Source: a virus. From it: a stretch of 64,000 bases of DNA. The DNA is taken from IMG/VR virus record IMGVR_UViG_3300037010_002844, positions 64,001-128,000 of that record; one strand, given 5' to 3'. The stretch's first letter is position 1. Every line of letters starts with the position of its first letter. A program made the position numbers and the translations under genes. Positions 1-64,000 of the stretch are shown in pieces. Under the pieces are notes generated by a model. It did not search any database and had not been told where the DNA came from. It saw only the letters and a list, made by a program, of their open reading frames with translations.

Positions 1-254
1 CAAGCCTTCCAGACCGCTGGTGCTCCACCGGGGATGTCATTGACGTTCCGTGACATGGAGCGATACCATTCAATCTCACGAGCCACGTAGTCCTGATTGA
101 CCGTTCCGAAGATCGATGTTTCGTTAGCGATGAACGTAGCACCGACGACCTCGATCATCTTGCAACCAGACTTGTCAGTAACGTGTTCCTGGCGTTCCTT
201 GAGGTCCTTAAACAAGGAGCGAACATCGGCAACCTTGTATTGAATTTGAATCAA
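1..254 (-). CDS. dCMP hydroxymethylase (T4 gp42-like), N-terminal part; ORF continues past the window start; TTG start at 252-254 directly after the stop of the upstream ORF
   Basis: Minus-strand translation LIQIQYKVADVRSLFKDLKERQEHVTDKSGCKMIEVVGATFIANETSIFGTVNQDYVAREIEWYRSMSRNVNDIPGGAPAVW aligns position-by-position with T4 gp42 (recalled: ...DKTGVKTIEIIGASFVADEPFIFGALNDEYIQRELEWYKSKSLFVKDIPGETPKIW...). Not in the supplied ORF track because it lacks an ATG start. Confidence 0.7.
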   Translation of the reverse strand, partial: MIQIQYKVADVRSLFKDLKERQEHVTDKSGCKMIEVVGATFIANETSIFGTVNQDYVAREIEWYRSMSRNVNDIPGGAPAVWKA

Positions 255-443
255 CTATTCCTCCACGCTTCTCGATGTTTTGATTACCAGCGATCCATTC
301 TTTAGACTCACAAGCTCCAAGAGCACCGGTTCTTGTTGGGAAGGTAGAAACCCAGCAAACTTCGCAGTGTCGACATGTTCTCTTAGAGCAGTGCGTAGAT
401 CATTACTGCTTGTAACAGCGTGTGTTGTTTCGATGATTTTCAT
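255..443 (-). CDS. small hypothetical protein (62 aa from internal Met; ATGA overlap with the upstream epimerase stop)
   Basis: ORF 255..491 in track; the Met at 441-443 overlaps the TGA of 440..1399 in an ATGA arrangement (translational coupling). Confidence 0.3.
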   Translation of the reverse strand: MKIIETTHAVTSSNDLRTALREHVDTAKFAGFLPSQQEPVLLELVSLKNGSLVIKTSRSVEE

Positions 444-1399
444 GTGTGCAGCTTCAATACCTTGGTCCACGACCAGTTGTCCTCGTACCACTTGATGGTG
501 CGGTCCAAGCCGTCCCAGAATCGTACCACGGGGATGTACCCGAGTACACGCTCAGCTTTCGAAACGTCGGCCTGCGTGTGCATCACATCACCCGGGCGCC
601 AAGGGGCATCGACATAGGAAGCGCCCGGATAACGACGCTTGAGCTCCTCAAGGATCTCTTTGTTCGTCGTTCGATCACCGCACGCCACGTTGAATGTTTC
701 GGCTCCAAGCTTTCCAGAATACGTGGCTGCCTTCATGCAGGCTGACACCACGTTGTCCACGTAACACATGTCACGGGACTGTGAGCCGTCACCGTCGGAG
801 CGCATAGGCACGCCTTTCTTGATCGCCGTCAACCACGCAGAAACCGCAGTAGCGTACGGTGAATCGCCGAGTTGATTGGGTCCGAAGACGTTGAAGAACC
901 GCATGCAGGCTGAGTCGAGACCGTAAAGCTCGCTGTACAACCGCAGATAGTCCTCAATGATCGCCTTCTGCAGAGCATAAGGCGACTTGGGATTCCGTGG
1001 AAAAGTCTCAGGGGTCGGCAGCACATCAGCGCCTCCGTACACAGATGAGCTGGAGGCGAAGACGACGTGATTGACATTGCCCTTGCAAGCCTCCAGGAGG
1101 AGCAATGTCTTGTCGACGTTGACCTCATGCGTTCTCAAGGGATAGAGGACTGAGTAAGAGACCCGCGGGACCGCCGCCAGGTGAATGACCGTGTCAAACT
1201 CCTGACGCCTGATCCGATCGAGGACCGTGGAGTTCGCAAAGTCGTTGGGTTGAAAGCGCACTGCGATGGGCGATGGCAAGAATTCGCGGTGACCGTTGCT
1301 CAGGTCATCGACGCAGGTGACGTGCCACCCAGCATCTAGACACGCCTTCGTCAGGTTCGAACCTATAAAACCCGCGGCACCCGTAATCAAAACTCTCAT
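440..1399 (-). CDS. NAD-dependent nucleotide-sugar 4-epimerase (GalE-like, extended SDR)
   Basis: N-terminal Rossmann motif VLITGAAGFIGSNL and catalytic YxxxK (SPYALQK). The 319-aa length fits UDP-sugar 4-epimerases. Confidence 0.8.
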   Translation of the reverse strand: MRVLITGAAGFIGSNLTKACLDAGWHVTCVDDLSNGHREFLPSPIAVRFQPNDFANSTVLDRIRRQEFDTVIHLAAVPRVSYSVLYPLRTHEVNVDKTLLLLEACKGNVNHVVFASSSSVYGGADVLPTPETFPRNPKSPYALQKAIIEDYLRLYSELYGLDSACMRFFNVFGPNQLGDSPYATAVSAWLTAIKKGVPMRSDGDGSQSRDMCYVDNVVSACMKAATYSGKLGAETFNVACGDRTTNKEILEELKRRYPGASYVDAPWRPGDVMHTQADVSKAERVLGYIPVVRFWDGLDRTIKWYEDNWSWTKVLKLHT

Positions 1400-1431
1400 G
1401 AGGTCATTATATGCCTCACAGAGTCCTTAGT

Positions 1432-2226
1432 TCAACGGGTCGTGTTTAGCGACAAAAAGATGGTACCCCGGACAGGGTCAGCATCCAAGACACCACGAAT
1501 TGACGGGCTGGTGTAGTCGGCAAACAAACCCTCATCGGAAGTGTCTGCTAGGATCGCAGCAGGATCCTCGATCGAGGACTCAAATCCAAGCTTTATCATG
1601 ACCTCATCAAGATATATTGACACTTTCATGCACTGCTCGGGCGGAACCATCATACTGCACTTCGTCTTCAACGTCTTTGCATCCGGCATGGGCGAACAGG
1701 TGACCTTCGTCCCCTTGAGGCGTATGGCCTCACGCACAGCATTGACGACCTCAGTCAGCGTCTTCGGAGCCTTCTTGATGAGAGCAGTTGTCTTCGAACC
1801 CGACATCACGGAAACGACGGCCGTTGCCAGTGCCTTCGGATCGAACTTTGCGGGCCTGTGACCTGGGGCATAGTTCATGGCGTTGAAGTAACTGTCCGCC
1901 ATGTCAAGAACTGCATCGTGAACGTAGAACTCGACCATATCGAGCCACGTATCATGGCGTTCTGCAGGATCACGGATGCCAGACATCTCGGCCTCGATAT
2001 TGGTCCACGCCTCGTAAATCGCGCCGAAGATGGGCCCACCTTCGTAATCCTCATCGAGGGCCTCGTCGACGAGATCATCCGGCGCACCGGCCTGTTCGAG
2101 CGCCATGGCAAATGCCTTGCGAAACTCGGAAAATGACTTCGGAGGCGCTGCAGCGGCCTCCATGAGGTTGGCTACGACGGCGAGTACCTCTTCACGGATC
2201 ATTTGAACAAGCTCTGACTTCTTCAT
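1432..2226 (-). CDS. hypothetical protein (264 aa)
   Basis: Long ORF with coding-like composition; no recognisable motif. Confidence 0.5.
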   Translation of the reverse strand: MKKSELVQMIREEVLAVVANLMEAAAAPPKSFSEFRKAFAMALEQAGAPDDLVDEALDEDYEGGPIFGAIYEAWTNIEAEMSGIRDPAERHDTWLDMVEFYVHDAVLDMADSYFNAMNYAPGHRPAKFDPKALATAVVSVMSGSKTTALIKKAPKTLTEVVNAVREAIRLKGTKVTCSPMPDAKTLKTKCSMMVPPEQCMKVSIYLDEVMIKLGFESSIEDPAAILADTSDEGLFADYTSPSIRGVLDADPVRGTIFLSLNTTR

Positions 2227-2553
2227 CGGCGGAGTCTCCCTGGCAGGTAATTATTACCTTAGGCGGAGGGGGCCTATAACTAGGCCTACACTTCTCGCAA
2301 GAGTGCCCTTGAAATTGCCAGACGACCACCGAAATTGATGTTTTTGAACTCAGCACTAACGAGTCCCCCACAGAATACGCAAGAATCCGTGGGTCTGACG
2401 GGCACTTTCTTTAGCTCTTCGATGCGCTTCTTTTCTTTCTCACGGGCAGCCTCAGCAACCTCTTTGAAGCGCTTTTCTCTTTATTTGCAGGTAGACTGTC
2501 GAGCCACCTCGCGAAAATGAATTGATCCATGTGATCGGGATCTTTATCGTTCT

Positions 2554-3891
2554 TCACAGCAGGTCCATGCGCTTCATCGCCATCGGCGTCGTGGCCTCGT
2601 ACGAACATCGAGCTCGGACGACCGTCCGCAGACGATCGAGCCAGTCCTTCATGTACGCAGGTCGTTCCTTGATGTTATGAATCAAAGCTGAAGCAATGTG
2701 ATGCAGATCCTTGAAGTCCGGCGACGCCAAGAAGGGCCACTTACTGGCCTCCTGAGCGATGCTCGAATATTCGAAGTTATCGATCCACAGAGGCATACAC
2801 CCGAGCTCAATGCATTCTCGAGCGGCGGTGCCCCCATAGGTGTCCTGATCATAGAGGCTGACAGCGATGTCAGCCTGACGACAGATGACCTTGAACTCGT
2901 CGCGGTTAAAGGCATCCGGGACCAATGAAACGTAGCCATTAGGCCCGCACTCCTTCTCGAGCTCGTGGTTGAAGAACTTCTGGCTGGGGTTGCCCGCTAG
3001 CACAACGAAGTCCTGGCGCAGTTCACGGAGTTTCGGCAAGATGTCAAACATGAACTTGCCACAGTTGGTGTAGTCCGACGAACGACCGCGCCCGCCGACA
3101 CGGTTCGGGACGAAGAGGATGACCTTGCCTTCGGCGTGCCAGCGATTCAACAGGTCGGGATCAAACCTGACGTTGCTCATGTCGGGCTTAGAGTTGATCT
3201 CCTCGGCTGAGTAACCATCGTCCCAGGGATCCGACTTCATCAAGATGTCATTGACAATGTCCCGCTTCAGGACATTGTCAGCCTCGCGCTCGAACTCCTT
3301 CAAGGCCGAGGGACACTGCCAGAAGTTCCAGTCAGCCTTTATGGCTGCCTCAAGCTGGCCGAACCAGAGCGAGGCCTCTTCCGGAAACTTGGGACAAGAA
3401 GGTACGTCGACGAAGTGACTGTGCACGTAAAACCTGGGCCTATAACCACCAGTCACGTGGAACAACGCCTTGAAGTTGCGAAGGTGCATTGGGTCGTTGA
3501 TGTAGACCGCGTCCCACTTGGGCTTTTTGCCGATCTTCTGCATTCCGAGATCAAGGGCACTGGCGAGTGCCGACCAGTTGAAGTCGTACCGTGTCACCAA
3601 CGCGTTGGCGATGATCTCGTGCTCGATGAAATTCAGACGGCGCTCGCCATCCTCACCGTACTTGGCCCACAGGTCAGCATTGACATCCCGGGGATCTGTG
3701 ATAACCTGACGACCAGCGGGATCACCCGTCTTGGGGCACATCACGTCAATGTGAAGGTCAGGATTGAGCTTCAGCATTTCACGGACGCGGCCCATCACCA
3801 TCTGCCATCCTGAGTCACATTCGAGCAGAAACTTACCGTAGGTATTGTAATTGCTCAACTGTGTCTCGATCAAGAGCCTCTTGTGTTCCAT
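2554..3891 (-). CDS. hypothetical 445-aa protein; candidate glycosyltransferase for modified DNA bases (weak)
   Basis: Large ORF lying between the epimerase and the methyltransferase-like/kinase genes. A Rossmann-like stretch VILFVPNRVGGRGRSSDYTNCGKF suggests a GT-B-like fold, but no firm family match. Confidence 0.45.
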   Translation of the reverse strand: MEHKRLLIETQLSNYNTYGKFLLECDSGWQMVMGRVREMLKLNPDLHIDVMCPKTGDPAGRQVITDPRDVNADLWAKYGEDGERRLNFIEHEIIANALVTRYDFNWSALASALDLGMQKIGKKPKWDAVYINDPMHLRNFKALFHVTGGYRPRFYVHSHFVDVPSCPKFPEEASLWFGQLEAAIKADWNFWQCPSALKEFEREADNVLKRDIVNDILMKSDPWDDGYSAEEINSKPDMSNVRFDPDLLNRWHAEGKVILFVPNRVGGRGRSSDYTNCGKFMFDILPKLRELRQDFVVLAGNPSQKFFNHELEKECGPNGYVSLVPDAFNRDEFKVICRQADIAVSLYDQDTYGGTAARECIELGCMPLWIDNFEYSSIAQEASKWPFLASPDFKDLHHIASALIHNIKERPAYMKDWLDRLRTVVRARCSYEATTPMAMKRMDLL

Positions 3892-4169
3892 GAAGCAGTA
3901 TCTACTACTTGTTTATCAAGTTGTATTGGGTTGAAGGAAAAGGCAAGCGATCAGGCCAAGCGACAAACGTCGATCAATCGCTATGGCGTCAAATGCTATG
4001 CAAGCACCTGAAGCTCTAGAAAAAAGACATGTCTCGAACACAGACTATAGGCAACACATTGGGTGCAATAATCTTGCCTCCACACTTTTTGCTTCCATGA
4101 GAAGACACTCCATACCATAGTGGTTCTTGTAGTCAGAAGTGTCTTTCCCATAGTAGCAACAGGGGTGCA

Positions 4170-4916
4170 TCAGGTCGCCTTCTTGTAGACACGAGTGTTC
4201 TTGCGGTAGAAGCTCGCAAAGGCACACTTCAGGCGATTGCCCTTACCTGGCACCTTGAGGTTGGCAAATGCAGCTGACAACGCGGGATCGACCACGTACC
4301 CGCGGGTCGCCATCTTCTTGATGACCTCGTCGACCGGTTGGCAGTTGACATGGTGACGCCCCCACTGTGGGTGCCAATCTGGCCCTCCCGGCAGGCGCTC
4401 GCCCAACCGATTGACCTTCAACGTCAAGTTGGCATCATAGGTACCCCAGCCCGAGGCCACGCCGAAGACTACGAGCCTCGGATCCGGCGACAACAGGCAG
4501 TCCAAAAAGTTCGACTCTTTGTCATGAGTCACGTGTTCCATCGCCTCGAGCGACATGCAGACATCGCGTGAGCCCACCGTCAGGTTCTGAGGCGACACAG
4601 TCCCAATGTCGATCTTTTGGAAGTTCTTGACATCGATCCTCAGCTGATTGACGTCAGCGAAGCCATCGCAGCCCCAGACCGGGATGCTGCCCTCGAGCGG
4701 CTCCAACCAATCACCTTGACCGCAGCCGAAGTCGGCAATCGACTCAGCCTTCAGAACATTCAAAACGAAATCCTTCCACGCCGGTAGCCCGTGAGCGAAA
4801 TACTGCCGACCATCGTCAAAGAAGCCACTGTCGTAATTGATGGGTTTTGCCATGTCAGTCCTTGTTAAGGAAGTCGATGATTTCCTCGGTCTCGCGGGCG
4901 AGGTTCTCGTCGTCAA
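4170..4916 (-). CDS. SAM-dependent methyltransferase-like protein
   Basis: Class I MTase motif I IADFGCGQGDW followed by an acidic residue pattern. Confidence 0.55.
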   Translation of the reverse strand: MTTRTSPARPRKSSTSLTRTDMAKPINYDSGFFDDGRQYFAHGLPAWKDFVLNVLKAESIADFGCGQGDWLEPLEGSIPVWGCDGFADVNQLRIDVKNFQKIDIGTVSPQNLTVGSRDVCMSLEAMEHVTHDKESNFLDCLLSPDPRLVVFGVASGWGTYDANLTLKVNRLGERLPGGPDWHPQWGRHHVNCQPVDEVIKKMATRGYVVDPALSAAFANLKVPGKGNRLKCAFASFYRKNTRVYKKAT

Positions 4917-5394
4917 CGTTCAACCTCAAGATCCTGCACTTCGACCAACTTGCAAATTCCTCATAGGCGCTGTGAAGGCTGGTCAGCAGCTCTTCTCCAA
5001 TGCTAGGGTCGAGGTCGTCCTTGATACCCGCGTAATTGGAGCGTTGCGCAAAGATCACGCGAGCGCCCAATGATGCCCATGCCTCGTCCATGTGTCGCAG
5101 CATCATCAAGTCGGTCTCACGGCCAAATACCTTTGCATATGCATACTCACACGGAAAGCCTCGGTCGAAGATGACACTGTAGCCCGTTTGCTTCAACAGG
5201 TCATATACACGGGGATCTGCGAAACGCAGTTGATTCAAGAATTTGTCGTTCTTGGTGACCCGCGAGCTTAGAAATGAGGTGTATTCTGAGGTCGCCTTGA
5301 AATACGGAATGCCAGTTACCCGCGAAAGCTCGCGGGCCATCTCGGTCTTACCACAACGATCTGGTCCGACAAAAAACGTTAGTGATTGTTTCAT
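4855..5394 (-). CDS. P-loop kinase (dNMP/NMP-kinase-like)
   Basis: Walker A FFVGPDRCGKTEMA at the N-terminus; ~180-aa kinase-sized protein. Confidence 0.55.
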   Translation of the reverse strand: MKQSLTFFVGPDRCGKTEMARELSRVTGIPYFKATSEYTSFLSSRVTKNDKFLNQLRFADPRVYDLLKQTGYSVIFDRGFPCEYAYAKVFGRETDLMMLRHMDEAWASLGARVIFAQRSNYAGIKDDLDPSIGEELLTSLHSAYEEFASWSKCRILRLNVDDENLARETEEIIDFLNKD

Positions 5395-5509
5395 TTACTT
5401 CCTTCCAGATTACGTCTGGATCTTGACGGGCAAGATCAAATACAATCTTGGGAAATCAACATCTGTTACTACACGAAACTCTATCCCGCGTTACGCCATG
5501 CCGATTATC

Positions 5510-6079
5510 TTAAACCGTGGGAATCGGCGTGTTCAGCTCGGGCGCATCTTGCACGTTTTCATAGTTCACGTAGAGCCCGTGACTGCCCACGCCCTTGCGC
5601 ACGTGTCCCAGGGACTCGCAGAAGACCACGTACTGCGCCAGCTGTTCCTCAACCTTCGACACCTCACCCACCTGGTCCTTGCCACGGTGCTTAAAGGTCA
5701 CACGTTGGCCCACAGAATATTTGGGAGTAACCCCATGGTGGTTTACCCATTCCGCGATCAGAGAATTGTGAGCCTTGATTCGCATGTAAGCTACATCCTC
5801 CAAGAGGTGGAGGAGCTCGTGATCAACCTCCCAGTAGTGAATGTTGTCCAACATCTTGGCAATGTCGTACGCATCGTCGTCGAACCTGACGGCACTTCTC
5901 AGGTCATCATGGATCTCCTTCAGGTAGGATTTCTCAAACTTGTCGGTGTCATCGCCCGCGGACTTCATCCACTGAATGACGCGTGGCATCAGGGCATCGA
6001 GCAGGCGCTCGAGCACCTCGGGATCCGTGCGATTCGGGCGAGGCGGCCAACCGCAGCCGAAGAGGACCTGCTGCTTCAT
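5510..6079 (-). CDS. hypothetical protein (189 aa)
   Basis: ORF with coding-like composition. Confidence 0.45.
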   Translation of the reverse strand: MKQQVLFGCGWPPRPNRTDPEVLERLLDALMPRVIQWMKSAGDDTDKFEKSYLKEIHDDLRSAVRFDDDAYDIAKMLDNIHYWEVDHELLHLLEDVAYMRIKAHNSLIAEWVNHHGVTPKYSVGQRVTFKHRGKDQVGEVSKVEEQLAQYVVFCESLGHVRKGVGSHGLYVNYENVQDAPELNTPIPTV

Positions 6080-6267
6080 GGTTTGCTACTGTCGTAGAGT
6101 TCCTGTAGGGAGTTTGTGATCGTTTGGATGATTCCTGGTCGAATTCGGACCCAACACGGACTGCACAGCAACCCACGATTGGTGTGCCACTTTTGTGGGT
6201 CGAACGCCCAGTGAGGTGCCCCGCACTCAGGACAGGTGACCTTGACAATATCATCATTCGACGACAT
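6076..6267 (-). CDS. small zinc-ribbon protein (63 aa)
   Basis: CPECG...(21 aa)...CSPC four-Cys arrangement. Confidence 0.45.
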   Translation of the reverse strand: MSSNDDIVKVTCPECGAPHWAFDPQKWHTNRGLLCSPCWVRIRPGIIQTITNSLQELYDSSKP

Positions 6268-6344
6268 GACATGAAAGTACTTTAGTACGCCCTCGGTTTA
6301 CACTTAGGCGTGCACCCGCACGATGGAGGGAATAATTACCATGC

Positions 6345-9300
6345 ATGAAGGTCACCCTGGGCACATTGCGCGAGTCAATCCTAGAAAGCTACGTTGAGAT
6401 TCTCGTCGAAGGCCGCATAGAAGACGCCCGTGAACGGTACCCTGACATTTCCGACGAGGACTTCGATGACCTAGTCGAGAATCAGCCGCAAGGGTCCAAC
6501 AACAAGTACCTGATGTGGTGTGCCAAGCAGGTCGACGATGGCTTTTCAGTCAACGTCGTCGTCCAGAACATGCGATTGTTCGACGGCAACAAGCAGCGAC
6601 TCGAGAAGAAGGACATCAACCAGTATGAAGATCCCAGCGCCATCGAGACCGCTGTCCAGGCCTTGGGTGGCAAGTCGAAGAGCCAGGAGTCCAAGCAGGC
6701 CAAGGCTGATTCTGACGTGATCTACAATGATGATCACTGGTTGGTCATCCGTCCTCACACCATGGGAGCCTCCTGCAAGTACGGCATCGGAACCAAGTGG
6801 TGCATTGCAGCGACCACGAGCCACAACTACTTCTCGACGTATTCAACCAGCAACAACAAGTTCTACTTCGTCATTGACAAGACGCAGTTGCAGACCACAC
6901 CCCCGCCTCCGAGTTCCAAGTACGCCATCGTCATTCGTGACGAGGCGGGCCGCAATAATGAGGCCTACGATGCCTCTGACAAACGAGTCCCGGTATCGAC
7001 AGTTGCTAAACACGTGGGCGTCGAGTGGCCGGCAATCTGGTCAAAGATTGAGGCTCACGTCAAGAAGGTCCCACTGACCCGTGAGGTTGAGGACGAACAA
7101 CGCGCGGTTGAGGAGCATGTCAATGACCTGATGGCGGGCAAAGACGTGTCTTCGCAGGCGCTACAAAAAATCGCCAAGAGTGCCAAGATGACGTTGCGGG
7201 TGGTGCAGAAGGTCTATGATCTCGCGGCGAAGAAGGTCGAGACCGGAGAAGACAAGTACATGCTTTCATTCTTGATGTATGCGCTCAGCGACAACATCGG
7301 CAACTTGACGCCCGATGCGGCGATGTTCTTCATTCAGAAGATCGGCGATGGCGGCAACAGCTACTACATCAAGCGGGCCATCGAACATGCCAACCTGACA
7401 GAAGAGAACTTCACGCAGTTGGTGAAGAGCGGCAACGAGGCCGTCATCGCGGCCATCATGGAGAATCCACGCGCTCCTGACGCATTGAAGGACGAGATCG
7501 TTAAGGTCATTCCGAACTTCAAGAATGACATGGCAAAACACGATGCATGGTGGGCCTTGATCAAAAGCGGGCGCTACACGCTTGAGCAGTTCAAGGAAGC
7601 CGTGGAAAGCAGCTCTGCTTCACATTACCACGTCGTCGCAGGTCAGGTGTTGAGACACATTGACGAACTGAACTTGACGCCCGAGCAGCTCATGTTGATC
7701 CCCGTCACTGACGAATACGACCTGAAGAACATCATGAAGGCACCCAACCTGCCACCGGCTCACCTAGGTGCCTTGATCGTTAAGCTCCGTGACAAGTTGT
7801 CGACGCAGTTCTTGATCAAGTTGTTGAAGCAGTCGAACATCGACTCTGACACTGTCGAGTTGTTGTGGAAGTCGGTCACGCCCGACATCAGGACGGCGCT
7901 ATTGCAGAACCCGTCGATCGGAGCGTCAAATGCCAGCAAGTTCGCCCTCAGCAAGAATCACGCCTACCGCTTTGCGGTGGCCCACAATCCGGTCACGCCC
8001 AAGGAGGACCTAGCTGTCCTCGCAGGTGATGAGTCGACTTCTACGCGGGCCGCGGTGGCTGCTAACCCCAACACGCCCGTTAATGTTCTGAAACAGCTAT
8101 CCCGCGATGAGGCCGTCGCCATCCGCGCGGCTGCCGCGTCAAATGCCGCTGTCGGCAACGATGTCCTGCAGGCCTTGACCAAAGACAGCGACAACTTCGT
8201 CAGGAGGGTCGCTCGCAAGACTCTGAAGTCCCTAAAGGTCGCTGAGGCCTATGTCAAGGCTGCGATGGGCATGCGTAGGATCTTGTTGGAAGAGCTCAGC
8301 GACGAAAACGAGAACCAGGACATCATGAATCCCTCCTGGCGCGACATCTCGACAAAGTCTCTCAAGTCTGACGAGTTCATTGTCATCTTCTTGCTGCAGA
8401 ACAACGGCCACGCCACCCGCGAAGAAATCGAGTCAGCATGGTTTGACTGGATGGGTCGCCTGGTTCGACGCCACGATTTGTGGAAGAGCACTCAACACGG
8501 CAAGGAACCCGTGCGAGGCATCAATGCCAGCGGCTCAGCTTGGTACTGGGCACCGCCGGGTATCGACAAGGGCGCGCTGTTCCAGCTGACGCCCGCGGGC
8601 GCGGCTGCTGCCATGCATGCCCTGAACAAGGTTCGTGGCAGCGTTGAGCCAAGGCGCTCTGAGGTCGGCTCGGCCGGCGCACGCCCGGGCAGGACGTACT
8701 ACATCAGCAATGATGTCTCGGCTTTTGACATCACCGGCCGCGAAAATGACGAGATCGAAAGTGAAGAGATCGAGGTCAATCGTTACTCTTCCGAGCCCGT
8801 CATCCGCGGTGGCAAGTACACGAAGTTGTCACCGAATCGCAGCCGTGCGTCCAGGATGCGCACCAAGGGCGCGGTCTACTGGAAGTTCACGAGCCCGAAT
8901 GGCCGTGAGACGTACACCAAGAACCTACCTCAGGTTGCCTTGAAGCGCGGTGCCGAGGTCACATACGTCAAGGCTGTCCATGCTCCGGGTAGCGGTGGTC
9001 ACCCGTACAACATGGCGATGGTCAAGTATGGCGACAGGTACCTGTTGACCGCATTCCCGTTGATGACGACGGCCTCGGGCGCCCGTGAGGAAAATGCACC
9101 AGAAAACGTGGCGCCGCCGATTAAGAAGTCGCCGCCGTCGAAGGCAACAGCTGCCGCGCCCGCCGCAGCTGCAGCGATTGAGCCCACGGCAGCCAAGGGT
9201 CCGAAGACGACCTACAAAATCTACGGCCGATTCAAAGGTCACCCGGCCGCGACGCGATTGAAAGGTCAAGCCTACGTGGCCGGACAAGACACGCAGTTCT

Positions 9301-9404
9301 CGGCCGGTGAGCAGGCAGTCATTTCCAAGACGGACGACGGCAAGCTCAAGGTCAAGAAGGCTGACTCGGATCACAGCCAGATCTGGGAGCCGATTGACGG
9401 CTAA
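6345..9404 (+). CDS. large (1019-aa) protein with leucine-rich-repeat-variant/HEAT-like repeats and an Ala/Pro-rich tail
   Basis: Repeats of the form NPxTPxxxLxxLxxDxxxxVRxAAAxN (e.g. HNPVTPKEDLAVLAGDESTSTRAAVAANPNTPVNVLKQLSRDEAVAIRAAAASN). The N-terminal region carries GASCKYGIGTKWCIAATTSHNYFSTY. The C-terminal quarter is Ala/Pro/Lys-rich low complexity. Confidence 0.7.
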   Translation: MKVTLGTLRESILESYVEILVEGRIEDARERYPDISDEDFDDLVENQPQGSNNKYLMWCAKQVDDGFSVNVVVQNMRLFDGNKQRLEKKDINQYEDPSAIETAVQALGGKSKSQESKQAKADSDVIYNDDHWLVIRPHTMGASCKYGIGTKWCIAATTSHNYFSTYSTSNNKFYFVIDKTQLQTTPPPPSSKYAIVIRDEAGRNNEAYDASDKRVPVSTVAKHVGVEWPAIWSKIEAHVKKVPLTREVEDEQRAVEEHVNDLMAGKDVSSQALQKIAKSAKMTLRVVQKVYDLAAKKVETGEDKYMLSFLMYALSDNIGNLTPDAAMFFIQKIGDGGNSYYIKRAIEHANLTEENFTQLVKSGNEAVIAAIMENPRAPDALKDEIVKVIPNFKNDMAKHDAWWALIKSGRYTLEQFKEAVESSSASHYHVVAGQVLRHIDELNLTPEQLMLIPVTDEYDLKNIMKAPNLPPAHLGALIVKLRDKLSTQFLIKLLKQSNIDSDTVELLWKSVTPDIRTALLQNPSIGASNASKFALSKNHAYRFAVAHNPVTPKEDLAVLAGDESTSTRAAVAANPNTPVNVLKQLSRDEAVAIRAAAASNAAVGNDVLQALTKDSDNFVRRVARKTLKSLKVAEAYVKAAMGMRRILLEELSDENENQDIMNPSWRDISTKSLKSDEFIVIFLLQNNGHATREEIESAWFDWMGRLVRRHDLWKSTQHGKEPVRGINASGSAWYWAPPGIDKGALFQLTPAGAAAAMHALNKVRGSVEPRRSEVGSAGARPGRTYYISNDVSAFDITGRENDEIESEEIEVNRYSSEPVIRGGKYTKLSPNRSRASRMRTKGAVYWKFTSPNGRETYTKNLPQVALKRGAEVTYVKAVHAPGSGGHPYNMAMVKYGDRYLLTAFPLMTTASGAREENAPENVAPPIKKSPPSKATAAAPAAAAAIEPTAAKGPKTTYKIYGRFKGHPAATRLKGQAYVAGQDTQFSAGEQAVISKTDDGKLKVKKADSDHSQIWEPIDG

Positions 9405-9739
9405 ACGTCGTCCTTGCGGTTGCCGATGCCCGGGGAGATGTTGCTAAATCTAGCACGTCGCTCGTGACCCTCGCGATCATAGTCACGAACTCGCTCGATG
9501 ATCCCGCGGAAAAATCCACTCCACTCATCAAGCGTGACTTCTTTCTTGAAGTCCTCAGCTAGCTGGACGGCATACGCCTCGATCTCTTCCTCCGAGGCTT
9601 CTGTCATGTCATTGCTGAGGGCCATGCGTAGCTTCCGCGCCAGCTTAACGCTGGGAGGAGGCAACATCCACTGGTTCTTTTCTTTATCCCAAGTTGGGAG
9701 AGAGACCTGTAGCGTTATCACGATGCCGCGTCGACTCAT
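9401..9739 (-). CDS. hypothetical protein (~112 aa from internal Met; the upstream part of track ORF 9401..9874 is Arg-rich and probably not coding)
   Basis: MSRRGIVITLQVSLPTWDKEKNQWMLPP...; acidic coiled segment EASEEEIEAYAVQLAEDFKK. Confidence 0.35.
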   Translation of the reverse strand: MSRRGIVITLQVSLPTWDKEKNQWMLPPPSVKLARKLRMALSNDMTEASEEEIEAYAVQLAEDFKKEVTLDEWSGFFRGIIERVRDYDREGHERRARFSNISPGIGNRKDDV

Positions 9740-10067
9740 CTGCGATCCTTTCTTCCTCGAGGCACCTGTTGTCGCGCTCCGTCCTCTCCATCGTCTCTTC
9801 CCACTGTTGTTCAGCGGCTTCCCAAGCCTCGGCCCACTGTCGGAGTGCGTCCGCGTTGGGCACGCCCTCGTCATTCATAGCTTCAGGTCCTCCAAAGACG
9901 CAGAGATATGACTGTTGTGTGCCGTGGCCCCACAGTTGCACGGAGCGTAGCCCTCGTGATCGCATTCAGCTGGGCACGAGTCCGAGTGCCCGCGGTGGTT
10001 GCCAGCGAGACCTTGGCACGGACTATCTTCTCGATCAACTGTTCGTAGGTGTACATGGGTTTTATGT

Positions 10068-11198
10068 TTACGTGATTTCCCTCAACTTCCAGACCGTCGT
10101 CGACGCGCCAAAGTCGTCCCTCTTGACCTCGGCACAACACAGGATGAAGGGGTCAGGAAGCTCCTTGCCGCCCCAGACAGAAATCTTCGTGGCCTTGCCA
10201 GTGGGTCCAACCGCAAAGATTTGCACATATTCCTTGCCATTGCGGGTCTTCTTCTTGATGCCCGTCACCGGCTTGCCACCCTTCTTTGCAGCAACAGGGG
10301 CCGTGACAAACCAGACGACCGCCGTGTCACCGTGCTCCAGGTCGTCAATGCTATTGACGCCCTTCTTCTCCAAGGCAGCCAAGATTTCGATGTCAATCAT
10401 GGCGGTGACGTCCAAAGCACCGAAGACGTCGACCATATTTTGAGCACGTTCAGAAGACGACCAGTCCTCGATGTCAGCGTAGTCCCTGACCAACTGGTAG
10501 AAGTTCTTAAGGCCCTCGTGCGGGTCAGACTTCGGGTGTCGCTTGATCAACGCCCCGTGATCGATGTCGACCTCTTCGGTGACCTCGACGCCCTTGCGCT
10601 TCTTGGTCACGGTCTCCACGTGAGAACCGAAGAGGACCTCGTGCATGTGATGATAGTTGTTGAAGACCTTGCCTTCGCCCACGATGTCCATACTGCCGAA
10701 GGCACCGATCTTGACCAGGGCCTCCATCGCCTTCTTGTTGAACTTGCTGTGTTTCCACTCGAAGTTGTCATCCCACAGCAACTCCTCGATAGTGTTGTAG
10801 GGACGGTTGGCCATGATCTCTTCGACCGCCGAGTCGCCGACACCCTTGCAGGACGTCATCGACGGCATCAACTTCTTGCCGGGCAGCGCGGTCCACCCGA
10901 GCCCCGCCAGGTTGATGTCGATCGGGACGATCTGATAGCCCAAGGCCTTTACCTCGCTGAACGCCTTAGCACGTTGAGCAGGAGTGTGCGACATGCTTTC
11001 GAGATAGGCACACAGCCATTCCTCCTCGTGATATGTCATCAGCCAGGCGCACCAGAAGCTGTCAATGGCGTATGCCACTGCATGGCTGTTAGACGTCAGT
11101 ATCCCGTTAGCGAGATAGAACTGGTGATCCGGGTGATCGACTTCGAGGTCATAGGTCTGGTGTCGACCCACGGGTGTGATAGACTTGATGTTACTCAT
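10068..11198 (-). CDS. dnaE: DnaE (Pol III alpha) piece H: split-intein C-half (IntC, 11088..11198) plus C-terminal extein
   Basis: Starts MSNIKSITPVGRHQTYDLEVDHPDHQFYLANGILTSN (Hint blocks F/G) then SHAVAYAIDSFWCAWLMTYHEEEW. This matches the DnaE motif [28 protein letters not shown], continuing into the C-terminal OB region. Confidence 0.85.
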   Translation of the reverse strand: MSNIKSITPVGRHQTYDLEVDHPDHQFYLANGILTSNSHAVAYAIDSFWCAWLMTYHEEEWLCAYLESMSHTPAQRAKAFSEVKALGYQIVPIDINLAGLGWTALPGKKLMPSMTSCKGVGDSAVEEIMANRPYNTIEELLWDDNFEWKHSKFNKKAMEALVKIGAFGSMDIVGEGKVFNNYHHMHEVLFGSHVETVTKKRKGVEVTEEVDIDHGALIKRHPKSDPHEGLKNFYQLVRDYADIEDWSSSERAQNMVDVFGALDVTAMIDIEILAALEKKGVNSIDDLEHGDTAVVWFVTAPVAAKKGGKPVTGIKKKTRNGKEYVQIFAVGPTGKATKISVWGGKELPDPFILCCAEVKRDDFGASTTVWKLREIT

Positions 11199-11419
11199 GT
11201 GAGCAGGTCCTTCAACAGGTCTTCGATCGCTCCTGCGTTCGGTTCATCAAGCATTGCTTTAGCATACTCTTCTTCAATGTACTCGTCAGTCGGCTGGAGT
11301 TCAACCTTCGTTTCGCTTTTGCGTCGGTAACGTGCCGCGGCCCGTAACAGTTCGATCGGACTCAGACCCATGCGTTGGGCAATGTCATTCAGTGCGATTT
11401 CAAACGGCGGTCTTTTCAT
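11195..11419 (-). CDS. small hypothetical protein (74 aa) between HE4 and the IntC of piece H
   Basis: ORF MKRPPFEIALNDIAQRMGLSPIELLRAAARYRRK...; possibly a helix-turn-helix fragment. Confidence 0.35.
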   Translation of the reverse strand: MKRPPFEIALNDIAQRMGLSPIELLRAAARYRRKSETKVELQPTDEYIEEEYAKAMLDEPNAGAIEDLLKDLLT

Positions 11420-12449
11420 ACGCTTTTCCTATCCGATGAACGCCAGGTCGAGGATCTTTCAGGATCTCAAAAAGCTTTTTCAAGCAATCAGGTTCGAAGC
11501 GACCGCCATCCTTGTATGAGAACTGATCGTAAGAAATTCGAATGAGTGTCCAATCATGTTTAGTGATGTAATCATCAAGCATTGCATCCATGCACTTCAC
11601 TCGTTCAAAATTATCCTCGCCTTTAATACGTGCATTAAAATGGATGATTCCATCAAATTCAACATAAATGTGTCTTGATCGATCGGCAATGTCAACTTGC
11701 TTTCTTTTAGATTTGTTTGGAAAAGCAACTGACTTGACGACCTGATTATGAACAAAATCATAACCTTCAACGTTTTTCAACAAATCAAACAACGCTAATT
11801 CCGGAATGCTATGCCAAATAGCATGTGCAGCTTTTGTGCACTTTTCGTAGAACTCATCGGGGTTCAACTCACGCCAACGGGCCAGGCGCTCAGCACGTGC
11901 CTTGAGTATCTCAGGCCGGGTTGACGTTAGTCTTGCAACGTCTGATGAACGTTTACGGGCTTCAGGTCGTCGATTAAGTTCTCCCATTAGTTCAGAGCGA
12001 CGTTTCCTCTCGCCCGGATTGCTCGTGATGGCCTCACTGACCGCACGGCCCATCTTTTCCTTGTAGGCAGTCAAATCATCACCGCGTGCCTTCGCTCGTT
12101 TGAGCCAGGCGAAATTCTGCCCACGATGCTTGAAACGCGCTGTCGAGACTTTCGATGTGATTGCGGCAGTCGGGTACGCTTTCAGGTATTCTTCTTTGCT
12201 CATACCATGCGTCCCCGACAAGTGCTTTGCCAGTGCCTTACCCGTGAAGCCACAGACTTGGCATGTGACACTCTCACTGTCACCGAGTATGAATCCTTGG
12301 CACCTAGCTTGGTGTTTTTCGTAGGCCTTCAGGTAGACGAAGAGCCTGCTACATCGGTCACAACGATGCTGAGGCCCCGTTCGGCAATCATCCACAGGGG
12401 CAACATCTCGTTTGTCTCCTTCGTCCTGAACTTGTGATCCCACGTGCAC
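11400..12449 (-). CDS. free-standing homing endonuclease HE4, Vsr-like (EDxHD-type) nuclease core
   Basis: C-terminal core RSRHIYVEFDGIIHFN...WTLIRISYDQ (the Vsr-like 'vEfDG..H' motif). The N-terminal Cys/His-rich region has CDRCSRLF and CQVCGF. The annotated start overlaps the IntN of piece G in another frame, so the real start is probably internal. Confidence 0.75.
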   Translation of the reverse strand: MHVGSQVQDEGDKRDVAPVDDCRTGPQHRCDRCSRLFVYLKAYEKHQARCQGFILGDSESVTCQVCGFTGKALAKHLSGTHGMSKEEYLKAYPTAAITSKVSTARFKHRGQNFAWLKRAKARGDDLTAYKEKMGRAVSEAITSNPGERKRRSELMGELNRRPEARKRSSDVARLTSTRPEILKARAERLARWRELNPDEFYEKCTKAAHAIWHSIPELALFDLLKNVEGYDFVHNQVVKSVAFPNKSKRKQVDIADRSRHIYVEFDGIIHFNARIKGEDNFERVKCMDAMLDDYITKHDWTLIRISYDQFSYKDGGRFEPDCLKKLFEILKDPRPGVHRIGKAYEKTAV

Positions 12450-13030
12450 TTTACCTTCTCTCCGGTCACCAACTCCACTTCTACCAAGTCTAGCTCACCG
12501 TGGTCGTGTTTTGCAACAACAGGGACGAGGATGTTTTTACCTGAATTCTCATCACGAGACATGACCAGGTCGCCGGGTTCGATGTGTTGAAGCTGCTTTG
12601 TCTCTTTGAACGTGCCGTCTGAAAAAAAGGTATTTACTGGTTCCGAAAAGTACAAACTTTTATTGAAGCCGTAGCCCGCGAAGTACAGAATCTTGTCGTA
12701 GAGGTTGTTGGCCACCTTCTCGGTATAACCGTTGGCGATGCAACCCTTGACGAACCCGTCACGGGTCTCTTGGGCTGCCTTCTTTGCCGCCTCACCGCCC
12801 GAGATGCTGCGCTTCATGATTGCGCGACGGACCTCGTCACACTTGTCCTTCGGGAAGCCGGCAGCCTTCTCGGCGAGTTCCATCACCTGTTCCTGAAAAA
12901 TTATGCAGTTATGCACGAGAAGGCCATTTGCGAAGAAGTTGTTGTTCTTCTTGACCTGGATGTCGTACACAGGCTGTGCAGGAACACGCTTGATCGCACG
13001 GATCTTGACGGGAACTACGTCAGGCATCAC
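12329..13030 (-). CDS. dnaE: DnaE piece G: IntC (12908..13030) + 83-aa extein (12659..12907) + IntN (12332..12658)
   Basis: IntC ...PVYDIQVKKNNNFFANGLLVHN, then CIIFQEQVMELAEKAAGF...VRRAIMKR...YFAGYGFNK (DnaE: IILYQEQVMQIAQ...LRRAMGKKK...KFAGYGFNK), then IntN SLYFSEPVNTF...TWDHKFRT (blocks A/B). Confidence 0.85.
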   Translation of the reverse strand: MMPDVVPVKIRAIKRVPAQPVYDIQVKKNNNFFANGLLVHNCIIFQEQVMELAEKAAGFPKDKCDEVRRAIMKRSISGGEAAKKAAQETRDGFVKGCIANGYTEKVANNLYDKILYFAGYGFNKSLYFSEPVNTFFSDGTFKETKQLQHIEPGDLVMSRDENSGKNILVPVVAKHDHGELDLVEVELVTGEKVKCTWDHKFRTKETNEMLPLWMIAERGLSIVVTDVAGSSST

Positions 13031-13344
13031 TTACGCTCCGTTTCACGATGAGTCTGACAAACAATGTGTAATGACATTGAGCGCGACAAAGCATCACTGC
13101 CTAGAACGACTCGGCAAGGGTTGAGATTTTCCCCCACATGACGCATCCATTCTTGCAAAGCGTTGATCAATCGTTGGGCTTCGTTGAAACCCTCATGCGA
13201 GGGTGGAAACTGACAGCAACCTACCAAATCTCTAGTCCCAGGATCATATGCAATGATTCGCAAATTCCCATGAACGTTCATCTCTAGCGTTAGAGATCCA
13301 TAAACATCGTCATCGATCTCGCTAGTGTAAAGATCTGCGCTCAT
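13027..13344 (-). CDS. small hypothetical ORF (105 aa) in the F|G inter-fragment spacer
   Basis: Track ORF; no motif. Confidence 0.3.
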   Translation of the reverse strand: MSADLYTSEIDDDVYGSLTLEMNVHGNLRIIAYDPGTRDLVGCCQFPPSHEGFNEAQRLINALQEWMRHVGENLNPCRVVLGSDALSRSMSLHIVCQTHRETERK

Positions 13345-13345
13345 A

Positions 13346-13591
13346 TCATTTTTCTTTCATGTTCAATGATGATGCGCAGAGTTGGCACACTGGTCCATCA
13401 ACACTCAAAACACGTTGACCATGGTATTCGAGCTCCATATCATTTCCGACCTCTTCATAAGCTCGAAATGTGTCGAACCAGTCGGCATACGTGAGATCAT
13501 CACGCTTTCCAAATGCCGTATGTGACTTCATCGTGTTGATAAAGTTCTTGAACGACGTAAGCAACTCCTCTTCAAAATCATCAATCTTCAT
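13346..13591 (-). CDS. small hypothetical ORF (81 aa) in the F|G inter-fragment spacer
   Basis: Track ORF; no motif. Confidence 0.3.
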   Translation of the reverse strand: MKIDDFEEELLTSFKNFINTMKSHTAFGKRDDLTYADWFDTFRAYEEVGNDMELEYHGQRVLSVDGPVCQLCASSLNMKEK

Positions 13592-13662
13592 GTCTAAATT
13601 GTCCTCAATTTGAGGTGATAGTTCAAGGCATCAGACTCCCAGACGCGGTACACCGTGAAGCC

Positions 13663-13830
13663 TCAAGTTCTTGTGGCAAGCGTCCATAATTGATCAAGCC
13701 TAAATTGCTTCTTCATCGCAGGTGTTAGTTCATGCTTCGCTGGGTTACTGTGCCAATAGTCGCCGTCGTACTCGATGATGAGGTTGAGTGATGGCACGAC
13801 GAAGTAGCCTGGTTTCAGTACTTCATTCCC
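13663..13830 (-). pseudogene. truncated Vsr-like homing-endonuclease remnant (nuclease-core fragment only, no start codon)
   Basis: Third-frame translation NEVLKPGYFVVPSLNLIIEYDGDYWHSNPAKHELTPAMKKQFRLDQLWTLATRT* contains the 'IEYDGxYWHS' Vsr-like motif. It overlaps the 3' end of piece F and has no upstream Met. Confidence 0.5.
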
Positions 13831-14414
13831 AAAATCTCGTCTTCAGACGTCAGTTCACCTGCTTGCACCCAACCACGAGGCGTCATGACAAGGTGATCTT
13901 CAGTCAAAGACAAAGTTTCTCCACCCTCCAGCTCAACCTCGATGATGTCACGTACGCCGTTTGAGGCGACAGCGACAACTTCGTCCATCTCGACGGTCTT
14001 CGTCATTTCATTGTATGACGGAAGCTTAGTTCCCACCATTCCTTGTTCAACGATTTGTCTAATGGGAACCTCACCTTGCTCAGTAAGGATATGTGTGTCA
14101 CCCGTCAAACACGAGTATGTCTTCTTCAGGATGTCGTTGACGCGGTGATCGCCCCACTCCAACTCCTTGCCGTCATTCTTCGCCTCCAAGTACAGTCGAT
14201 CGACTTTGGCGGCCAAGGGACCCGGGCGATAGATGCTGGTCAGCGTCGCGATGTCGATGATGCTCTTGGGCTTGCCTTTGACAAAGAGTCGCTGAGCGCC
14301 CTGGCCCGTGCAATTGTGAACAACGACGTCGTTAGCGACGAAATTATGATGATTTCGCACCTCGATGTCGTAGACGTGGCGCTTACCCACGCTGCGTGAT
14401 GACACAAGCTTCAA
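13815..14414 (-). CDS. dnaE: DnaE piece F: IntC (14313..14414) + 67-aa extein (14112..14312) + IntN (13818..14111)
   Basis: IntC MKLVSSRSVGKRHVYDIEVRNHHNFVANDVVVHN; extein CTGQGAQRLF...IATLTSIYRPGPLAA...ILKKTYS (DnaE 'ALFRPGP' and '..TYG' motifs); IntN CLTGDTHILTEQG...SLTEDHLVMT. Confidence 0.85.
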   Translation of the reverse strand: MKLVSSRSVGKRHVYDIEVRNHHNFVANDVVVHNCTGQGAQRLFVKGKPKSIIDIATLTSIYRPGPLAAKVDRLYLEAKNDGKELEWGDHRVNDILKKTYSCLTGDTHILTEQGEVPIRQIVEQGMVGTKLPSYNEMTKTVEMDEVVAVASNGVRDIIEVELEGGETLSLTEDHLVMTPRGWVQAGELTSEDEILGMKY

Positions 14415-15171
14415 GCGTCGTCTCCTTCTTTTCTAGCAACTGTAGGTCATATCCACTGACAAGTGCACACTTGAGCGTCGGATGCAACGTTACGAATGCG
14501 TCAAACTTCTCCCTAGCATCATCACGCCACCAGCCCTTGACTTCCACGTACACCCGCTTAAAGAGCTCCAACGTCGGTCATTGACGATGGAAGATCATGT
14601 ACGCCTCTCTTGTGAGCTGGATCCTGATCTCCTCCTCGCTGAAGCCCTCGTCCATGCAATGACGCCAGTTGTCATACAGGTCGACGACGCCATTCTTTCC
14701 GTTCCCGTTGCCCGCTGAGTGCAGAAAGTACAAAGGGGCGCTACGATGAGCGGAGCGCGTCCGTACAATCACATGTTGCGGAGTCGTGGGCCTGTTGCGT
14801 CTCTGTAAGGCGACATGGCCACGGTCGCGGCGAAACCTGCGACCAAAACGCCCGCCTCACGTCAATCCACGAGCTTCGTAACCACTGCTAGACCCAATCA
14901 ACTCGTCGTCTTCGGTTAGGTGCTGTGCCTCAACCCACCCGCGATTCTTCGTCAAGATGGGATGATCAGCGGTGCAGACAAGCTTCTTGCCGTCGTCGAA
15001 CACGAGCTCGATGCACTCCTTGGGTCCTTGGTCGTAAACGACGTCGACGACTGATGTGGTGAACTGCTGCTTGACTTCATCGAAGACCGTCACCTCGTCA
15101 CCGACATGGACGTCCTTGATCAACTTGTACGAGTCATCGCCCATCAGCACTGCCGTGTCCTGGTCGACGCA
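14313..15171 (-). mobile_element. split-intein site 5 (E|F): IntN 14860..15171, decayed mini-nuclease gene 14383..14772, IntC 14313..14414
   Basis: As above; the intervening nuclease gene carries an in-frame stop. Confidence 0.7.
14383..14772 (-). pseudogene. mini PD-(D/E)XK nuclease gene (paralog of 23817..24137 and of the HE1 C-terminus) interrupted by one in-frame TGA at 14578..14580
   Basis: Track ORFs 14578..14772 and 14383..14571 are in the same frame, separated by a single TGA. The joined product ...YMIFHRQ*PTLELFKRVYVEVKGWWRDDAREKF aligns with the paralog ...HQIFVHDESVYYEIKGRWSDKACY, which has no stop at that position. Confidence 0.5.
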
Positions 15172-15333
15172 CTGGAAGATGCCTGCCCACTTGCCTTTCT
15201 CGTAGACCTCGTAAGGTTTGGGATCGGTGAAATCAATGACGGCCGGGTGCATGTGCTGCTCGAACCAGGTCTTGATGTCATTGAATGATACCGCATTTGT
15301 ATGTGCGTCAACGTTAGCAACGACTTTTGCCAT
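14857..15333 (-). CDS. dnaE: DnaE piece E: 54-aa extein (15172..15333) + IntN (14860..15171)
   Basis: Extein ...VIDFTDPKPYEVYEKGKWAGIFQ (DnaE 'IPLDD...TAVFQ'); IntN CVDQDTAVLMGDD...CTADHPILTKNRGWVEAQHLTEDDELIG. The first 13 aa, MAKVVANVDAHTN, resemble a vestigial block G. Confidence 0.8.
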   Translation of the reverse strand: MAKVVANVDAHTNAVSFNDIKTWFEQHMHPAVIDFTDPKPYEVYEKGKWAGIFQCVDQDTAVLMGDDSYKLIKDVHVGDEVTVFDEVKQQFTTSVVDVVYDQGPKECIELVFDDGKKLVCTADHPILTKNRGWVEAQHLTEDDELIGSSSGYEARGLT

Positions 15334-17116
15334 GTCTTTGTAAAGGTACTTTCACAGGTCCATAACGTACACCGCGTTGGAGCAACCAAAGATCTTAAAA
15401 AGCCTGTGTTCCATCGCCATCTCTTCTTGTGATGCGATCCCCGGAATCGCCCTGACAGCAAATCTATCGATACGATTTTGTCCGTCCGTCCACCAAAACC
15501 TAGGCTGCGTCATGTGATCAAATCTAAAACCAGATAGTTCATACGCCCGGCCAGTGCCACCCAACCTCATGTCACGGTATGTGATCATTTTTTGGTAACC
15601 ATGCTCACGTGACCAATCCCTGGCAGCGTTGATCAACCGCGACATGCCTCCAACGACGATGGTATCGCGGGCCGTTGAAACCCGCGCCAATTCAATTGTC
15701 TTAGATCCCCACTTAGTCTGCTGGTGCGGTTTTCGCAATGTCAATGCACAAATAATGTTTCCAGCAATGTCCTCTAGCCAGAACGAATGCGACGAAGGAG
15801 TGTTTCCATCGAGGTGATTGTTCGCCATGAACTGAGCGGTGATGGCTGGACGACCGCTGCGAAGATGTAGCTTTCGTGCCATCACGCGAGTAGCAAGACC
15901 AAGCTTTACCCTGATCATGCTTTTGATGATGTTTTTCTTTACATCATGGTGCCATTCATCGTCGAAGATATGTAGCAACGACACACCACGCTCAAGAGCG
16001 CGAGTCGACTTGTCTTGGTGATACGATGGTGGAGTACCGGTCGCCTCACTGTGCCAATAGACACCGTTGCACTCGATGGCAATCCTTCCGTTACCTGACA
16101 CGATGTCCAGCTCATAAGGCGCGATTGACTGTCTGTCGTTGGCGATGGCGTTCGAATCGAGCTTGACGAAGAAATCGAACACCTCACGATGCCAGCGAGA
16201 GAAATTAGCCGGGTAGCACGTTGAACACACCTTTCCCTTGTAAAGGACGTTAAAGGGAACAATATCAGGTACGTTACAACTGACGCATGTCACATGCACC
16301 GGTGTTGAGTATCCAGCAAACTCAAATTTTTCGATGTTCCACCTCGACCGCAGTGCATCAACTCGCCGTTCGACCTCTTCGAGAGACAACCGAAAAGGAG
16401 AGTTAGTGCCGTTCTCGATAAGGCGTTTTCTAGTCTCGATGATCGAACGTTTGATATCTTCAGAATTAGCGTTCCGAGACCAATGATTCAAGCGAACGCC
16501 TTCGCCGATCCGTTCTGATCGCCGTTTGATCCTATCGTCAGTTTCTGACGTCTGACCGTGCTGCGTCCAGTGTTTTTCTACTTGCCATTTTTCAGTCAAT
16601 GCTCGAGAGATGTTATGCGCAGCTCTTGTGATAGATTCATTATTTTCTTTAGTTTGTCCTGTTCTCCAGTGCCCGTGTTTTTTGATGAAATCACGACAAC
16701 CTTGTGCGGCCCTTCGAACCGATTCAGACGTTGTTTCTGACAGCCCCTTGTTCCATGCAGGCAATGATTTTGATTTCCGGCTAAGCGCACCTCTTACTTG
16801 AGAGTTCTTCTTGCTACAAACTCCACAGAGACGTTCATATCCCGTTTGAAAGGTCATGAACTTGACCGGCCCTGAACACTGAACGCACGGTCCAGGGTGC
16901 TCTCGAAAAAGAAGGTACGCAGCCTCCGCATTGAGCCCGTGCTTTTTAAGGAGATGTGCGCGGAGCGAATTTAGGCTAGCTTTTCGCAATGGATCATTGC
17001 ACTGTGGGCACCTCGAAGGACACGATGTCATCGCCGGGCCCGAGCTCCCTCGCAAGGATGGTGCCCCTGTTGCTGGTGACGATTCGTTGGTCGCCGTAGA
17101 CGCCTCGTGTCGTTCC
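15295..17116 (-). mobile_element. split site 4 (D|E): HE3 insertion with no intact intein; Hint-N-like tail on D and a vestigial block-G-like head (MAKVVANVDAHTN) on E
   Basis: The D tail GTTRGVYGDQRIVTSNRGTILARELGPGDDIVSF lacks Cys1 and block B; the E head ends ..HTN|A, with no nucleophile. Confidence 0.45.
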
Positions 17117-17151
17117 ATCGTCGAGTTGGATCTCAAACCACCCTCTTTCAT
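15352..17151 (-). CDS. free-standing homing endonuclease HE3: Zn-finger + NUMOD3 repeats + Vsr-like nuclease + conserved C-terminal domain
   Basis: C2H2-like CPQCNDPLRKASLNSLRAHLLKKH. NUMOD3-like repeats (...SETDDRIKRRSERIGE...). Nuclease core GRIAIECNGVYWHSE. The C-terminal ~200 aa (ARKLHL...HLDGN...VVGGMSRL...RFWWTD...DRF) is shared with HE2. The annotated N-terminus overlaps piece D, so the real start is likely internal (~17118). Confidence 0.8.
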   Translation of the reverse strand: MKEGGLRSNSTMERHEASTATNESSPATGAPSLRGSSGPAMTSCPSRCPQCNDPLRKASLNSLRAHLLKKHGLNAEAAYLLFREHPGPCVQCSGPVKFMTFQTGYERLCGVCSKKNSQVRGALSRKSKSLPAWNKGLSETTSESVRRAAQGCRDFIKKHGHWRTGQTKENNESITRAAHNISRALTEKWQVEKHWTQHGQTSETDDRIKRRSERIGEGVRLNHWSRNANSEDIKRSIIETRKRLIENGTNSPFRLSLEEVERRVDALRSRWNIEKFEFAGYSTPVHVTCVSCNVPDIVPFNVLYKGKVCSTCYPANFSRWHREVFDFFVKLDSNAIANDRQSIAPYELDIVSGNGRIAIECNGVYWHSEATGTPPSYHQDKSTRALERGVSLLHIFDDEWHHDVKKNIIKSMIRVKLGLATRVMARKLHLRSGRPAITAQFMANNHLDGNTPSSHSFWLEDIAGNIICALTLRKPHQQTKWGSKTIELARVSTARDTIVVGGMSRLINAARDWSREHGYQKMITYRDMRLGGTGRAYELSGFRFDHMTQPRFWWTDGQNRIDRFAVRAIPGIASQEEMAMEHRLFKIFGCSNAVYVMDL

Positions 17152-17851
17152 GTCGTTCCTTTTTGATGATGAGCTCGATGGCGCGCTCGATGAGCCGCAT
17201 CGTTTCTAGACCTAGGAGGTCGTACTTGATGAACTCTCCGATCTTCTCAAGGTGTTTATAATTTACGCCCTCGACCCAAGGTGACTGTGGCTCGCGGACG
17301 CCGGCCTTGCCTTTGGACGTCACCAAAGGCATCTTGTTGGGCAAATCGTCTGCAATCAGCACACCACCCGCGTGACGACCGAGACTACGATTCTGCTTGA
17401 AGAGGATCTTGATCGACTCGGCGACGACCGGGTACTTCTCAATGAAGCCGCGAAACGACGGGCTGACCGGCTGCTTACACTCTGGGCTACAGCCCTGGCA
17501 GATGGACTTCGACTCCGGGCCCTTAGGAGCCCTGCAGTGGAAGGCCATGGCCTCATCGTAGGTCAAGACGAACAGATTCTTGTCGTCGCCTTCCTTCATC
17601 GTCGCCTTACGGACCTCGTCCTCGACGGTCCGCGTGGCAGCGTTGGTCTCCTCGAATGGGATGCCGTAGAACTTGCCGATATCCTTTACAAGCGTTTTTA
17701 GTTTGAAACAGTTATAATTGCTGATGGGAACGACGTTTTCCCACCCAAAAAAGTTTCGAAGTTCATCAAGAACCTCATCTCGCCTGGCAAGATCGGTGTT
17801 GTGAACAACGACGCTCTTGTTGGACGCCAAAAATGAATGAACGACCATCAC
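16994..17851 (-). CDS. dnaE: DnaE piece D: 18-aa IntC-like head (17798..17851) + core extein; the ~40-aa C-terminal tail is non-DnaE-like (Hint-N-like, no Cys1)
   Basis: MMVVHSFLASNKSVVVHN|TDLARRDEVLDELRNFFGWENVVPISNYNCFKLKTLVKDIGKFYGIPFEE (DnaE: RRDEVIDYV..YG.D.VAQI.TFGTM.AKAAIRDVGRVLG.PY) ... GRHAGGVLIADD...YDLLGLETMRLIERAIELI (DnaE: KHAGGVVI...FDFLGLRTLTII). Confidence 0.85.
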   Translation of the reverse strand: MMVVHSFLASNKSVVVHNTDLARRDEVLDELRNFFGWENVVPISNYNCFKLKTLVKDIGKFYGIPFEETNAATRTVEDEVRKATMKEGDDKNLFVLTYDEAMAFHCRAPKGPESKSICQGCSPECKQPVSPSFRGFIEKYPVVAESIKILFKQNRSLGRHAGGVLIADDLPNKMPLVTSKGKAGVREPQSPWVEGVNYKHLEKIGEFIKYDLLGLETMRLIERAIELIIKKERHERGWFEIQLDDGTTRGVYGDQRIVTSNRGTILARELGPGDDIVSFEVPTVQ

Positions 17852-20436
17852 ATGAATCCTAACTCAACTACAGTTGAATTTACATGCGCTCGTTGTGGTC
17901 GAAACCACGAAACGCTACGAGCATTGAAGATCCACGAGGCACGACACAGGCGAGAAGACGCCAGGCCTCCCAAACAGGTGTCAACTTACGCGTGTCCGTG
18001 GTGTGAGGCGTCATATGACAGCGGGCGTAAGTTGACATTGCACTGCACAAAAACGCACCAAAAATCACCCGTCGTTGTGTATGAAACAAGGTACCCAGGG
18101 TGCAGGAAGACGTGCATCGATTGTTGCGACTGGGTCAGGTTCATCGATCAAGAAAAAGGATACCCCGAACGGTGTCCACGTTGTAGCCGAAAACACGCAT
18201 ACGCGTCCAAGGGCACCTCGTCATGGAACAAAGGCCTGACGAAAGACAATGACGAACGCATGTCAGCCAGTGCTGCAAACATGCGAGCTCACTACAAGGA
18301 ACACGGTCACCACAACTCCGACAAGACAAAGGAAAACAACGAAAGCCTTAAACAAAAGGCGGCAAAAATCAGCGACAGCCTGCGGAGGTATTATGCAACG
18401 CACAGCGGCTGGTCACTTGGCCTGACAAAGGATACGTCTAGCATCATTGAATCTCGCAGTAAGAAGATCAGCGCTTCGTTGAAAGGACGATTCTTTAGCG
18501 ACGTAACGCTTGAAAAAATGCGCAAGGCAAAGTTGCTGACGCACGACGAGGTACAAAAACGCCTCAAAGAAAAGCAGCTTAAACTCATTGACGAATATGT
18601 CGATACTGTCACCAAAGCGCGCATCGAATGCACGATATGTTCAACAATATTTGAGCGTTGCGTTGGCGCAGTGTTCAACAACGAGGCCAAGTGTCCCACC
18701 TGCTTTCCGCCTTGGTCAGACAAAACGAGCAGGTGGCAACAGGACGTCTACGCATTTATCCAGACGCTGGCACCTGACGCAGTCCTTAGCGATCGTAAGA
18801 CGCTCGGCGGAATGGAGCTCGACATACTCATTCCATCGCGCATGTTTGCCATCGAGTGCAATGGCCTATACTGGCACAGCGAGGCCGCCAATAGATTTGA
18901 GCACGATCACGCGGAAAAGAAGAGATTGCTGTCCCTCAAAGCCGGCGTATCGCTTTTCACGTTATTTGAGGATGAGTGGCGCGACAAACGACCGATAATC
19001 GAAAGCATGTTGCGCCATCGCCTTGGGTTTTCTACCAAAGTCGATGCGCGTAAGTTGAAAGCAGAACGCTGCGAGCCCGAAGAAGTTCGAGAATTCATCA
19101 ATCAGTGCCACCTCGACGGTCACGTGAGGGCCCAATTTGCCGTGCGATTGGTAACCTCATCGGGCGAAATCGTAGGCGCCTGCAGCCTTAGGTGGGCACG
19201 AAATGGGGCAGACAGAACGACGATTGAGATCGCTCGCCTGTGCTTCAAGCTTGGCACACATGTACGAGGCGGGGTGTCAAAATTGCTATCAAAGGCAAAA
19301 GCTATAGCAAGAGAAAACAATGCAGCGAGGTTGATGTCTTACTCAGACAATCGCTTGGGAGGAAACGGTTATGCCACCTCAGGCATGAAGTTCAACGGTA
19401 CCACAGTCGCTCGCTTCTGGTGGACTGACTTCATGCATCGTTACGACAGGTTCAAGTACCGAGCCAACAAGAAGCAAGGTCTAACAGAAAAACAGGTAGC
19501 GGAGGCTGCCGGCGTTTATCGCATCTATGGCTGTAGCAACTCTCGCTACGTCTTAGACGTCACAGCGTGACGCTAATGTCATCGTCAAACTTTGAGGACG
19601 CATTTTCTTTGAGCCAGAAGATGGCGTCAATTGTGCGCTCGTCGGCGTCGGCGTCATCGCACGACGTAGCCCCATAGTATGGGGGCCAAATCGTGCTCAA
19701 ACCCTTTAACGCGCAGTTTGACCTGACAATCTTGAAATTCAGGATTTTCTGCAGCTCTCGTCTGAGCTATTCTTTCCAGGCCAGACACTATCACATCATC
19801 TGCTCGGCAGAATCGCCGTTGTCTGTAAGCTGCACCGCATCAACGTTGCTCGGACACGGTCCCAACTCCAGCTCAAATTTCATAGTTGCGCTCGCTGTGG
19901 TCTGTTCTTCTCTTAGACGCGCACCAATCGCTGCAAAAATTGTCTCCTTCGCCACACGCAAGGAACGTGCCAGGAATGACGCCCATGCAATAACCGACGT
20001 CATGTGATGGATCACCTCCACTTAGAATGGACGTATTGAACGGTACCACGTGGAATCTGTGATCGTCTTCAACAGTCAGGTCGACGTATCTAGCGTTGGA
20101 AGAGCCCCAACCACCGTGCTCGATCGATACGACCTCAACGCTGCCGCATGATGCCATCAATTCATCTCCGACCTTAAGGTCGCGGCAGTACACGATGACG
20201 CCGTCAGCTCTGACAAATTTGTGACCGGGCACCACCAAAATGTGGCCCAACGTACCATCATTGGCCCTAACTCTGACCCAGACAGCGTCCTCGAATGGCC
20301 GCAAATTTCTAGCATAGGTCGCAGTTACTGCGTGTGGCATTCCATCGCCTCCCAGGACGACGTCGCCGACAATGATGTCAACAGCTCGCTTATGAGTGCC
20401 GTCTGTCATGACGACAAGATGGTCCTCGTGGACGCA
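17798..20436 (-). mobile_element. split-intein site 3 (C|D): long IntN with blocks A/B/F (19876..20436), HE2 on the opposite strand (17837..19570), 18-aa IntC carrying block G only (17798..17851)
   Basis: The IntN tail ...YVDLTVEDDHRFHV plus the IntC head SFLASNKSVVVHN|T together reconstruct a contiguous F-G block (compare HNFVANDVVVHN of piece F). Confidence 0.55.
17837..19570 (+). CDS. free-standing homing endonuclease HE2 (opposite strand to dnaE): Zn-finger + NUMOD3 repeats + Vsr-like nuclease + conserved C-terminal domain
   Basis: CARCGRNHETLRALKIHEARH; NUMOD3 repeats (WNKGLTKDNDERMSASAANMRAHYKEHGHHNSDKTKENNESLKQKAAKISDSL...); nuclease core RMFAIECNGLYWHSE; C-terminal domain homologous to that of HE3 (ARKLKA...HLDGH...VRGGVSKL...RFWWTD...DRF). 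Confidence 0.8.
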   Translation: MNDHHMNPNSTTVEFTCARCGRNHETLRALKIHEARHRREDARPPKQVSTYACPWCEASYDSGRKLTLHCTKTHQKSPVVVYETRYPGCRKTCIDCCDWVRFIDQEKGYPERCPRCSRKHAYASKGTSSWNKGLTKDNDERMSASAANMRAHYKEHGHHNSDKTKENNESLKQKAAKISDSLRRYYATHSGWSLGLTKDTSSIIESRSKKISASLKGRFFSDVTLEKMRKAKLLTHDEVQKRLKEKQLKLIDEYVDTVTKARIECTICSTIFERCVGAVFNNEAKCPTCFPPWSDKTSRWQQDVYAFIQTLAPDAVLSDRKTLGGMELDILIPSRMFAIECNGLYWHSEAANRFEHDHAEKKRLLSLKAGVSLFTLFEDEWRDKRPIIESMLRHRLGFSTKVDARKLKAERCEPEEVREFINQCHLDGHVRAQFAVRLVTSSGEIVGACSLRWARNGADRTTIEIARLCFKLGTHVRGGVSKLLSKAKAIARENNAARLMSYSDNRLGGNGYATSGMKFNGTTVARFWWTDFMHRYDRFKYRANKKQGLTEKQVAEAAGVYRIYGCSNSRYVLDVTA

Positions 20437-20610
20437 GTCGATATCAGGAGCACCAGAGTTATGTGTCAGCACCCAATCGCTATCGTTGTTGGACACCCAA
20501 AACGTATGCTGGCCTTCGACCTCGATGTCGATGAGTTCTACACTTTCATCGACAACCTCGATAGCTTCAATTTTGGCCGTGCTTGCTGATGAGATGTTGG
20601 GTTCCTGCAT
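19873..20610 (-). CDS. dnaE: DnaE piece C: IntC (20458..20610) + 7-aa extein SGAPDID (20437..20457) + long IntN carrying blocks A, B and F (19876..20436)
   Basis: IntC ...ELIDIEVEGQHTFWVSNNDSDWVLTHN; extein SGAPDID (DnaE 'SMPDIDIDF'); then CVHEDHLVVMTDG...GDVVL (block A), TLGHILVVPGHKF (B), ARYVDLTVEDDHRFHV (F-like), then a ~55-aa tail. Confidence 0.75.
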   Translation of the reverse strand: MQEPNISSASTAKIEAIEVVDESVELIDIEVEGQHTFWVSNNDSDWVLTHNSGAPDIDCVHEDHLVVMTDGTHKRAVDIIVGDVVLGGDGMPHAVTATYARNLRPFEDAVWVRVRANDGTLGHILVVPGHKFVRADGVIVYCRDLKVGDELMASCGSVEVVSIEHGGWGSSNARYVDLTVEDDHRFHVVPFNTSILSGGDPSHDVGYCMGVIPGTFLACGEGDNFCSDWCASKRRTDHSERNYEI

Positions 20611-21788
20611 AGTCCCTGTGCTCTAGATTGGCAATCGTATGGTACAAACCTTGTCGACGAAGTTCACCATAGAAGTCATTCATGTACACGACGTCGATGC
20701 GCTGACCAGACGCCACAACGACTTCCCGTGAACGTGCGTTTGAGTTAAGCAACTTTGAGAAACGCGATTTGCCTTCTCGCACACCTTTCAACTCCACGTA
20801 TCGGTCCTCATCACTGAACCAAAAGTCTGGAGTGTAACACTTCTCTTTGCCATCGATGACAACATGGAAAGACCTATGTTCATAGAATGGCATCTTACCG
20901 AGGTGCAAGCAATATCTGTAGTAGTCGGCTTCGAACGAGCTCTTGAAGTACGGGCTGTTTAGGATGTCGGAACGAAAACACGAGCGTCCGTTCACATGTG
21001 AAGCAACCATATCACGTGACTGTGCCTCGCGGGTGCACCGTTTGGAACAGAACCGCGGCACGTAGCTCTTCTTGGTGACGATCGGTTCGCTACAAACTTC
21101 GCATACCAACGTGTGGCGGTCAAACCTCGATGCAGCGAAACATTTGGGTGAACAGAACCTGCGATTGACGTTCTTCGTTGAGAAAGTGCCTAGACACTGT
21201 ACACATGTCAGTGTACGGAGCTCATTCTTTGTCAGCGCTTTCGCAGTGTACTTGTGCCTGCACGCATTCGAACATAGTTTTCTGTTGTTGTGACACTTTG
21301 GAACGTAGAACTCATCGCCGTACTCGACGCACGTCTTCACAAGCCTCGAGGGCATGGGAGCGTGTGACATCAGCTTCCTGTGAGCGACGGCACACTCATC
21401 AGTGCAGTACGGGCGATGGAGCCTACTACCAGAACCCTTGCAGTTGGGCTCATAGTTGAACTGAAACATAATACCACAGTGTTTACACTGTTTCTCAATG
21501 ATGCTCATAGTGGTACGTGTACAGCTCGTCACTCGTCGACAGCTCAGATGTATACTTCTTCACAGGTTGTCCATCAGGACCCACTGTCAACCACACATGA
21601 TTTTCAGAACACGTGAACGTAGTACCATTCACCTTCACGCGGTACGTCTTCTCATGTTTTGTGGTCATGGTGAACGTAACTTTACGGTGTGAGCCATCCT
21701 GTGAGACAACGCTGTCACCGACTTTCACGTCTCGAAGCGCGGACGACGAACCATCTGACATCAATACCTTTGTGTCTGGCGACAGACA
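20458..21788 (-). mobile_element. split-intein site 2 (B|C): IntN 21498..21788, HE1 20567..21532, IntC 20458..20610
   Basis: As above; the HE gene overlaps both intein halves in other frames. Confidence 0.75.
20567..21532 (-). CDS. free-standing homing endonuclease HE1: tandem zinc-ribbon array + C-terminal mini PD-(D/E)XK nuclease
   Basis: At least six CxxC pairs ([40 protein letters not shown]). C-terminus [37 protein letters not shown] is a D...E.K nuclease motif shared with ORFs 23817..24137 and 14383..14772. Both gene ends overlap the intein halves of pieces B and C. Confidence 0.65.
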
Positions 21789-21992
21789 CCTGTGAACGCT
21801 AAGGAATCGCGCGAAAGGCAGGTCCCAGAACAACGGGTCCAAGTCGGTGATGTATAGGACGTAGGCGACCAGAGAGCCACCGCCCGAATTGTGGACTGCA
21901 ATACCTTCCACGTTGTAAGTGTGGCTGTTTTCCACACACAGGTCTACGACCTCACCCTTATACGGTACGACAGTCTTACTTCTGAGCTTCAT
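21495..21992 (-). CDS. dnaE: DnaE piece B: IntC (21888..21992) + 33-aa extein (21789..21887) + IntN (21498..21788)
   Basis: Int[36 protein letters not shown]; extein [33 protein letters not shown] (DnaE: GSGAGSLVAYALGITDIDPL.YDLLFERFLNPER); Int[14 protein letters not shown]...CSENHVWLT. Confidence 0.85.
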
Positions 21993-22352
21993 GATATGCG
22001 TTCGCTCTCTTCATGTAAGCCTTGAGATCCCTGTCTAATAGACATTTGACGAGGATCAGGTAAACTTAGTTGAGTTTCATTCAACCTCGATTAGGTCATC
22101 ATCTTCAGTCAAGTGTTGTGCTTCAATCCACCCACGATTCTTCGTCAGAAACTTATGCTCCTTGGTGCACCTGATCTTCTTACCGTCATCAAACTCGAGT
22201 TCTAGCAGCTCCTCATCAACCTGATACCTGAAGATCTGAGTCACCATCTGATCAACACCATATGCATCCTTGATAACGTCGCCCACCTTGATGGTGCCAA
22301 TGGGAGCATGCATGCCGTCAGCCATTAGAACCCGCGTCTCAGGAACGAAACA
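21888..22352 (-). mobile_element. split-intein site 1 (A|B): IntN 22080..22352, 84-nt spacer with no HE, IntC 21888..21992
   Basis: Hint blocks A/B in IntN, F/G (..VHN|S) in IntC; the halves sit in separate ORFs with their own stop and start codons. Confidence 0.75.
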
Positions 22353-23762
22353 ACCGCGGGCTGGGCCGGTAAGGCACACATTGCGTGCCAGCTCCATGAT
22401 CTTCTGGTAGGAAATGAAGTAGTCAGAGTTTTTCATCACCTTAATGACGCCGAGTTCCTCCTTGAGGCGCGCGATATACTCTGGCTTGTCTTGAAGACCA
22501 CGCTTCACCATGCCCACCTTACAAAGCGAGATGAGGTGATTGAACGAGGTCGTGCCTTCGGGCACCAACAACCTCGTCGGAAACTTGGGCGAACGATCGG
22601 GTGGAATCTCCCCGATGACACTGTGTGCGATATCGTGAGTCCGCTCAATGGCGTCACAGACGACTTCATCGTCATACCAGTCGGTGCCTTCCTTGGAGCG
22701 CTGGTACTCATCCCACATCTGTTGGGCGTTCTTCGGATAGAGCTCACACTTCAGCTCATCCTTCGACTTCGGAATCGCGTCAGGATTGATCTCCTGGTAG
22801 TTCATCCAACCCAGGCGCTTGTAGAGCTCACGGTCCTTCCAACGATCGGGATTATAGTAGTGAGCATCGCCGGTGACGATCAGCTGCTTGTTGAGCCCAT
22901 TGCGACGAGCGAACTCCAGGATCGCGCGGTTGACGAGGTTCTGCGCCGGTAGGCGATTGAACTGCAGCTCGAGGAAGTAGTTTCCTTCGCCGACTGCATC
23001 GACCATGTGCTGGTAGGTATTGCCCACCGCGACAACGCATTTCTCGAGCAGCACAGGGTCACTGAGCAACCGTGCGTCGAGCTCGTCAAACTTGTACTGT
23101 TGGATTTCCTGGAATATGGAGTACGCCGGCATGCCGCCGATACAAGCGCTGCTGACGATGATGTCGCCGCCTTTGGCTGCCTCTTTGAGGACAGCATGGT
23201 CAATGCGCGGGAACTTGTAGAAGCCCTTCAAGAATCCCTTCGAACATGCTGCGAAGATCGCCAACAGGCCCTTCTGGTTCTTGGGCAGAATGACTAGGTG
23301 ATGCCGTCGGTTGACGGGATTGAAGTGTTTGGTCGATTTGGACTCTTCCTCGTTTTCGACAGTCAAGGCGTTGGACATCTCAATGTCCTCAGTCTCATCA
23401 TTTTCATCGATGGTGGCGATGATCTTGGTCTGCAGCTTTTCCTGCTCCTTAGCAAGCTTGGCCGCAACCCTCCTGTCTCCCTTCGCCTGCTCTGCGAGTT
23501 CGACGTCCTTCTTCCATTGCTCCAGGTCGGGATGGTAGTACGCCTCGACGCCGGGAATGTACTTGAACGACTTTCCCTTATTGGCCTTGGCCCACTCCTC
23601 GACCCACAGTTGAGCGTGGGCATAGGAGTTCATGTTCCCGTGCTCGGTGATGGCATGGCCATCGAGCCCGTTCTCCATGCACCACTTGAAGTGTTCATCG
23701 GGATAGCCCAAACCATCGAAGGGCGCATTACGAGAAGCCCGTGTGGTTGTGCAAACCGACAA
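22077..23762 (-). CDS. dnaE: DnaE piece A: PHP-domain N-terminal extein (22353..23762) + IntN (22080..22352)
   Basis: PHP motif ...GLDGHAITEHGNMNSYAHAQLW...KYIPGVEAYY; extein ends ...VCLTGPARG (DnaE 'GPGRGSAAGS'); IntN CFVPETRVLMADG...CTKEHKFLTKNRGWIEAQHLTEDDDLIEVE. Confidence 0.9.
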   Translation of the reverse strand: MSVCTTTRASRNAPFDGLGYPDEHFKWCMENGLDGHAITEHGNMNSYAHAQLWVEEWAKANKGKSFKYIPGVEAYYHPDLEQWKKDVELAEQAKGDRRVAAKLAKEQEKLQTKIIATIDENDETEDIEMSNALTVENEEESKSTKHFNPVNRRHHLVILPKNQKGLLAIFAACSKGFLKGFYKFPRIDHAVLKEAAKGGDIIVSSACIGGMPAYSIFQEIQQYKFDELDARLLSDPVLLEKCVVAVGNTYQHMVDAVGEGNYFLELQFNRLPAQNLVNRAILEFARRNGLNKQLIVTGDAHYYNPDRWKDRELYKRLGWMNYQEINPDAIPKSKDELKCELYPKNAQQMWDEYQRSKEGTDWYDDEVVCDAIERTHDIAHSVIGEIPPDRSPKFPTRLLVPEGTTSFNHLISLCKVGMVKRGLQDKPEYIARLKEELGVIKVMKNSDYFISYQKIMELARNVCLTGPARGCFVPETRVLMADGMHAPIGTIKVGDVIKDAYGVDQMVTQIFRYQVDEELLELEFDDGKKIRCTKEHKFLTKNRGWIEAQHLTEDDDLIEVE

Positions 23763-23816
23763 ATCGTCGGGGCACTCGCACCGAGCTTCCCTTGGCGTCC
23801 TCCTTTCCTTGCTGCG

Positions 23817-24137
23817 TCATTTACCTTCCCACCTTACCTTGTCACGGTACTGTAGACCCAATTGACGGTACTGGACACCGTCAATGACCACGATAGTCAC
23901 TTCAGGAAACTTGATTCGCATCAGTGCAAGCTGATAGCACGCCTTGTCAGACCACCTTCCCTTAATTTCGTAGTACACGCTTTCATCGTGAACGAAAATC
24001 TGGTGTGTACCAAGCCGGCCATGTCGGCGATCTGCGGCAACGTGGCCATACCAATGGGTATCAGCACGCGGAGCCACTTGGGCAGCTTGTTCCAGGTGGG
24101 CTTCAGCTGGGTGACGAGCTATGAAACAACGATGCAA
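23817..24137 (-). CDS. mini PD-(D/E)XK nuclease-like protein (106 aa), intact paralog of 14383..14772 and of the HE1 C-terminus
   Basis: ...HQIFVHDESVYYEIKGRWSDKACYQLALM; D..(Y)YE(I)KG motif. Confidence 0.5.
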   Translation of the reverse strand: MHRCFIARHPAEAHLEQAAQVAPRADTHWYGHVAADRRHGRLGTHQIFVHDESVYYEIKGRWSDKACYQLALMRIKFPEVTIVVIDGVQYRQLGLQYRDKVRWEGK

Positions 24138-24211
24138 CCAGCGGCAACCTCGGCAGCAATGTCTGCAAGAACCATGTCGTCATGGTAAACCGGAAGCGAT
24201 CAGTTTTACAT

Positions 24212-25234
24212 CTAGGCGATGACCTTCCGGAAGTAATCGATGGAACGTTTGAGGCCTTCTGCGAGCTGCACCTTGGGCTCCCACCCTAGACGATTCTGGG
24301 CTTGGGTGATGTCGGGCCGACGCTGCGTCGGGTCATCGACAGGCAGCGGTTTGTAGTCAAACCAACGGGCCACATCGCGGTGAGGTGCCTCGCGCCCACC
24401 GTAGATTTGGTGAATGACCTCCTTCGCCAACTGATTCATCGTGAACTCGTGCGGGTTGCCGAGGTTGATGGGCATCCGCGGGTTGTTGCCCAGATCGCCC
24501 AAGGTCACAATGCCTTTGATCAGGTCGTCCACGTAACAAAAGCTACGTGTCTGTTGACCGTCACCGTAGATCGTCAACTTCTCGCCCTTCAAGGCCTGGA
24601 CGATGAAATTGCTGACGACCCGGCCATCGTATGGGTCCATGTGCGGACCGTAGGTGTTGAAGATCCGGACCATGCGAGCGTCGACACCGTGGGTATGTAG
24701 GTAGTCATAGCACAGGGCCTCTGCCGCACGTTTTCCCTCGTCGTAACAGGCTCTGGGCCCGTAGGAGTTGACGCGACCTCGGTATGACTCGACCTGCGGC
24801 GAACTCTCGGGATCACCATAGACCTCAGAAGTCGAAGCGTGGACCACGATCGATCCATGCGATGCCGCCAGTTCCAGGACGTTCTGGACGCCTAGCGTAC
24901 AGGTCATCATGGTCTCCACGGGCATGCGCTGGTAGATGGGCGGCGATGCTGGGCAGGCGAAGTTGTAGATGATGTCGAAGCGTACCGAGTGCATCGACCC
25001 GGTGTCGTAATCGTGAATCACGCGACTAAAGCGACTGTCTCCATGGACGTCAGCGATATCGCAGTACATCAACGTCGCCAGCGGAAACTTCTTGATCTCA
25101 TCGACCTGAATCGACTCCGGCTTCGACGAACAGAAATTGTCGAGGCCGAGGACCTTGTCACCCGCCCTCAAGTGATGTAGCATCAAGTGCGAACCCAGAA
25201 AACCAGCGGCTCCCGTGACGAGGACAGTCTTCAT
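24212..25234 (-). CDS. UDP-glucuronate decarboxylase (UDP-xylose synthase, UXS-type SDR)
   Basis: VLVTGAAGFLGSHL; ASTSEVYGDPE; GPRACYDEGKRAAE; RIFNTYGP; GRVVSNFIVQALKGEKLTIYGDGQQTRSFCYVDDL. This is near-collinear with eukaryotic/bacterial UXS (ASTSEVYGDPE..GPRACYDEGKRVAE..RIFNTFGP..GRVVSNFILQAL.GE.LTVYG.GSQTRAF.YVSDL). Confidence 0.85.
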   Translation of the reverse strand: MKTVLVTGAAGFLGSHLMLHHLRAGDKVLGLDNFCSSKPESIQVDEIKKFPLATLMYCDIADVHGDSRFSRVIHDYDTGSMHSVRFDIIYNFACPASPPIYQRMPVETMMTCTLGVQNVLELAASHGSIVVHASTSEVYGDPESSPQVESYRGRVNSYGPRACYDEGKRAAEALCYDYLHTHGVDARMVRIFNTYGPHMDPYDGRVVSNFIVQALKGEKLTIYGDGQQTRSFCYVDDLIKGIVTLGDLGNNPRMPINLGNPHEFTMNQLAKEVIHQIYGGREAPHRDVARWFDYKPLPVDDPTQRRPDITQAQNRLGWEPKVQLAEGLKRSIDYFRKVIA

Positions 25235-25243
25235 GCGTCCATT

Positions 25244-25585
25244 CTATCCAATCGTCACGTGCTCTACACTGCCTTTACGCGGGTAGCTTTCGAGATACGC
25301 AATCAACAAGCGTCTTGACACGGGCTCCCAATCAATGCCGGCGCTTCCGCGAGACATTTCGTCGAACCAAAACTGAAAGACGTCGGAGACCATTTGAACC
25401 GCAATGGGCGTTGCTTCCTCGGCATCTGCGAGTTGAAAACCCGCCTCGTTGAAGCGCGCCAGGATTGACAACGCCTCACTCTCGTACTCGTCATCGTGCG
25501 GAGAGTGAAGACCCATCGGATCGACCTCGTAGAGGATTGTAGCCATCTCAATGAGGAGTTCTGCTTTGCTCTTCGCCTTGTCCAT
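25244..25585 (-). CDS. hypothetical protein (113 aa)
   Basis: ORF with coding-like composition. Confidence 0.4.
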   Translation of the reverse strand: MDKAKSKAELLIEMATILYEVDPMGLHSPHDDEYESEALSILARFNEAGFQLADAEEATPIAVQMVSDVFQFWFDEMSRGSAGIDWEPVSRRLLIAYLESYPRKGSVEHVTIG

Positions 25586-25621
25586 GCCCTCAATGTAACA
25601 CAGGAAGCGATATTTAGTTCA

Positions 25622-26038
25622 ATGAAGAAGCAACAGTTCGATGAGACAGCGCGCCGCATGTTCAAAATCCTAGTTGAACGCTTCGGCGAGCCCATCGGTG
25701 ATGCGCCCGCAGTCCCAGGCGTCCCAGACGAGAGAAACGAGGCGCTCGAGGCCGGCGGTTTCCCGACCTGTCCTGAGTGTGGAGGTCAGTACGCAATTGA
25801 GACCGACGTGCCGGGCGAGTTGCTGTGCCACGATTGCGGCGCAACTTATACGCCTGATGTGAACGAGGCCAAGAAGCGCAATGGCCCATCAAAGAAGGCC
25901 GCAAAGTCTTGGATCAATGGAACCAAGAAGTTCAAGGACAAGGTCACCAAGGCGAAGAAGGCTGGCGCCAAAAATCCTGAGGGACTCGCGGCCTGGATGC
26001 AACACAAGGCAACCGGCAAATGGCCTTCGGCCAAGTGA
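25622..26038 (+). CDS. zinc-ribbon protein with a Lys-rich C-terminal tail (~138 aa from internal Met)
   Basis: CPECGG...(16 aa)...CHDCG; the KKAAKSW...KKFKDKVTKAKKAGAK tail suggests nucleic-acid binding. The first 42 codons of track ORF 25496..26038 overlap a minus-strand gene. Confidence 0.5.
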   Translation: MKKQQFDETARRMFKILVERFGEPIGDAPAVPGVPDERNEALEAGGFPTCPECGGQYAIETDVPGELLCHDCGATYTPDVNEAKKRNGPSKKAAKSWINGTKKFKDKVTKAKKAGAKNPEGLAAWMQHKATGKWPSAK

Positions 26039-26091
26039 TGGCCACAGCCACGACATTCTTTTGAATATTCTACGGGCCTTTGAATGACCGC

Positions 26092-26319
26092 TCAGTGACG
26101 GCGGAAGCCACTGTGAGGATGTCCATACCCAGGATGCGGGTACCAGCGCCTGTAACCCGAATGCCAAGTGTAGTAGACGCCCATATGATAGTAGACGCCA
26201 GGACTCACGTAAATCGCGCCGGGCGGATAATCGTAGTACGCAACTGGATAGCCACCGTGGCCCACCACGCAACCGCTGAGTCCGAGCGCCAGGATCAGCG
26301 CTGCCAACAACTTCTTCAT
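26092..26319 (-). CDS. small lipoprotein (75 aa) with a Tyr/Gly/Pro/His-rich mature domain
   Basis: Signal peptide plus lipobox MKKLLAALILALGLSG|C, then YPVAYYDYPPGAIYVSPGVYYHMGVYYTWHSGYRRWYPHPGYGHPH. Confidence 0.6.
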   Translation of the reverse strand: MKKLLAALILALGLSGCVVGHGGYPVAYYDYPPGAIYVSPGVYYHMGVYYTWHSGYRRWYPHPGYGHPHSGFRRH

Positions 26320-26320
26320 G

Positions 26321-26875
26321 TTAGACTCCGGTGGCGATTCGCTGTTTCAGCAGGTAAACGTGGCCCTCGTGCTTGTCCTCGATGCCAGCGATCAAATTGT
26401 CGAGGCCACGCGTCAAGGTGCCAGCCTCCTTCATGGAGTCGACCAGATTCTTGACGACAACGAGAAAGTTCATTTCAGCCAGTAGGCTGCGCTTGGCCAG
26501 CTCCGTCGGCTGTGGGATCATTTGCGACATCCCGTAACCCTGCACGAGTCGCATGATCTGCGACGTCTGCAACGCCAAGTTGACATTCTCCGTCGTGCCC
26601 AGGCCAACTGCCTTTTCAGCGATCGAGTCGACCTCTTCAACGACGGCAGTGTACAGCCTGTCGAACAACAGATGATCACCGTAGAACAAATCACCCTTCG
26701 AGGTCCAGTGATGATTCTGGTGAACCATCGCTAGAAACTTCAGGTGGACCAGCAACACCGAAAGCTGCGGGTAGGGCAGCGCGCCCCACTCTGAACACAT
26801 GTTGTCGAGGACGATTGAGACGTTCGGGTCTGAGACGACCACCTGCACCTCAAGTGTTTCTGCGAGGCGCCTCAT
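26321..26875 (-). CDS. Dps-like (ferritin-fold) DNA-protection protein
   Basis: HQNHHWTSKGDLFYGDHLLFDRLY...VDSIAEKAVGLG, matching the Dps ferroxidase-site pattern (H.NHHW..G..F..H..F...Y......D.IAER...LGG). Confidence 0.7.
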   Translation of the reverse strand: MRRLAETLEVQVVVSDPNVSIVLDNMCSEWGALPYPQLSVLLVHLKFLAMVHQNHHWTSKGDLFYGDHLLFDRLYTAVVEEVDSIAEKAVGLGTTENVNLALQTSQIMRLVQGYGMSQMIPQPTELAKRSLLAEMNFLVVVKNLVDSMKEAGTLTRGLDNLIAGIEDKHEGHVYLLKQRIATGV

Positions 26876-26879
26876 CGTC

Positions 26880-28031
26880 TCACCTCAACTCAGCGTTGAA
26901 CGAAATCATTCCTGCCTTAGTAGGATTTGTCGACCAGTTGATCCTGACGGGCTCGCCGTTCATCGCTTGAAGCATGTTCCAGTTCTTGACGTAGAGGTCG
27001 AGGGCACGTTCCGCCAACCGCGAGACGTTGCCGTTGCCAGGCACTCGGGCCAAGCATGGGATCTTGATATCACCCGAGAGTCCTTCCGTAACGCGAAACT
27101 TGCGTAGCGACTTGGGCATCACTGACTCGCGGACATTGAACAGCTTGTTGGCCTGCTTGACGTACTCTGCGGCCGAGACGTCTGAGTGCAGCAGCGTTTC
27201 CAACGGGTCAACCGCTTCTGAGAAGAGCTGCGGCAGCTCAGGCTCGAGGCCTTCACGAAGTGACTGGGCGATCTCCTTCAACGCATAGCGTTCCAGAGTC
27301 CGATCGTCCTTCTCCTTAAGCTGCTTCATGATCTCTTTGTAGAGCTTCTTCTCGTCGATTTCCACGCCTGACGTGGCTTTCGACGAAGCACAGAACCTGT
27401 GAACGACAGGCTCTTCCCATTGTCCTTCGATATTGCCGCCATAGTCCTGAATGAACTTGTGTGCCGTTGTCTCGTACCAGGCGTCGCTCAGGCCCTCGTC
27501 AGTGGCCGCGCCGTCCTGTTTGACGGTGTCGCCCAACGGTTCTTCGCCGTACATGTCAAACGGTTCGTCTTTCTTGTCGGGAGTGGCCAGGCCGGCCTCT
27601 GTCAACTTCTTGTCGTGGAAGATGACACGAAGTGCATCGTCATTGGGCGTGCGCTTCAGCATCTCCTTGACCAGGCTCGCAGGCAACCGGCGAGCGACTG
27701 CGTGACGAACAGCGGCGCTCTTGTCACCGCGCATCCGAGCAACGTACCGCTCCGGCAGCGTCCTGGCCGCAAGCACGCGGGCCTCGACTGACGCGCTATC
27801 AGCGAACTTCAACATCACAGCAGGTTTGAAGTTGATCTGTGACTCACGGCCAGTTCGCTCCAGCACGCTGATCCGATCGTTGGCGCCCTCGGCCAGCTGG
27901 TCCAACTTGACGTTCGTCAGAACGGATGGACCTAGCACCCGGGACACTTCCTGACGGAGGGCATCGACAGCCTTTTCTTCGGCCAAGGTCCGATCGACGA
28001 CCCTCTGTAGCTCTTGCAGCCTCAATCGCAT
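26880..28031 (-). CDS. hypothetical protein (383 aa)
   Basis: ORF with coding-like composition. Confidence 0.5.
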   Translation of the reverse strand: MRLRLQELQRVVDRTLAEEKAVDALRQEVSRVLGPSVLTNVKLDQLAEGANDRISVLERTGRESQINFKPAVMLKFADSASVEARVLAARTLPERYVARMRGDKSAAVRHAVARRLPASLVKEMLKRTPNDDALRVIFHDKKLTEAGLATPDKKDEPFDMYGEEPLGDTVKQDGAATDEGLSDAWYETTAHKFIQDYGGNIEGQWEEPVVHRFCASSKATSGVEIDEKKLYKEIMKQLKEKDDRTLERYALKEIAQSLREGLEPELPQLFSEAVDPLETLLHSDVSAAEYVKQANKLFNVRESVMPKSLRKFRVTEGLSGDIKIPCLARVPGNGNVSRLAERALDLYVKNWNMLQAMNGEPVRINWSTNPTKAGMISFNAELR

Positions 28032-28067
28032 GAAGTGACTCCTACGCTCTAAGTATTGTACACAATC

Positions 28068-28319
28068 TCAACGCGAGCGTTTGCGGCCATCGAGCCCCAT
28101 GGCCACCATCCACTTTTTGATGGCGTCCTTGATATCATCAGGCACGTATACGCTGCGCTCGGCGTAAACAGGATCGTCGACCAGCAACTGGTCGTACGTC
28201 TCCTCAGGCTGCGAGCCTCCCCAACAGTCACGTGCTTCGCACAACCGCTTAAACTCCTCGCGGATCGACCGCCGGAGTTGTCCGACAGTGATCCGCGAGA
28301 TTCGCTTGTCGTTACTCAC
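28068..28319 (-). CDS. hypothetical small protein (83 aa)
   Basis: ORF. Confidence 0.4.
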   Translation of the reverse strand: MSNDKRISRITVGQLRRSIREEFKRLCEARDCWGGSQPEETYDQLLVDDPVYAERSVYVPDDIKDAIKKWMVAMGLDGRKRSR

Positions 28320-28332
28320 GAAGAGTAACTAT

Positions 28333-28908
28333 TCAGCCTTGAGGAAGGAACATCTCCCAATCGGGATGCCAATCATTGCCCTTTGCGACGTCCCAGAAGT
28401 GCAATGGAGACGGCTCCATTGGAGCCTTTCGCAAAGGCATGCCGGCCTCGACGGGCGTCTTGTTGGCCTTCTTCTTGTTGCATGGTTTACAAGAAGCCAC
28501 GCAATTCTTCCAACTCGTCCCGCCGCCACGCGACTTGGGCTGCACGTGGTCGATCGTCACATTGCTCCAGTGAAGCGGCGCATGACAGTACTGACACTGC
28601 CAATTGTCGCGGTTGAAGAGGACCTTCTTCCGGAAACGCGGAACCTTCCAGCGCTTGTGAACGCGCTCAAGAACGCGGATCGTGGCAGGCACGTCCCAAG
28701 TACGTCCAGGACTCGTCAGCTGTTCACCTTCCCAGATGGAAGGCTTACCACTGAGATCGACGATCTCGGCGATGCCCTTGTAGACCATGATAAATGCTTC
28801 CACGTCCGATAGGAAATGGAGCGGCGAGTAGTCGGCGTTGAGTAGAAGGGCTCTCTTCATGAGAAACCTCGTAGGACCACTATAACTAGTCGTGACCAAG
28901 AATTGCAT
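28333..28908 (-). CDS. HNH endonuclease
   Basis: CQYCHAPL...TIDHVQPKSRGGGTSWKNCVASCKPCNKKKANK (C..CH...DH...N..C..CN motif). Confidence 0.8.
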   Translation of the reverse strand: MQFLVTTSYSGPTRFLMKRALLLNADYSPLHFLSDVEAFIMVYKGIAEIVDLSGKPSIWEGEQLTSPGRTWDVPATIRVLERVHKRWKVPRFRKKVLFNRDNWQCQYCHAPLHWSNVTIDHVQPKSRGGGTSWKNCVASCKPCNKKKANKTPVEAGMPLRKAPMEPSPLHFWDVAKGNDWHPDWEMFLPQG

Positions 28909-28961
28909 CGTCCGTGCTCTTTGTTGAGCACTGAACGATTCAACAGCGATTTACGCAGGCC

Positions 28962-29933
28962 TTAGCGCGCCATCGCAAAGTCGAAGCTGACGTGTCCAAC
29001 GTCAGCATCAATCTCACACTGCGCGCCGATCGGTACCGGCCCGGTCAGCGGCCCATGTGAGAATGGGTAACCATACGTGCAGGGAGGACCATTTCGAAAG
29101 TACTCCTCGATCGAGTTTTCAATGGACGGTTCACGTTCCTCAGTCCGCTTAGGGACCTCGGCAAATTCTCCGATGACGATGCCATTGACCATGTTCAACA
29201 TGCCCGAAAGACGCATGTGAAGGAACTCGCGGCCGAGAATCTCACCGCTCTTGTGGACGTCTTCGATGAAAAGGATCGTGCCCGTAAGTTCAGGCATGTA
29301 CGGCGTCCCGAGCAGGTGCACGAAGGTGTCAGCGTTTCCACCAATCACGTTACCAGTGGCCTTGCCAGGGCACACGGTCCTCGGAAAATATTCAGAAAAA
29401 TCAAAGGGTTGAGTTCCCCAAGGCTCGTCAGACATCATCAGGCGCAACGTCAATCGAAACGAGTCGGAATCGGCTCGGCGAATGGCCTCGCCCTTATCGA
29501 GACGAATCGACGGCGATTGACCGTTGATAGAGATGAGCCCGGCACGGGCCAGGATGCCCGCATTCAACGCCGTGATGTCAGACATGCCCAACAGGGCCTT
29601 TCTCGAGGCTCGAATCATTCGATAGTCGAGATAGGGAAGGATTGCAGCTGAACCCATGCCGCCGCAAACGGCGAGCACGCCGTTGATGCTTGGGTCCGAA
29701 AATGCCCAATTGAGCTCTGCGGCGCGATCTGCAAGACTGCCCGCGTGGATGTTGTCGCTGCGTAGGTTGCGAACGCAGGGACCCAAGACAGGAACGAGTC
29801 CCATCTCACGCATGATATCCATGCCCTCCGTCACCTCATCCGTCTTGAACGGCGAGGCCGGAGCCACTAGCGCGATCTTGGCGCCTCTACGCAGTTTCCG
29901 GGGCGTCAGGTACATCGACTTTAAGTATGTCAA
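28962..29933 (-). CDS. LD-carboxypeptidase (peptidase S66; LdcA/MccF-like)
   Basis: AKIALVAPASP...SDPSINGVLAVCGGMGSAAILPYLDY...GMSDITALNAGI. This matches the S66 pattern (.I.IvAPSs..........dP.V.AI.c.rGGYGa.RlL..lD......GySDiTaL). Confidence 0.75.
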   Translation of the reverse strand: MTYLKSMYLTPRKLRRGAKIALVAPASPFKTDEVTEGMDIMREMGLVPVLGPCVRNLRSDNIHAGSLADRAAELNWAFSDPSINGVLAVCGGMGSAAILPYLDYRMIRASRKALLGMSDITALNAGILARAGLISINGQSPSIRLDKGEAIRRADSDSFRLTLRLMMSDEPWGTQPFDFSEYFPRTVCPGKATGNVIGGNADTFVHLLGTPYMPELTGTILFIEDVHKSGEILGREFLHMRLSGMLNMVNGIVIGEFAEVPKRTEEREPSIENSIEEYFRNGPPCTYGYPFSHGPLTGPVPIGAQCEIDADVGHVSFDFAMAR

Positions 29934-29937
29934 AACA

Positions 29938-31098
29938 TCAATTCAAATCCGTCTCGACCTGTGACTTGGGATTCGTAAGCTTCTCAATTGTCGGCTGCAG
30001 CGACGCCGAGGTCCGCCTGTACAATTCCTTCATCGGGTAATTGTAGGCCTCAGGCGGGTAGTACATGCTGAGTTTCATCAGGTTTTCAGACGAGAAGCAT
30101 CGCATGATCGGATGCAGGTAGTTGAAGATGAAATCGTATGGCTTCCGCGGCGGTGCATTCTCACGGTAAACCGGAGCATAACCGCCGGCCTCGATATCCT
30201 GGATCACCTGATCGATGTTGTCGTTCAACATCTGCAGGCTAGCGGGCGTCAGGCCGTTGTCGTACCCGTGCTTCTTGACCCACTTGGCCAACCGTGACAT
30301 CATGTAGTTTTGCTTCCAGGTGTGAATGTGAATCATCTTGTTCTGGAAGAGCCACTCCCACCCCTCGGGAATGAAAAGTTGGTCATTGACGATGTAACAG
30401 GCGGCGTTGTAAATGTCAAAGCCGTCCACGATCTCTTCTGGAGATCCGAGGAACTTGGTAATCGTCTGCACCAACTGCCCATCCAATCCGCCCTGAGCAA
30501 AGCAGATGAACTCTTCACCAAAGCCGGCTGGGGTGATGTTGTTGACGATGCGTGCAGGCTCGAGGTATTGCGGCGACTGCTTGACCTCGAACAGGAATGT
30601 CTCCAGGCAGTAGCGATTCCGGAACCAGACATCGATGTCACCCATGTTCTTCTTCCAGAAGTGCCTTGTCTGGTGAATGTTGTTGAAGTCGAGCCCGGCT
30701 GAGCCCATCCCGATGCCCATGTAACGCTTCAACTCATTGATGACTGGTCGCTCGGACATCTCGTATGTCTCGATGGGTCGATCGTACCATTGGCACGAAG
30801 ACACTAGGGACTTCTCGCTTGCCGCGACCTTGAGGTAACTGAACGGATCATCTGTACCAAGGTGGACTGCGGCCCGCTTAATGCCCGCCGCGATCAACTC
30901 TTTGTTGGTCTTCAACCAGTGCTCTGGTCCACCATGAACCAGCTGCATCGAGGCGATCTTAGTCGCAAATCCACCAGCAATGAAGCCACCGTGCTCGTGC
31001 ACCTTGCCCAACAGCCAACTCGTGCGTTCATTCAGAACGCCTGCGTTATAGAGCAGTTCGACGATCGGCGCTTTGAACGTCAAGGCATGGTGTTGCAT
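29938..31098 (-). CDS. hypothetical protein (386 aa)
   Basis: ORF. Confidence 0.5.
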   Translation of the reverse strand: MQHHALTFKAPIVELLYNAGVLNERTSWLLGKVHEHGGFIAGGFATKIASMQLVHGGPEHWLKTNKELIAAGIKRAAVHLGTDDPFSYLKVAASEKSLVSSCQWYDRPIETYEMSERPVINELKRYMGIGMGSAGLDFNNIHQTRHFWKKNMGDIDVWFRNRYCLETFLFEVKQSPQYLEPARIVNNITPAGFGEEFICFAQGGLDGQLVQTITKFLGSPEEIVDGFDIYNAACYIVNDQLFIPEGWEWLFQNKMIHIHTWKQNYMMSRLAKWVKKHGYDNGLTPASLQMLNDNIDQVIQDIEAGGYAPVYRENAPPRKPYDFIFNYLHPIMRCFSSENLMKLSMYYPPEAYNYPMKELYRRTSASLQPTIEKLTNPKSQVETDLN

Positions 31099-31124
31099 GC
31101 CTACATACTACCAAGCTTTATACT
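31099..31124 (-). promoter_or_regulatory. AT-rich intergenic spacer upstream of 29938..31098; possible promoter (weak)
   Basis: Minus-strand ctatatTTGTACttaaagTATAAAgcttggTAGTATgtaggcATG; no clean -35/-10 spacing. Confidence 0.15.
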
Positions 31125-31907
31125 TTAAGTACAAATATAGTGGACACTCAACGCATCTAGCCGAGCCTTTGTTATTGCGATTGCCTGCGGGTTGGCATCA
31201 CCTACTACGAACTGACGACCAAGACCCGCGCTCGCCACGGCAGTTGTTCCCGATCCGCAGAAAGGATCGAGGACTGTTCCTTCCGGCGGTGAAGACGCCA
31301 GAATCGCTCGCTCGATCAACTTGACGGGTTTCTGATTTGGATAACCCGTGCGTTCCTTGGACGCGGTTCCCACGATCGACATCCACCACACGTCGGTCGG
31401 CACCTTTCCAGCAGCGGCCCGTGCCGGGTCCTTCTGAAGCCCCGGTGCCATGTACGGAATGCGATCGATGTCGTTCCAATTGAAGACGTGCTTGCCACGT
31501 TCCTTGGCATAGACCAGGATCGTATCATGTTTAGCGGGCCAGCGATCCTTGCCGCGGCCTCCGAAATCATAGGCCCAGATGACCTCGTTCAGGAAGTTAT
31601 CCCGCGTGAAGATCTTATCGAGCTCCACCTTGGCATAATGAACCCAACGAGGGTCCAGGTGCAAGTAGAGAGTTCCTGTCGGTTTCAAGACCCTGTGTAG
31701 GGCCGCCAGATGAGGCACGAGAAAACCCACGTAATCCTCAAACCTGTCACTATAGCCCATTTCCGGGAATACTTGATCGCCCACGCGTCTTTGAGCCCGC
31801 TGGACGGTGCCGGTTCCAAAAGGTGGATCGGTATAGACCAGATCGATGCTCTCCTCGGGCAGCGACTGGATCACAGAAAAGGCATCGGCCAGATGAACAC
31901 TGTTCAC
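31125..31907 (-). CDS. DNA N6-adenine/N4-cytosine methyltransferase (beta class: DPPF then FxGxG)
   Basis: IDLVYTDPPFGTG ... DPFCGSGTTAVAS. Confidence 0.85.
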   Translation of the reverse strand: MNSVHLADAFSVIQSLPEESIDLVYTDPPFGTGTVQRAQRRVGDQVFPEMGYSDRFEDYVGFLVPHLAALHRVLKPTGTLYLHLDPRWVHYAKVELDKIFTRDNFLNEVIWAYDFGGRGKDRWPAKHDTILVYAKERGKHVFNWNDIDRIPYMAPGLQKDPARAAAGKVPTDVWWMSIVGTASKERTGYPNQKPVKLIERAILASSPPEGTVLDPFCGSGTTAVASAGLGRQFVVGDANPQAIAITKARLDALSVHYICT

Positions 31908-32314
31908 TGGCCGATCTTACTACGATGACGTCGCCATGATAGGTCGCATTGAGAGTAGCATCACCCTCTATCGTAGCCCCAGCGACTTTGGTCTTTGCCA
32001 TCGAGAGCATCGAGCAGCATGTCGACCTTTTCAGTTCGGCCTCAAGGACCCGCAATGGCTTCAGTCGCTCGAGCAGATCCTTCTTTTGGCGAGGAGGAAG
32101 TCCCTGGTTGATATTGGATCCACGTTGGCATCAGCGATATTGATCGCCTTCGCGGTCGTAGGGTTGACCGGCGGCTTCCGGGAAGGTGACGGTGATCTGT
32201 TTAGCTTCGTACACCTGGTTGGGGTTTGACTTGATGATCACCGTCACCTCAACTTCGCATGTGACCTCTAGCTTGTGATGGTTGGCGGCCCACTCTCAGT
32301 GGGCCTCGACCACC

Positions 32315-32623
32315 TCATCGCGAGTCAGCTTCACGATCACTGCGCCCCAGCTGCTCCAGGCGGTGCTTGATGTGATCAATGGCGTTCACGGCCTGCTCAT
32401 CATCGCGGCCAGCTGCGATCAAACGTCTGACCATCTTCGCCGTCTTCTCGGGCTTCCACTTGCGAGTGATCTTGCGCTTCATCAGCGCCTCCAATCGAGC
32501 TCGACGTGGGCCAGCGTAGGCGTGCTGGTTCTCGAACGTCTTGAGAACCTTCTTGAGGTGCTCAGCATTCTCTTCGATTTCCTTGACTTCTTCTTCCGTG
32601 ACGGGTGCTGTCTTGGTATCCAT
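32315..32623 (-). CDS. small hypothetical protein (102 aa) between the two MTases
   Basis: Charged, helical-looking ORF. Confidence 0.4.
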   Translation of the reverse strand: MDTKTAPVTEEEVKEIEENAEHLKKVLKTFENQHAYAGPRRARLEALMKRKITRKWKPEKTAKMVRRLIAAGRDDEQAVNAIDHIKHRLEQLGRSDREADSR

Positions 32624-32635
32624 GTGTCCTCTGCT

Positions 32636-33427
32636 TCAGGATACAACGGGCGGTGGCTCGTTTACACGGAGGCGTTTCACCATGTCATCAAAGATCGTTG
32701 GGTCACTTTCGACCAACGCGAACCTACGACCGAGCTTTCGCGCCGCGAAGCCCGTGACGCCTGAGCCCGCGAAGGGATCGATGATCCACTCGCCTGGGTC
32801 TGTGTGAACCTCAATCATGACCTCGTGAAGGCGTTGAACCTTCTCCGTCGGGTGGACCTTGCCCCGCATCAATTCTGTGATGTCAGTCCAGACGTTGGAG
32901 CGTCGATAGAACTCGCTTTTGGCCGGATACTTCGCATTGTAGCCCGCATAACCACGCTTCTCATCCAAGAGAGGCACATGGAACTTTCTAGGCTTCTTCA
33001 TGGGACCCTTGACGAAGTAAGCAAGCTCCTCGCGAGTAAAAAGGTAGTTCCACTGCACGCCGTAGGCACGGCGCTTCTTCCAGGTGATCAGGTTCGCCAG
33101 CTCAAATTGGTCCTTGATCTCCACGTCGCACAGGTAGCGCATGAACGGCCTGAAGCTCGGCTGCCCAATGCCACCCCAGACGTAGAACGCGCCCCCATCG
33201 TGAAGTGCGTGGGTCGTCCAACGCAGCGTCCAATCGATCATCCACGATGCAAATGCCTTATCGGATTGTTGAACGCGGTCCCACTTTTCACGGACCACGT
33301 TTCCGTATGGCGGATCCGCAATGATCAAACCGACCTTCCCGGTGGCCTCGACCGTCGCCAGGACGGTCACGAGGTCGGTACAGTCGGCTTGAATTGCTAG
33401 GCCGTCCGTGAACTTTTCGATTTTCAT
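32636..33427 (-). CDS. DNA N6-adenine/N4-cytosine methyltransferase (beta class: DPPY then FAGSG)
   Basis: GLIIADPPYGN ... DPFAGSGVTGFAA. Confidence 0.85.
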   Translation of the reverse strand: MKIEKFTDGLAIQADCTDLVTVLATVEATGKVGLIIADPPYGNVVREKWDRVQQSDKAFASWMIDWTLRWTTHALHDGGAFYVWGGIGQPSFRPFMRYLCDVEIKDQFELANLITWKKRRAYGVQWNYLFTREELAYFVKGPMKKPRKFHVPLLDEKRGYAGYNAKYPAKSEFYRRSNVWTDITELMRGKVHPTEKVQRLHEVMIEVHTDPGEWIIDPFAGSGVTGFAARKLGRRFALVESDPTIFDDMVKRLRVNEPPPVVS

Positions 33428-33681
33428 TTCATGATCCTCAATGTCTCTCTAATCTCGAACCGGGCCACCTCACGGCCGGCCTCGTAAGCATGGTCCAACA
33501 TGTGACAGATGACGTCCGCCGCAAGATCATGACGATCCTTATCGTCGTTCAGGCACTTGATAGCCCATTCGTTGTTGTGTTGTTGCAGATGAACGCTCGA
33601 ACCGTGCTGACTCAGTCCTGGGCCTTGGAAGACGTGCTGCTTCCCCGAGGCCGTGTGACTGTGCCTGAAGGTGTAGCTCAC
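33424..33681 (-). CDS. small hypothetical protein (85 aa)
   Basis: ORF. Confidence 0.35.
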   Translation of the reverse strand: MSYTFRHSHTASGKQHVFQGPGLSQHGSSVHLQQHNNEWAIKCLNDDKDRHDLAADVICHMLDHAYEAGREVARFEIRETLRIMK

Positions 33682-34526
33682 GGGACGTTGATGACCGTCT
33701 GAAGCTGCGGTTGGTAGTATTCAGCGCCGCCCACGTGAACAAACATGTTGTTCGTAATCTGCAGATCTGCTTTCCCGTGGGTGTGACCCGCGAAGACCTC
33801 AAAGCGAACCTTCGGGTAGGCCTGCGCGGCCTGCCTCAACATGTCGCCCATCATCTTCGACGTGTACCAAGGCTGGTGCGCCGCGTCGCCCTTCTGCCCC
33901 TCGAAGATATGCGATTCCTCGAAAGGTGGGAAGTGCGTTGCCACCAGGATGACCGTGTGGTAGCGAGCAGCTGCCTTGATGCCGTTCATCACGTGGGTCA
34001 CCCCCTCGTGAGCCAACTTCCGCGAGACCGAGATGATCTTGCTATAGTTGGGTGAACGGCCGCCGTACATCGACGCTGCGCCCATCGCGCCCTCGCTGAC
34101 GAAGTCACCGATCCGGTGCCAGTCCATCATGATGAACCGCGAGTTTCGAGCATCGCCGTAGAGGGCATCGTACCATCCATCGTGGCCCACCAATGCCGTC
34201 GCCGGCGAGAGCGCCACGTAAGGCGTGGTCGGCAGGTATCGCAGAAACTGCGACATATTGCTGACATCCTTCATCTCCTTGCGGACTGTCTCGGTAGTGC
34301 CACCGTAGTAATCGTGATTGCCCAAAACGTAGTAAACCGGACGGCCGACGACCTTCTCCACGGCCGACAAGTGATACGTCAGATCACGAGCGATCGAGAT
34401 GTCACCCGTCAGGAGGACGGCGTCAGGATTGTCCTTGATCAGCGCCTGGCCAAAAGCCACAAGAGCCCCCGGTCTTTCAGCGATGAAATCAAGGTGAACG
34501 TCAGTGGCCCATGCAAGCTTCGGCAT
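33678..34526 (-). CDS. calcineurin-like metallophosphoesterase
   Basis: ATDVHLDF...LTGDIS...VLGNHDYY (motifs I-III). Confidence 0.8.
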   Translation of the reverse strand: MPKLAWATDVHLDFIAERPGALVAFGQALIKDNPDAVLLTGDISIARDLTYHLSAVEKVVGRPVYYVLGNHDYYGGTTETVRKEMKDVSNMSQFLRYLPTTPYVALSPATALVGHDGWYDALYGDARNSRFIMMDWHRIGDFVSEGAMGAASMYGGRSPNYSKIISVSRKLAHEGVTHVMNGIKAAARYHTVILVATHFPPFEESHIFEGQKGDAAHQPWYTSKMMGDMLRQAAQAYPKVRFEVFAGHTHGKADLQITNNMFVHVGGAEYYQPQLQTVINVP

Positions 34527-34558
34527 GATCTTATTTTACTTCAAAGTGGGTTGTTGGA

Positions 34559-35104
34559 TCAGAGCTTGAAGCGACAGACATTGGCCACGTACTGTCGCAC
34601 GTCGTCGAACGTCTTTCCGTTCCCGTAACGTCTGCACAGGTGCGTCAGATACTGCGGGTACTTGCCGTTCTCCCACTTCTCCGCGTTCCAGGCGATGGCC
34701 CGATCAAGTTCCTCGAGGTCAGCCACGAGCAACAGCGAATAGTCAGCCGACTCGCAGACGTACTGCGCGACGGGGCCGGGGAGCAGTGCAAGCATCGACA
34801 GGTAGCAATCGCGGTAGTGCCGCGCATCGAACATGTAACACTCGTCGATGAATTGTTGGTCAGGGTCGCCAGTGTGCCCCGTCTTCAACCAACGTTCTGT
34901 GACGAGAGCTTGATCAGCCAACGTGCAGTAGATTCGAATGTCTGCGAACTTGACCTTGTGCTGGTAGACCATAATGGTCGACGTCCACGGTTGCGTCCCG
35001 TCAGTGTACCACGAGCCATTGCACCGCGGCACGGGATACCGCAGCGCGGCTCCGATGAACCGGGCCACATCGTTGAGGTTGGGTTCCTGCTTGTTCTTCA
35101 TCAC
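34559..35104 (-). CDS. hypothetical protein (181 aa)
   Basis: ORF. Confidence 0.45.
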   Translation of the reverse strand: MMKNKQEPNLNDVARFIGAALRYPVPRCNGSWYTDGTQPWTSTIMVYQHKVKFADIRIYCTLADQALVTERWLKTGHTGDPDQQFIDECYMFDARHYRDCYLSMLALLPGPVAQYVCESADYSLLLVADLEELDRAIAWNAEKWENGKYPQYLTHLCRRYGNGKTFDDVRQYVANVCRFKL

Positions 35105-35988
35105 GTGTCGCTCCTGAACATGTGCTCCAGCGCACCTGGAATCAGGCCGTTCTGCAAGATGGGTCTGTCGTGCCAGTGTTCGTCTTGCCCCGCGATGTGG
35201 CTGACGAAGTCGTCACGCACGAACTTGTAGCGGCCCTTCACGATACCGTCCTTCTCCCACTTGACGTAGAGGCCCTCCATCGTGGGACCGACGTAGTACT
35301 TCTTTCGCAGCTCTTCACATCTGGCGATCCACTCGTCCTGCTGGAACACGTAGTGTCCCCTCTTACCCAGGACGTTACACACAACAACAGCATCGTACCA
35401 CGAAGACTCGCACGACAGCAACGAGTCGTTGTGACGTGACTTTCCCTCGCTCACAAACGCAGACGGGCCGATCATAGACTTCAGCTCTTCGACGCCCGAC
35501 ACAAGGCCAGTTGCGATCACCCGCACAGGCACGATCCTGACGGGTGCAGACGTGCGTCTCAGCAACTCGTCACGGGCGGGTGTCGACAGGAACGTGTCGG
35601 TCTCCCTGTCGAAGACGTCGAACTCCATGAAGTAGTGTGGTAGCCTGTCGTACCAGATCGTGTGACAGGCGAACATCCACTCACCGTACATCACGTAGCG
35701 TTCGCCAAGCATCTCGTACAAACCCATCTCATGTGTCGCTGCCCACTGTTTCAACAGTTCGAACTGCTTTTCACGGGGACCTCCATGAAGGTAGTGCCCA
35801 CGCGACTGTAGCTTCATCTCACCGTCGACGAAGGAAATGCCGACGTTAGCACCGTCGATCTTCTCCTCGATGAGGAGGTGTTTGCCGGCGAGCTCCTCCC
35901 ACGGGACGGCCTCGAGGTCGTCGTCCCCATGTTGGAACCGCGAACCACGAATGTGTCTTGTGCGCGGGAACTTTTTCATCTCGCTCAT
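35101..35988 (-). CDS. ATP-dependent RNA ligase-like nucleotidyltransferase
   Basis: Ligase motif I EEKIDGANVGISF (KxDG); size and position next to Pnkp. Confidence 0.6.
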   Translation of the reverse strand: MSEMKKFPRTRHIRGSRFQHGDDDLEAVPWEELAGKHLLIEEKIDGANVGISFVDGEMKLQSRGHYLHGGPREKQFELLKQWAATHEMGLYEMLGERYVMYGEWMFACHTIWYDRLPHYFMEFDVFDRETDTFLSTPARDELLRRTSAPVRIVPVRVIATGLVSGVEELKSMIGPSAFVSEGKSRHNDSLLSCESSWYDAVVVCNVLGKRGHYVFQQDEWIARCEELRKKYYVGPTMEGLYVKWEKDGIVKGRYKFVRDDFVSHIAGQDEHWHDRPILQNGLIPGALEHMFRSDT

Positions 35989-36269
35989 AGCTTCACCAGA
36001 TGTTTCTGTTCGTATCCGTAGCGCAGGCCGCTGGATTGCAAGCGAACGTCAACGAAGTCTTTCGCATCCTCATACGTAAAGTCACCGACGATGCCAAGAC
36101 ACTCGCCGAACTCATCTACGCGTGAGGTCGAGCAGGAAATGCAGCCCTCGTCGGGCAGCTCTGAATCGGCAGGACCTCGAAGTCCCTTGTGATTTCACGG
36201 AGTGCACTGCCCACGAAGAATCACCTTGAACTCCTCGGTCATCTTGACCTGGTCACCGCACTTCAACAT
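35985..36269 (-). pseudogene. Cys-rich small ORF (94 codons) with one internal TGA
   Basis: MLKCGDQVKMTEEFKVILRGQCTP*NHKGLRGPADSELPDEGCISCSTSRVDEFGECLGIVGDFTYEDAKDFVDVRLQSSGLRYGYEQKHLVKL; its terminal TGA overlaps the RNA-ligase ATG (ATGA). Confidence 0.3.
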
Positions 36270-36300
36270 GTTACAATTCTATTCCACTGAATCGTGAAGT

Positions 36301-36600
36301 TACATACCCGCGCACTCTTTTGCCCAACGTAGTTCATCCTCGAGGAATGCCACGCGTTGAGCATCCTCAAACTGCCGGAGCTTCTGCCGATAGGCATTGC
36401 GTGTCGCCTCGGCATTTCGATAGCGAAAGCGATTCTTTGCCAGCCTCTCGGAGACGTCGATCGTCTGGACGTGGGTGATCTCGAACTCGTGGATCTCCGG
36501 CCAGGGTCCCTAGTCGTCACAGGTGCTCGCAGCCATTCCAAGGTGACGCTTGTATTCTTGCTCTGTCGTATAGAGCCAAGCGCGCTTGTGATCAGACATC
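36301..36600 (-). pseudogene. small ORF (99 codons) with one internal TAG
   Basis: MSDHKRAWLYTTEQEYKRHLGMAASTCDD*GPWPEIHEFEITHVQTIDVSERLAKNRFRYRNAEATRNAYRQKLRQFEDAQRVAFLEDELRWAKECAGM. The composition reads as coding on both sides of the stop. Confidence 0.3.
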
Positions 36601-36727
36601 CACGCGAGGCCGCCACCCGACCAGGAACTGCGTGCTTCCTACACGTATTGTCCCTAGCAGAAGATCGCGAAGAGCCTCATCCTCGATTTCACTTGTAGGG
36701 ATCGTAGCCGCTGCCGTAGCACGTGGT

Positions 36728-37057
36728 CTACGAGCTACCGAGACCCAGGTCGACGCTGACCTGCAGTTGTGCATTACCCAACTGTCTGACCTCGAAAAAG
36801 AAAAAGTTCTTCTTGTCCCTGGCCGCACGTAGGACCCACTCACCGAGCGTTTCCTTGTCAGGGAAGGCAAAGTAGTGAATGTCAGGCACCGTCGACGATG
36901 AATCGCTATCGTGAGAATCGTAGGCCGGCATCCACTCCGTCCGGGTGTCGAACAGGACGGCAGCGAAATGCGGACCCTTGGGCTTCTTCTCAGGACGATC
37001 GACCATGAACTGCGTCCAGTCGTGGTAGTTGTAATCGTCCATGTACTTCTTCGGCAT
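36728..37057 (-). CDS. hypothetical protein (109 aa)
   Basis: ORF. Confidence 0.45.
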   Translation of the reverse strand: MPKKYMDDYNYHDWTQFMVDRPEKKPKGPHFAAVLFDTRTEWMPAYDSHDSDSSSTVPDIHYFAFPDKETLGEWVLRAARDKKNFFFFEVRQLGNAQLQVSVDLGLGSS

Positions 37058-37064
37058 GGCATCC

Positions 37065-37289
37065 TCAGCAGGGGTTGTCGCGGTAATGCTTCACAATGGT
37101 GAGGATCTCATCGACCTCATCGTCTCCGCAGTCCTTGTAGCTCTTCCCCTTCGTTGACTTGATGCGTTCCCAGAGGTGAGCATAAGAGTTACGCTTCGCG
37201 AGTCCGGGATGAAGCGGAAGCTTCCCGTCGAGGTGGGCTCCCGCCTCCTTCACGGCTTCCTGGATGCGCTTGCAGTTTTCAGGACTCAT
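37065..37289 (-). CDS. small hypothetical protein (74 aa)
   Basis: ORF. Confidence 0.4.
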   Translation of the reverse strand: MSPENCKRIQEAVKEAGAHLDGKLPLHPGLAKRNSYAHLWERIKSTKGKSYKDCGDDEVDEILTIVKHYRDNPC

Positions 37290-37674
37290 CGATGTCGCCA
37301 GTCTTCAAGCGAAGCAAGTCGTTCTTCGAGATCTCGAACTTTTGCCGCCAACAATTTGGTGCAAGTTGATCCACAGTGACCGGCGCCGGTTTCGTGATCA
37401 GCGTGAAGGTTGTCAGTGTAGCGAGGAAACCCGCAAAATCAGTGAGAGTCGGAAAGGAAAGACTCAGTGGAACAAAGGCATGCGCGGTCTGACATACAAT
37501 TTTAGCGAAGAAGATCGACAGAAAGCACGTGAACAACGCATTACTTTCAGCAAGTTACGGCCCATGTTAGGAAAACGACACAGCGATAAAACTCGCGCAA
37601 AGATGCGAAAATCTCATCGCTGTTCGAAGTACGGTGAACCCAGCCACCAGAAGATGACCCGTAAATCCTCCTAG
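37264..37674 (+). pseudogene. NUMOD3-repeat fragment with no nuclease domain (degenerate homing-endonuclease remnant)
   Basis: CSEETRKISESRKGKTQWNKG..SEEDRQKAREQR..HSDKTRAKMRKSH = three NUMOD3-like units; no catalytic motif; opposite strand to its neighbours. Confidence 0.45.
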
Positions 37675-38675
37675 AACGCACCTGGGGCTACTTGAAAACA
37701 GGTCAGGCCGATGCTGCGCCAGAAGTCGACGACCTGATTGCGATCATCGAGGACGAAGTCCACGTGGTACTTACCGGCCACGAACTTGTCGAACAGCTCC
37801 TGCTTGATGACGGCGTCCTTGCGCTGGTCGAGCTTTCCCGGATCGGGCGCAGTCTCGCCACGCATGTGCAGCTCGTACGGGATAGGCATGGTCGCAGATG
37901 TCTCCACCATGTCCTGCGTGAATGCTGGGTTGGCGACGCGGCAGTACTTCTCAATGAAGCGCTGCGTCTCGGGACGGTACTTCTGGTCGCGGCCCGACAT
38001 GAACATGATCTTGTAGCCCTGAGCGTGCATCGCCAGGACTGTTCGGATCACCGGCCAATTGGGCTTGTCGATCTCGTCGCAGTTCGACGCATCGTATGGC
38101 GTGCGGTTGCCGATGATGGCCAACGTCCCATCGAGGTCACACATGATCGCCTTCGGCAGGCTCTCGTCCTGGATGATGACTCGGAACGAGTCCGGCCGCG
38201 GTTCGTAGTAGCACTCCTTGTCGGAGAGCTTGCGCCCCTTGTCGAGGCCAGCGCCACGGGCCATGTCAAGGATGATCTTCTCACCCACATGAGCGAACCC
38301 GGTGCGCTGTGCATCGCGAGCGATGCAGGTCTTGACATCAACATTGACACCCTTCTCGATGACCTTGACGTCGCCATAGCTCGCAGCCGCAGCGTGCAGC
38401 TTCTTGACGGTCATCGGCACCAGGTGCGTGTCATCCAGGATGACATCGTAACCCGCGTCGAAGGCCTGACGCATCAGCGCTTCCTTCATTGAGCGAACAA
38501 GGTCCTCACGAGAGTTGTCACGAGCGTGTGGGTTGTTGCCAGGGCCCACGCACATGCCGCGCAAATCATCGCGGTTGATGCGCACCCAACGCTTGGGCTC
38601 GCGCTTCACCAGCGCCGCGGCTTCGGTCGACTTACCGGAACCCGGCAGGCCCTTGAAAATCACGAGAGTACGCAT
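37671..38675 (-). CDS. pnkp: polynucleotide kinase / 3'-phosphatase (T4 Pnkp/PseT-like)
   Basis: N-terminal P-loop FKGLPGSGKST plus C-terminal HAD phosphatase motif IMCDLDGTL (DxDGT). Confidence 0.85.
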   Translation of the reverse strand: MRTLVIFKGLPGSGKSTEAAALVKREPKRWVRINRDDLRGMCVGPGNNPHARDNSREDLVRSMKEALMRQAFDAGYDVILDDTHLVPMTVKKLHAAAASYGDVKVIEKGVNVDVKTCIARDAQRTGFAHVGEKIILDMARGAGLDKGRKLSDKECYYEPRPDSFRVIIQDESLPKAIMCDLDGTLAIIGNRTPYDASNCDEIDKPNWPVIRTVLAMHAQGYKIMFMSGRDQKYRPETQRFIEKYCRVANPAFTQDMVETSATMPIPYELHMRGETAPDPGKLDQRKDAVIKQELFDKFVAGKYHVDFVLDDRNQVVDFWRSIGLTCFQVAPGAF

Positions 38676-38761
38676 ACCTTGACTCTATTCTCTGTGATGG
38701 TTGTTTTGCACAACATCAATGCGGGCCGTCTCTGACCCGCATTGATTCGCTGCGTTTGTTG

Positions 38762-39718
38762 TCAGCCGTGGAGCGTCAGGTACCGCTCCGTCATCGACAC
38801 CACGAATTTGTCGATGAGCTTACGGTCGGGCTCTCGACGCAGGGTTGAGGTCTCATAGAGCTCGTTGGCACGTTTCTCCAGTGCATCGGCACGCTCAATC
38901 AGGGCATCGTAGTCGTGCTCGCCCCGGCGATACGCCAGGATCTCTTCGCGGTCGCCACGTTCCTGACGGTCCACGTAGACCTTATGGTCTTCGAGGATTT
39001 CAACGGCCATGGTCTTGAGGCGAATCAGGTGCATGCCATGTTTCACGTCAAAACCCCACTTGGCCTCAAGCTCGGCACGAGCTGGGTTCCGAGTCTTGAG
39101 CCAGTTGACGTACTGGTCGTAGTGCGTCTTCGCAGCCTGATACTGCTTCTCCCGCGTGAACAGGGTCAGCACGTCCTTGGGCAGGTCCAGCTCAATCCCG
39201 TCGGCGACTGCCGCATCGTAGGCACCCAACTCCGACTTCGAGACCTTGCTCGTCTCGGAAAGTCCGAATGACTTCCTCGAAGGAGCTTCCTTGGGCGGGT
39301 TGAGCAACCACGAGCGATGCGTCTTGATGCGCTGCAGCTGGGCATGGGCATAGCCCGAGAAGGTGAACTTCGCCTTCTTGGACAAGAACTCGTCCTTGAT
39401 GCTGCGCAACTCTTCGCCGAACTCGTCGATCTTCAACACGTGCCTGTCGGCCACGTGGAGGATCTCGATGATGTTCGGGTTGCAGTCGGCAGCGAGCCTA
39501 GCAAACTTGTTGAGGGCATAGGTTACCGAGTCGACGCCGTCGCTCTTGGAACCCATGTGTTCCGCCTGCTCGAACGTCTTCATGAAGCCCAAGTAGTACT
39601 CCTTGGGAGCGATGGCAACGCCCTTGAAGTCCTCGTCAGAGGTGGCGACGTTCAGGCCATAGGCGTGAGAACCGTGCCGAACGTAGAGGATTGTGCGCTT
39701 TTTGACGTCAAAGTCCAT
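38762..39718 (-). CDS. Pol-beta-superfamily nucleotidyltransferase (minimal NTase fold)
   Basis: YVRHGSHAYGLNVATSDEDFKG (hGS..YG...SD.D signature). Confidence 0.55.
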   Translation of the reverse strand: MDFDVKKRTILYVRHGSHAYGLNVATSDEDFKGVAIAPKEYYLGFMKTFEQAEHMGSKSDGVDSVTYALNKFARLAADCNPNIIEILHVADRHVLKIDEFGEELRSIKDEFLSKKAKFTFSGYAHAQLQRIKTHRSWLLNPPKEAPSRKSFGLSETSKVSKSELGAYDAAVADGIELDLPKDVLTLFTREKQYQAAKTHYDQYVNWLKTRNPARAELEAKWGFDVKHGMHLIRLKTMAVEILEDHKVYVDRQERGDREEILAYRRGEHDYDALIERADALEKRANELYETSTLRREPDRKLIDKFVVSMTERYLTLHG

Positions 39719-39810
39719 GTCTTCACCTCCCGTAAGGGTACTTTCATCCTACCCCAACGAGTAACGATTGTGCACAGGCACTCGCGGGCCCGAAAGGCCT
39801 ACTTATAGTC

Positions 39811-40080
39811 ATGTCGAAATCCACCCTCGCGCTACTTCGTGAGTTCATCAGCGAAATCATGCTGAGCGAGGCGCCTGTCAACCTGCAGGTCCCCAAGGAC
39901 AAGAAGCAGGCCGACGCATTCATCGACATGTTGCTATGGGCAGGCGAGAAGATGCAGGCCACTCAGGAAGAGGTCGACACTGCCGTCGAAAAGGCCAAAG
40001 ACAAAAACGACTGGTCTGACGCGCTTGACTTGATCTCAACCTACTTTGTGATGAAGGGCATCAAGTTCAAGCGTCAGTGA
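39811..40080 (+). CDS. small hypothetical protein (89 aa)
   Basis: ORF. Confidence 0.45.
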   Translation: MSKSTLALLREFISEIMLSEAPVNLQVPKDKKQADAFIDMLLWAGEKMQATQEEVDTAVEKAKDKNDWSDALDLISTYFVMKGIKFKRQ

Positions 40081-40528
40081 CTTCGACGCGAATGTTCTCG
40101 ACCTGCATCACCACCTCAGTGATAACGGGAGACGGGTCGCCGTAGTCAAGAAACTGCGGTGTGGCGTGCAGTGGCTTGACTGTCATGGTCCATACTTCAG
40201 TCGCGCTGCCGGCGGCATTGATGAACTTGAAGACGGCTTGGCGCGACTTCTTCTCTTGACACCACTCCTGAAACTGTGAGTAGATCGATTGCCCTTCGAT
40301 CTCGTAAAACTGCGCTGTCAAGAATGACTGGCGGTCTGCTGCGGCCCAAAGCATCGGCAGCTGAGCGCTCTTAACGAGGAACGTGTCCAGACCTTCGATT
40401 GCAAGGACCCATCGATTTCTGCGCTGCGGGCGAAACTTCTCATCCTCTGGCTTGACTTCGATGACTCGAGCCTGAGGTTTGGGTGACCAGAAGGTCCGCT
40501 TGAAAAATTCGAGAAATTGAGAGAGCAT
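40067..40528 (-). CDS. hypothetical protein (153 aa)
   Basis: ORF. Confidence 0.45.
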   Translation of the reverse strand: MLSQFLEFFKRTFWSPKPQARVIEVKPEDEKFRPQRRNRWVLAIEGLDTFLVKSAQLPMLWAAADRQSFLTAQFYEIEGQSIYSQFQEWCQEKKSRQAVFKFINAAGSATEVWTMTVKPLHATPQFLDYGDPSPVITEVVMQVENIRVEVTDA

Positions 40529-40543
40529 GATAAACCGTATCAG

Positions 40544-40930
40544 TCAATAGCCATTTTCGATGCGCTCCACGTTGGTGCGACCCTTTTCGAGGTAAGCCTC
40601 GAACAGTTCATCCAATGTGATACCTGAGGCGATGACGAGCTCGAGGTAGAGATGCAGAGCATCGACTAGCTCTTCTTTGTATTCCTCGCGGTCCACGTGA
40701 GGAAGTTCAGTCGCCCGGTGTGACTTTGCATTCTTGAGATGCTGCCCGGCCTCAAACAGTTCCTCCATGATGTGATTGCGAATGTCCTTCAGGAACTTCT
40801 GCCCTTGCTTCGACGTAATGTCAGTCGGGAAGTCCGGGAAACCGCGCTTCTTCTGCAGGAGCCTCATGAACGACTCCTGTTGGTCCCAAAGCATCTGCAA
40901 ACGATCGGTCATCCGTACACCCTCACGCAT
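40544..40930 (-). CDS. MazG-like nucleoside-triphosphate pyrophosphohydrolase (probable start at the internal Met MTDRLQ, with GAGGG Shine-Dalgarno)
   Basis: IRNHIMEELFEAGQ...KEELVDALHLYLELVIASGITLDELFEAYLEK (EExxE ... D motifs). Confidence 0.55.
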   Translation of the reverse strand: MREGVRMTDRLQMLWDQQESFMRLLQKKRGFPDFPTDITSKQGQKFLKDIRNHIMEELFEAGQHLKNAKSHRATELPHVDREEYKEELVDALHLYLELVIASGITLDELFEAYLEKGRTNVERIENGY

Positions 40931-40936
40931 TCGCGC

Positions 40937-40967
40937 ATCGTGTTATCGTGTTATCGTGTTATCGTGG
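40937..40967. repeat. direct tandem repeat (ATCGTGTT)x3.9
   Basis: atcgtgtt atcgtgtt atcgtgtt atcgtgg, spanning the stop of 40951..41319 and the 5' leader of 40544..40930. Confidence 0.8.
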
Positions 40968-41319
40968 ATCTCGAGCACCTTTGGGATGCTACCATCCTTC
41001 TCAGTCTGATAGCCGCCTGCGAGGTCCAGGCCACTGGAGTGCGACTTTTGGCTAGGTCATCGAAGACCATTGCGTCTCGGAGTCGCAACTGTTCCGTTGT
41101 CATCCACCCGCCATACGGGTCATTGATGTGTGGATCAGCGCCGGCCTGGAACAGGACGATGTCAGTGTAACTCATCCAGTCGAGGACGTCACTGAGCTCT
41201 CGGAAGAGATCATTGACCTGACTGTGATGCATGTAGCGTTGGCCGGCCGTGAAGTGTTGAATCCAAGAACCGGCGTTGAGGCGCTTGATGATCTCGGGAT
41301 CACTCATCGGGTAGGTCAT
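40951..41319 (-). CDS. hypothetical protein (122 aa)
   Basis: ORF. Confidence 0.45.
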   Translation of the reverse strand: MTYPMSDPEIIKRLNAGSWIQHFTAGQRYMHHSQVNDLFRELSDVLDWMSYTDIVLFQAGADPHINDPYGGWMTTEQLRLRDAMVFDDLAKSRTPVAWTSQAAIRLRRMVASQRCSRSTITR

Positions 41320-41394
41320 CCTCTCTGAACATCATGCACGGGAAGAGCATCACTCCGATGAACAGGATCTGCCACCAAGACAACTCTTCCACGA

Positions 41395-41655
41395 TCAACT
41401 CTTGAAGATGACGCTCGAACCCTGACGGGCCTGCTGATGCTCCTGCGCTTCCGCGAGCAACTTCTCGTGCATCTGCTTGATGGATGCCACGTAGGCGGGG
41501 GTCAAGGTCAACGTCTCGCCATCGCCGGCAGGTTCAACCTCGATCTGGCGCATCAGATCGACGACGTCAATGCCAAGGATCATGCCCTCCTGGACGATCT
41601 GGGCAATACGCGCGATAACGGTGTCATTCAGTTTGTGGCTCATGGTTCGTATCAT
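41395..41655 (-). CDS. small hypothetical protein (86 aa)
   Basis: ORF. Confidence 0.4.
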   Translation of the reverse strand: MIRTMSHKLNDTVIARIAQIVQEGMILGIDVVDLMRQIEVEPAGDGETLTLTPAYVASIKQMHEKLLAEAQEHQQARQGSSVIFKS

Positions 41656-41676
41656 ACTCCTTCATCTGACGGGTGA

Positions 41677-42258
41677 TCAAAGAAGGCCGTGCTTCTTGAC
41701 CTGTTCAATGACTCGCTCATGAACATTGACGCGAGTGCCCTCACAAGACACTAGCACCGTGTCGGGATCATGCTTCCCGTGATCTGCGTAAAGGACTCGA
41801 ACACGAGCCTGGAGGGTGTCATCCTTCTCATAGACGTCATCCTTGCGATCGATGTGAGATCGACCGTGCAATACGATTGTCAGGTCGGGCTTACGGAGGC
41901 GTGAACACAGTTCACGGGTCCATTGGGGATTTGCCCCGCCTGCACAACCGTAGACGATGGCCGACAGCGCCCAACGATCGAGCACGACAAAGTCATTGTC
42001 GGCCTCGAGTTCGGGCAGCTGATAGGTTTGAAAGATTCGCTTGTTGATGTACTGCGTCCACTGAAAGAGATTGGGCATCGACTTGGCAATACCTTTTCTC
42101 AACATCCAGTAGATGGCCTTGTGCGTAAAGTTGTCGTTGAATGGTACTTCAACGAGAGTTGCGCGGTGACCATTGTGCTTCAAATATGCAGTCAACAGCT
42201 TTGACTGCGTCTCCTTGCCCACCTTGTCAGGGCCCTCAATGACGATCAACTTGGCCAT
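41677..42258 (-). CDS. tmk: thymidylate (dTMP) kinase
   Basis: LIVIEGPDKVGKETQSKLL (Tmk P-loop IviEGpDGaGKtTq); DRW (Tmk DR[YHW]). Confidence 0.75.
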   Translation of the reverse strand: MAKLIVIEGPDKVGKETQSKLLTAYLKHNGHRATLVEVPFNDNFTHKAIYWMLRKGIAKSMPNLFQWTQYINKRIFQTYQLPELEADNDFVVLDRWALSAIVYGCAGGANPQWTRELCSRLRKPDLTIVLHGRSHIDRKDDVYEKDDTLQARVRVLYADHGKHDPDTVLVSCEGTRVNVHERVIEQVKKHGLL

Positions 42259-42266
42259 GTGTTTCC

Positions 42267-43031
42267 TCAGACGTACAGTGCGCGGAGATTGCCGTCAGGC
42301 ATCACCAGCTCGAACGCCTCGAGGCTGGCCTGAAATTGTCCGGTCATCTGGGCGAGCTTCAGCATCGCTTCCGCGATGTGCCGCACTTCGACCTGAGCGT
42401 GCTTCGAGTAGCGCAGCCTCAGGAAGTGGACGAAGCTTCGAAAGTTGAACATCACGTCAGCCGTGATCTGATTGCCGTAAGGTAGATAGAACCTCGCGGT
42501 CTCCTTGGCGCGCTTGCGTGGCACTCCCTTGGTCACGAGTCGCTCCAACGTTTCATGGTAGCGTTCCATCGCCTGTTCCATGTGATCGATGTAACGAGCA
42601 CGTTCTTCATCGTCCCAATCGAATGGCACGTAGTACTTGTCGTCCTTCAGCTCCTTATATCGAGCCGATTCTGCATTGACAGAAACGCCGATGCGGTGCT
42701 TGATCAGGTGGATGTGCGTGGCAATGTCAGTCGTCACCAGGAAGTGCAGAGACGACTTCTCGAAAGGCGTCTCGTGACCAGCAGAAGCGAGGTCCTTCAA
42801 CAACTTCGGAAGTCGGGCACGCTTCTCGTCGGTCAGATCCCGCGAGGTACTGGTCCAGGCTGACATGGCATGGCTCTGATCGCCACCGTAGATGCCGACC
42901 AGCTCGACGGTGTTGGGACCAGCGCCTTTGCCCTTGATCTTGATGGGCTCCGGAGGAGGCGAAGAAATAGTCGGCACCTCAACTTGGGGCTGAGAACCTT
43001 TGCTGGTTTTTGCGGATTTCTTCTGCTTCAT
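42267..43031 (-). CDS. thyX: flavin-dependent thymidylate synthase ThyX
   Basis: ThyX signature RHRxxSxxxxSxR: LIKHRIGVSVNAESARY. Confidence 0.85.
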   Translation of the reverse strand: MKQKKSAKTSKGSQPQVEVPTISSPPPEPIKIKGKGAGPNTVELVGIYGGDQSHAMSAWTSTSRDLTDEKRARLPKLLKDLASAGHETPFEKSSLHFLVTTDIATHIHLIKHRIGVSVNAESARYKELKDDKYYVPFDWDDEERARYIDHMEQAMERYHETLERLVTKGVPRKRAKETARFYLPYGNQITADVMFNFRSFVHFLRLRYSKHAQVEVRHIAEAMLKLAQMTGQFQASLEAFELVMPDGNLRALYV

Positions 43032-43069
43032 TCTGTGTCCTCTTTCTTGGCATCGATGATGGCCTCAGA

Positions 43070-43309
43070 TCACTCGAACAGATTGTGGAGACATGGGTAA
43101 TCCACGGGCTGCAGCAGAACGGCGCCAAAGGCGCCCGACTTGCTCTGAAAGCCGAAAACATACTTCACCGCAATCCAAAGGCAACGATACCACGGATGAT
43201 AGTGCGACAGAAAGACCTCGGTCGTCACGAGGCCGTCTTCAGTGTCAACTGCAATACATAACGTGTGTTCAGCACAACCGCACTGGCACTCGTAGTATTC
43301 CCTCTCCAC
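43070..43309 (-). CDS. small Cys-rich hypothetical protein (79 aa)
   Basis: ORF; CQCGCAEH. Confidence 0.4.
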   Translation of the reverse strand: MEREYYECQCGCAEHTLCIAVDTEDGLVTTEVFLSHYHPWYRCLWIAVKYVFGFQSKSGAFGAVLLQPVDYPCLHNLFE

Positions 43310-43349
43310 GAGAAAGAAGTATAACCTACGTTAGGTCGACTGTTTCAAC

Positions 43350-43613
43350 TCACGTCTGCTGGATGAATTGCCAGAGGGCGTCTTCAGCCACAGCGTACAT
43401 CTTCTCGTCGAGCTCAGCCAGTGTCTTGTTGGCGATCTGCATCAACTCACGGGCCTGTGACGGATTCTCAGCGCGAAGCTGGATGAACCGCTTGACGTGC
43501 TGGCGGATCCGATCAGTGCAGTCGTCCGTCGCCTGACGCACCATGAACTCTGGGACGCCGCGCATGAACTCCTCGCAGATGATCTGCCTCAGATCTCCCA
43601 GACGAACCTTCAT
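43350..43613 (-). CDS. hypothetical protein (87 aa)
   Basis: ORF. Confidence 0.4.
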   Translation of the reverse strand: MKVRLGDLRQIICEEFMRGVPEFMVRQATDDCTDRIRQHVKRFIQLRAENPSQARELMQIANKTLAELDEKMYAVAEDALWQFIQQT

Positions 43614-43972
43614 CAGGACTCCGACTTGCCCTTCAGAGCACGAGCCCAGGCGCCCTTGACCGCGCTACCGACCTGCGACATCATGGTCTCAGTCGCGCCC
43701 TCGGCGGCCTGCTTCAACTGCTCGTAGGTCGCATCGTCAAATTCACGTGAGCCCTCGTCGTACTTGTCGGCGTGTGCCAACAGCAGTGCATGCATCACAG
43801 AATTACTGAAGTGGCGCTCGAGGTTGCCCAAGGCCTGCGAAATGTTCTGCGACTCGAGAGGATCCTTGACGGCAGTGTTGCCGGCACGAAAGAGCGCCGG
43901 CGACAGTCCGACTTCGGAGATGACACTTTCGCGGATCAGGCGACGTAGGGTTCCCAACTTGATCTTCATCAC
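43613..43972 (-). CDS. hypothetical protein (119 aa)
   Basis: ORF. Confidence 0.4.
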   Translation of the reverse strand: MMKIKLGTLRRLIRESVISEVGLSPALFRAGNTAVKDPLESQNISQALGNLERHFSNSVMHALLLAHADKYDEGSREFDDATYEQLKQAAEGATETMMSQVGSAVKGAWARALKGKSES

Positions 43973-44391
43973 AGTTCCTCTGAATCGTTGTGGTCAATGA
44001 CAGAAGCCACGGCCTCGTAGATGCCGTCTGACAGGTCGTTCAACCGCGAGCTGATCTCAACGGTAATATTTGCGCGGAGATCTTCGAGATCATCAACGTA
44101 CTCCAGCGATTCCTTGAGGGTCCGAGGAGTGATGCGGTTCAACCCATCAGACTTCCGGTAGGTCTCCTCCGCGATGATTGCGTAGGCCTTCTTTTGGAAA
44201 TTCTCGACCGCCGAGGTCGCCTCTTCGAAGACAAGCTGCGAAAGACGTTCCTGGATGACCAACTGCGTGTCGGTGTCAAATCCACTGACCATTTCCTTGA
44301 ACGAGGGCTCACGGCGCTTTTCCAGCGCCGTTTGCACTTCTTCCTGAATGATCTCGTTGATTCGGACGGCCTGCCGAGGCGTGATTCTCAT
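43969..44391 (-). CDS. hypothetical protein (140 aa)
   Basis: ORF. Confidence 0.4.
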   Translation of the reverse strand: MRITPRQAVRINEIIQEEVQTALEKRREPSFKEMVSGFDTDTQLVIQERLSQLVFEEATSAVENFQKKAYAIIAEETYRKSDGLNRITPRTLKESLEYVDDLEDLRANITVEISSRLNDLSDGIYEAVASVIDHNDSEEL

Positions 44392-44404
44392 GCAGGTAAG
44401 TATC

Positions 44405-47400
44405 TCACCCGCATTTGCTGTTTCCGCAGTTCATGCAAGTAACGCATCCCTGCTGATAGGCGAGCGACGTCGAGGCACAGATCGGGCAACACTTTTCCTG
44501 CGTTGCCTTGGTCCCATCCACGATGTAGTGCTTGCTCAACGTTCGCGCGATAACCGTCGAGAACGAGAACAGATCGCTGTGCTTGTCCTTGCGGAGCTGC
44601 TCGACGACAAGGTGAACTGGTACTCCATGTCGAAGTGTCATCGACAAGGTTCGAGTGTGCGCTCCGTACAACGGATTGTCGAAGAGGTTGACAATGTCCT
44701 TATAGAGAAGGAAATTGTCGTCCAGGTCGACGCGGAGGTTGTACGTGGACACCCCGTCAGCGTTCTTGCCGTTCTTGATGAGGACGCCCTTCTTGGCCTT
44801 CCTCGGGACTTCAACCTGTTCTGACAGTCCGGCGAACAGCTCGTAAGGCTTGCCGTTCATGAGGCCCACGAAGACCAGGTACTTCTCACCCTTGATCGAA
44901 ACGTGGTGAATGTCACACTCCAGCTCCTTCGGACGCTTCAGAGAGTGAGACTCGGCGATATTCTTGGGTTGGTCCGCCGCTGTCTTCTTCTCGTCCTTGA
45001 TGAGGACGCCATCACGAGAACCATCTCGATAGATGGTGACGCCCTTGCAACCAGTCTCCCAACCGCGCATGTAGATCTGCTTCACCACATCGACCGGCGT
45101 GTCACTCGGAATGTTGGTGGTGTTCGAGATGGAGTGACAGACCCACTTCTGAGCTGCGGCCTGGACGTCGATCTTCTTGACCCAGTCGATGTCATTCGAC
45201 GTGGCACCGAAGTAAGGCGACTTTTCCACGTCGGTCTCACCAGTGACGTCCATCCACTTCTTGAATCCGTGGTGATAGACCGTGTACTCCTGCCACTTGT
45301 CGCCCATGGCGTCAACGAAGTCGACACGAGCATCCAAGTCATTCGGATTGATCTTCTTCCTTCGCTTGTAGCTCAGGAGGAAGGCGGGCTCGCAGCCAGA
45401 TGTAGTCTGGGTCAAGATGGAGACAGAGCCAGCTGGCGCTGTCGTCGTCAAGGCGATGTTGCGACGTCCATAGAGACGATACTGATCACGGAGCTCATGA
45501 TCAGCGTCCATCACTTGTTCAATGAAAGGATGTCCCTCTTCCACCTTGTGGGAAAAAATCGGGAAGGGACCACGATCACGTGCCATCTCAACAGTCGAGC
45601 GGTAGGCACCCAACGCGAGGCCCTTATAGATCTGCTCAGTGACGTTGATAGACTCGTCCGAACCGTACTTGATGTTGAGGTAGGCCAAGGCATCGCCCAA
45701 GGCAGTGATGCCCAAGCCGGTGCGACGACCATTGATTGCAGTGTTGCGGATCTTGGTCCATAGCTCGATTTCGGGCCGCTTCACGTCAGCGGGCTCAGGG
45801 TCATTCTCGATCTTCTGCATGATTCGATCAATGGCCTCGAGCTCCAGGTCGACGAGATCGTCCATCAACTTCTGCGCCTTCTTAACAACATCGTTGAAGC
45901 GCACGAAGTCAAAACTGGCGTGAGGAGTAAATGGATCTCTGACGAAGCGAGCGAGGTTGACGAGAAGCAAACGACATGAATCGTAAGGCGACAGCGTAAT
46001 CTCACCGCATTGTTCGCTAGCGATTATTACGTTTGCTTGATTTTGGAACTGTACAAGCTTTTCGTCACCAACATACATGCACAGTGTGTGCTCTCCGTCG
46101 ACAGTGCCGTTGTACACGTCTTCGACACCCGCGGGTTCAACGCTGATCACGCGGTGATTGTGCAATGCCGCGGCCTCTTTCAGGGCAGACCAGGACGCAA
46201 AACCGTTTTTGGTACCGATTCGTGCCGGCACATCCAAGCGTCGACATTCGGCAACCCACTCTCTTCCCAAGGGCTCTCTACCCAACGTAAACCTAAGTGA
46301 GGTAAAGGCGTCAAGTTGCTGTTTTCGCGTTACTTCTGCACGATCAGCGTGAAGCTTCTTCAGGTTCTCTGCCCGTGCAACGTTCTTATTGGCCTTCCTG
46401 TTTGCGTAGAGGTTGGAACACGAATGTGAGCAGAATGCCTGTTCACGTCGGCAGTACGGCAGCGCGAACATTTCGTTGCACCACTCACACGTCCGGTTGA
46501 CGTACAGCTCACCGTCGATCACATCGACATCATAACCTTCTTCAAGGGCCTGAACGTACGTACGTTGAATCCTCGTGTCGAGTTCTGGTGTTGAGATGTC
46601 GACCTCTCGAGCCGCCCAGCACGACAGGTCGTAGAAGCTTCCCAGCTCGCTGCGACGCCAGGCCGAAAACGACATCGGCAGCGACCGTTGTTTAGCGTAA
46701 GCGTACCACTCGTTCAGTGAAACGCGGCGGCCGAGCGACCGGGTCAACCCCAGCACGTGTTGGCGGATGTCATCATTGGTGACGTTGTCATAGGCACGCG
46801 GATTGTTGGCCCCACCGACGCTCTCGCTCATCTTCGCCGAATATTCAGCAAACTTGCCAGCGACTTTATGAGCAACCCAAAGTTGATCGCCATTCAACAG
46901 CTCGTCGACTCGCTTCCGGGATCCGTCACGCATGATCATCGTGTGGTTTCCGGTGGCCTTAAAAGTGTGACCTCCCTCAATGGTCACCTTGAACACAGGA
47001 ACTCCCTTACCGGTAAGCCTAGGATTCCTCATCAGGCGGATGCCAATTTTTCCTGTGGCCTCCTGGTAACAATAGACCGGCAAGTCCTTGCCTTCGTCAG
47101 CTAGCTGCTTGATGGGCACGTAACCCCTTCCGTCAGCGACGGCGATAAGAGTTTCTCCCGTAATGCACGGGTTGGTGCTCGTCGAGCCGTAACCAAACGC
47201 AGCGTAGGCATCTGCTGGCCCGCGGCGCAGGACAGTGTCCCAGAACAGCAAACCGGGTTCAGCAGATTCCCATGCTGCCTGGATGATCTCATGCCACAGT
47301 TGGCGAGCGTCTACCTGTTCCTCGACGATGTGAGGAACGTCTTTGTCAACTGGAAACCGCAGTTGAACCTGCGTACCCGCCTTAACGGCGTTCATGAACT

Positions 47401-48046
47401 CGTCTGTCAAACGAATCGATATGTTGGCGCCCGTGACCTTCTTCTTGTTCTTCTTGATGTTGATGAAGGTGCGAATCTCCGGGTGGTGCACCGACACTGT
47501 CAACATCAGCGCGCCTCGGCGGCCGCCTTGGGCCACCTCGCGACAGGTATTACTGTAGCGCTCCATGAAGATGCCCAGGCCATCGGTGGTGCGGGCAGCG
47601 TTGGCAGTCTCGATACCCTTCGGGCGAATCGTCGAGATGTCAAAACCCACGCCGCCGCGACGCTTCATGATCTGCGCCTGTTCCTGGTCAGTCTTTAGGA
47701 TGCCGCCATAGGAATCATAAGGGCTCTCGATAACGAAGCAGTTGCTCAACGACTGAAACTGGTACGGATTGCCAACTGCCGACATGGGTGATCCCTGTGG
47801 GACCACGTCCCATGAAGAGAAGAGCTCATAGATCTCTTGCTCTGACATGGCGTTCGGATACCGTGTCTCGATGCGAGCAAACTCCCGCGCCTCGCGCCGG
47901 TGCATGTCGTCAGGGGTAGCCTCGTAAATGTTTCCCTTAAGATCCTGCAGCGCATACTTGCCTGCAAAGACCTCACCCGCCAGCTCATCTCCACGAAAAT
48001 ACTCGATCGACGCATCGCGAACGTGCTGATACGTGAAAGTCCTCAT
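44405..48046 (-). CDS. nrdJ: class II (B12-dependent) ribonucleotide reductase NrdJ, interrupted by an in-frame intein
   Basis: N-terminal RNR fold; ...GYGSTSTNP|[intein]|CGEITLSPYDSCRLLLVNL (RNR NPCGE...CNL active-site motif); C-terminal Zn finger CCPIC...CVTCMNCG typical of NrdJ. Confidence 0.85.
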   Translation of the reverse strand: MRTFTYQHVRDASIEYFRGDELAGEVFAGKYALQDLKGNIYEATPDDMHRREAREFARIETRYPNAMSEQEIYELFSSWDVVPQGSPMSAVGNPYQFQSLSNCFVIESPYDSYGGILKTDQEQAQIMKRRGGVGFDISTIRPKGIETANAARTTDGLGIFMERYSNTCREVAQGGRRGALMLTVSVHHPEIRTFINIKKNKKKVTGANISIRLTDEFMNAVKAGTQVQLRFPVDKDVPHIVEEQVDARQLWHEIIQAAWESAEPGLLFWDTVLRRGPADAYAAFGYGSTSTNPCITGETLIAVADGRGYVPIKQLADEGKDLPVYCYQEATGKIGIRLMRNPRLTGKGVPVFKVTIEGGHTFKATGNHTMIMRDGSRKRVDELLNGDQLWVAHKVAGKFAEYSAKMSESVGGANNPRAYDNVTNDDIRQHVLGLTRSLGRRVSLNEWYAYAKQRSLPMSFSAWRRSELGSFYDLSCWAAREVDISTPELDTRIQRTYVQALEEGYDVDVIDGELYVNRTCEWCNEMFALPYCRREQAFCSHSCSNLYANRKANKNVARAENLKKLHADRAEVTRKQQLDAFTSLRFTLGREPLGREWVAECRRLDVPARIGTKNGFASWSALKEAAALHNHRVISVEPAGVEDVYNGTVDGEHTLCMYVGDEKLVQFQNQANVIIASEQCGEITLSPYDSCRLLLVNLARFVRDPFTPHASFDFVRFNDVVKKAQKLMDDLVDLELEAIDRIMQKIENDPEPADVKRPEIELWTKIRNTAINGRRTGLGITALGDALAYLNIKYGSDESINVTEQIYKGLALGAYRSTVEMARDRGPFPIFSHKVEEGHPFIEQVMDADHELRDQYRLYGRRNIALTTTAPAGSVSILTQTTSGCEPAFLLSYKRRKKINPNDLDARVDFVDAMGDKWQEYTVYHHGFKKWMDVTGETDVEKSPYFGATSNDIDWVKKIDVQAAAQKWVCHSISNTTNIPSDTPVDVVKQIYMRGWETGCKGVTIYRDGSRDGVLIKDEKKTAADQPKNIAESHSLKRPKELECDIHHVSIKGEKYLVFVGLMNGKPYELFAGLSEQVEVPRKAKKGVLIKNGKNADGVSTYNLRVDLDDNFLLYKDIVNLFDNPLYGAHTRTLSMTLRHGVPVHLVVEQLRKDKHSDLFSFSTVIARTLSKHYIVDGTKATQEKCCPICASTSLAYQQGCVTCMNCGNSKCG
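46010..47167 (-). mobile_element. NrdJ intein (386 aa, residues 294-679) inserted before the catalytic Cys; Cys-rich internal insert; C-terminal Gln rather than Asn
   Basis: Starts CITGETLIAVADG (block A), TGNHTMIM (block B), ...VEDVYNGTVDGEHTLCMYVG...VIIASEQ|C (blocks F/G). Internal insert CEWCNEMFALPYCRREQAFCSHSCSNLYANRKANKN. Confidence 0.7.
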
Positions 48047-48128
48047 TCAGTTATTCTCCATGGCATTGAAGATGGTTTTCGCCGGCCAAGCGAAGCAGCC
48101 CATTGAGCAGACATAACTATACCGAGAT

Positions 48129-49592
48129 TCAGCTCAGCCCTGAACTGCCCGAACCTTCGCTCCCTCCGTCGCCAAAGCCGGACTTTTTCATCTTGTCGCC
48201 GAGCAGGGGGTCATTGCGAAGCTCCTTCCACTTCACGCGAAGGGCGCGCTTCACTTCATCCTCGTCTTCCTTGACGGCTGCGTCCAACGAACCGGCGTTG
48301 CCAACGATCTCGAACTTGCTTTTCGAGGTATCGATTTTTACCGAATAGACGAGGCCATCACGGCCCGCACGGTTCTTGGCGACGTAGAGGCGACCAAATC
48401 CCGTAGCCTTCTCGTGAGCGCGTCTCGAGATGCTCAACACCACGTCAGCGACCATCGCCTTGCCATAGGCCTCACTCATGTTGCCAAGGTCAACAATGTC
48501 GCTGTTGGAGCCTTCCTTGTTGGACTGCGATGCGGTCCAGATTGGGATGCTCTTCTCCGCTGAGAAACCGCGAAGTTCCTCGTAGATCAGCTTCAACTCA
48601 TGACGCAGCGAATCGTACTGCCGCGTCGATCGCATGATGTCAGCGTAGTCGATGATGATGAGGCCAGGCCTGAAGCCCTTGACGTCCAACCGCTCGATGT
48701 GATTGCGAAGGGTGTAGATACTGGCCGTGTTGGTCGGGAACTCCTTGATGATGAGGCGACCCAACTTCATGCCTTTGTAGTTGTCGAGGACTTTCTCTTT
48801 GTTGTCAATGACGTGGTTAGAGTCGATGTCACAGAGGTTTGAATCATAGCGGCGGCCGACGGCCGCCTCAGAGAGCTCAAACGTGTAGTGAAGAACGTCG
48901 ACCTGATTGCGCAGTGCGTTGGCGCCCAGGAACGTCAACATGTGGCTCTTGCCCACGCCGGTGGGAGCAACGATGACGCCGATCTCGCCGCTACCCAGGC
49001 CACCGTTGAGAATGTCCTTCTTGTCGAGCTCGTCTAGTCCCGTGGCCACGCAGTTGCGTTGAAGTTGGGTGAAGCGCGCCTCGAAGTCATTAAAGAAATC
49101 ATGGCCCAATTGTGGGGCAGTGCCCACCATCACTGCCTTCTTGATGCCTTCGACAATTGACTCGTATTTCTCGGCCTGCATGTCATCGACCGCACTCTCC
49201 AGCGCGGCCTTGAGGGCCTGCTTGCGACAGAAGTCCAGCGACTTTTCCTTGACGTACTGGAGGTCACCCGGGTCAGGGTTAGCCCGCATACGCTGCAGGT
49301 AGTCGATGATCTGATCACGGAGCACCGTGTCTGTGCCCACCTTCAACTCATCACGGATGATGGTGATGAGTAGTTGCAGGGTCGGAAAGACCTTGTATTT
49401 CTTTGCGTAACCGAAATAACGATCAGCCAAGAAGGCGAGGTACTTCAGTTCTAGATACCCATTGTCAAAAACCTCGAGCATCTGCTCGGCAAACTGCCTG
49501 TCGACCAACAAGGCCTGGACGAACTTCTCCTGAAATGACTTTCCGTACGTTCCGAATGTTGCCTTGGTGGTGATCCTGTCGTCGCTCATCAT
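48129..49592 (-). CDS. dnaB: DnaB-family replicative DNA helicase
   Basis: RecA-like core with Walker A GVIVAPTGVGKSHML; DnaB-type N-terminal domain. Confidence 0.8.
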   Translation of the reverse strand: MMSDDRITTKATFGTYGKSFQEKFVQALLVDRQFAEQMLEVFDNGYLELKYLAFLADRYFGYAKKYKVFPTLQLLITIIRDELKVGTDTVLRDQIIDYLQRMRANPDPGDLQYVKEKSLDFCRKQALKAALESAVDDMQAEKYESIVEGIKKAVMVGTAPQLGHDFFNDFEARFTQLQRNCVATGLDELDKKDILNGGLGSGEIGVIVAPTGVGKSHMLTFLGANALRNQVDVLHYTFELSEAAVGRRYDSNLCDIDSNHVIDNKEKVLDNYKGMKLGRLIIKEFPTNTASIYTLRNHIERLDVKGFRPGLIIIDYADIMRSTRQYDSLRHELKLIYEELRGFSAEKSIPIWTASQSNKEGSNSDIVDLGNMSEAYGKAMVADVVLSISRRAHEKATGFGRLYVAKNRAGRDGLVYSVKIDTSKSKFEIVGNAGSLDAAVKEDEDEVKRALRVKWKELRNDPLLGDKMKKSGFGDGGSEGSGSSGLS

Positions 49593-50566
49593 TCCTCTGA
49601 TTTGTTGCCTAGGTTGTCGATGCCGTTGAACGCGTAGAAGAAACCTTCTGCATCAAAGTCATTGACGCCCTCTTTGATAAGGGCCTTGATCAGCCCCATC
49701 CTATCGATGCGGGGTCTAAATGTACTGATCAGGTGGTCAACCTTCGAAGCCTGGTGCGCTGATAGCATTGAACCATCGAGGAACACCAACTTCCAGTTAC
49801 GCTTGACCTCTTCCTCATGATCAACGATACGTTGATAGAGCACGCTCTCGTCAGCATGAGAGTGACAAAACTTGAGCACGTCCTCGAGCAACACTTCCTC
49901 TTCTAGAGACAAGAAAGGCAGCACGCGAGCGACAGTCTTGAAGCCTAAACCTTTGACGCCCGGAATGTTGTCGCTCGGGTCACCACACAGTGCCTTGGCC
50001 AAGGCGAAGTTGTGAGGCTGCACTCGGAAGTCCTTGACAACGTCTTCCGGGACGATGTAGGTCTTCTTGTGCAAATTGTAGACTCGAGTGTTCTCGTCTA
50101 GCAACTGGTACATGTCCTTGTCGCTGGAAGCGATGACCTTGGGGACAGCCTTGAAGGGACCACGAGCTAGGTAGGCGATGACATCGTCACCCTCACAGTC
50201 CGAAACGTAGATCTGACAAACCGGGCAACACTTCAGCATGCCGAGCAACGCGATGATCTGGTGCTGACGATTCTCTTCTGTGTCTGGGATGTCGTCCTCA
50301 TAGAAGCGGTTTAGCTTCCCGGGTTTTCGGTTGAGCTTGTACTCGGAATAGAGGGCTCGACGCCTCTGTGAGCCTCCGCCCTCCCAAGCGATGTAGACCG
50401 CCGAAGGTCCGATCTCGTTGACGAGACGTTGAAGCGTCTTCAGGAATCCGATGCAACCGCCCATTTGGTAGCCATGGGCGCTCATCGAGGGGTACGCACT
50501 GTAGCTACGTACGAAGAGGTTCATACTATCCACAATAAGGACAGGTCTTTGTACGTTATTTTGCAT
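49589..50566 (-). CDS. 5'-3' exonuclease / flap endonuclease (FEN, T4 RNase H / Pol I 5'-exo family)
   Basis: LIVDSMNLFVR...CGDPSDNIPGVKGLGFKTVARVL (H3TH motif GDxSDNIPGVxGIGxKTA). Confidence 0.8.
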   Translation of the reverse strand: MQNNVQRPVLIVDSMNLFVRSYSAYPSMSAHGYQMGGCIGFLKTLQRLVNEIGPSAVYIAWEGGGSQRRRALYSEYKLNRKPGKLNRFYEDDIPDTEENRQHQIIALLGMLKCCPVCQIYVSDCEGDDVIAYLARGPFKAVPKVIASSDKDMYQLLDENTRVYNLHKKTYIVPEDVVKDFRVQPHNFALAKALCGDPSDNIPGVKGLGFKTVARVLPFLSLEEEVLLEDVLKFCHSHADESVLYQRIVDHEEEVKRNWKLVFLDGSMLSAHQASKVDHLISTFRPRIDRMGLIKALIKEGVNDFDAEGFFYAFNGIDNLGNKSEE

Positions 50567-50600
50567 TTCAATACCGCCTACCCAATACAGGATCTATACC

Positions 50601-51617
50601 ATGCCTACCAAGATCGTCATACCGCCAGAGAACATCAATGAGATGCGTAATTTGTTCTGTTCTGGCGCCAGCATCCCAGAGCTCATGCTAAAGTACGGTC
50701 TCTCACGGAACAAGGTCACTGCTACCCTTCAAAACGCTCTGGGCGAGGAATACACGACATATGCTCAGAAGATCATCGCCGGTTGTGCTGTAAAATCTGC
50801 TGACAAACGGCGTGGGCGCAAACAAAACCGAACTCCGAAGTGGAACGCTAAAATCGCTGATGCAAATCGAGGAAAGAAACGATTAGAAGAGACAAAAGCT
50901 AAGATCAGCGAAGCATCACGCACACGCTTCGAGCGTGGCACCTGGTCGAAAGAAAAACACATTGAGGCTATGAAGAAGGCCGTACAAACCAAGCGTAAGA
51001 ACGGCTACTTTCAGTTTCATTCACAGCGTCATTCTGAGTAGACGAAGGAACACACACCGATGCGTGGTAAGAAAATGTCAGATGAGGCGTGGCAAAAGAT
51101 GCGTAAAGCAAAAACGCTTTTTTGAACTGGGTGGTGAGCCCTCGCACTTAGATCGCATCATTCCTGCACATGAATGTCAAAAACATAGTGAAAATACCAA
51201 GCGCATGTGTGCAAATGGCAAATTTTCATACGGCGACGGTTCTGTAATGCGTAGTAAGCTCGAAAAACGTATCTACGATCAAGCGCTCACCGTCTTTCCA
51301 GACGCTCAACACTCACGTTGGCTCACTGTCAATGACACCACGTACGTCTTCGACATCTTCATCCCATCGATCAAGACGTTCATCGAAGTCAATGGGAACT
51401 ATTGGCACCTTAACTCACGGATCTACGAGGCCACACACACCACGACGCATACCGTGATGTGATGGCTTCAGAGATCTGGGAACGAGACGCTGTAAAACGT
51501 CACGTCGCTGAATCTCAAGGCTATCGTGTCATCAATCTTCCACTGCAGCCTGACGTCCATCCGTCACTGCCTCCCCGTGCTACCGAAGCCGCCCTGTCCG
51601 CGATCAGTCAACGATAG
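50601..51617 (+). pseudogene. Vsr-like/NUMOD3 homing endonuclease broken by one in-frame TAG (51039) and two frameshifts (~51105-51125 at an A5..T6 run; ~51460)
   Basis: Frame 0: MPTKIV...NUMOD3 (LEETKAKISEASR; SKEKHIEAMKKAV)...HSE*TKEHTPMRGKKMSDEAWQKMRKAKTLF*. Frame +1: ...TYVFDIFIPSIKTFIEVNGNYWHLN... (Vsr core). Frame 0 again: MASEIWERDAVKRHVAESQGYRVINL... (Vsr-like C-terminus). Confidence 0.6.
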
Positions 51618-52013
51618 CTCTTCCGAGCCCTCGAAGACCGCCTGAATAACTGGCGCAATCACCAATTGGGCAATCCTGTCGCCTTTTCGAACATAGAAGT
51701 GAGTGTTCGAAGAATTGCGCAGGATGACCTTCACCTCGCCTCGGTAGTCAGAATCAATGGTTCCTGGTGAGTTCAACACGGAGATTCCATGCTTTGCAGC
51801 CAGACCTGACCGCGATCGAACCTGTCCCTCGTACCCAGGCGGAATTTCGAGGAACAATCCCGTCGAGATCAGTGCCTGGCCATGCGCCCTGACTTCCTTG
51901 TCCTCGTCAGCAATGATGTCACAGCCCGCCGCGCCGGCCGTTTGATAGGCCGGCGCATTGGGACCGCGAAACTTGATGGTGACCTTGGTGACGAAGTAGT
52001 CCTTGTCAGTCAT
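51564..52013 (-). CDS. dut: dUTPase (trimeric Dut)
   Basis: AGAAGCDI...SRSGLAAKHGISVLNSPGTIDSDYRGEVKVIL...GDRIAQLVI (Dut motifs 1-5). Start taken at MTDKDYF, 3 nt after the recA stop. Confidence 0.85.
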   Translation of the reverse strand: MTDKDYFVTKVTIKFRGPNAPAYQTAGAAGCDIIADEDKEVRAHGQALISTGLFLEIPPGYEGQVRSRSGLAAKHGISVLNSPGTIDSDYRGEVKVILRNSSNTHFYVRKGDRIAQLVIAPVIQAVFEGSEELSLTDRGQGGFGSTGRQ

Positions 52014-53250
52014 CGCCCACGACCTCATCGTCATCAGAGTCAGGCGTTTCGCCTTCTCCCGCCACCTCGCCACCGTGAACGGTCAATGCTGCGTCAATGA
52101 CCTTGTCGATGAAAGGCTTGAAGACCTCGTCCTTCATCAAATCACCGAAGTCGTCCTTGTAGAACTTCTTCTCGATCAGGACTTCACCCGTCTCAGCATC
52201 GCTGACGAGCAGTTCCTTCCAGGCCTGGGTACCTGAAATCTTGATCTCCACCTTCTTCACGTTCCCCTTGGAGTCCGTGTAATCGGCAAAGACCTTGTTC
52301 TTATCGCACCATGAGCGACACTCATCGAAGATGAAGGTGTGTTCCACAATGCCTTTGCCGAAGTGAATGTCGAACTCACACTTTCGGAAAGGCGCCGCGA
52401 CCTTGTTCTTCTTGATAGAGACGGTCACGTGAATGCCGATGATGTTGCCTGCCTTGTCCTTGATGGGGCTGCCTGAGCCCAATCGAATCCGCAGCGAGGC
52501 GTGGAACGGAATGGCCTTGCCACCCGGGGTCGTCATCGGATCACCGTGCATCACCCCGATCTTTTCGCGGAGCTGGTTGATGCAGATGAACGTCACGTTA
52601 TTCTGACCGATGACGCCAGTGATCTTGCGCATACCCTTGCTGATGACGCGGGCCTGCAGACCGACCGTGTTCTGGTCGTAGTCGCCGTCGAGCTCTGCCT
52701 TCGGCGAGGTGGCAGCGACGGAGTCCCAAATCACGAGGATCGGGATGTTTTTGTCGACGATCTGCTTCGCCTTGTTGATCGTGGACTCCACGATGGCGAA
52801 GACCTCCTCGGTGCAGTGGGTATCGCAATAGACGAATTTCTTCGCCACGTTGATGCCCATGTGCCGCAGCTTATCAAGCGGCGTCGCGTTCTCAGTGTCT
52901 ACGTAAACAACGAGACCGCCCATCGACTGGACGACTGCTGCTGCATGGTATGCAAGGTGTGACTTGCCCGATGAAGGCAGGCCAGAGATCTCGATGATGC
53001 GTCCCTCGGGATAACCGCCCCCGAGAGCATTTCGAATCGCGTAGTTCAGTTGGATCGACCCTGTGTCGATCCACCGCTTAACAACCGTCGGTGCTTCGTC
53101 CTCACTCAGATTGTACGCCACCCGGACGCCGAACTCCTTGTTGAGCGCCTTGATGAGGTCGGAGGTGAGATCATCGATCTCATCCCCCGGCTTCTTCTTA
53201 GACGTCTTCTCGGAATCGACGTTGGGGGCTGCCTTAGCTGCCCTCGCCAT
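52006..53250 (-). CDS. recA: RecA-family recombinase (bacterial-RecA-like)
   Basis: EISGLPSSGKSHLAYH (Walker A); VGLQARVISKGMRKITG; FICINQLREKIGVMHGDPMTTPGGKAIPFHASLRIRL. Near-collinear with bacterial RecA; acidic C-terminal tail. Confidence 0.85.
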   Translation of the reverse strand: MARAAKAAPNVDSEKTSKKKPGDEIDDLTSDLIKALNKEFGVRVAYNLSEDEAPTVVKRWIDTGSIQLNYAIRNALGGGYPEGRIIEISGLPSSGKSHLAYHAAAVVQSMGGLVVYVDTENATPLDKLRHMGINVAKKFVYCDTHCTEEVFAIVESTINKAKQIVDKNIPILVIWDSVAATSPKAELDGDYDQNTVGLQARVISKGMRKITGVIGQNNVTFICINQLREKIGVMHGDPMTTPGGKAIPFHASLRIRLGSGSPIKDKAGNIIGIHVTVSIKKNKVAAPFRKCEFDIHFGKGIVEHTFIFDECRSWCDKNKVFADYTDSKGNVKKVEIKISGTQAWKELLVSDAETGEVLIEKKFYKDDFGDLMKDEVFKPFIDKVIDAALTVHGGEVAGEGETPDSDDDEVVGDD

Positions 53251-53260
53251 GTCGCCTCAC

Positions 53261-54163
53261 TTATTCGTTGTCCATCAACTCGTCGAACGCCTCGTCAAGC
53301 GTCTGCTTCTTCACCGGTGCGGCCGAAGCATCGTCATCATCAACCTTGGGCTTGCGAGGCGAAGCCTTCGCCGGCTTCACTGCCTCAGCCTTGGGAGCCG
53401 CAGGTTCATCATGGGCTTTGGCGCCGCGCACGTCCTTCACCAGCTCGTCGAGCTGGTCCTTAGGAGCGGCAGAACCACGCTGAGTGCCCTCGTCACCCGA
53501 GGAGCTCTCGCCGCCCGAGAGCCAGGTGCTAAGGATCGACTCGATCTCTTCCTTGGACTTCAGGCGATACATGTCATCAAGGTTGGGGACTGCGTCGAGC
53601 CAGGACTGCGCCTGCTTCGAATCATCATGCAGCTTGCTGGCCTTCGGCTTGCAAGAGACGGCGGTGTCCTGGAACTGCTTGCCAGGCGCCTGGGAGATAA
53701 CGACCTTGAGGTCGAACCCTTCGTTCGGGTCCAGGATGTCGCCATAGTCCTCATCGAGGAAAAAACCCAGTAGCTGCTGATAGACGATCTTGCCGAAGCT
53801 CCAAACCATCACGCCCTTGTCTTCCTGACCGCGAACGATGACCGGAGCATAGGCACGCATCTTTGGGAGCAACTTCTTTGCCAAGAGCCTGTCGTCAGGC
53901 TTACCGCTGCTGAAGAGCTTCTTGATCAGATCGTCAATCGGATCGGGCTTGTTGAACTGCTTGGGAGACAGAATGCCGGCGTTGGTGCCGATGTAGTAGA
54001 ACCAACGCTCCATGAACGGATTCTCTGAAGAGTTGTTCTTCCATGGAAGACAACGGATCCTGTACTCACCGACGCCCGGCTTCCAGAGTTGGACCGACGA
54101 CGTCTTCTTCGTGCCATTGAGTTCTGCCATGCGGCGACGAATCGCCTCGAGATCTACTGCCAT
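53261..54163 (-). CDS. T4 gp32-like single-stranded DNA-binding protein
   Basis: N-terminus MAVDLEAIRRRMAELNGTKKTSSVQLWKPGVGEYRIRCLPWKNNSSENPF parallels T4 gp32 (AELAAQMAKLNGNKGFSS...IRFLPSKNDEQAPF); acidic C-terminus DEAFDELMDNE. Confidence 0.6.
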   Translation of the reverse strand: MAVDLEAIRRRMAELNGTKKTSSVQLWKPGVGEYRIRCLPWKNNSSENPFMERWFYYIGTNAGILSPKQFNKPDPIDDLIKKLFSSGKPDDRLLAKKLLPKMRAYAPVIVRGQEDKGVMVWSFGKIVYQQLLGFFLDEDYGDILDPNEGFDLKVVISQAPGKQFQDTAVSCKPKASKLHDDSKQAQSWLDAVPNLDDMYRLKSKEEIESILSTWLSGGESSSGDEGTQRGSAAPKDQLDELVKDVRGAKAHDEPAAPKAEAVKPAKASPRKPKVDDDDASAAPVKKQTLDEAFDELMDNE

Positions 54164-54319
54164 GATTTCCTCTACCTTTTCCGTATTCCATGAATCGACG
54201 GAATGGACCGCACCATGCGGCTCATACCATCTTACAGATCAAGCTTTCACAAGTTCAAGAGACAAAACGTCCTACCATCACAATCGATGTGGTGGCCAGA
54301 TTTCGTCGGTGGAGCGCTG

Positions 54320-54580
54320 TCACTTCCGGCGCTTTTTGCCGGCGTTCTTCCTGCGACCCATGGCGTCAGGGTTCGCACCCAGCGGCGCGGTGTACCCAGC
54401 GACGGCTCCAACACCCGAAAACTCATTGACGTCTTCAACCTCATCACGCTTCTTTCCGTCTTCCGATCCCGTGTCCGGTTCAATGAGCTGGTTTGGAACG
54501 CGAGCATCCCTGGCCGACTCGAGGACCATCCTAACATACCGCACGAGCAATGTCTTGCCCATACTAATAAGTATGACCAC
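54320..54580 (-). CDS. small hypothetical protein (86 aa) with a basic C-terminal tail
   Basis: ORF between the SSB and HD genes; ...GRRKNAGKKRRK. Confidence 0.3.
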   Translation of the reverse strand: MVILISMGKTLLVRYVRMVLESARDARVPNQLIEPDTGSEDGKKRDEVEDVNEFSGVGAVAGYTAPLGANPDAMGRRKNAGKKRRK

Positions 54581-54621
54581 GAGCCGGATTTGTTGAACTC
54601 AGCGACGCAGCGGGTCACTTT

Positions 54622-55209
54622 TCAGGGAAAGCGACCCTTCTCCTGCATCGTCGAGACGTAGTCTGCGGTCATGACAACGTGAGCCAGCAACGGTTCCTTG
54701 AGGCAGTACTGTTTGTTCTCTTCGACGACCCAACCGTCGTTCAAGAGGATGGCCAGCGTCTCATCCCGCGTCAACTTCAGACCGTAGTGATTGCAGAGGA
54801 AGACGCCGCGATGAGGCACCGACATGTGATCGATCTCGCGGTTGTACGAATAGAGCTCACCGCGCTTCGCCTGCCAGTCTTCGGCAAGGACGTAGTAGTC
54901 CTTCTCATGGTCGCCGACCTTGCCCAGATCGTGGAAAAGGCAGCTGATGATGAGCGAGTCCTTCGGGACCGTCCACCCCATCGACTTCACATACGTCATG
55001 GCATTGCCAAGGACGCGCAACGAATGGTCCACCAACCCGCCCGGAAAGGCGTTGTGATAATCCTTCTTACCCGAGGCAGGACACAGTGCTAGGCGCTCAC
55101 CCAGGCCGTCAACCAAGGCTAGGGCATCAGTGGAGCGCGGGCCGAGCTTTTCGCACAATGCGCGGTACTTGTTGAAGCTCTTCTCAATCTCTTCTGCTGT
55201 CAGCGACAT
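54622..55209 (-). CDS. HD-domain phosphohydrolase
   Basis: YHNAFPGGLVDHSLRV...ISCLFHDLGK (H...HD...D). Confidence 0.7.
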   Translation of the reverse strand: MSLTAEEIEKSFNKYRALCEKLGPRSTDALALVDGLGERLALCPASGKKDYHNAFPGGLVDHSLRVLGNAMTYVKSMGWTVPKDSLIISCLFHDLGKVGDHEKDYYVLAEDWQAKRGELYSYNREIDHMSVPHRGVFLCNHYGLKLTRDETLAILLNDGWVVEENKQYCLKEPLLAHVVMTADYVSTMQEKGRFP

Positions 55210-55231
55210 GTAAGAATCGTACCCTTCACGT

Positions 55232-56458
55232 TCACCGTGTACAAGTAATGAACTCGCACTTCAATGGAAAATAATTGACGTAGCCCGGAACTCGCACCTT
55301 GTCAATTGATTTGACGATGTCAATGCAATCAGGCGCCACATCGAGCAGTAGCGCATCGTGCAGCACAAAGATGGGCCTGACGCCGGGCAATCCCGAGAAC
55401 TGGTTGACGAGCTCTGAAAACCCGAGGAGGCTAACGTCAACACCGGTCGACTGGGCATACGTATTGATGAGGATGTGATCAAGCGGTTCCTCGATCAACA
55501 GCGACCTGCCATAGCGATTGGTGACGTGGCCTGTCTTGATGAACTCGTCCTTGACACGCTTCAACAGTTCCTTGGTACGAAAGAATCGCTTGACCTTGCC
55601 AACGAAGTCGTTGAGTTCCTTGCCTTCGATCCCGAGCACCTCACCCAATGAATGCTTGCCAGATCCGTAGAGCTCAGAGATAACGGCCTGCTTGATGGCG
55701 TTCCGTGAGGCGGTCCCAGCAAACAACTCACGGGAAATGAACGTGTACATGTCAGCGTCTTCGCAACGACCACCGGCCTCGTACAGCAGGACACGGGCCT
55801 CCAATGCCGCGAAGTCAACGTAGGCAATGGCACCACCTTCCTCGACGGGTACTACCATGTCGCGGAACTCTCGCTTCAAGCTAAGGATCGCGGGCCCGCT
55901 TGCGGTCGTCAAGCGCCCAGTGCGTGTTCCGAAGCGATCATAGTCAACGATGGTTGCCATGCCGTCGCTGTCAGGTTGAAAGCTCTCAATCACCTTAGCA
56001 TTGTTTCCCGCGGACGCCCGCAGCTCTAGGTACCGAGCCTTGTCAACACGTGCAGGTTGCAACGACCTGAGGACGGCCGATTGGGGAACCCACGTGTTCA
56101 CGTAATAATCTCGTGATAGGGTGTCCAAGGCAACAGTGGCCTCATTTATGAGGCTTTTTACGAGGCCGCGGTGTTCCCTTTCTGGCATCACCTGTGACCA
56201 CGGCGGCTGCACGTTAGAACCCGACATCAACAGGTTCATTGCATTGATGAATCTCTCGGGTGGTCGAGAGGAAATCTCCTTGCCCGCTAGACGCATCACA
56301 GTGTCCAGGCACCTGTCAGAACGCAGCTTCACCTGGCCCGACAGGTGCCAGACGCCCAAAGGCACATCGTCGACCCAGCGGTAACCCGTGTCGACGTACA
56401 GGTGACGTTCCGTGCCCATCAACCGCGAGTCAATGCAAAAAGGTTCTGTCACGAGCAA
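55232..56458 (-). CDS. family-A (Pol I-like) DNA polymerase, polymerase domain only (408 aa; no exonuclease domains)
   Basis: TGRLTTASGPAILSL (Pol I: TGRLSSSDPNLQNIP); AYVDFAALEARVLLY (motif A DYSQIELR); RNAIKQAVISELYGSG (motif B RRxAKxxNFGxIYG); IFVLHDALLLD (motif C VHDE). Confidence 0.55.
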   Translation of the reverse strand: MLVTEPFCIDSRLMGTERHLYVDTGYRWVDDVPLGVWHLSGQVKLRSDRCLDTVMRLAGKEISSRPPERFINAMNLLMSGSNVQPPWSQVMPEREHRGLVKSLINEATVALDTLSRDYYVNTWVPQSAVLRSLQPARVDKARYLELRASAGNNAKVIESFQPDSDGMATIVDYDRFGTRTGRLTTASGPAILSLKREFRDMVVPVEEGGAIAYVDFAALEARVLLYEAGGRCEDADMYTFISRELFAGTASRNAIKQAVISELYGSGKHSLGEVLGIEGKELNDFVGKVKRFFRTKELLKRVKDEFIKTGHVTNRYGRSLLIEEPLDHILINTYAQSTGVDVSLLGFSELVNQFSGLPGVRPIFVLHDALLLDVAPDCIDIVKSIDKVRVPGYVNYFPLKCEFITCTR

Positions 56459-56490
56459 ATCGTAACTCGCAAAAGGCCACGATTACACGG

Positions 56491-59400
56491 TCACTTATCG
56501 AGGACCAAGGGATGTGACTTAATCTTGTCAACGAGCTGCGGCGCGCCTTCATATTTGCCATAGGCATCATAGAAGGCCATTGTTAGGCTCGATTCGAACT
56601 TGCCCGGTGCCAGAGTGTGCGTCAAACCAGAGATGCCGTAGATGTTGTCCAACGTGGTGCCGGTGTTGAAGTCAATAAAGAACAGTTGCGAGTAGTTCAA
56701 CAACGGACAACCTATCGTCCGCAGCGTCAATGCTGCAGGAATCACCTTCAAAGGCAGTCCACCCATGCCGCCGCCCTGTGGAGTCGCCTGGACCTTCTTG
56801 CCCGAATTGAGGCCCAACAGCTGCGCTGCGGTCAGGTTAGCATCGTGCTTCGTCTGAACCGATGCATCGATGATTCCCGAGGCATTCATGCCATAGACGA
56901 GGCTGGGCACCATCTTGGAGACCAGGTGCTTGATGCTCTGGTTGCTAGAGACCTCAGTGACCTCGATCAGCTTCACGTGAATCGGGCTGTCATTTGAGTC
57001 GCTCGCTGTCGCAGTCTTAGATGCAATCTTGGTCTTCAGCGGTCCCGCCGTGGTGACCGTCTTCTCGTCATCCCCGTGGTATGCCTTAACCCAGGAATTT
57101 GCATCGACTTCATAGATCGACGAGGCAGAGCCCAAAGGCGTGTCGGCCCGCAGCAGCGCGCCGGCAGCGCGGTACGGGTTAACGGTCTTGTCATAGATGT
57201 GAACGCGGACGATCTTCTTGATCTTTGAGAAACCCGCTGAGCCCGGCTTTGACGGTGAACCCTCGTAGTAACGCAGTAGGTCAGTCGGCACGTCCTTGGT
57301 GGCATCACTAGATGACGCCTTGGCGTGCGTCGTCTCAATGTAGACCTCGATCTGTGGCATCTGAAATGCGCCGCGCTGGCCGTTGACCGACCAGATCAAC
57401 TGGTCGTACTGTGATGCCGTTGCATTGTCCTTGAATGCTGGATCGCGGCCTTTAGGATCCCAAGGTTTGAAGACCTGCGCTGACTTGAATCCATACCCGA
57501 TGGCGCGAGGATCCTGCAGCTGAGCGTCGATGGCCAACTTGACAAACTGTTCAATCGTCATCGTCGTGGTGCCACGGGATTCGATAACTTCCTTGTACTG
57601 TCGCAAAAAGACGGGAAGGTCGATTGGAAACTCGGCGATGCTGATGGCTGAGGCCGGACCGCACTTGTCGTTCAAGGTGTAGAACAACAGTTGAAATTCG
57701 TCGACGCTCTTGACGGTGAACAAGGCCGGGCCCATAAAGACGCTGAAGAGCTTGCCGAACGAGCAGTAGCCTTTCTTCAGGCCGTCCTTCTTCAGATCGT
57801 CGCTCAAGGGATCTGATTTCAGGTACGTCTCCATCTCCTTCAGCAGCGGATGCGAATCATCGGGTCCCGCCTCAGCCTTACGCTTGTCATCCTTGACCCT
57901 GAAAGGCAAGAATGGATCTGGCCCCCTCGACAGTTCCTCAAACTTCCGCGCTACGTATGAAGACGCAATGTTCTTGTACTGCTGCTGGTAATCAAAGACG
58001 TCCTTATTGGCACCGCCCGCTGAAGCGTACAGTTGCTTCAGCTTGGCGATCAATGGATCTGATGTACCTGCGCCAATCTTGCCTGAGTTTCGCAGTGCCG
58101 TCTCGAGCGCAGTGATCGCGTCCAACACCTCGTTGGGCTTCAGATTTGGAAATCCGCCTTGTTCAGCGGTATCGAGGACCATGAACCCGCGGATCTCCTT
58201 GTTGAGACCAGTAGGTGGATTGAGGTTGTAGGCACGGCGAAGTTCACCGATCTGTCGAGCAAGGTCCTCAATCTTCTGCGAGATCTGCTTGAAACCTTCC
58301 TCTGGATCATCAGTGACCTTGATGTCGCGCATCTCAGAGACTGACTTGGTGAACAACTCCAAGGTGATCGTCACTTGACCGACCTGGTCGAACGCAAAGC
58401 CTGCGTTCATGACGCCGTACGCCTCGCGGATCAACATGTTGTTGTTGATGAAGTCAGCGTACGTCTGCGTCGACTTTGTGTCAGATGCTGGCTCGTATGG
58501 ATGTCGCCAGCCGTACGTCAGCCACACTGTGGTGCGTGTGTAGGTCGTGGGCTGAATCAGGTCGGCCAACTCAGCTAGCCTAGAGCGATCGTGCAGCTTG
58601 ATGACCGCCGTGGCCTTCTTGTAGGACATGATGCCCACGGTGGGTGCCACGTTGATGGTGACGTTCTCCAGGGACGCAAAAGGCCGTGTTGGATCGATGA
58701 CGTCAACGTAGCGCTTGCCTTGCTTGGCGGTCACCGGGTCCATGTTGATCAACGTCTGAGGAGCTGTGAACAGTTCCATTCCCGCCGTCGACTTCATGCG
58801 CTGTGAGTCTTTGTCCTCGCCGACCGTCGTCCTAGCGCCGAACATTGCCGCGTTAGGCGTGTCAGCCTGTAGCTTGTCGCCGCCCAATAGGAACTTGAGC
58901 ATGCCAGCGGTGGTCAACGTCAAGGCCTTGTCGTCGCCTTTACTGATACCGCGGTCGAACTCAAACTCGAGCTCTAGGTACGGAACGCACCGCGAGATCA
59001 CCGTCGTCGGCAGGAAATTCAAGAACAGTTCGACCTTCTGCGCATCACGGGCCATTGGCGTGATGAAGGGCGACCGCGAGACGAAGATGCTCAAATCGCG
59101 ATCACCGCGAATCTTGTCGGGATCTTTAAATCCGACGATCTTGTCAACGCTGATGTCATCCTTGACCGTCTTACCGTCAGCGTCTTGATAGATGTACGGA
59201 TATGTCACGTCCGACAGCTTGCCAGCGCCTGCAGTCGTGTAAAAGTTGATCAACCGATTGAACAACTTAAGGTCTTCCGCACCCGTCGACTTGGTCGACA
59301 GTTCTTGCATTTTGGCCAACATCGTGGCAGCATCATAGACGCCACCATTGCCACCTTCGAGCATCAGCCTTTGCAGCTGACGTAGGACAGAATTACGGTT

Positions 59401-59499
59401 CGTGGCATCACTACCTAGACTGACCTTCTGCGCAGCCAACAGATCTGCGGGCTGCAGCATTTGAAAGATACTCTCGAGGCTACCAAAATCACCTGTCAT
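56491..59499 (-). CDS. large (1002-aa) putative virion/tail structural protein
   Basis: Long ORF adjacent to the Tail_X-like gene; no catalytic motifs. Confidence 0.45.
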   Translation of the reverse strand: MTGDFGSLESIFQMLQPADLLAAQKVSLGSDATNRNSVLRQLQRLMLEGGNGGVYDAATMLAKMQELSTKSTGAEDLKLFNRLINFYTTAGAGKLSDVTYPYIYQDADGKTVKDDISVDKIVGFKDPDKIRGDRDLSIFVSRSPFITPMARDAQKVELFLNFLPTTVISRCVPYLELEFEFDRGISKGDDKALTLTTAGMLKFLLGGDKLQADTPNAAMFGARTTVGEDKDSQRMKSTAGMELFTAPQTLINMDPVTAKQGKRYVDVIDPTRPFASLENVTINVAPTVGIMSYKKATAVIKLHDRSRLAELADLIQPTTYTRTTVWLTYGWRHPYEPASDTKSTQTYADFINNNMLIREAYGVMNAGFAFDQVGQVTITLELFTKSVSEMRDIKVTDDPEEGFKQISQKIEDLARQIGELRRAYNLNPPTGLNKEIRGFMVLDTAEQGGFPNLKPNEVLDAITALETALRNSGKIGAGTSDPLIAKLKQLYASAGGANKDVFDYQQQYKNIASSYVARKFEELSRGPDPFLPFRVKDDKRKAEAGPDDSHPLLKEMETYLKSDPLSDDLKKDGLKKGYCSFGKLFSVFMGPALFTVKSVDEFQLLFYTLNDKCGPASAISIAEFPIDLPVFLRQYKEVIESRGTTTMTIEQFVKLAIDAQLQDPRAIGYGFKSAQVFKPWDPKGRDPAFKDNATASQYDQLIWSVNGQRGAFQMPQIEVYIETTHAKASSSDATKDVPTDLLRYYEGSPSKPGSAGFSKIKKIVRVHIYDKTVNPYRAAGALLRADTPLGSASSIYEVDANSWVKAYHGDDEKTVTTAGPLKTKIASKTATASDSNDSPIHVKLIEVTEVSSNQSIKHLVSKMVPSLVYGMNASGIIDASVQTKHDANLTAAQLLGLNSGKKVQATPQGGGMGGLPLKVIPAALTLRTIGCPLLNYSQLFFIDFNTGTTLDNIYGISGLTHTLAPGKFESSLTMAFYDAYGKYEGAPQLVDKIKSHPLVLDK

Positions 59500-59502
59500 G
59501 CA

Positions 59503-59796
59503 TCACCCCGTGATTCCTACGACAGCGCCTAGATCCGGGATCCGGATGACGGTCCCAGCGGGAACCTGCATTCCCCAGCCAATGTCGCTGGCAGCAGCCA
59601 AGACCCACCAGTACCGTGAGTCGCCGTAGATAGTTCCGGCCAGCGTATCAAGTCGCTCGACACCGCGTAGCAACAGGGTCTTGGTCGGCACCGTGCCTGC
59701 CTTGATCGCAGCACGCAGGTTATTGATCGACTCAGTCGTACCGTACTGTCGACCAAAATCAAGGATGGGTGTGCGAGCGTATCGAGATGCTGCCAT
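59503..59796 (-). CDS. tail protein X-like (LysM-like fold, P2 gpX family)
   Basis: ...TLAGTIYGDSRYWWVLAAASDIGWGMQVPAGTVIRIPDL matches the Tail_X/LysM pattern (GDTLd.ia....G...........N.i......l..G..l.IP). Confidence 0.5.
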   Translation of the reverse strand: MAASRYARTPILDFGRQYGTTESINNLRAAIKAGTVPTKTLLLRGVERLDTLAGTIYGDSRYWWVLAAASDIGWGMQVPAGTVIRIPDLGAVVGITG

Positions 59797-59799
59797 GGC

Positions 59800-62700
59800 T
59801 CACTTCTTGTCGTCAGTATCAGTCGATGGAGCAAAGTAACCCACCGGATAAATGGGAGCCCGATTGTACCCCTGCGAATCGAGACCAGGCGAGATGTCGT
59901 GGATGGGCGTGAATGAGATGGTGACCTTGCACATCATCGGTGCCTTGTGACCAGGCCTGTCGTCCCAATTGACCTTGTCGTACCAGTCAAAGTTCATGGA
60001 ATCGATGAAACCCGCCAAGCCCCGGCCGCCTGCTGACTTGAACGACTTGACAAGTGCGTTCTTCTCAGGATCAAGGAAGTTGCTCAACGAATCGAGCGAT
60101 GTGACCTTGGCGCCTGAAGCCTGGTTGATTGCCTTCAATGTGCTCTGCGTCGGACGCAATTCCGAAGACTTGACGAGGAACTTCTGATTGATGATCTTGT
60201 TCAGAGGATCTTTGTCATTATTGTACAAATTTGTGATGGCCCGAGTAAGCGCGGCCTGTCGAGCAGGATCAGTGATTCCTTGCGAGTTGAAGAACGCAGC
60301 GTCGGGCATCTTGACCTGGACTGCTACAACATCTGCATCGTCTGTCGTTGAGACAACATTGACAGGAATCATGTCAGCATAGGCATCGACCTTCCACCGA
60401 GGGGCCGACGGCACCTGATTGCTAGGCAGCGGATTGCTCTTGCCTGCGTCGGACGCGGAATCGTAGATCTGACCCGGAGTCACGAACCAAGTCTTTTCTG
60501 ACGGCGTGGTTCGTGACTTGATGATCTCCGGCGGTACCTTAAACTGGTTACCTGCATCAAAGTCAAGGCCAGAACTATCACCGAACTGTGCCACCGAATC
60601 ACCACCCAACGTGGCTCCAAAGAGCCTGGCCAACGCGAATCGTGAGTAGTTGGTCGACAACAGGTTGCCCAGCCTCAATCGAACCAACGGTGATGCTGCA
60701 ATCATCTGGCTAAACGGTTGGGTGAAGGCGTAGTTGTTGTCCTTGTCTGACAACCAACGACCTTCGCTGTACTGTGGATAGATGAGAGTCGTCAGCTTGT
60801 TGATTTTGACCCACATGTCCTTGAAATCAGCCGGGCTCGTGGCGGCCACGTAGAAGCTGAGGCCGATCTTGCGGACGGTGCTCTTGTAGATCTTGACGGG
60901 CTCTACACGCCCGAAGCCATCAGATGATTCATAGTTGGCCGTGTAATCGTCAGACAATGACGACAGGAAGGCGTGGAAGGCAATAATCTCGTTGGTCCTC
61001 ACATCGTGAAAATAGAACGGGATGTACTCAGCATCGAGAGCACGTTCCATGTTCCGCAACGTGACATCGTTGTCGTTATCAGAGCCCTTGCCGACCGGGA
61101 TACGATTGCCGTTCTTCTTGCTGGCATCGTTCGACAACAGGTAGTACTGCGCTCGAGTGTCTGCGTCTTCTGAGGCAATGCCTGATTGGAAGCTACCCAA
61201 GTTATCAGTCGTGGCCTGCAGCGCTAGCGTGGCATTCGGCAGCAGGTACAACGCAGGTGCTCTGTTAGAGCTCCACGCCAGCTTGAGATTCTTGCCATCG
61301 CCCATTCGGTTCTTGCCGATGACATTTGACGGAACGTCATCGGGCAGCTTGTCGATGCTCGAGCGCCTGACGGGCTCACCCGGGGCGCTGATGTTGTCAA
61401 AGTCACTGTCGGTCAAGATCTTGTCGCCCAACGTTGAAAACACGTTCAAGGCTGAGACCAACTTTGAATGCCTCAACACATCGAGCATCGACAGCAGGTT
61501 CTTAACGCCAGACACCAGGTTGTTGCTCTGAAAGATCTTCTTGATTGACTCGATGATGCTAGAGATTGAACGGATGACAGCACGTGCAACGACAGAGTTG
61601 TAGCCCGGCGCAGACGTGATGGCTGTGGCATCGATCGTGACCAGGGCACCAGCGGTGCCATCACTAGAAATGCCAAAGAATGCCAGCGTCCCGACCTTGA
61701 GGCAGTCCGAAAACCTATGCAATGTGGGCCTGATTCCCAAGAGGGCGCCGATGTCCAACGGAAAGTTCGGTGGGAATGCATTGGGATCAGCCAGCTTAGC
61801 CTTTGTTGAAGATCCCAAGATGAAGCGACCGTCTCTCGTCTTCTTGTCTTCTGGCGTTCCTTTGATCAATGACAACAATGAGGCCAGGCCCTCGAACAGC
61901 AACTGAACTCCTGCTGTCAAGGCAGTCGACAGGGCGATCATGCCCAATGACGTGATTCCTGAGTAGGTATCGTATGTGTTGTTCATAGATCCCCACGAGC
62001 CATTGGCGATCGACACCAGGCCTTGGTCGGGAATCTCGTCAGCGCTGATGGTCCGGAGGACGTCTTGCGCCTCCAACATCGACAGGTCAATCTTGGTCGT
62101 TCCCAGTTGGTTGAATGACGGCAAGATCGCCTTGGCTTCCATGCCGCCGGAGCTGGGATTCAGACCTTCCTTTGCGGAGTTCAGCTCGCGGGATGCACGC
62201 ACCGACAAGGCAACGCCGACCTGTGCCATTCGTTTGGTCGAAAATCGACCAAACTTGGGTGAGTACAATGTCGGATTATCACTGGCCCCATAGGGAGCGT
62301 CAGACGTAAAGCGATTGTTGGCCAACACAGACTTGGTGTAGTTGCCGACCGTCGTGCCGTCGACTGACCCGTCGGGCACGTCGGGCAGCAAATGATTGCC
62401 GTCAATCGCATCGGGCGGCGAGCCCAACTCTTTGCCTTTCTTGAGCTTGACGATCGCCGGATCAGGCGCGGTGTACTTCTTATCGTCAGTTTGCGCGCCC
62501 GTCATCCATCCCTTCAAATTTGATGTGGATGAAGTGCCGCCGATGATGCTCTTGCCTTTCGTGAAGAAGGTAGAATTTTCGGTGGTGTGATCGGGCGCTG
62601 GAATAGCGGGCGTCTGATTGTTAGGCGCGGAAGTACTGGCATCAGATGCCGTGCCATCGACGGGGTAGTAGTTGATCTGCGTCTTCTTACCCAAGTAGTC

Positions 62701-62886
62701 TGCCAGCGTCTTCTTGGTGGTGTTGCTGAGGTCCTTCTTGGGCGGGTCGTTCTTGTCAACCGTCAAGTCGCCTTTGTCTGTCGTCAGCGGGTAACCAGGC
62801 GCAGGCGGTGCACTCGGGTCGCCAACATCGTAGGTGTACGACTGACCGTCAATGTCGAATCCAGGAGTGCCTGTGTTGGTGCCCAT
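59800..62886 (-). CDS. large (1028-aa) putative tail/baseplate structural protein
   Basis: Long ORF in the tail module; Gly/Thr/Pro-rich N-terminus. Confidence 0.45.
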   Translation of the reverse strand: MGTNTGTPGFDIDGQSYTYDVGDPSAPPAPGYPLTTDKGDLTVDKNDPPKKDLSNTTKKTLADYLGKKTQINYYPVDGTASDASTSAPNNQTPAIPAPDHTTENSTFFTKGKSIIGGTSSTSNLKGWMTGAQTDDKKYTAPDPAIVKLKKGKELGSPPDAIDGNHLLPDVPDGSVDGTTVGNYTKSVLANNRFTSDAPYGASDNPTLYSPKFGRFSTKRMAQVGVALSVRASRELNSAKEGLNPSSGGMEAKAILPSFNQLGTTKIDLSMLEAQDVLRTISADEIPDQGLVSIANGSWGSMNNTYDTYSGITSLGMIALSTALTAGVQLLFEGLASLLSLIKGTPEDKKTRDGRFILGSSTKAKLADPNAFPPNFPLDIGALLGIRPTLHRFSDCLKVGTLAFFGISSDGTAGALVTIDATAITSAPGYNSVVARAVIRSISSIIESIKKIFQSNNLVSGVKNLLSMLDVLRHSKLVSALNVFSTLGDKILTDSDFDNISAPGEPVRRSSIDKLPDDVPSNVIGKNRMGDGKNLKLAWSSNRAPALYLLPNATLALQATTDNLGSFQSGIASEDADTRAQYYLLSNDASKKNGNRIPVGKGSDNDNDVTLRNMERALDAEYIPFYFHDVRTNEIIAFHAFLSSLSDDYTANYESSDGFGRVEPVKIYKSTVRKIGLSFYVAATSPADFKDMWVKINKLTTLIYPQYSEGRWLSDKDNNYAFTQPFSQMIAASPLVRLRLGNLLSTNYSRFALARLFGATLGGDSVAQFGDSSGLDFDAGNQFKVPPEIIKSRTTPSEKTWFVTPGQIYDSASDAGKSNPLPSNQVPSAPRWKVDAYADMIPVNVVSTTDDADVVAVQVKMPDAAFFNSQGITDPARQAALTRAITNLYNNDKDPLNKIINQKFLVKSSELRPTQSTLKAINQASGAKVTSLDSLSNFLDPEKNALVKSFKSAGGRGLAGFIDSMNFDWYDKVNWDDRPGHKAPMMCKVTISFTPIHDISPGLDSQGYNRAPIYPVGYFAPSTDTDDKK

Positions 62887-62888
62887 CT

Positions 62889-63149
62889 CTACCCTGTGGA
62901 GCCCGAAGTCGCGCTCTCACTGTTAACTACTTCCCTGTCTCCGGTGAGACCCCTGATCAGTTCGGCACACGCCTCTGGGTCGGCTACGACTTTCTCGGCA
63001 AATTCGTCCATCTGCGAAATCAGGTTGACGAACAACGGTTCCAACATCGCCTGGATCTTCTTGCGATCCTCTTCAGTGCCCGCGAGGATCGCTCGCCGAT
63101 AGAGAGGATCGTTGACTAGCAAGTCTCGAATTTGCTGCTTCGTGCGCAT
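62889..63149 (-). CDS. small hypothetical protein (86 aa)
   Basis: ORF. Confidence 0.4.
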   Translation of the reverse strand: MRTKQQIRDLLVNDPLYRRAILAGTEEDRKKIQAMLEPLFVNLISQMDEFAEKVVADPEACAELIRGLTGDREVVNSESATSGSTG

Positions 63150-63192
63150 GGCAATATCCTACTCCACAATTCCCACGATTATTCGTGGGTCA

Positions 63193-64000
63193 TCACTTGG
63201 CCGTCACGGGAGTATACGTGTAACCCGTTGCTGTATCGGGCAGTGTGGTCGAAGCAGTCTTGTCGGGCGAGCCCGTCGCAAAGTTGATGCGGTCCCTGAT
63301 GACCGAGTCCTTACGCAGGACGATCGCTTTCTCAACGTCAGAAGCACTCATCTCGATCTTGACGGTCATGTTGATGACGACGTCTTTCGCCTTGATCTCG
63401 TAATTGAACTTGCCGCCCAAACCCATGCCGTTGGCTAGCGTCTTCAACTTGGCGTCCAACTTCAAATCCGGGAGCTTGCCCAAGGCATCATTCAGACTCT
63501 GGGCCTTAGTGACCATGTCGTTGATTGCAATCAACGCGGTGCCGATGCCGTCCTTCGTCATGCTCTTGGAGATGGCCTCAAGGTCGCTACCACTCTTCAG
63601 AATGTCTGTGAAGTTGCCAAAGGCCTTCTTGAGGTTCTCGAGGGCTGCCTTCTGACCAGCGATCTTGCCGATGATCGGATCAGCCAGTGAATCGGAGATC
63701 AACTTCAGTGGGGCGTCGCCTTGTCCGACGCCGCTCTTGGTGATCTTCTCGAAGAACCAACCAATTTCATTCATGATGAGTGCCATCTTGAAACCAATGC
63801 CGGCGATCTGCGTGCCGCCCGACACCAGTGAGTTGACGTCCTTGATGACCTTCATGACATCATTAATGAGGCCGAACAGCAACTTTAGGCTATCGATTTC
63901 CGACTTCTGTCCTGCCAATGTCTTGATGATGGGCAATCCCAAGACGTAAGAAATCAGCTCCATCGGCGCGATGCCGGCGCCGACGCCGCTCTTGAAGATC
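63193..64000 (-). CDS. tape-measure-like protein, C-terminal part; ORF is open past the window end; ~85-aa protein-level tandem repeats
   Basis: Repeat units ...KSGVGAGIAPMELISYVLGLPIIKTLAGQKSEIDSLKLLFGL... and ...KSGVGQGDAPLKLISDSLADPIIGKIAGQKAALENLKKAFGN...; the in-frame reading continues upstream of the first Met to position 64000. Confidence 0.5.
   Translation of the reverse strand, partial: IFKSGVGAGIAPMELISYVLGLPIIKTLAGQKSEIDSLKLLFGLINDVMKVIKDVNSLVSGGTQIAGIGFKMALIMNEIGWFFEKITKSGVGQGDAPLKLISDSLADPIIGKIAGQKAALENLKKAFGNFTDILKSGSDLEAISKSMTKDGIGTALIAINDMVTKAQSLNDALGKLPDLKLDAKLKTLANGMGLGGKFNYEIKAKDVVINMTVKIEMSASDVEKAIVLRKDSVIRDRINFATGSPDKTASTTLPDTATGYTYTPVTAK

What the first reader, a model, noticed from the sequence alone, without database searches (positions are those of the whole stretch)
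11400..21532. Two HE families populate the split sites: Vsr-like 'ECNGxYWH' enzymes with NUMOD3 repeats and a shared unknown ~200-aa C-terminal domain, and zinc-ribbon/mini-PD-(D/E)XK enzymes
HE2, HE3, HE4, the remnant at 13663..13830 and the broken gene at 50601..51617 all carry the Vsr-like core: (I/V)(A/I)IE(C/Y/F)(N/D)G.YWH(S/L). This is the EDxHD lineage described for the Vsr-related fractured-gene HEs and for I-Bth0305I.

HE2 and HE3 add C2H2-like fingers, 3-5 NUMOD3 units, and a C-terminal domain conserved between them. Its motifs are ARKL..., N.xHLDG, (V/R)GG(M/V)S(R/K)L, RLGG.G.A, RFWWTD, DRF. I cannot assign this domain to a family; it could be a second DNA-binding or target-recognition module.

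HE1 instead carries at least six CxxC zinc ribbons plus a ~45-aa D...(Y)(V/Y)E(L/I/V)KG nuclease motif. That motif also forms two stand-alone mini-ORFs (23817..24137 intact; 14383..14772 with a TGA).
Basis: partly seen in the sequence, partly recalled or inferred. Interest (0 to 1): 0.6.

Follow-up and report, generated by a model that had tools for sequence, protein, structure and literature searches.

The report
Homing nucleases in a fractured dnaE
The selfish nuclease genes wedged between the pieces of this phage's split DNA polymerase gene are real; the 'unknown' tail on two of them is a Mom-type DNA-modifying enzyme domain, and a third belongs to an apparently undescribed homing lineage built on a T7 endonuclease I-like core.

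Summary
The Vsr-like core occurs five times in the window: HE2, HE3, HE4, a stop-interrupted remnant and a frameshifted gene near 51 kb. A profile of it finds I-Bth0305I as its best solved relative (E=1.3e-6).

The 'unknown' C-terminal 180 aa of HE2 and HE3 is a GNAT-fold domain of the phage Mu Mom family:
- A profile of the domain matches GCN5 at E=1.9e-7.
- The residues essential in Mom are nearly invariant across 215 relatives.

HE2 and HE3 have the architecture annotated 'Hef-like homing endonuclease' in hundreds of cultured phages. Mom domains fused to restriction-type nucleases were already noted in jumbo phages in 2021, so this part is known.

HE1 carries four Cys4 zinc modules and a T7 endonuclease I-like nuclease with the full catalytic tetrad. 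All six family members examined sit in the same dnaE split intein. I found no published intein-associated endonuclease of this type.

The two mini-ORFs are T7 endonuclease I-like relics that lack the catalytic Asp.

Whether the Mom-like domain modifies DNA, for example to protect the element's own genome, is inferred and untested.

The parts
17837..19570 (+). HE3: a 577-aa Hef-like homing endonuclease gene, antisense to dnaE, lying between dnaE pieces 19873-20610 and 16994-17851.
   Evidence: ORF. Full-length match to phrog_3339 'homing endonuclease', E=3.5e-59. 116 homologue clusters. AF2 model with mean pLDDT 90.9. A 40%-identical homologue, P0015, is also antisense between dnaE pieces.
17879..18703 (+). 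HE3 N-terminal DNA-binding region. It holds two C2H2-like fingers (aa 17-37 and 53-74), a CxxC...CxxC ribbon (aa 93-116), three NUMOD3-like 'GxTK(D/E)' helical units (aa 129-215) and a second ribbon (aa 265-289).
   Evidence: Motif scan. Helices in the AF2 model. Cys residues near-invariant in the family. Pfam's NUMOD3 model does not detect it.
18725..19033 (+). HE3 Vsr-like (EDxHD) nuclease domain, aa 297-399. Catalytic residues D329, E340, H347 and D379.
   Evidence: HMM hit, E=4e-43. Family profile finds I-Bth0305I (3R3P) at E=1.3e-6. Invariant columns.
19034..19561 (+). HE3 Mom-family GNAT domain, aa 400-575. Mom-equivalent residues are H425, R467, S481, D504, R506 and Y512.
15352..17151 (-). 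HE2: a 599-aa ORF with the same architecture as HE3 (33% identical), lying between dnaE pieces 16994-17851 and 14857-15333. The true start is probably near aa 33-41, which would give a 40-60 nt overlap with the upstream piece, as in its L002 orthologue.
   Evidence: ORF. phrog_3339, E=1e-59. The L002 orthologue (5821-7527) sits at the same dnaE position.
15892..16200 (-). HE2 Vsr-like nuclease domain, aa 318-420.
   Evidence: HMM hit, E=8e-39. Alignment.
15358..15903 (-). HE2 Mom-family GNAT domain, aa 417-598.
   Evidence: HMM hit, E=4e-63. Weak Pfam Mom and Acetyltransf_1 hits. phrog_1384, E=2e-6. NCBIfam XF1762, E=5e-7.
11400..12449 (-). HE4: a 349-aa Vsr-like homing endonuclease without a Mom domain. 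It has a ROS/MucR-type zinc finger (aa 58-101, nt 12147-12278) and a nuclease domain (aa 227-329, nt 11463-11771). It lies between dnaE pieces 12329-13030 and 10068-11198.
   Evidence: Pfam ROS_MUCR scores 27.7 bits against a cut-off of 25.4. phrog_559, E=9e-8. 74 homologue clusters, some named 'very-short-patch-repair endonuclease'. P0286 and P0302 also lie between the dnaE finger piece and the C-terminal HHH_6 piece.
20567..21532 (-). HE1: a 321-aa protein with four Cys4 zinc modules (aa 9-177, nt 21002-21508) and a T7 endonuclease I-like PD-(D/E)XK nuclease (aa 178-320, nt 20573-21001; E200, D235, E246, K248). It lies inside the split intein between dnaE pieces 21495-21992 and 19873-20610 and overlaps them by 38 and 44 nt.
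   Evidence: Family alignment A4. Profile finds T7 endonuclease I (1M0D) at E=2.6e-5. AF2 model with pLDDT 86. Foldseek's best hit is 3R3P, E=0.018. All 6 family members examined are in the same split intein.
13666..13842 (-). Remnant of a Vsr-like HE core ('LIIEYDGDYWHS...') with an in-frame stop, in the split site between dnaE pieces 13815-14414 and 12329-13030.
   Evidence: Translation. HMM hit, E=5e-6.
14383..14772 (-). Mini-ORF 2: a decayed T7 endonuclease I-like gene. It has a TGA stop and the catalytic 'PD' has become 'PT'. It occupies the split site between dnaE pieces 14857-15333 and 13815-14414.
   Evidence: Translation. blastp against T7 endonuclease I gives 34% identity over 44 aa, pairwise E=1.7e-5. 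phrog_945, E=0.005, and Pfam Phage_endo_I, E=0.16.
23817..24137 (-). Mini-ORF 1: an intact 106-aa ORF just upstream of dnaE piece 1. It has a T7 endonuclease I-like 'YYEIKGRW' segment, but 'PD' has become 'QI', so it is probably a dead relic.
   Evidence: blastp against T7 endonuclease I, E=0.004, and against mini-ORF 2, E=0.002. No Pfam or PHROG hit. A similar relic lies just upstream of dnaE in L005.
50601..51617 (+). A broken free-standing Vsr-like HE gene between the flap endonuclease and dUTPase genes. Its N-terminal part is ORF 50601-51041, the core 'FIEVNGNYWHL' is in ORF 51064-51462, and a stop and a frameshift follow.
   Evidence: HMM hit, E=4e-5. phrog_559 and phrog_3339 hits.

Best explanation
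The region is a phage dnaE (Pol III alpha) gene, probably from a jumbo phage, broken into eight pieces. The split sites are occupied by selfish homing-endonuclease genes of two unrelated nuclease lineages, at different stages of decay.

Lineage 1: Vsr-like EDxHD enzymes (HE2, HE3, HE4, one remnant, and one broken free-standing copy at 51 kb). Their N-terminal zinc fingers and NUMOD3-like helices read a long target. The Vsr-like domain cuts it, probably as a dimer as in I-Bth0305I.

HE2 and HE3 belong to the 'Hef-like' sub-lineage. This sub-lineage carries an extra C-terminal GNAT domain of the phage Mu Mom family, with Mom's active-site residues conserved. I infer that this domain is a working DNA-directed acyl or aminoacyl transferase. 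By analogy with Mom it would act on adenine N6, possibly using aminoacyl-tRNA. Its most likely role is to modify the element's own genome at or near the nuclease's recognition sequence. A free-standing endonuclease whose insertion does not destroy its target would then not cut its own genome.

Lineage 2: HE1. Four Cys4 zinc modules bind DNA. A T7 endonuclease I-like PD-(D/E)XK domain with an intact E/D/E/K tetrad cuts it. This family is dedicated to one split intein in dnaE.

The two mini-ORFs are dead relics of T7 endonuclease I-like genes.

Shown: domain identities, residue conservation, and conservation of the sites across phages. Inferred: cleavage activity, catalytic activity of the Mom-like domain, its substrate, and the self-immunity role.
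For: Vsr-like core:
- A profile of it finds I-Bth0305I at E=1.3e-6. The catalytic D/E/H/D residues are invariant.

Mom-like domain:
- Foldseek's top PDB hit is Mu Mom, 8BV8, at E=7.4e-7.
- A profile of the domain finds GCN5 at E=1.9e-7.
- 12 of 34 relatives hit Pfam Mom, best E=7.8e-9. phrog_1384 'Mom-like' scores 1e-10.
- hhalign to Mu Mom aligns H58, R111, S124, D149, R151 and Y159. Those positions are essential or important in Mom (PMC13219725; PMC7261163).
- Across 215 relatives those positions read: R 215/215, D 213, R 204, Y 203, H 214, and S 135 versus G 69. R101/R111 is Mom-specific and not general to GNATs.

Same architecture in cultured phages:
- 414 phage records match; those listed are annotated 'Hef-like homing endonuclease', other endonuclease names, or 'hypothetical protein'.
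- The PA5oct protein has both domains.

Homing behaviour:
- The HE2 orthologue is at the same dnaE site in L002.
- An HE3-like gene lies antisense in dnaE in L007.
- HE4 relatives sit between the dnaE finger piece and the C-terminal HHH_6 piece, as HE4 does.
- Other relatives are free-standing among structural genes.
- Decayed copies in the window fit the homing-endonuclease life cycle.

HE1:
- A profile finds T7 endonuclease I at E=2.6e-5, with E20, D55, E65 and K67 aligned and invariant.
- All 6 members examined (31-52% identical) sit in the same split intein...RF(L/M)xxxR|C... and ...THN|(S/C)xxPD(I/V)D.
Against: - No activity has been measured for any of these proteins.
- HE2 and HE3 themselves do not reach Pfam's gathering score for Mom. 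HE2 scores 12 bits against a cut-off of 27.1; HE3 has no hit.
- hhalign probability against the single Mom sequence is only 26%.
- The position equivalent to Mom's essential S124 is Gly in about a third of the family. The dimer-interface W48 is not conserved.
- Nothing in the sequence shows which donor (tRNA or CoA) or which acceptor the domain uses.
- The self-immunity idea has no direct support here. HE4 and the original fractured-gene Vsr-like enzymes manage without such a domain.
- The window's HE1 has Tyr in place of a near-invariant zinc-binding Cys, so it may be impaired.
- HE1 falls below Pfam's Phage_endo_I cut-off, 12.1 bits against 29.1.
Confidence: 0.7

Rival explanations
1. HE2 and HE3 are not homing elements. 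They are single-chain restriction-modification-like conflict systems, as Iyer et al. proposed for jumbo-phage Mom-REase fusions. The Mom domain modifies adenines across the whole phage genome. The nuclease domain destroys unmodified host or competitor DNA.
For: The published prediction is in PMC7824862. The window comes from a contig of at least 309 kb. The Mom active-site residues are conserved.
Against: There are two copies only 33% identical within 4 kb, and 10-12 places matching HE3 per Campylobacter phage genome. The copies occupy split sites of dnaE, at positions that recur in related phages: the same site for the HE2 orthologue, and between dnaE pieces for the HE3-like gene. Decayed copies sit nearby. 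Long modular DNA-binding arms are typical of homing endonucleases. This pattern fits site-specific selfish elements better than a genome-wide system. The two readings are not fully exclusive.
Confidence: 0.2
2. The Mom-like domain is catalytically inert. It serves as a DNA-binding, base-flipping or dimerisation module that extends target recognition.
For: The S124-equivalent position is Gly in 69 of 215 relatives. Mom itself binds dsDNA and dimerises. HE2 and HE3 fall below Pfam's Mom threshold. Enzyme folds are sometimes recruited as binding modules.
Against: The charged and polar residues that line Mom's active site, including the Mom-specific Arg, are near-invariant across sequences that are otherwise only 33-60% identical to HE3. 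That pattern is hard to explain by binding alone.
Confidence: 0.2
3. HE1 and the mini-ORFs are ordinary phage Holliday-junction resolvase genes (T7 gene 3-like) that happen to lie near dnaE. They are not homing endonucleases.
For: The nearest sequence relative is T7 endonuclease I, a junction-resolving enzyme. phrog_9019 'Holliday junction resolvase' gives a weak hit.
Against: All six HE1-family genes examined, down to 31% identity, lie inside the same split intein of dnaE and overlap both flanking pieces. HE1 has a 170-aa four-module zinc DNA-binding region that T7 endonuclease I lacks. The mini-ORFs lack the catalytic Asp, and one has a stop codon.
Confidence: 0.05

Closest known systems
Vsr-like / EDxHD homing endonucleases of fractured genes (Dassa et al. 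2009, PMC2677866) and I-Bth0305I (Taylor et al. 2011, PMC3239194; PDB 3R3P)
   Same: Same catalytic domain and conserved E/D/H/D residues. DNA-binding modules lie N-terminal to the nuclease. The genes sit between the two halves of split inteins in phage DNA-replication genes, including dnaE. HE4 fits this description fully.
   Different: HE2 and HE3 carry an extra 180-aa Mom-like domain after the nuclease, which neither paper mentions. HE3 is antisense to its host gene, whereas Dassa's loci are all co-directional. HE1 overlaps its flanking dnaE pieces instead of being separated from them by 27-51 nt spacers. Eight pieces in one gene is far more than the single fractures described there.
Hef (phage U5) and 'Hef-like homing endonucleases' annotated in cultured phages (PA5oct gp196, Campylobacter phages, LIMEstone; phrog_3339 and phrog_559)
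   Same: HE2 and HE3 match phrog_3339 end to end (E about 1e-59). The PA5oct protein has the same Vsr-like plus Mom-like domain pair. Many copies occur per genome.
   Different: The cultured-phage copies inspected are free-standing between structural genes (PMC3296691). HE2 and HE3 sit in split sites of an essential gene. I could not read the original Hef paper, so what it reports about the domains is unknown to me.
Phage Mu Mom (PDB 8BV8; Silva et al. 2026, PMC13219725; Karambelkar et al. 2020, PMC7261163)
   Same: GNAT fold. Best Foldseek hit. The equivalents of H58, R111, S124, D149, R151 and Y159 are conserved. A C-terminal extension follows the GNAT core.
   Different: About 17-20% identity. 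The domain is fused to a nuclease rather than stand-alone. There is no com-type translational control. The W48 dimer contact is not conserved. The S124-equivalent position varies across the family. The donor and acceptor are unknown.
Mom-REase fusions of jumbo phages (Iyer et al. 2021, PMC7824862)
   Same: Apparently the same type of domain fusion, in large phages.
   Different: That paper reads it as a restriction-modification-like weapon. It does not connect it to Vsr-like or Hef homing endonucleases or to split inteins. Here the genomic behaviour is that of homing elements.
T7 endonuclease I (gene 3; PDB 1M0D; Pfam PF05367)
   Same: HE1 shares the 'FxSxxE...YTPDF...VExKG' core with all four catalytic residues. 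The mini-ORFs share the 'VExKGxW...HP' segment.
   Different: HE1 adds four Cys4 zinc modules and is tied to one intein site. T7 endonuclease I is a stand-alone, structure-specific junction resolvase. HE1 falls below Pfam's threshold. The Foldseek match to the T7 enzyme is absent, possibly because that enzyme is a domain-swapped dimer (my inference).

Membership tests
EDxHD (Vsr-like) homing endonucleases | Vsr-like PD-(D/E)XK catalytic domain recognisable by sequence | tested here: met
   A profile of 20 nuclease domains finds 3R3P (I-Bth0305I) at E=1.3e-6, with no other credible hit. Weak Pfam REase_MTES_1575 hits.
EDxHD (Vsr-like) homing endonucleases | Conserved catalytic Asp, Glu, His and Asp | tested here: met
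   D329, E340, H347 and D379 (HE3 numbering) are invariant in 73 sequences. They are present in HE2 and HE4. HE4 has one residue fewer before the His.
EDxHD (Vsr-like) homing endonucleases | NUMOD-type DNA-binding motifs N-terminal to the nuclease | tested here: inconclusive
   Pfam NUMOD3 is not detected in HE2, HE3 or HE4 at E<=10. Three to four repeated helical 'GxTKE' units are visible. PF07460 is precomputed on 8 homologues.
EDxHD (Vsr-like) homing endonucleases | Nuclease is the C-terminal domain (architecture in Taylor et al. 2011) | tested here: not met
   Met for HE4. HE2 and HE3 have a further 180-aa domain after the nuclease. They are therefore a distinct architectural sub-lineage.
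EDxHD (Vsr-like) homing endonucleases | Gene occupies an intron, intein or fractured-gene site that is conserved among relatives | tested here: met
   The HE2 orthologue is at the same site in L002. An HE3-like gene lies in dnaE in L007. HE4 relatives lie between the dnaE finger and HHH_6 pieces.
EDxHD (Vsr-like) homing endonucleases | Site-specific double-strand cleavage of the allele that lacks the element | not testable with these tools
   Needs purified protein and a target DNA.
Hef-like homing endonucleases (phrog_3339) | End-to-end similarity to the family profile | tested here: met
   HE2 scores 1e-59 over aa 83-597. HE3 scores 3.5e-59 over aa 72-574. The PA5oct 'Hef-like' protein has both domains.
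[quoted passage not shown] | GNAT fold | tested here: met
[quoted passage not shown] | Closer to Mom than to other GNATs | tested here: inconclusive
[quoted passage not shown] | Mom-specific active-site Arg (R101/R111), not shared by other GNATs | tested here: met
   It aligns with the R of 'EIAR'. That position is R in 215 of 215 family domains. Its Mom specificity is stated in PMC7261163.
[quoted passage not shown] | Other residues needed for Mom activity (H58, S124, D149, R151, Y159) | tested here: met
   All are present in HE2 and HE3. Family frequencies are H 214, D 213, R 204 and Y 203 of 215. The S position is S in 135 and G in 69.
[quoted passage not shown] | HTH-like insertion required for activity | tested here: inconclusive
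   HE3 has a conserved C-terminal extension (RFWWTD...DRF...TExQVAxEAGV) with one helix and several strands. Its equivalence to Mom residues 175-209 is not established.
[quoted passage not shown] | Gly-tRNA(Gly)-dependent modification of adenine N6 in dsDNA | not testable with these tools
   Biochemical property (PMC13219725).
T7 endonuclease I family (Pfam PF05367), for HE1 | Catalytic E20, D55, E65 and K67 | tested here: met
   E200, D235, E246 and K248 are invariant in 20 HE1-family sequences and align with the T7 residues.
T7 endonuclease I family (Pfam PF05367), for HE1 | Score above Pfam's gathering threshold | tested here: not met
   12.1 bits against a cut-off of 29.1. Three homologues carry precomputed PF05367 hits. 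A family profile finds 1M0D at E=2.6e-5.
T7 endonuclease I family (Pfam PF05367), for the mini-ORFs | Catalytic tetrad intact | tested here: not met
   The catalytic Asp is replaced (QI in mini-ORF 1, PT in mini-ORF 2). Mini-ORF 2 also has an in-frame TGA.
T7 endonuclease I family (Pfam PF05367), for HE1 | Domain-swapped dimer that resolves four-way junctions | not testable with these tools
   Needs structure or biochemistry. Only a monomer model was made.

The most novel reading that the evidence does not exclude
Hef-like homing endonucleases are self-contained 'cut-and-protect' selfish elements. The fused Mom-like domain installs a bulky adenine modification, possibly aminoacyl-tRNA-derived, at the nuclease's own recognition sites in the resident genome. 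This gives a free-standing endonuclease immunity to itself. It would be the first homing endonuclease with built-in target protection. It would also extend tRNA-dependent DNA modification to thousands of phage proteins. In addition, HE1 would define a new homing-endonuclease family with a T7 endonuclease I-type core.
Probability: 0.25. Interest if true: 0.8.

Novelty: new variant of a known kind. Interest (0 to 1): 0.5.

Why it matters
The Vsr-like enzymes and the fractured-gene arrangement are known, and so is the Mom-nuclease fusion. What appears not to have been said is that these are the same thing.

The 'Hef-like homing endonucleases' in hundreds of cultured phages, and about 5,000 representative clusters in metagenomes, carry a Mom-type domain with its active site conserved. 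They behave as site-specific homing elements.

Mom's chemistry (glycyl-tRNA to adenine N6) was solved in 2026. That makes a concrete question testable: do some homing endonucleases chemically mark DNA, and does the mark protect their own genome?

HE1 offers a compact, zinc-module-guided nuclease with a strictly conserved natural target. It may be a new homing-endonuclease class. Such enzymes are of interest for intein biology and as programmable or rare-cutting nucleases.

Tried and rejected
- Single-sequence searches of HE3 and HE1 against PDB sequences gave only zinc-finger noise or nothing. Profiles were needed.
- Pfam did not detect NUMOD3 in the N-terminal arms, even at E<=10. I therefore call the repeats NUMOD3-like only.
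- The HE1-family HMM does not recover the mini-ORFs. I dropped the idea that they are HE1-family fragments. They are better described as T7 endonuclease I-like relics.
- Foldseek with the HE1 model did not return T7 endonuclease I. The best hit was I-Bth0305I at E=0.018. This supports a restriction-endonuclease-like fold but not the specific family.
There is no support for that.
- I looked for tRNA genes that a Mom-like enzyme might use. The window has none.
- The original Hef paper and Iyer et al. 2009 could not be read.
- A literature search for T7 endonuclease I-type homing endonucleases found nothing relevant. Absence from this library is not proof of novelty.

Full report
**Context**

The window looks like part of a large phage genome. 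Genes for a DnaB-like helicase, a flap endonuclease, a dUTPase and a UvsX/RecA-like protein lie at 48-53 kb. Proteins identical to HE3, HE1 and HE4 are on JGI contigs of about 309 kb.

Between 10.0 and 23.8 kb the minus strand carries a dnaE (Pol III alpha) gene in eight pieces:
- 22077-23762
- 21495-21992
- 19873-20610
- 16994-17851
- 14857-15333
- 13815-14414
- 12329-13030
- 10068-11198

I compared these with less-fractured dnaE genes in related contigs (L002, L005). Most junctions are split inteins: an N-half after the upstream extein, and a C-half ending in HN or SN before the downstream extein.

**Check of the observation**

I built HMMs from homologue alignments and scanned every stop-to-stop segment of all six frames. 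The Vsr-like core occurs five times:
- HE3, HE2 and HE4.
- A 59-codon remnant at 13666-13842, with an in-frame stop just after the core.
- A gene at 50.6-51.6 kb broken by a stop and a frameshift.

The shared C-terminal domain occurs only in HE2 and HE3. The two copies are 36% identical.

Three details of the description need correction:
- HE1 has four Cys4 modules, not six ribbons.
- The NUMOD3 label is not confirmed by Pfam on these proteins. The repeats are visible and helical.
- The mini-ORFs do not belong to the HE1 family by HMM.

**The Vsr-like core**

A profile of 20 nuclease domains finds the catalytic domain of I-Bth0305I (3R3P) at E=1.3e-6, and nothing else credible. In a 73-sequence full-length alignment the invariant columns are D329, E340, H347, K362, D379 and W381 (HE3 numbering). 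These include the Asp/Glu/His/Asp set described for the EDxHD family (PMC3239194; PMC2677866).

HE4 lacks any C-terminal extension. It has a ROS/MucR-type zinc finger above Pfam's threshold. It belongs to a 74-cluster family, some members of which JGI names 'very-short-patch-repair endonuclease'. HE4 is the classical fractured-gene Vsr-like enzyme.

**The 'unknown' C-terminal domain**

Every line of evidence points to the GNAT superfamily, and within it to the Mom family.

Profile libraries:
- Single-sequence Pfam gives weak Acetyltransf_1 and Mom hits.
- PHROGs gives 'Mom-like DNA modification protein' at 1e-10 for HE3.
- NCBIfam gives the XF1762 family.
- A 34-sequence profile of the domain finds Tetrahymena GCN5 at E=1.9e-7. 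The family's invariant Glu aligns with the Glu of GCN5's 'AEVAFLAV' segment, and 'VxGGxSKL' aligns with 'VRGYGTRL', which from my own knowledge is the CoA-binding motif A.
- 12 of the 34 relatives individually hit Pfam Mom, best E=7.8e-9.

Structure:
- The AF2 model of full-length HE3 is confident, with mean pLDDT 90.9 and blocks from residue 301 to 570 mostly above 94.
- Foldseek against the PDB ranks the crystal structure of Mu Mom (8BV8) first, at E=7.4e-7.

Active-site residues:
- I fetched the Mu mom gene and aligned it to the profile.
- HE3 H425, R467, S481, D504, R506 and Y512 fall on Mom H58, R111, S124, D149, R151 and Y159. These are the residues shown to be essential or important (PMC13219725; the same residues are numbered 10 lower in PMC7261163).
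- Among 215 family domains those positions are H 214, R 215, S 135 / G 69, D 213, R 204 and Y 203.
- The Arg is reported to be conserved among Mom homologues but not among GNATs in general.

I therefore assign the domain to the Mom family. Two caveats apply: HE2 and HE3 themselves are below Pfam's curated Mom cut-off, and the Ser is not universal.

**How much of this is already known**

HE2 and HE3 match phrog_3339 ('homing endonuclease') end to end at about 1e-59. tblastn finds 414 phage records, many annotated 'Hef-like homing endonuclease', and the matches run through the C-terminal domain. The PA5oct protein of that name has both domains.

Iyer et al. [quoted passage not shown] They proposed a restriction-modification-like role. 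They do not mention Vsr, homing endonucleases or inteins.

The fractured-gene and I-Bth0305I papers do not mention a GNAT or Mom domain. The 2026 Mom paper does not mention nuclease fusions.

So the domain fusion is known. Linking it to Hef-like and EDxHD homing endonucleases and to split-intein sites seems not to have been spelled out in the literature I could read.

**Evidence for homing behaviour**

- L002, a related 180-kb contig, has an HE2 orthologue at the same dnaE position.
- L007 has a 40%-identical HE3 relative that is also antisense between dnaE pieces.
- HE4 relatives at 55% and 44% identity lie between the dnaE finger piece and the C-terminal HHH_6 piece, as HE4 does.
- More distant HE3 relatives are free-standing near baseplate and sheath genes.
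- Different phages carry different subsets of these insertions. L005 has one split, L002 three, and the window seven. Decayed copies lie in two of the window's split sites.

This is the presence/absence and decay pattern expected of homing elements. An antisense Vsr-like endonuclease inside inteins was reported recently in actinobacteriophages (bioRxiv 10.1101/2025.01.02.630785), so HE3's orientation has a precedent.

**HE1**

The 20-sequence family alignment shows four repeats of CxxC...CSxxC, followed by 'FKSSFEAD...YTPDF...ELKG'. A profile of it finds T7 endonuclease I (1M0D, 2PFJ, 1FZR) at E=2.6e-5 to 2.4e-4. The alignment passes through E20, D55, E65 and K67.

The AF2 model has pLDDT 86. 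Foldseek returns only weak hits to restriction-endonuclease-like folds. The best is I-Bth0305I at E=0.018, followed by viral PA-type endonucleases, TnsA and RecE; the YacG zinc finger also appears, presumably matching the zinc modules.

All six family members I located, at 31-52% identity, sit in the same split intein. They follow '...RF(L/M)xxxR|C...', precede '...THN|(S/C)xxPD(I/V)D', are on the same strand, and have ORF ends that overlap both dnaE pieces.

That strict site association, together with the added DNA-binding region, argues that HE1 is a homing endonuclease and not a junction resolvase. [quoted passage not shown] A literature search found none. The window's copy has Tyr at the near-invariant Cys70 and may be slightly impaired.

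**Mini-ORFs**

By pairwise blastp, both mini-ORFs resemble T7 endonuclease I more than they resemble HE1. Mini-ORF 2 scores 1.7e-5 and mini-ORF 1 scores 0.004 against the T7 enzyme. The two score 0.002 against each other. Against HE1 they score 1.1 and 0.07 respectively.

Both have lost the catalytic Asp, and mini-ORF 2 has a TGA. Mini-ORF 2 fills the split site between pieces 5 and 6, so it is best read as the wreck of that site's former endonuclease. Mini-ORF 1 lies just upstream of dnaE. A similar relic lies in the same place in the distant contig L005.

**Mechanism**

Shown:
- The modular anatomy.
- Conserved catalytic residues in both nuclease lineages and in the Mom-like domain.
- Site fidelity across phages.

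Inferred:
- The zinc fingers and NUMOD3-like helices read a long asymmetric site, and the Vsr-like domain dimerises to cut it. This is by analogy with I-Bth0305I.
- The Mom-like domain transfers an acyl or aminoacyl group to DNA.

The cut-and-protect reading (self-immunity) appeals because free-standing endonuclease genes do not necessarily destroy their own target on insertion. It is a hypothesis only. The restriction-modification-like reading of Iyer et al. and an inert binding-module reading remain open.

**Verdict**

The main unknown is resolved to a known family. The finding is moderately interesting for two reasons. First, a very large and routinely annotated class of phage homing endonucleases carries a conserved Mom-type enzyme domain whose role is untested. 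Second, HE1 appears to be an undescribed homing lineage with a strictly conserved natural target.

Noticed in passing
window 16994-17851 and 19873-20610 (minus strand): The intein that HE3 interrupts seems to be split between splicing blocks F and G. The upstream piece carries about 187 aa of intein ('CVHEDHLVVMTDG...YVDLTVEDDHRF...'). The downstream piece begins with only 18 aa ('MMVVHSFLASNKSVVVHN|T'). The extein between this intein and the previous one is just 'SGAPDID'. As far as I know, such a short natural C-intein is unusual.
   Followed up: partly
window 16994-17060 and 15290-15333; L002 5730-5864 and 7539-7580: The split site that holds HE2 has no Cys or Ser at the intein +1 position ('...KERHERGWFEIQLDDGTTR...'). 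The downstream piece starts 'MAKVVANVDAHTNAV'. The same holds in L002. These look like degenerate intein halves that cannot splice. This part of dnaE may assemble non-covalently, as described for the split NrdA of phage Aeh1.
   Followed up: partly
window 21993-22076: The first split (pieces 22077-23762 and 21495-21992) has canonical split-intein halves but only an 84-nt spacer and no endonuclease gene. In L011 the equivalent site holds a 345-aa ORF with a weak Tn7 TnsA-like N-terminal nuclease hit, which would be a third PD-(D/E)XK type.
   Followed up: partly
window 13027-13591 (minus strand): Two small intact ORFs (105 and 81 aa) share the split site with the Vsr-like remnant. Their function is unknown and I did not search them.
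   Followed up: no
window 12329-13030 and 10068-11198 (minus strand): The intein at the HE4 site appears to start with Ser ('GYGFNK|SLYFSEPV...') and to end '...ILTSN|S', without the usual penultimate His.
   Followed up: no
window 20567-20610 and 21495-21532; L005 4001-4041 and 4929-4969: HE1-family ORFs overlap both flanking dnaE pieces by about 40 nt in every contig examined. This suggests translational coupling. Dassa et al. described 27-51 nt non-coding spacers instead.
   Followed up: partly
window 17837-19570, 20567-21532 and 11400-12449: The public gene calls for the identical proteins start later than the ORFs (436 vs 577 aa, 300 vs 321 aa, 267 vs 349 aa). Homologues align over the full N-terminal zinc-finger regions, so the longer ORFs are probably right.
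   Followed up: partly
L008 1133-2791 and 3501-5171; L009 1120-2823 and 3501-5144: In two contigs, two genes of about 550 codons lie head-to-head about 700 bp apart, next to T4-type baseplate genes. One of each pair is the Hef-like HE3 homologue; the other has no Pfam hit and I did not compare it with HE3.
   Followed up: no

Follow-up and report, generated by a model that had tools for sequence, protein, structure and literature searches.

The dnaE gene of this phage probably carries two separate, canonical class-1 split inteins of the phage 'fractured gene' family (NrdJ-1, IMPDH-1), one between pieces A and B and one between pieces E and F, which are likely to be orthogonal to each other and to share a promiscuous acidic capture strand while their specificity-setting parts differ. 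Both lie in the window, i.e. the whole 64,000-nucleotide stretch of viral DNA analysed here, and their host gene, a phage DNA polymerase dnaE, is divided into 8 pieces by seven breaks, at least six split inteins being needed side by side on one dnaE protein (Table 1). The initial annotation had described near-identical IntN halves at two sites of this gene, in pieces A and E, and had raised the question of how each finds its partner. The coordinates of the two halves are exact and 44 of 91 residues are identical (48%), and the specificity problem is real, as one gene holds two pairs that have an acidic tail and a basic head starting with MKL in common.

Table 1. Features of the A/B and E/F split inteins and of the adjoining dnaE pieces (positions in the window)
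Feature	Position	Strand	Description
Piece A of dnaE	22077..23762	-	PHP domain and start of the Pol III alpha NTPase domain, ends ...LTGPARG, followed by IntN
IntN of the A/B split intein	22080..22352	-	91 aa; starts CFVPETRV; Cys1, block B (TxxH) TKEH
Conserved C-part of IntN(A), ELEFDDGKKIRCTKEHKFLTKNRGWIEAQHLTEDDDLI	22089..22202	-	29/38 residues identical to the stretch in E
Spacer between pieces A and B	21993..22076	-	84 nt, read in sequence
IntC of the A/B split intein	21888..21992	-	35 aa, ends VHN, +1 Ser; heads piece B
Piece B of dnaE	21495-21992	-	Begins with IntC
Piece D, C-terminal tail	16997..17155	-	Third, degenerate copy of the IntN C-part
Piece E of dnaE	14857..15333	-	Extein ...KGKWAGIFQ, followed by IntN
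IntN of the E/F split intein	14860..15171	-	104 aa; starts CVDQDTAV; Cys1, block B (TxxH) TADH
Conserved C-part of IntN(E), ELVFDDGKKLVCTADHPILTKNRGWVEAQHLTEDDELI	14896..15009	-	Matches the C-part of A and NrdJ-1
Endonuclease-gene remnant between E and F	14386..14577	-	Last ~60 aa of a free-standing gene
IntC of the E/F split intein	14313..14414	-	34 aa, ends VVVHN, +1 Cys; heads piece F
Piece F of dnaE	13815-14414	-	Begins with IntC

Both IntN halves start with a cysteine and contain the block B motif, and the exteins just before them align with uninterrupted homologs. The corresponding C-terminal junctions are ...IAVHN/SGGGS in IntC(B) and ...VVVHN/CTGQG in IntC(F) (the slash marks the junction), so that the insertion sites in dnaE are GPARG/SGGGS for A/B and GIFQ/CTGQ for E/F. 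One related locus, L006, spans both junctions without interruption (LVGPGRGSGAGSLVAY and GVFQCTGKGAQQLF), two others, L002 and L004, are fully uninterrupted at dnaE, and the extein of piece A is continuous with the homologs in all three. Pfam assigned PHP (1.2e-17), DNA_pol3_alpha and Intein_splicing to piece A. The Intein_splicing model scored 49.2 bits in piece F, above its cut-off of 35.8, and 30.3 and 25.8 bits for the halves in A and E, which, being half domains, would not be expected to reach the cut-off.

The short spacer between A and B, which we read in sequence, contains no endonuclease gene, and a purine-rich stretch precedes the ATG of B. Between E and F a tblastn search with a 296-aa ORF of locus L008 (8175-9065) recovered 47/64 identical positions covering query residues 237-296 only, i.e. 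the remnant listed in Table 1; relatives L008 and L094 have an intact free-standing endonuclease ORF at this position. IntC(F) begins with a TTG start, read as M, followed by KLVSSRSVGKRHVYDIEVRNHHNFVANDVVVHN. A protein identical to piece E (P0001) is carried on contigs of up to 309 kb.

In an all-pairs alignment of the halves the A and E IntNs stood out, with 48% identity against 22-34% for the remaining IntN pairs of dnaE and a local alignment score of 202 (z = 34.7, 2000 shuffles), the others scoring 68-120. The similarity peaks in the two C-terminal stretches of Table 1, of the type ELxFDDGKK...DDxLI, in which the core LTKNRGW[IV]EAQHLTEDD[DE]LI matches in 18 of 21 residues. At the protein level this bears out the description of the last ~40 residues as near-identical, which is nevertheless somewhat overstated at 76%, and the underlying DNA is only 65% identical in the shared half, with third positions matching in 17 of 30 identical codons and a synonymous pS of 0.86, i.e. 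saturation. The likeness reaches well past the generic Hint residues of block B: upstream of it A and E have ELxFDDGKKxxCT in common, an element missing from the RNR intein. Comparison by halves gave 30% identity between the N-parts of A and E and 43% between those of A and IMPDH-1, and 71% between the C-parts of A and E, 62% for A and RNR and 67% for E and RNR. Within the sample, few non-allelic IntNs are as close to the A-type as those of the E-type, and vice versa (48-53% over the full length); with the shared ELxFDDGKKxxCT, this would allow the two types a specific common origin. E is matched just as closely by a helicase intein, P0128 (50%), as by A, and in a neighbour-joining tree (200 bootstraps) an A/IMPDH group was set apart from an E/helicase/RNR group with a support of only 11-14%, which hints at such a split.

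The C-terminal tail is found far beyond dnaE. The ending TKNRGWVEAQHLTEDDEL also closes split IntNs in RNR (L009), helicase (P0128), SPL-like (L010) and ThyA (P0030) genes of unrelated phages, and a profile search returned 968 representatives at E<=1e-10, with IntN forming the protein C-terminus in 78 of the best 150 of them. Judged by this sequence distribution, the tail shared by A and E is a signature of the phage split-intein family, neither generic to Hint domains nor peculiar to these two halves, and the A and E IntNs look alike because the family holds the C-terminal third of IntN almost constant. The tail of the IMPDH lineage differs and is derived, since an insertion of ~14 aa in the C-part is present in all its members; around the insertion they still align with A (CTKxHxF...W..A..L.....LIExE). 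A tblastn search found no further member of this intein family elsewhere within the window, megablast of positions 10000-24000 against the phage collection gave no match, and tblastn of piece E against the same collection gave only generic intein matches below 44% identity.

The IntC halves differ more than the IntNs, as noted in the initial annotation. IntC(B) and IntC(F) are identical at 13 of 34 positions (38%), the common MKL start included (41% under by-halves scoring), and are not the closest IntC pair of dnaE, F-G reaching 41% and C-F 44%; at E<=1 they do not retrieve each other by tblastn. By-halves scoring places B at 51% identity to IMPDH-1 and F at 47% to NrdJ-1. The net charge is -6 or -7 for the IntN tail of A and -4 or -5 for that of E, and +3 and +4 for the IntC heads of B and F, respectively.

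Orthologs of either intein occupy the site of that intein. A-type IntNs at the same GxGRG/C site were found in P0031-P0035, L008, L012, L019-L036 and dozens of representatives, forming dozens of clusters at 50% identity, and E-type IntNs at the same FQ/C site in P0002-P0008, L008, L021, L094 and L012, the A-type being far commoner. Both inteins are present in the window and in L008, L021 and L012/L013, A/B only in L019, L020 and L022, E/F only in L094, and neither in L001-L006. The B-type IntC signature is kept in 12 other loci, and in P0099 an A-type IntN and a B-type IntC form one contiguous mini-intein of 124 aa. Between the window and L008, dN/dS is 0.04 for IntN(A), 0.14 for IntC(B) and 0.08 for IntC(F); both inteins are under strong purifying selection. 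These values (0.04-0.14), and the fact that the essential polymerase gene would be nonfunctional in pieces without assembly, suggest that the cognate halves of A/B and E/F trans-splice.

The DNA bears no trace of recent exchange between the two sites. In all comparisons, which span genomes of 32-52% G+C, identity of the 57-nt sequence encoding the tail falls within 68-84%; that between A and E of the window (77%) is below that between the A copies of the window and L012 (84%). Likewise, the IntNs of A and E are 48% identical within the window, 51% within L008 and 38% within L012, and 47-53% identical across genomes. Saturated synonymous sites, and within-genome identities that do not exceed those between genomes, led us to reject recent duplication or gene conversion. 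The suggestion that one split intein was duplicated within dnaE is thus not supported: the tail is family-wide, the N-parts have only 30% in common and each site has orthologs of its own. Both inteins are ancient, and they are distinct elements whose partner halves differ.

NrdJ-1 from the GOS metagenome (PDB 8UBS) is the best match of solved structure for both inteins. A fusion of E-IntN and F-IntC matched it with E 9.8e-16 over query residues 52-137, comprising the C-part of IntN and nearly all of IntC, so that E/F is NrdJ-1-like across both halves, being closest to NrdJ-1 and the helicase inteins. The A-IntN and B-IntC fusion matched with E 1e-9 in the C-part of IntN only, and A/B is therefore not placed in the NrdJ-1-like subfamily. 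NrdJ-1 shares the ...CTPDHPVYTKNRGYVRADELTDDDEL type of tail, a basic IntC head, the canonical split site and class-1 chemistry, but resides in a class II RNR at another site (NPC/SEI) and is only 33% identical over the full-length IntN. IMPDH-1, also from the GOS metagenome, resembles A/B instead: its IntN starts with CFVPGT (CFVPET in A), its N-part is up to 55% identical to A-type members other than A, its IntC (...YKGKVHDLTVNQDHSYNVRGTVVHN) is the one that resembles B, and both junctions have Gly at -1 and Ser at +1. It differs in its host gene, its insertion in the C-part and its non-acidic tail, and as A/B lacks the insertion, it represents a related lineage rather than a member of the IMPDH type.

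Dassa et al. (2009, PMC2677866) described phage-type replication genes broken by split inteins into adjacent ORFs on the same strand, the intein halves being separated by endonuclease genes that are free-standing and in part Vsr-like, and three DnaE loci split at three different sites, one locus containing part of a second intein. The halves of A/B and E/F likewise lie on adjacent same-strand ORFs; unlike in those loci, a single dnaE has seven breaks, A/B is without an intervening endonuclease gene and E/F retains only a remnant. Apart from that study, a search of the literature yielded no natural gene carrying several split inteins. The cyanobacterial DnaE split inteins (Npu/Ssp) share the host protein family, the canonical split site and the combination of acidic IntN and basic IntC, but are inserted at another site, have their halves at distant loci and match A/B and E/F only weakly in PDB sequence comparison (E 1e-5 to 1e-4). 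Their alleles cross-react (bioRxiv 10.1101/546465), whereas the IntCs of A/B and E/F are clearly different.

A charge zipper links the C-terminal end of IntN and the start of IntC, and orthogonality of Npu DnaE is not set by charge alone (bioRxiv 10.1101/546465). The constant C-terminal third of the phage IntNs comprises block B, a TKNRGW turn and the acidic strand EAQHLTEDDxL and, by analogy with gp41-1 and Npu DnaE, its end would zip onto the basic first strand of IntC in a 'capture' step. Capture is probably not selective, as one tail pairs with very different basic heads across the family. Partner choice would rest with the N-terminal half of IntN, together with blocks F/G and the head of IntC; by the same analogy we infer this division of roles between a capture strand and specificity parts. 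The type-specific parts, IMPDH-1-like with +1 Ser in A/B and NrdJ-1/helicase-like with +1 Cys in E/F, are kept distinct over a wide range of phages, and the two pairs are probably orthogonal. In vivo, cross pairs of NrdJ-1 and IMPDH-1 reached <1% of the cognate signal (PMC7090010, Suppl. Data 1), an imperfect precedent because those two have no common tail as A and E do.

Two other origins could account for the likeness of the IntNs. A split intein resident in dnaE may long ago have moved ectopically to a second site, the capture tail remaining constant as the N-part and IntC diverged, perhaps because selection favoured orthogonality. We regard this as unlikely, though not far-fetched: both inteins sit in one gene, together in four genomes, a search with A returns the E-type P0003 right after A's own orthologs, and the close relationship of the two types as well as the shared ELxFDDGKKxxCT and tail fit it. 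However, the N-parts (30%) and IntCs (38-41%) of the two inteins are no closer to each other than to other inteins, those of A/B being closer to IMPDH-1, the helicase intein equals A in its closeness to E, L094 has E/F without A/B, the A-type is far more widespread, and the +1 residues differ (Ser and Cys). Alternatively, the A-type IntN might be a recombinant of an IMPDH-1-like N-part, with its IntC, and an NrdJ-1/E-like C-part, in keeping with the unlike identity pattern of the two halves. As unequal rates and one insertion explain this pattern without recombination, we downgraded such a mosaic origin: the C-part insertion is specific to the IMPDH-type lineage, occurs in all its members, which align with A around it, and accounts for their discordant C-part, and no trace of exchange was found at the DNA level, so that we consider shuffling of modules very improbable.

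Orthogonality itself may be questioned, since the tails hardly differ, the two IntC heads are alike in being basic and beginning with MKL, and one tail serves many different heads in the family; non-cognate association or splicing might then be tolerated or used, for example by letting the common tail bring fragments together ahead of specific splicing. Cross-splicing, however, would yield dead-end products, either A joined to F, with B to E skipped, or E joined to B, and the pairs, with clearly type-specific IntCs, are found together, strongly constrained by purifying selection, in four or more diverged genomes, so that we consider this very improbable. It could draw on a third, catalytically dead copy of the module at the D/E break, which lacks Cys1 and has YGDQ in place of TxxH. 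hhalign related the D tails to the IntN C-parts with a probability of 97.1% (E 5.8e-11, 45 columns), and the tail is kept in L005, L008 and L094. A doubtful but related idea is that the tail is a promiscuous docking module used three times in dnaE, where a loose association of all fragments by zippers of acidic tail and basic head would precede the collapse and splicing of cognate pairs only and the D/E copy would hold its pieces together unspliced. If true, this would be a natural capture-then-proofread assembly in which an intein remnant is reused as a dimerisation domain.

On our preferred reading of two separate and probably orthogonal split inteins, A and E have nearly the same capture strand but unlike remaining parts, which bears on whether partners are chosen by the zipper strand or by contacts of the N-lobe and blocks F/G. 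Engineers need mutually orthogonal split-intein pairs, and orthogonality is still not predictable from sequence. For the biology of these phages, the pattern of presence and absence shows that both inteins spread and are lost independently among close relatives.

Both IntNs had been placed and read correctly in the initial annotation. IntN(A) and IntN(E), the N-halves of the split inteins A/B (IntN(A) plus IntC(B)) and E/F (IntN(E) plus IntC(F)), are identical in 44 of 91 residues, whereas all other IntN pairs of the gene share 22-34%, and their local alignment score is 202 (z = 34.7 against shuffles) as compared to 68-120 for the other pairs. The likeness is concentrated in the C-part, the conserved C-terminal stretch that includes the acidic tail, where 29 of 38 residues are identical; this places it in the region of the last ~40 residues, as first described, but short of the near-identity claimed for them. 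The core LTKNRGW[IV]EAQHLTEDD[DE]LI is identical at 18 of 21 positions, and the N-terminal halves are only ~30% identical. As the shared stretch extends far beyond T..H...GW...L..D, the likeness is not limited to generic Hint residues. In the shared half DNA identity is 65%, with saturation of synonymous sites (pS 0.86), indicating that the likeness has been kept by protein-level selection and is not left from recent copying.

Both inteins interrupt a dnaE gene (Pol III alpha) that consists of eight consecutive ORFs, pieces A to H, separated by seven breaks; its full-length product would be ~1150 aa long. The window is a phage replication module with PHROG matches to RNR, DnaB-like helicase, exonuclease, UvsX-like recombinase and polynucleotide kinase, among others. 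Related loci (L-numbers) were taken from IMG/VR viral contigs, and a protein identical to piece E was found on contigs of up to 309 kb. Comparison of the pieces with the uninterrupted homologs of L002, L004 and L006 showed that all junctions are insertions in a continuous conserved protein. Six breaks (A/B, B/C, C/D, E/F, F/G and G/H) contain recognisable split inteins and D/E is without a catalytic intein; relatives have between none (L002, L004) and five (L008) of the breaks. We found no report in the literature of a natural gene with as many split inteins. The related phage dnaE of L006 (9536-11400), uninterrupted at all seven window sites, is split by another split intein within the PHP domain (SACI|HPDS... 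/ ...LVHN|CIGG), the two halves of which are separated by a Vsr-like endonuclease ORF.

Positions of the dnaE pieces, intein parts and further ORFs in the window
Feature	Position	Strand	Remark
dnaE	10068-23762	-	eight ORFs
Piece A	22077-23762	-	dnaE ORF
Piece B	21495-21992	-	dnaE ORF
Piece C	19873-20610	-	dnaE ORF
Piece D	16994-17851	-	dnaE ORF
Piece E	14857-15333	-	dnaE ORF
Piece F	13815-14414	-	dnaE ORF
Piece G	12329-13030	-	dnaE ORF
Piece H	10068-11198	-	dnaE ORF
IntN(A)	22080-22352		91 aa
Shared C-part of IntN(A)	22089-22202
IntC(B)	21888-21992
C/D IntN	19876-20436		187 aa, in C
C/D IntC	17798-17851		18 aa, in D
D tail	16997-17155		50 aa
Start of piece E	15295-15333		first ~13 aa
IntN(E)	14860-15171		104 aa
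Shared C-part of IntN(E)	14896-15009
IntC(F)	14313-14414
IntC(F)-IntC(G) tblastn pair	13815-14414, 12908-13030
G/H intein	12332-12658, 11088-11198
Cys-rich ORF	20567-21532	-	321 aa
Endonuclease-like ORF	17837-19570	+	577 aa
Endonuclease-like ORF	15352-17151	-	599 aa
Short ORF	13663-13797	-	between F and G
RNR large-subunit ORF	44405-48046	-	1213 aa
Partial DNA_pol_A ORF	55232-56458	-	408 aa

The conserved C-part is not private to A and E. A database search with piece E yielded split IntNs ending ...CTPEHKILTKNRGWVEAQHLTEEDELVY in RNR alpha subunits and a thymidylate synthase, and an IntN ending ...GEHPFYTKNRGWVEAQHLTEDDELL in an SPL-like radical-SAM gene. With an IntN profile, 10,354 representative proteins were matched at E<=1e-3, 968 of them at E<=1e-10, with hosts including DnaE, ResIII/DEAD helicases and class I and class II RNRs; in 78 of the 150 top matches the IntN is located at the C-terminus of the protein, marking it as split. 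The best solved-structure match for both A/B and E/F is the characterised split intein NrdJ-1 (8UBS), the IntN of which ends CTPDHPVYTKNRGYVRADELTDDDELVVAI. The two IntNs are paralogs, as proposed, within a known, widespread phage split-intein family. In the C-part A and E are 71% identical; against the RNR intein of L009 the values are 62% (A) and 67% (E). For the 57-nt DNA encoding the tail, identity lies at 68-84% whichever types and genomes are paired, across loci of 32% to 52% G+C, a pattern predicted by amino-acid constraint and showing no sign of exchange.

A/B and E/F are old, independently mobile inteins with clearly different partners. A-type IntNs, the orthologs of IntN(A) at the same GxGRG|C site, form dozens of 50%-identity clusters and occur in at least 15 IMG/VR loci. 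In each case a B-type IntC follows, its signature being [MV][KR][LI]K.K...Y.G.V.D[LI].V.NS.[TS]YN...VHN|S; in P0099 the A/B intein is one contiguous 124-aa mini-intein. E-type IntNs at FQ|C with F-type IntCs occur in proteins P0002-P0008 and in L008, L021, L094 and L012/L013. All four occupancy states were observed among relatives with DnaE exteins mostly 50-85% identical to those of the window: both inteins are present in the window, L008, L021 and, at a greater distance, L012/L013, A/B alone in L019/L022 and L020, E/F alone in L094 (with GAGRG|SGGGS at the A site), and neither in L001-L006. Between window and L008 the halves are under strong purifying selection, dN/dS being 0.04 (IntN(A)), 0.14 (IntC(B)) and 0.08 (IntC(F)); IntN(E) has a dN of 0.25 with saturated synonymous sites. 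A-E identity shows no excess within genomes (48, 51 and 38%) over the values between genomes (47-53%). The initial annotation had proposed that one split intein was duplicated to a second dnaE site, a reading that has to be narrowed: a specific duplication within dnaE is not required by the data, and we regard it as possible but unlikely.

The remaining parts of the two inteins were compared with reference sequences taken from PMC7090010. For the N-part of A-type IntNs the closest match is the characterised split intein IMPDH-1 (36-55% across members, 43% for the window), whereas identity to the N-part of E-type IntNs is 18-40%. IMPDH-1 IntC is 51% identical to IntC(B) (YKGKVHDLTVNQDHSYNVRGTVVHN in the latter), and the IMPDH-1 junction is G|S, as in A/B; NrdJ-1 IntC is 47% identical to IntC(F), and the E/F junction is Q|C. 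That the IntC partners differ more was borne out, as IntC(B) and IntC(F) have 13 of 34 residues in common, IntC(B) is 35-41% identical to F-type IntCs, neither is the other's closest IntC, and tblastn gave no link between them at E<=1. IMPDH-type relatives all have a ~14-aa insertion in the C-part, which indicates that the IMPDH-type tail is derived, so that recombination need not be invoked for A. The helicase intein P0128 is 50% identical to E over its full length and thus as close as A. A neighbour-joining tree groups A with IMPDH-1 and places E among helicase, RNR and NrdJ-1 inteins, at bootstrap support <15%.

In naturally split inteins an acidic IntN end and a basic IntC start form an antiparallel charge zipper that starts assembly, and in Npu DnaE swapping the zipper charges does not abolish cross-activity (bioRxiv 10.1101/546465). 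The tails carry charges of -6 or -7 (A) and -4 or -5 (E), the heads +3 (B) and +4 (F); F/G has the same polarity, and B/C has an acidic head. Across the family the same tail occurs with very different basic heads, from which we infer that capture would be non-selective. Partner choice would then be set by the IntN N-lobe together with IntC blocks F/G and head, which are exactly the type-specific, stably different parts. Cross-splicing would yield dead-end products in which A is linked to F or E to B. Long coexistence under purifying selection argues that cross-splicing is negligible. The cross signal between NrdJ-1 and IMPDH-1 in vivo is <1% (PMC7090010 Suppl. Data 1); unlike A and E these two do not share the tail, making this value a lead and not a test. 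For the neighbouring E/F and F/G inteins the specificity question is at least as sharp as for A/E, and piece F, carrying IntC(F) and IntN(F), could possibly react with itself. IntC(F)-IntC(G) is the most similar IntC pair detected by tblastn (41%, E 2.6e-6); among the IntN pairs, IntN(E)-IntN(F) ranks second (score 120).

Cys1, TxxH and HN are all missing from the D/E break. By hhalign (97.1%, E 5.8e-11) the D tail is nevertheless homologous to the IntN C-part of this split-intein family, and the first residues of piece E form a short peptide resembling an IntC head; the module may be what is left of an intein, keeping the pieces together without splicing. In L005 (775 aa + 510 aa, without an endonuclease gene) D/E is the only break, and L008 and L094 have it as well. 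The C/D intein has an unusual split position, its IntN already containing a block-F-like stretch (YVDLTVEDDHRFHV) and its IntC (MMVVHSFLASNKSVVVHN) repeating part of block F, a layout also found in L008. The G/H intein starts with Ser (SLYFSEP...), ends ...ILTSN|S and thus lacks cysteine at both catalytic junction positions.

Endonuclease-like ORFs or remnants lie between several dnaE pieces. The two large ones, one on the strand opposite dnaE, are paralogous; both have an N-terminal region resembling zinc fingers, a core of Vsr/REase type (...ECNG[VL]YWHSEA...) and a conserved domain at the C-terminus that matches GNAT weakly. Their Pfam matches are weak only. The short ORF between F and G (MPSLNLIIEYDGDYWHSNPAKHE...) resembles the core motif of a Vsr-like endonuclease and is probably another decayed endonuclease gene. 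The Cys-rich ORF between B and C, without a Pfam match, has a 38-nt overlap with the 3' end of piece B and a 44-nt overlap with the 5' end of piece C. In the metagenomic protein P0112 (433 aa) a single ORF joins an E-like IntN to a GIY-YIG and NUMOD3 endonuclease, which may represent a stage intermediate to contiguous inteins that contain an endonuclease and split inteins whose endonuclease is free-standing. Elsewhere in the window, the RNR large-subunit ORF has a ~350-440-aa insert between two RNR-matching parts, with a weak Intein_splicing match (residues 305-653, E 4e-6) and without the TKNRGW tail, probably a contiguous intein of another family. In the 408-aa ORF the match to family A DNA polymerase is only partial (positions 110-352 of Pfam DNA_pol_A), suggesting that the phage may encode a PolA-like fragment besides DnaE.

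The question of A/E partner specificity is legitimate, and A/B and E/F are further members of the phage split-intein family. The eight-piece dnaE and the degenerate D/E module are more unusual features than the likeness of the two IntNs.

What the first reader, a model, noticed from the sequence alone, without database searches (positions are those of the whole stretch)
17798..20610. Site C|D may be a naturally split intein cut between blocks F and G, leaving an 18-aa C-half; its HE is on the opposite strand and it follows a 7-aa extein
In piece C the intein after the 7-aa extein SGAPDID carries blocks A (CVHEDHLVVMTDG..GDVVL), B (TLGHILVVPGHKF) and also an F-like block (ARYVDLTVEDDHRFHV), then a ~55-aa tail and a stop.

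Piece D starts MMVVHSFLASNKSVVVHN|TDLARRDEV. That head is a block G only (compare HNFVANDVVVHN|C in piece F), with +1 Thr.

Joined, the two ends (…DHRFHV + ASNKSVVVHN) reproduce the contiguous F-G block of the other inteins in this gene. Canonical natural split inteins break between blocks B and F, giving an IntC of ~35-40 aa. A break between F and G with an 18-aa IntC would be a new natural split topology, of interest for protein ligation. HE2 (17837..19570) sits on the plus strand, antiparallel to the host gene.
Basis: inference. Interest (0 to 1): 0.75.

Follow-up and report, generated by a model that had tools for sequence, protein, structure and literature searches.

The report
Natural split intein, 17-residue C-half
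A phage DNA-polymerase gene is cut inside a self-splicing protein element at an unusual point that leaves only a 17-residue C-terminal half; about 44 related sequence clusters share this layout, and it had been made only artificially, as a protein-ligation tool.

Summary
On the minus strand, piece C (19873..20610) encodes IntC of intein 2, the 7-residue extein SGAPDID, and an N-intein that carries blocks A, B and a complete block F. Piece D (16994..17848) starts MVVHSFLASNKSVVVHN|TDL. Stop codons in all three frames just upstream rule out a longer IntC.

This is not a one-off accident.
- About 44 protein clusters of D-homologs start with the same 16-20 residue head, and none carries a canonical 35-50 residue IntC at this site.
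- The HSFL and SVVVHN codons are under strong purifying selection (pN 0.012, pS 0.74).
- Intein-free alleles read PDID|TD, and two distant relatives carry the same intein unsplit.
- The homing endonuclease is antisense here and in four other lineages; two lineages have unrelated genes in its place.

The IntC also carries a near-invariant HSF motif that matches the distal part of block F. The break therefore lies in a family-specific insert after the first block F strand. Whether it corresponds to the engineered S10 site or the S11 site is unresolved, because AlphaFold2 did not dock the IntC.

Trans-splicing activity is inferred, not shown. The literature I could search knows natural atypical splits only with short N-halves.

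The parts
20458..20610 (-). IntC of intein 2 (51 aa, ...DWVLTHN), the N-terminal part of piece C
   Evidence: Translation. Weak match to the C-terminal end of Pfam Intein_splicing. The same head precedes SGAPDID in P0005-P0009 and P0012-P0017.
20437..20457 (-). 7-aa extein SGAPDID, carrying the PDxD motif of the Pol III alpha palm
   Evidence: Intein-free alleles read ...RKGAPDIDTDLADRDKV (P0030, P0034, P0012-17).
19990..20436 (-). IntN of intein 3, conserved core of 149 aa (Cys1 to ..SHDVGY). Block A is at 20398..20436, block B at 20215..20256, block F at 20038..20088, and the conserved post-F segment at 19990..20037.
   Evidence: Pfam PT-HINT positions 13-123 of 137. PDB phmmer matches to the HINT domain of 8w20 and to the BIL domain 2lwy. 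AF2 gives a confident Hint fold for residues 1-138. Foldseek TM 0.75-0.81 against mini-inteins. Ten homologs at 43-87% identity all stop near ..GY.
19873..19989 (-). Lineage-specific 38-aa four-Cys tail of IntN3 (CMGVIPGTFLACGEGDNFCSDWCASKRR...) plus the stop codon
   Evidence: Present only in the window, P0002, P0003 and P0004. Weak resemblance to the xxFC[ST]xxC repeat of HE1.
19571..19872 (.). 302-bp spacer between the end of IntN3 and the 3' end of HE2, with no convincing ORF
   Evidence: No Rfam family.
17837..19570 (+). HE2, a free-standing homing endonuclease gene antisense to dnaE (alternative start at 17852)
   Evidence: phrog_3339 homing endonuclease, E 3.5e-59. 32% identical to same-strand HE3. 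Antisense homologs at 45-59% identity sit in the same position in L019, L022, L024 and L026.
17798..17848 (-). IntC of intein 3, 17 aa: MVVHSFLASNKSVVVHN (alternative GTG start at 17851 gives 18 aa). AGGA lies 8 nt upstream of the ATG.
   Evidence: Conserved head in about 44 clusters. Purifying selection on the HSFL and SVVVHN codons.
16994..17797 (-). Remainder of piece D: the C-extein starting Thr+1 (TDLARRDEV..., Pol III alpha palm), followed by a 53-aa non-extein tail
   Evidence: Pfam DNA_pol3_alpha positions 110-260 of 260. Homologs found.

Best explanation
**What it is.** Intein 3 of this phage dnaE gene sits in the catalytic PDxD motif, at PDID|T. It is a naturally split class-1 intein whose break lies far towards the C-terminus.

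**The two halves.**
- Piece C makes IntC2-SGAPDID-IntN3. IntN3 is a nearly complete Hint domain with Cys1, the block B His and the block F Asp. Its conserved core is 149 aa, and this genome adds a 38-aa four-Cys tail.
- Piece D makes a 17-aa IntC (HSFL leader, short loop, then the terminal strand SVVVHN) followed by Thr+1 and the rest of the palm domain.

**Proposed reaction (inferred).** The short, slightly basic IntC docks onto the acidic, pre-folded IntN and supplies the last strand or strands of the Hint fold together with the His-Asn pair. The usual four steps then follow:
1. N-S acyl shift at Cys1.
2. Trans-esterification to Thr+1.
3. Asn cyclisation.
4. O-N shift.
The product joins ...SGAPDID to TDLARR... 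and restores the polymerase motif.

**Why the break is here.** It lies in a family-specific insert after the first block F strand. Free-standing endonuclease genes also sit at that point, antisense in this lineage, and that most likely fractured the intein there.

**Shown versus inferred.**
- Shown: the anatomy, the fold of IntN, conservation, purifying selection, presence/absence polymorphism, and the existence of unsplit relatives.
- Inferred: docking and splicing activity.
For: 1. **No longer IntC is possible.** The frame is closed by a stop three codons upstream of the GTG (no start between) in the window and a few codons upstream of the start in L020, L022, L025 and L026.
2. **Every locus with this IntN has the short IntC downstream.** This holds in seven diverged loci of this sub-family (IntN 43-67% identical) and in one of a second sub-family (L027). 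The gap is 1.6-5.6 kb with variable content: an antisense HE, 15 small ORFs, or a DnaJ-like gene.
3. **Counts among D-homologs.** Of 113 clusters, about 44 start with the short head (modal length 17 aa; the second type is 20 aa), 49-52 have an empty site, and none has a canonical-length IntC.
4. **Selection.** For the HSFL+SVVVHN codons pS is 0.74 against pN 0.012, while the loop codons vary freely.
5. **Catalytic set.** Cys1, His72 (block B), Asp119 and His126 (block F) are invariant in the aligned IntN3 sub-family (11 sequences). The terminal Asn is kept in all 44 IntCs, and the residue before it is His in nearly all (Ser in a few). Residue +1 is T, S or C in 44 of 44.
6. **Fold.** IntN3 folds as a Hint domain. 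It aligns with canonical block F of the five other inteins in the same gene.
7. **Mobile-intein pattern.** Intein-free alleles exist, and so do two unsplit relatives at the same site, P0178 and P0235.
8. **Charge complementarity.** IntC averages +1.4 and the IntN tail -2.2.
9. **An engineered split of this kind works.** NpuDnaE IntN123/IntC15 splices robustly (PMC2664965).
10. **No RNA route.** No group I or II intron signal was found in the locus.
Against: - No experiment exists. Splicing is inferred from conservation only.
- AlphaFold2 did not place the IntC in either run: pLDDT was below 50 for residues 139-176 in one run and 152-176 in the other. Docking geometry and register are therefore unknown.
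- Both halves carry an HxF-type strand, and both cannot occupy the same slot.
- Block B has Pro where the canonical TxxH has Thr.
- No promoter or terminator signal above chance was found around the divergent starts.
- A Shine-Dalgarno sequence is clear only in the window, not in most relatives.
- Novelty rests on a literature library that lacks most subscription-journal papers.
Confidence: 0.75

Rival explanations
1. The intein halves are inactive relics. Either the dnaE pieces assemble without covalent joining, with the Hint fragments acting only as interaction domains, or the gene is decaying after HE2 inserted into a once-contiguous intein.
For: - Splicing is untested.
- AF2 does not dock the IntC.
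- The next junction, D|E, appears to be exactly such a case: it has intein-like segments without Cys1 or a terminal His-Asn.
- Non-covalent assembly of a fragmented phage enzyme is known (PMC3045599, listed).
Against: - Cys1 (IntN3 sub-family), the terminal Asn and a T/S/C at +1 are invariant, and the penultimate His nearly so; together with pN/pS of about 0.016 on the IntC core this is not expected for a mere docking peptide or a pseudogene.
- The break falls between the two Asp of the PDxD motif and the rest of the palm, where a 150-aa bulge would be hard to tolerate.
- The arrangement persists in lineages that have lost HE2 (L020, L025).
Confidence: 0.13
2. The true register is S10-like and the IntN is self-capped. 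In this reading the IntC (HSFL + SVVVHN) is the genuine distal block F plus block G. The IntN segment DHRFHVVPFN...GY is a built-in placeholder that mimics those strands in cis, keeps the large IntN soluble, and is displaced when the IntC binds. This is a sub-variant of the main explanation rather than a contradiction of it.
For: - The IntC core matches canonical HNFxAxGxxxHN with only 1-2 extra loop residues.
- The IntC His is kept in about 40 of 44 sequences, whereas the His of the IntN strand is kept in only 20 of 46.
- IntN3 truncated at ..TVED and joined directly to the IntC matches PT-HINT over positions 13-136 of 137.
- MAFFT aligns canonical block G onto the IntN tail ..SHDVGY.
- Engineered caged split inteins use the same principle (mentioned in PMC11923092).
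Against: - Unsplit relatives P0178 and P0235 keep the IntN-type strand, and their second motif is weak (NSC, or absent).
- AF2 puts RFHVV in a strand right after YVDLTV in both models.
- D-H-x-F and P-F are invariant within this sub-family.
Confidence: 0.35
3. Artefact: a frameshift, a mis-assembly or a missed start hides a conventional ~35-aa IntC. Alternatively the two halves are joined at the RNA level or by translational recoding.
For: In L019 and L024 the upstream frame stays open, because it is antisense to the HE.
Against: - Five independent assemblies are identical.
- Stops occur in all frames in the window and within 1-10 codons upstream in four other lineages.
- The ATG keeps a fixed distance from HSF in most of the ~44 clusters.
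- The open upstream stretches have no intein-like sequence.
- No intron family was found.
- The gaps hold up to 15 unrelated genes.
Confidence: 0.02

Closest known systems
Fractured genes with canonical natural split inteins and a free-standing homing endonuclease (Dassa et al. 2009, PMC2677866: gp41-1, NrdJ-1, IMPDH-1, three DnaE loci)
   Same: - Phage or metagenomic replication gene.
- Intein halves on separate ORFs.
- A Vsr/PD-(D/E)xK-type HE gene between them.
- Overlapping ORF ends.
- Several inteins per gene.
Inteins 1, 2, 5, 6 and 7 of this very gene are of this kind.
   Different: - Their IntN is 88-105 aa and their IntC 33-54 aa, split at the canonical endonuclease position. Here IntN is 149 aa or more and contains block F, and IntC is 17 aa.
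- The HE here is antisense and overlaps the IntC start head to head.
Engineered C-proximal split inteins: NpuDnaE IntN123/IntC15 and SspDnaE IntC16 (Aranko 2009, PMC2664965); S11 splits of Ssp DnaB/GyrB/DnaX and Ter DnaE3 with a 6-aa IntC (PMC3620165, PMC2794532)
   Same: - A large IntN holding nearly the whole Hint fold.
- An IntC of 6-16 aa that supplies the last one or two strands and the His-Asn pair.
- The 14-aa core of the IntC aligns with the Npu IntC15 sequence pattern HNFxxxNGxxxxN. I wrote the Npu sequence from memory; the split position comes.
   Different: - Those are man-made, and several need refolding or splice poorly.
- This one is natural and conserved, with an extra 16-aa (or longer) conserved IntN segment after block F and a Cys1/Thr+1 nucleophile pair.
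Natural atypically split inteins with a short IntN (AceL-TerL, GOS-TerL, VidaL, PolB16 OarG)
   Same: A natural break away from the endonuclease position: one short fragment of 15-37 aa and one near-complete Hint fragment. They are found in phage or metagenomic genes.
   Different: In those the short fragment is the N-half (S1/S2 sites). Here it is the C-half, the mirror-image topology.
Cyanobacterial split DnaE intein (Ssp/Npu DnaE)
   Same: The host protein is Pol III alpha and the pieces are assembled by trans-splicing.
   Different: The insertion site differs and the split is canonical, about 102-123 aa plus 35-36 aa. The genes lie far apart in a cellular genome with no HE.

Membership tests
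Intein (Hint domain, class 1) | Block A with a nucleophilic Cys/Ser as the first residue, directly after the N-extein | tested here: met
   Cys at 20434..20436 follows PDID. It is invariant in 10 homologs and in about 40 wider family members.
Intein (Hint domain, class 1) | Block B TxxH motif | tested here: inconclusive
   His72 is invariant, but the Thr position is Pro (VVPGHKF) in this sub-family. The wider family has T/S/N-x-x-H.
Intein (Hint domain, class 1) | Block F (conserved Asp and the HxF strand) and block G ending His-Asn, followed by Cys/Ser/Thr at +1 | tested here: met
   The IntN carries YVDLTVEDDHRFHV. The IntC carries SVVVHN followed by Thr. Residue +1 is T35/S7/C2 in 44 clusters.
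Intein (Hint domain, class 1) | Hint fold | tested here: met
   Met for IntN3 only. AF2 gives pLDDT of about 80-90 over residues 10-130. The best Foldseek PDB hits are mini-inteins and BIL domains, probability 1.00, TM 0.75-0.81 normalised to the target. The position of the IntC is not resolved.
Intein (Hint domain, class 1) | In-frame insertion at a conserved site of a host protein, with intein-free alleles whose sequence equals the joined exteins | tested here: met
   The site is PDID|TD of Pol III alpha. Between 49 and 52 homolog clusters are uninterrupted.
Intein (Hint domain, class 1) | Protein splicing activity | not testable with these tools
   Needs co-expression or in-vitro ligation, or junction-peptide proteomics.
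Naturally split intein / fractured gene | N- and C-halves on separate ORFs, each with its own stop or start, conserved across relatives | tested here: met
   Eight loci (the window, L019, L020, L022, L024, L025, L026, L027) with gaps of 1.6-5.6 kb.
Naturally split intein / fractured gene | A free-standing homing endonuclease gene between the halves | tested here: met
   HE2 matches phrog_3339. It is antisense, unlike the published same-strand cases. It is absent in L020 and L025 and on the same strand in L027.
Canonical (S0) split intein | Break at the endonuclease-domain position between blocks B and F, so that an IntC of about 33-54 aa carries all of blocks F and G | tested here: not met
   The IntC is 17 aa and block F lies on the IntN.
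Known natural atypical split inteins (S1/S2) | Short IntN of 15-37 aa and a long IntC | tested here: not met
   IntN is 149-187 aa and IntC 17 aa. The definition is taken from PMC13014065.

The most novel reading that the evidence does not exclude
This would be the first natural family of split inteins broken next to the C-terminus, and it may work by a built-in cage. In that reading the large IntN carries its own pseudo-copy of the last strands (DHRFHVVPFN...GY), which keeps it folded and soluble. The 16-17 residue IntC (HSFL..SVVVHN) displaces that copy to switch splicing on. Evolution would then have optimised an IntC short enough for peptide synthesis, and produced a natural example of strand-displacement activation in a Hint domain.
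Probability: 0.25. Interest if true: 0.9.

Novelty: new variant of a known kind. Interest (0 to 1): 0.78.

Why it matters
**Tool value.**
- Split inteins are standard tools for protein ligation, labelling and gene-therapy payload splitting.
- The field has wanted fragments short enough for chemical synthesis. Natural examples exist only for short N-halves.
- Short C-halves had to be engineered, and artificially split inteins often lose rate or solubility (PMC2664965, PMC13014065).
- A naturally evolved pair with a 16-17 residue C-half, available in dozens of diverged variants, would be a direct candidate for C-terminal semisynthesis and possibly for orthogonal pairs.

**Biological value.**
- It shows that gene fracturing by homing endonucleases is not tied to the canonical endonuclease insertion point of inteins.
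- It shows a replicative polymerase being rebuilt from eight or more pieces. One of them contributes only seven residues, and those carry the PDxD motif.

Tried and rejected
- **Near-identity search in deposited phages:** no match. A protein-level search found only DnaE genes of cultured phages at 31% identity or less, and none has the head.
- **Identical contigs:** L001-L005 turned out to be the same genome, so they give no diversity information and serve only as a sequencing check.
- **Viral loci:** all thirteen found with piece D lack intein 3.
- **MAFFT misalignment:** MAFFT repeatedly aligned the short IntC heads onto the block B segment VPGHKFVKxDG. Local trials were needed to find a workable set.
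- **PDB phmmer with unsplit relative P0178:** no informative C-terminal alignment.
- **Promoter and terminator scan:** at chance level.
- **Rfam:** no family in the dnaE locus, which argues against an RNA-splicing explanation.
- **Duplication created by HE insertion,** as an explanation for the two HxF motifs: rejected as the sole cause, because the unsplit relatives already have the IntN-type strand plus an insert.


Full report
**Context.** The minus strand between about 10068 and 23762 carries one Pol III alpha (dnaE-type) gene broken into at least eight ORFs (one search gives Pfam PHP, DNA_pol3_alpha and finger hits). The pieces are:
- A: 22077..23762
- B: 21495..21992
- C: 19873..20610
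- D: 16994..17851
- E: 14857..15333
- F: 13815..14414
- G: 12329..13030
- H: 10068..11198

Homing-endonuclease-like ORFs lie between several of them. This is the "fractured gene" arrangement that Dassa et al. described in 2009 for phage-derived metagenomic DNA, DnaE included. The window matches no deposited phage at the DNA level. At the protein level it is at most 31% identical to DnaE of cultured phages. Its exact proteins occur on metagenomic contigs of up to 309 kb, and relatives occur on IMG/VR contigs of up to 369 kb. The source is therefore an uncultured large phage.

**The observation.** Piece C reads IntC2 (51 aa, ending THN), then SGAPDID, then CVHEDHLVVMTDG.... The N-intein has block A, block B (GTLGHILVVPGHKF) and a full block F (YVDLTVEDDHRFHVVPF).
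- Pfam PT-HINT covers profile positions 13-123 of 137.
- PDB phmmer aligns it to the HINT domain of 8w20 and to positions 70-130 of the 138-aa BIL domain 2lwy.
- In an alignment with the five canonical inteins of the same gene, its block F stands on theirs.

Piece D begins MVVHSFLASNKSVVVHN|TDLARRDEV. A TGA lies three codons upstream of the GTG in that frame, with no start codon between, and stops occur in the other frames too. Five assemblies from different samples are identical here, so this is not a sequencing error. HE2 (17837..19570, plus strand) matches a phage homing-endonuclease family and is 32% identical to the same-strand HE3.

**The exteins.** FARFLSVHR + SGAPDID + TDLARRDEV reproduces the uninterrupted sequence of relatives...FARFLSVYRKGAPDIDTDLADRDKV (P0030, P0034; also P0012-P0017, which have intein 2 but not intein 3). 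The 7-residue extein is therefore real. From general knowledge of Pol III alpha (not tested here), PDxD holds two of the three catalytic aspartates. Intein 3 thus sits immediately after the second one.

**Relatives of the N-half.**
- Ten clusters at 43-87% identity keep the same IntN. All of them stop shortly after a conserved segment...DHRFH[VI][VI]PF[ND]V...GY. The natural IntN is about 149 aa.
- The 38-aa four-Cys tail of the window is shared only with P0002, P0003 and P0004.
- An exhaustive profile search found 69 proteins at E<1e-10. In nearly all of the sequences I examined, the match lies at the C-terminal end of a DnaE N-fragment.
- Two proteins are unsplit at the same site:
  - P0178: ..PDID|CLLSTT...LTDITTTTKSFNIAPFDVAENITSPHHYMVCGLNSCLQNNLTIVSHN|SDCADRE
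  - P0235: ..PDID|CILDTS...TFQIFPFIVDEFYTAQYYNENSNMNFTLCSHN|TDCIPS
- The family therefore has a 25-31 aa insert between the IntN-type strand and the terminal strand, and the natural break lies inside that insert.

**Relatives of the C-half.** In every locus that has this IntN, the next dnaE piece starts with a short head:

| Locus | Head |
|---|---|
| L019 | MTIHSFLAKNYSVVVHN |
| L020 | MLKRHSFLQKGHSVVVHN |
| L022 | MMLHSFLSKGHSVVVHN |
| L024 | MVAVHSFLKTGKSVVVHN |
| L025 | MIVHSFLKSGKSVVVHN |
| L026 | MIDHSCLAKGHSVVVHN |

- In-frame stops lie just upstream in four of these loci.
- A second sub-family pairs a related IntN with MLVTTIHSFKKKNFWVGSHN|SD (L027).
- Among 113 D-homolog clusters, about 44 begin with such a head (modal length 17 aa; 20 aa in the second type), 49-52 are uninterrupted, and none has a 35-50 aa IntC.
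- Across seven loci the HSFL and SVVVHN codons show pS 0.74 against pN 0.012. The four loop codons vary freely (pN 0.67).
- The residue after the head is always T, S or C (44 of 44). At empty sites it is T, S or C in 43 of 52.
- The heads are slightly basic (+1.4 on average) and the IntN tails acidic (-2.2).

**What lies between the halves.**
- Antisense HE2 homologs at 45-59% identity occupy the gap in L019, L022 (frameshifted), L024 and L026.
- L020 has 15 small same-strand ORFs in that position. L025 has a DnaJ-like gene plus one more. L027 has a same-strand HE.
- In the window, and by alignment in L026, the HE start overlaps the IntC start head to head by 12 nt. ATG-GTC-GTT-CAT (M-V-V-H of the IntC) is the reverse complement of ATG-AAC-GAC-CAT (M-N-D-H of HE2).
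- No Rfam family, and so no group I or II intron, is detected in the locus. With the variable gene content of the gap, this rules out joining at the RNA level.

**Structure.**
- Two AF2 runs were made on a fused IntN3(1-149)+IntC3 sequence.
- Both gave a confident Hint fold for residues 1 to about 138, including the strands YVDLTV and RFHVV.
- Both left the post-F tail and the IntC below pLDDT 50.
- The best Foldseek hits are mini-inteins and BIL domains: 6bs8, 6riy, the gp41-1 structure 6qaz, and 2lwy at rmsd 2.4 over 136 columns.
- IntN3 is therefore nearly a whole Hint domain. How the IntC docks is not resolved.

Reading 1 (S11-like): the IntN strand DHRFHVV is the distal block F strand, and the IntC contributes a leader plus block G.
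- HMMER, MAFFT and AF2 all treat the IntN strand that way.
- D-H-x-F and P-F are invariant within the sub-family.
- The unsplit relatives keep this strand.

Reading 2 (S10-like): the IntC core HSFLxxxxSVVVHN is the genuine distal block F plus block G.
- It matches canonical HNFVANDVVVHN and HQFYLANGILTSN of the same gene with only 1-2 extra loop residues.
- Its His is kept in about 40 of 44 sequences, whereas the His of the IntN strand is kept in only 20 of 46 family members.
- IntN3 cut at ..TVED and joined directly to the IntC matches PT-HINT over positions 13-136 of 137.
[quoted passage not shown] The IntN segment after it would be an insert that mimics the missing strands.

**Literature.**
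- Dassa 2009 reports IntC parts of 33-54 aa. Its only unusual break is a terminase intein with a short N-part.
- A 2025 review and papers from the Mootz laboratory in 2025 and 2026 describe natural atypical splits only with short IntN fragments (15-37 aa). The 2026 paper places those natural breaks at the S1 or S2 positions, and the review describes S11-type short IntCs as synthetic.
- Targeted searches for short natural C-inteins found nothing.
- The library lacks most subscription journals, so prior description cannot be excluded.

**Verdict.**
- The most likely explanation is an active, naturally split class-1 intein with a 16-17 residue C-half. It was fractured at a non-canonical point where endonuclease genes reside.
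- Activity and docking geometry are inferred, not shown.
- I rate it a new variant of a known kind, of high interest to intein specialists and protein engineers.

Noticed in passing
window 19873..20610 (piece C): This whole 245-aa protein is two intein halves flanking only 7 extein residues (SGAPDID, with the PDxD motif). Building the polymerase therefore needs two trans-splicing events on one heptapeptide. The same IntC2-heptapeptide-IntN3 protein exists in P0005, P0006, P0008, P0009 and P0127.
   Followed up: partly
window 16997..17155 (tail of piece D) and 15298..15333 (head of piece E): The D|E junction is not a normal intein.
- D ends with a conserved 53-aa segment (RHERGWFEIQLDDGTTRG...DDIVSFEVPTVQ) that has no Cys1.
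- E starts with about 12 non-extein residues (MAKVVANVDAHT) that have no His-Asn.
- Uninterrupted alleles read ..ELILQKEGNPSPTFDDIKAWYE.
- Relatives keep both segments.
This may be a non-splicing fragment-complementation module.
   Followed up: partly
window 17837..17851: The HE2 and IntC3 starts overlap head to head by 12 nt. Each gene's ATG is the antisense of the other's fourth codon, CAT (His). The long HE2 start aligns in L026, and HE2 homologs abut the IntC start in L019 and L024. Any promoter for either gene must lie inside the other gene.
   Followed up: partly
window 19876..19989: A 38-aa four-Cys tail on IntN3 (C-x10-C-x6-C-x3-C) is conserved only in the window, P0002, P0003 and P0004. 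Its NFCSDWCASKRR resembles the xxFC[ST]xxC repeat that occurs four times in HE1, so it may be a remnant of a same-strand HE gene. MAFFT also aligned its start (VIPGTFLACGE) with IntC heads (xxxHSFLxKGx).
   Followed up: partly
window 15352..17151 versus 16994..17851: The HE3 ORF (599 aa, same strand as dnaE) overlaps the 3' end of piece D by 158 nt. HE1 overlaps the end of piece B by 38 nt and the start of piece C by 44 nt.
   Followed up: no
window 21993..22076: Intein 1 (A|B) is split with only an 84-bp gap and no endonuclease gene between the halves.
   Followed up: no
window 12329..12700 (end of piece G) and 11088..11198 (head of piece H): Intein 7 starts with Ser (GFNK|SLYFSEPVN...) and ends ..GILTSN|SHAVAYA. 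That makes a Ser1/Ser+1 pair with Ser instead of the penultimate His, possibly a cysteine-less split intein.
   Followed up: no
window 13663..13797 and 14383..14772: Short ORFs with endonuclease-like fragments (..LNLIIEYDGDYWHS.., ..VYVEVKGWWRDDAREKF..) lie between pieces F|G and E|F. They look like decayed homing endonuclease genes.
   Followed up: no
protein P0003 (relative of piece C): Its IntN3 carries an internal tandem duplication of about 20 aa (VEVVSIEHGGYFMPKLEEGNFWIVSIEHGGYGSS) in the loop before block F.
   Followed up: no
IntC heads versus block B, window 20215..20256: The IntC head (MxxHSFLxKGxSVV) is similar enough to the block B segment (VPGHKFVKxDGxxV) that MAFFT repeatedly aligned the two. 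This probably reflects the pseudo-twofold symmetry of the Hint fold.
   Followed up: no
window 24212..25234 and loci L020, L022, L024, L025: An NAD-dependent epimerase/dehydratase gene lies on the 5' side of dnaE in the window and in diverged relatives, either adjacent or with up to a few small ORFs between. This is conserved synteny in this phage clade.
   Followed up: no
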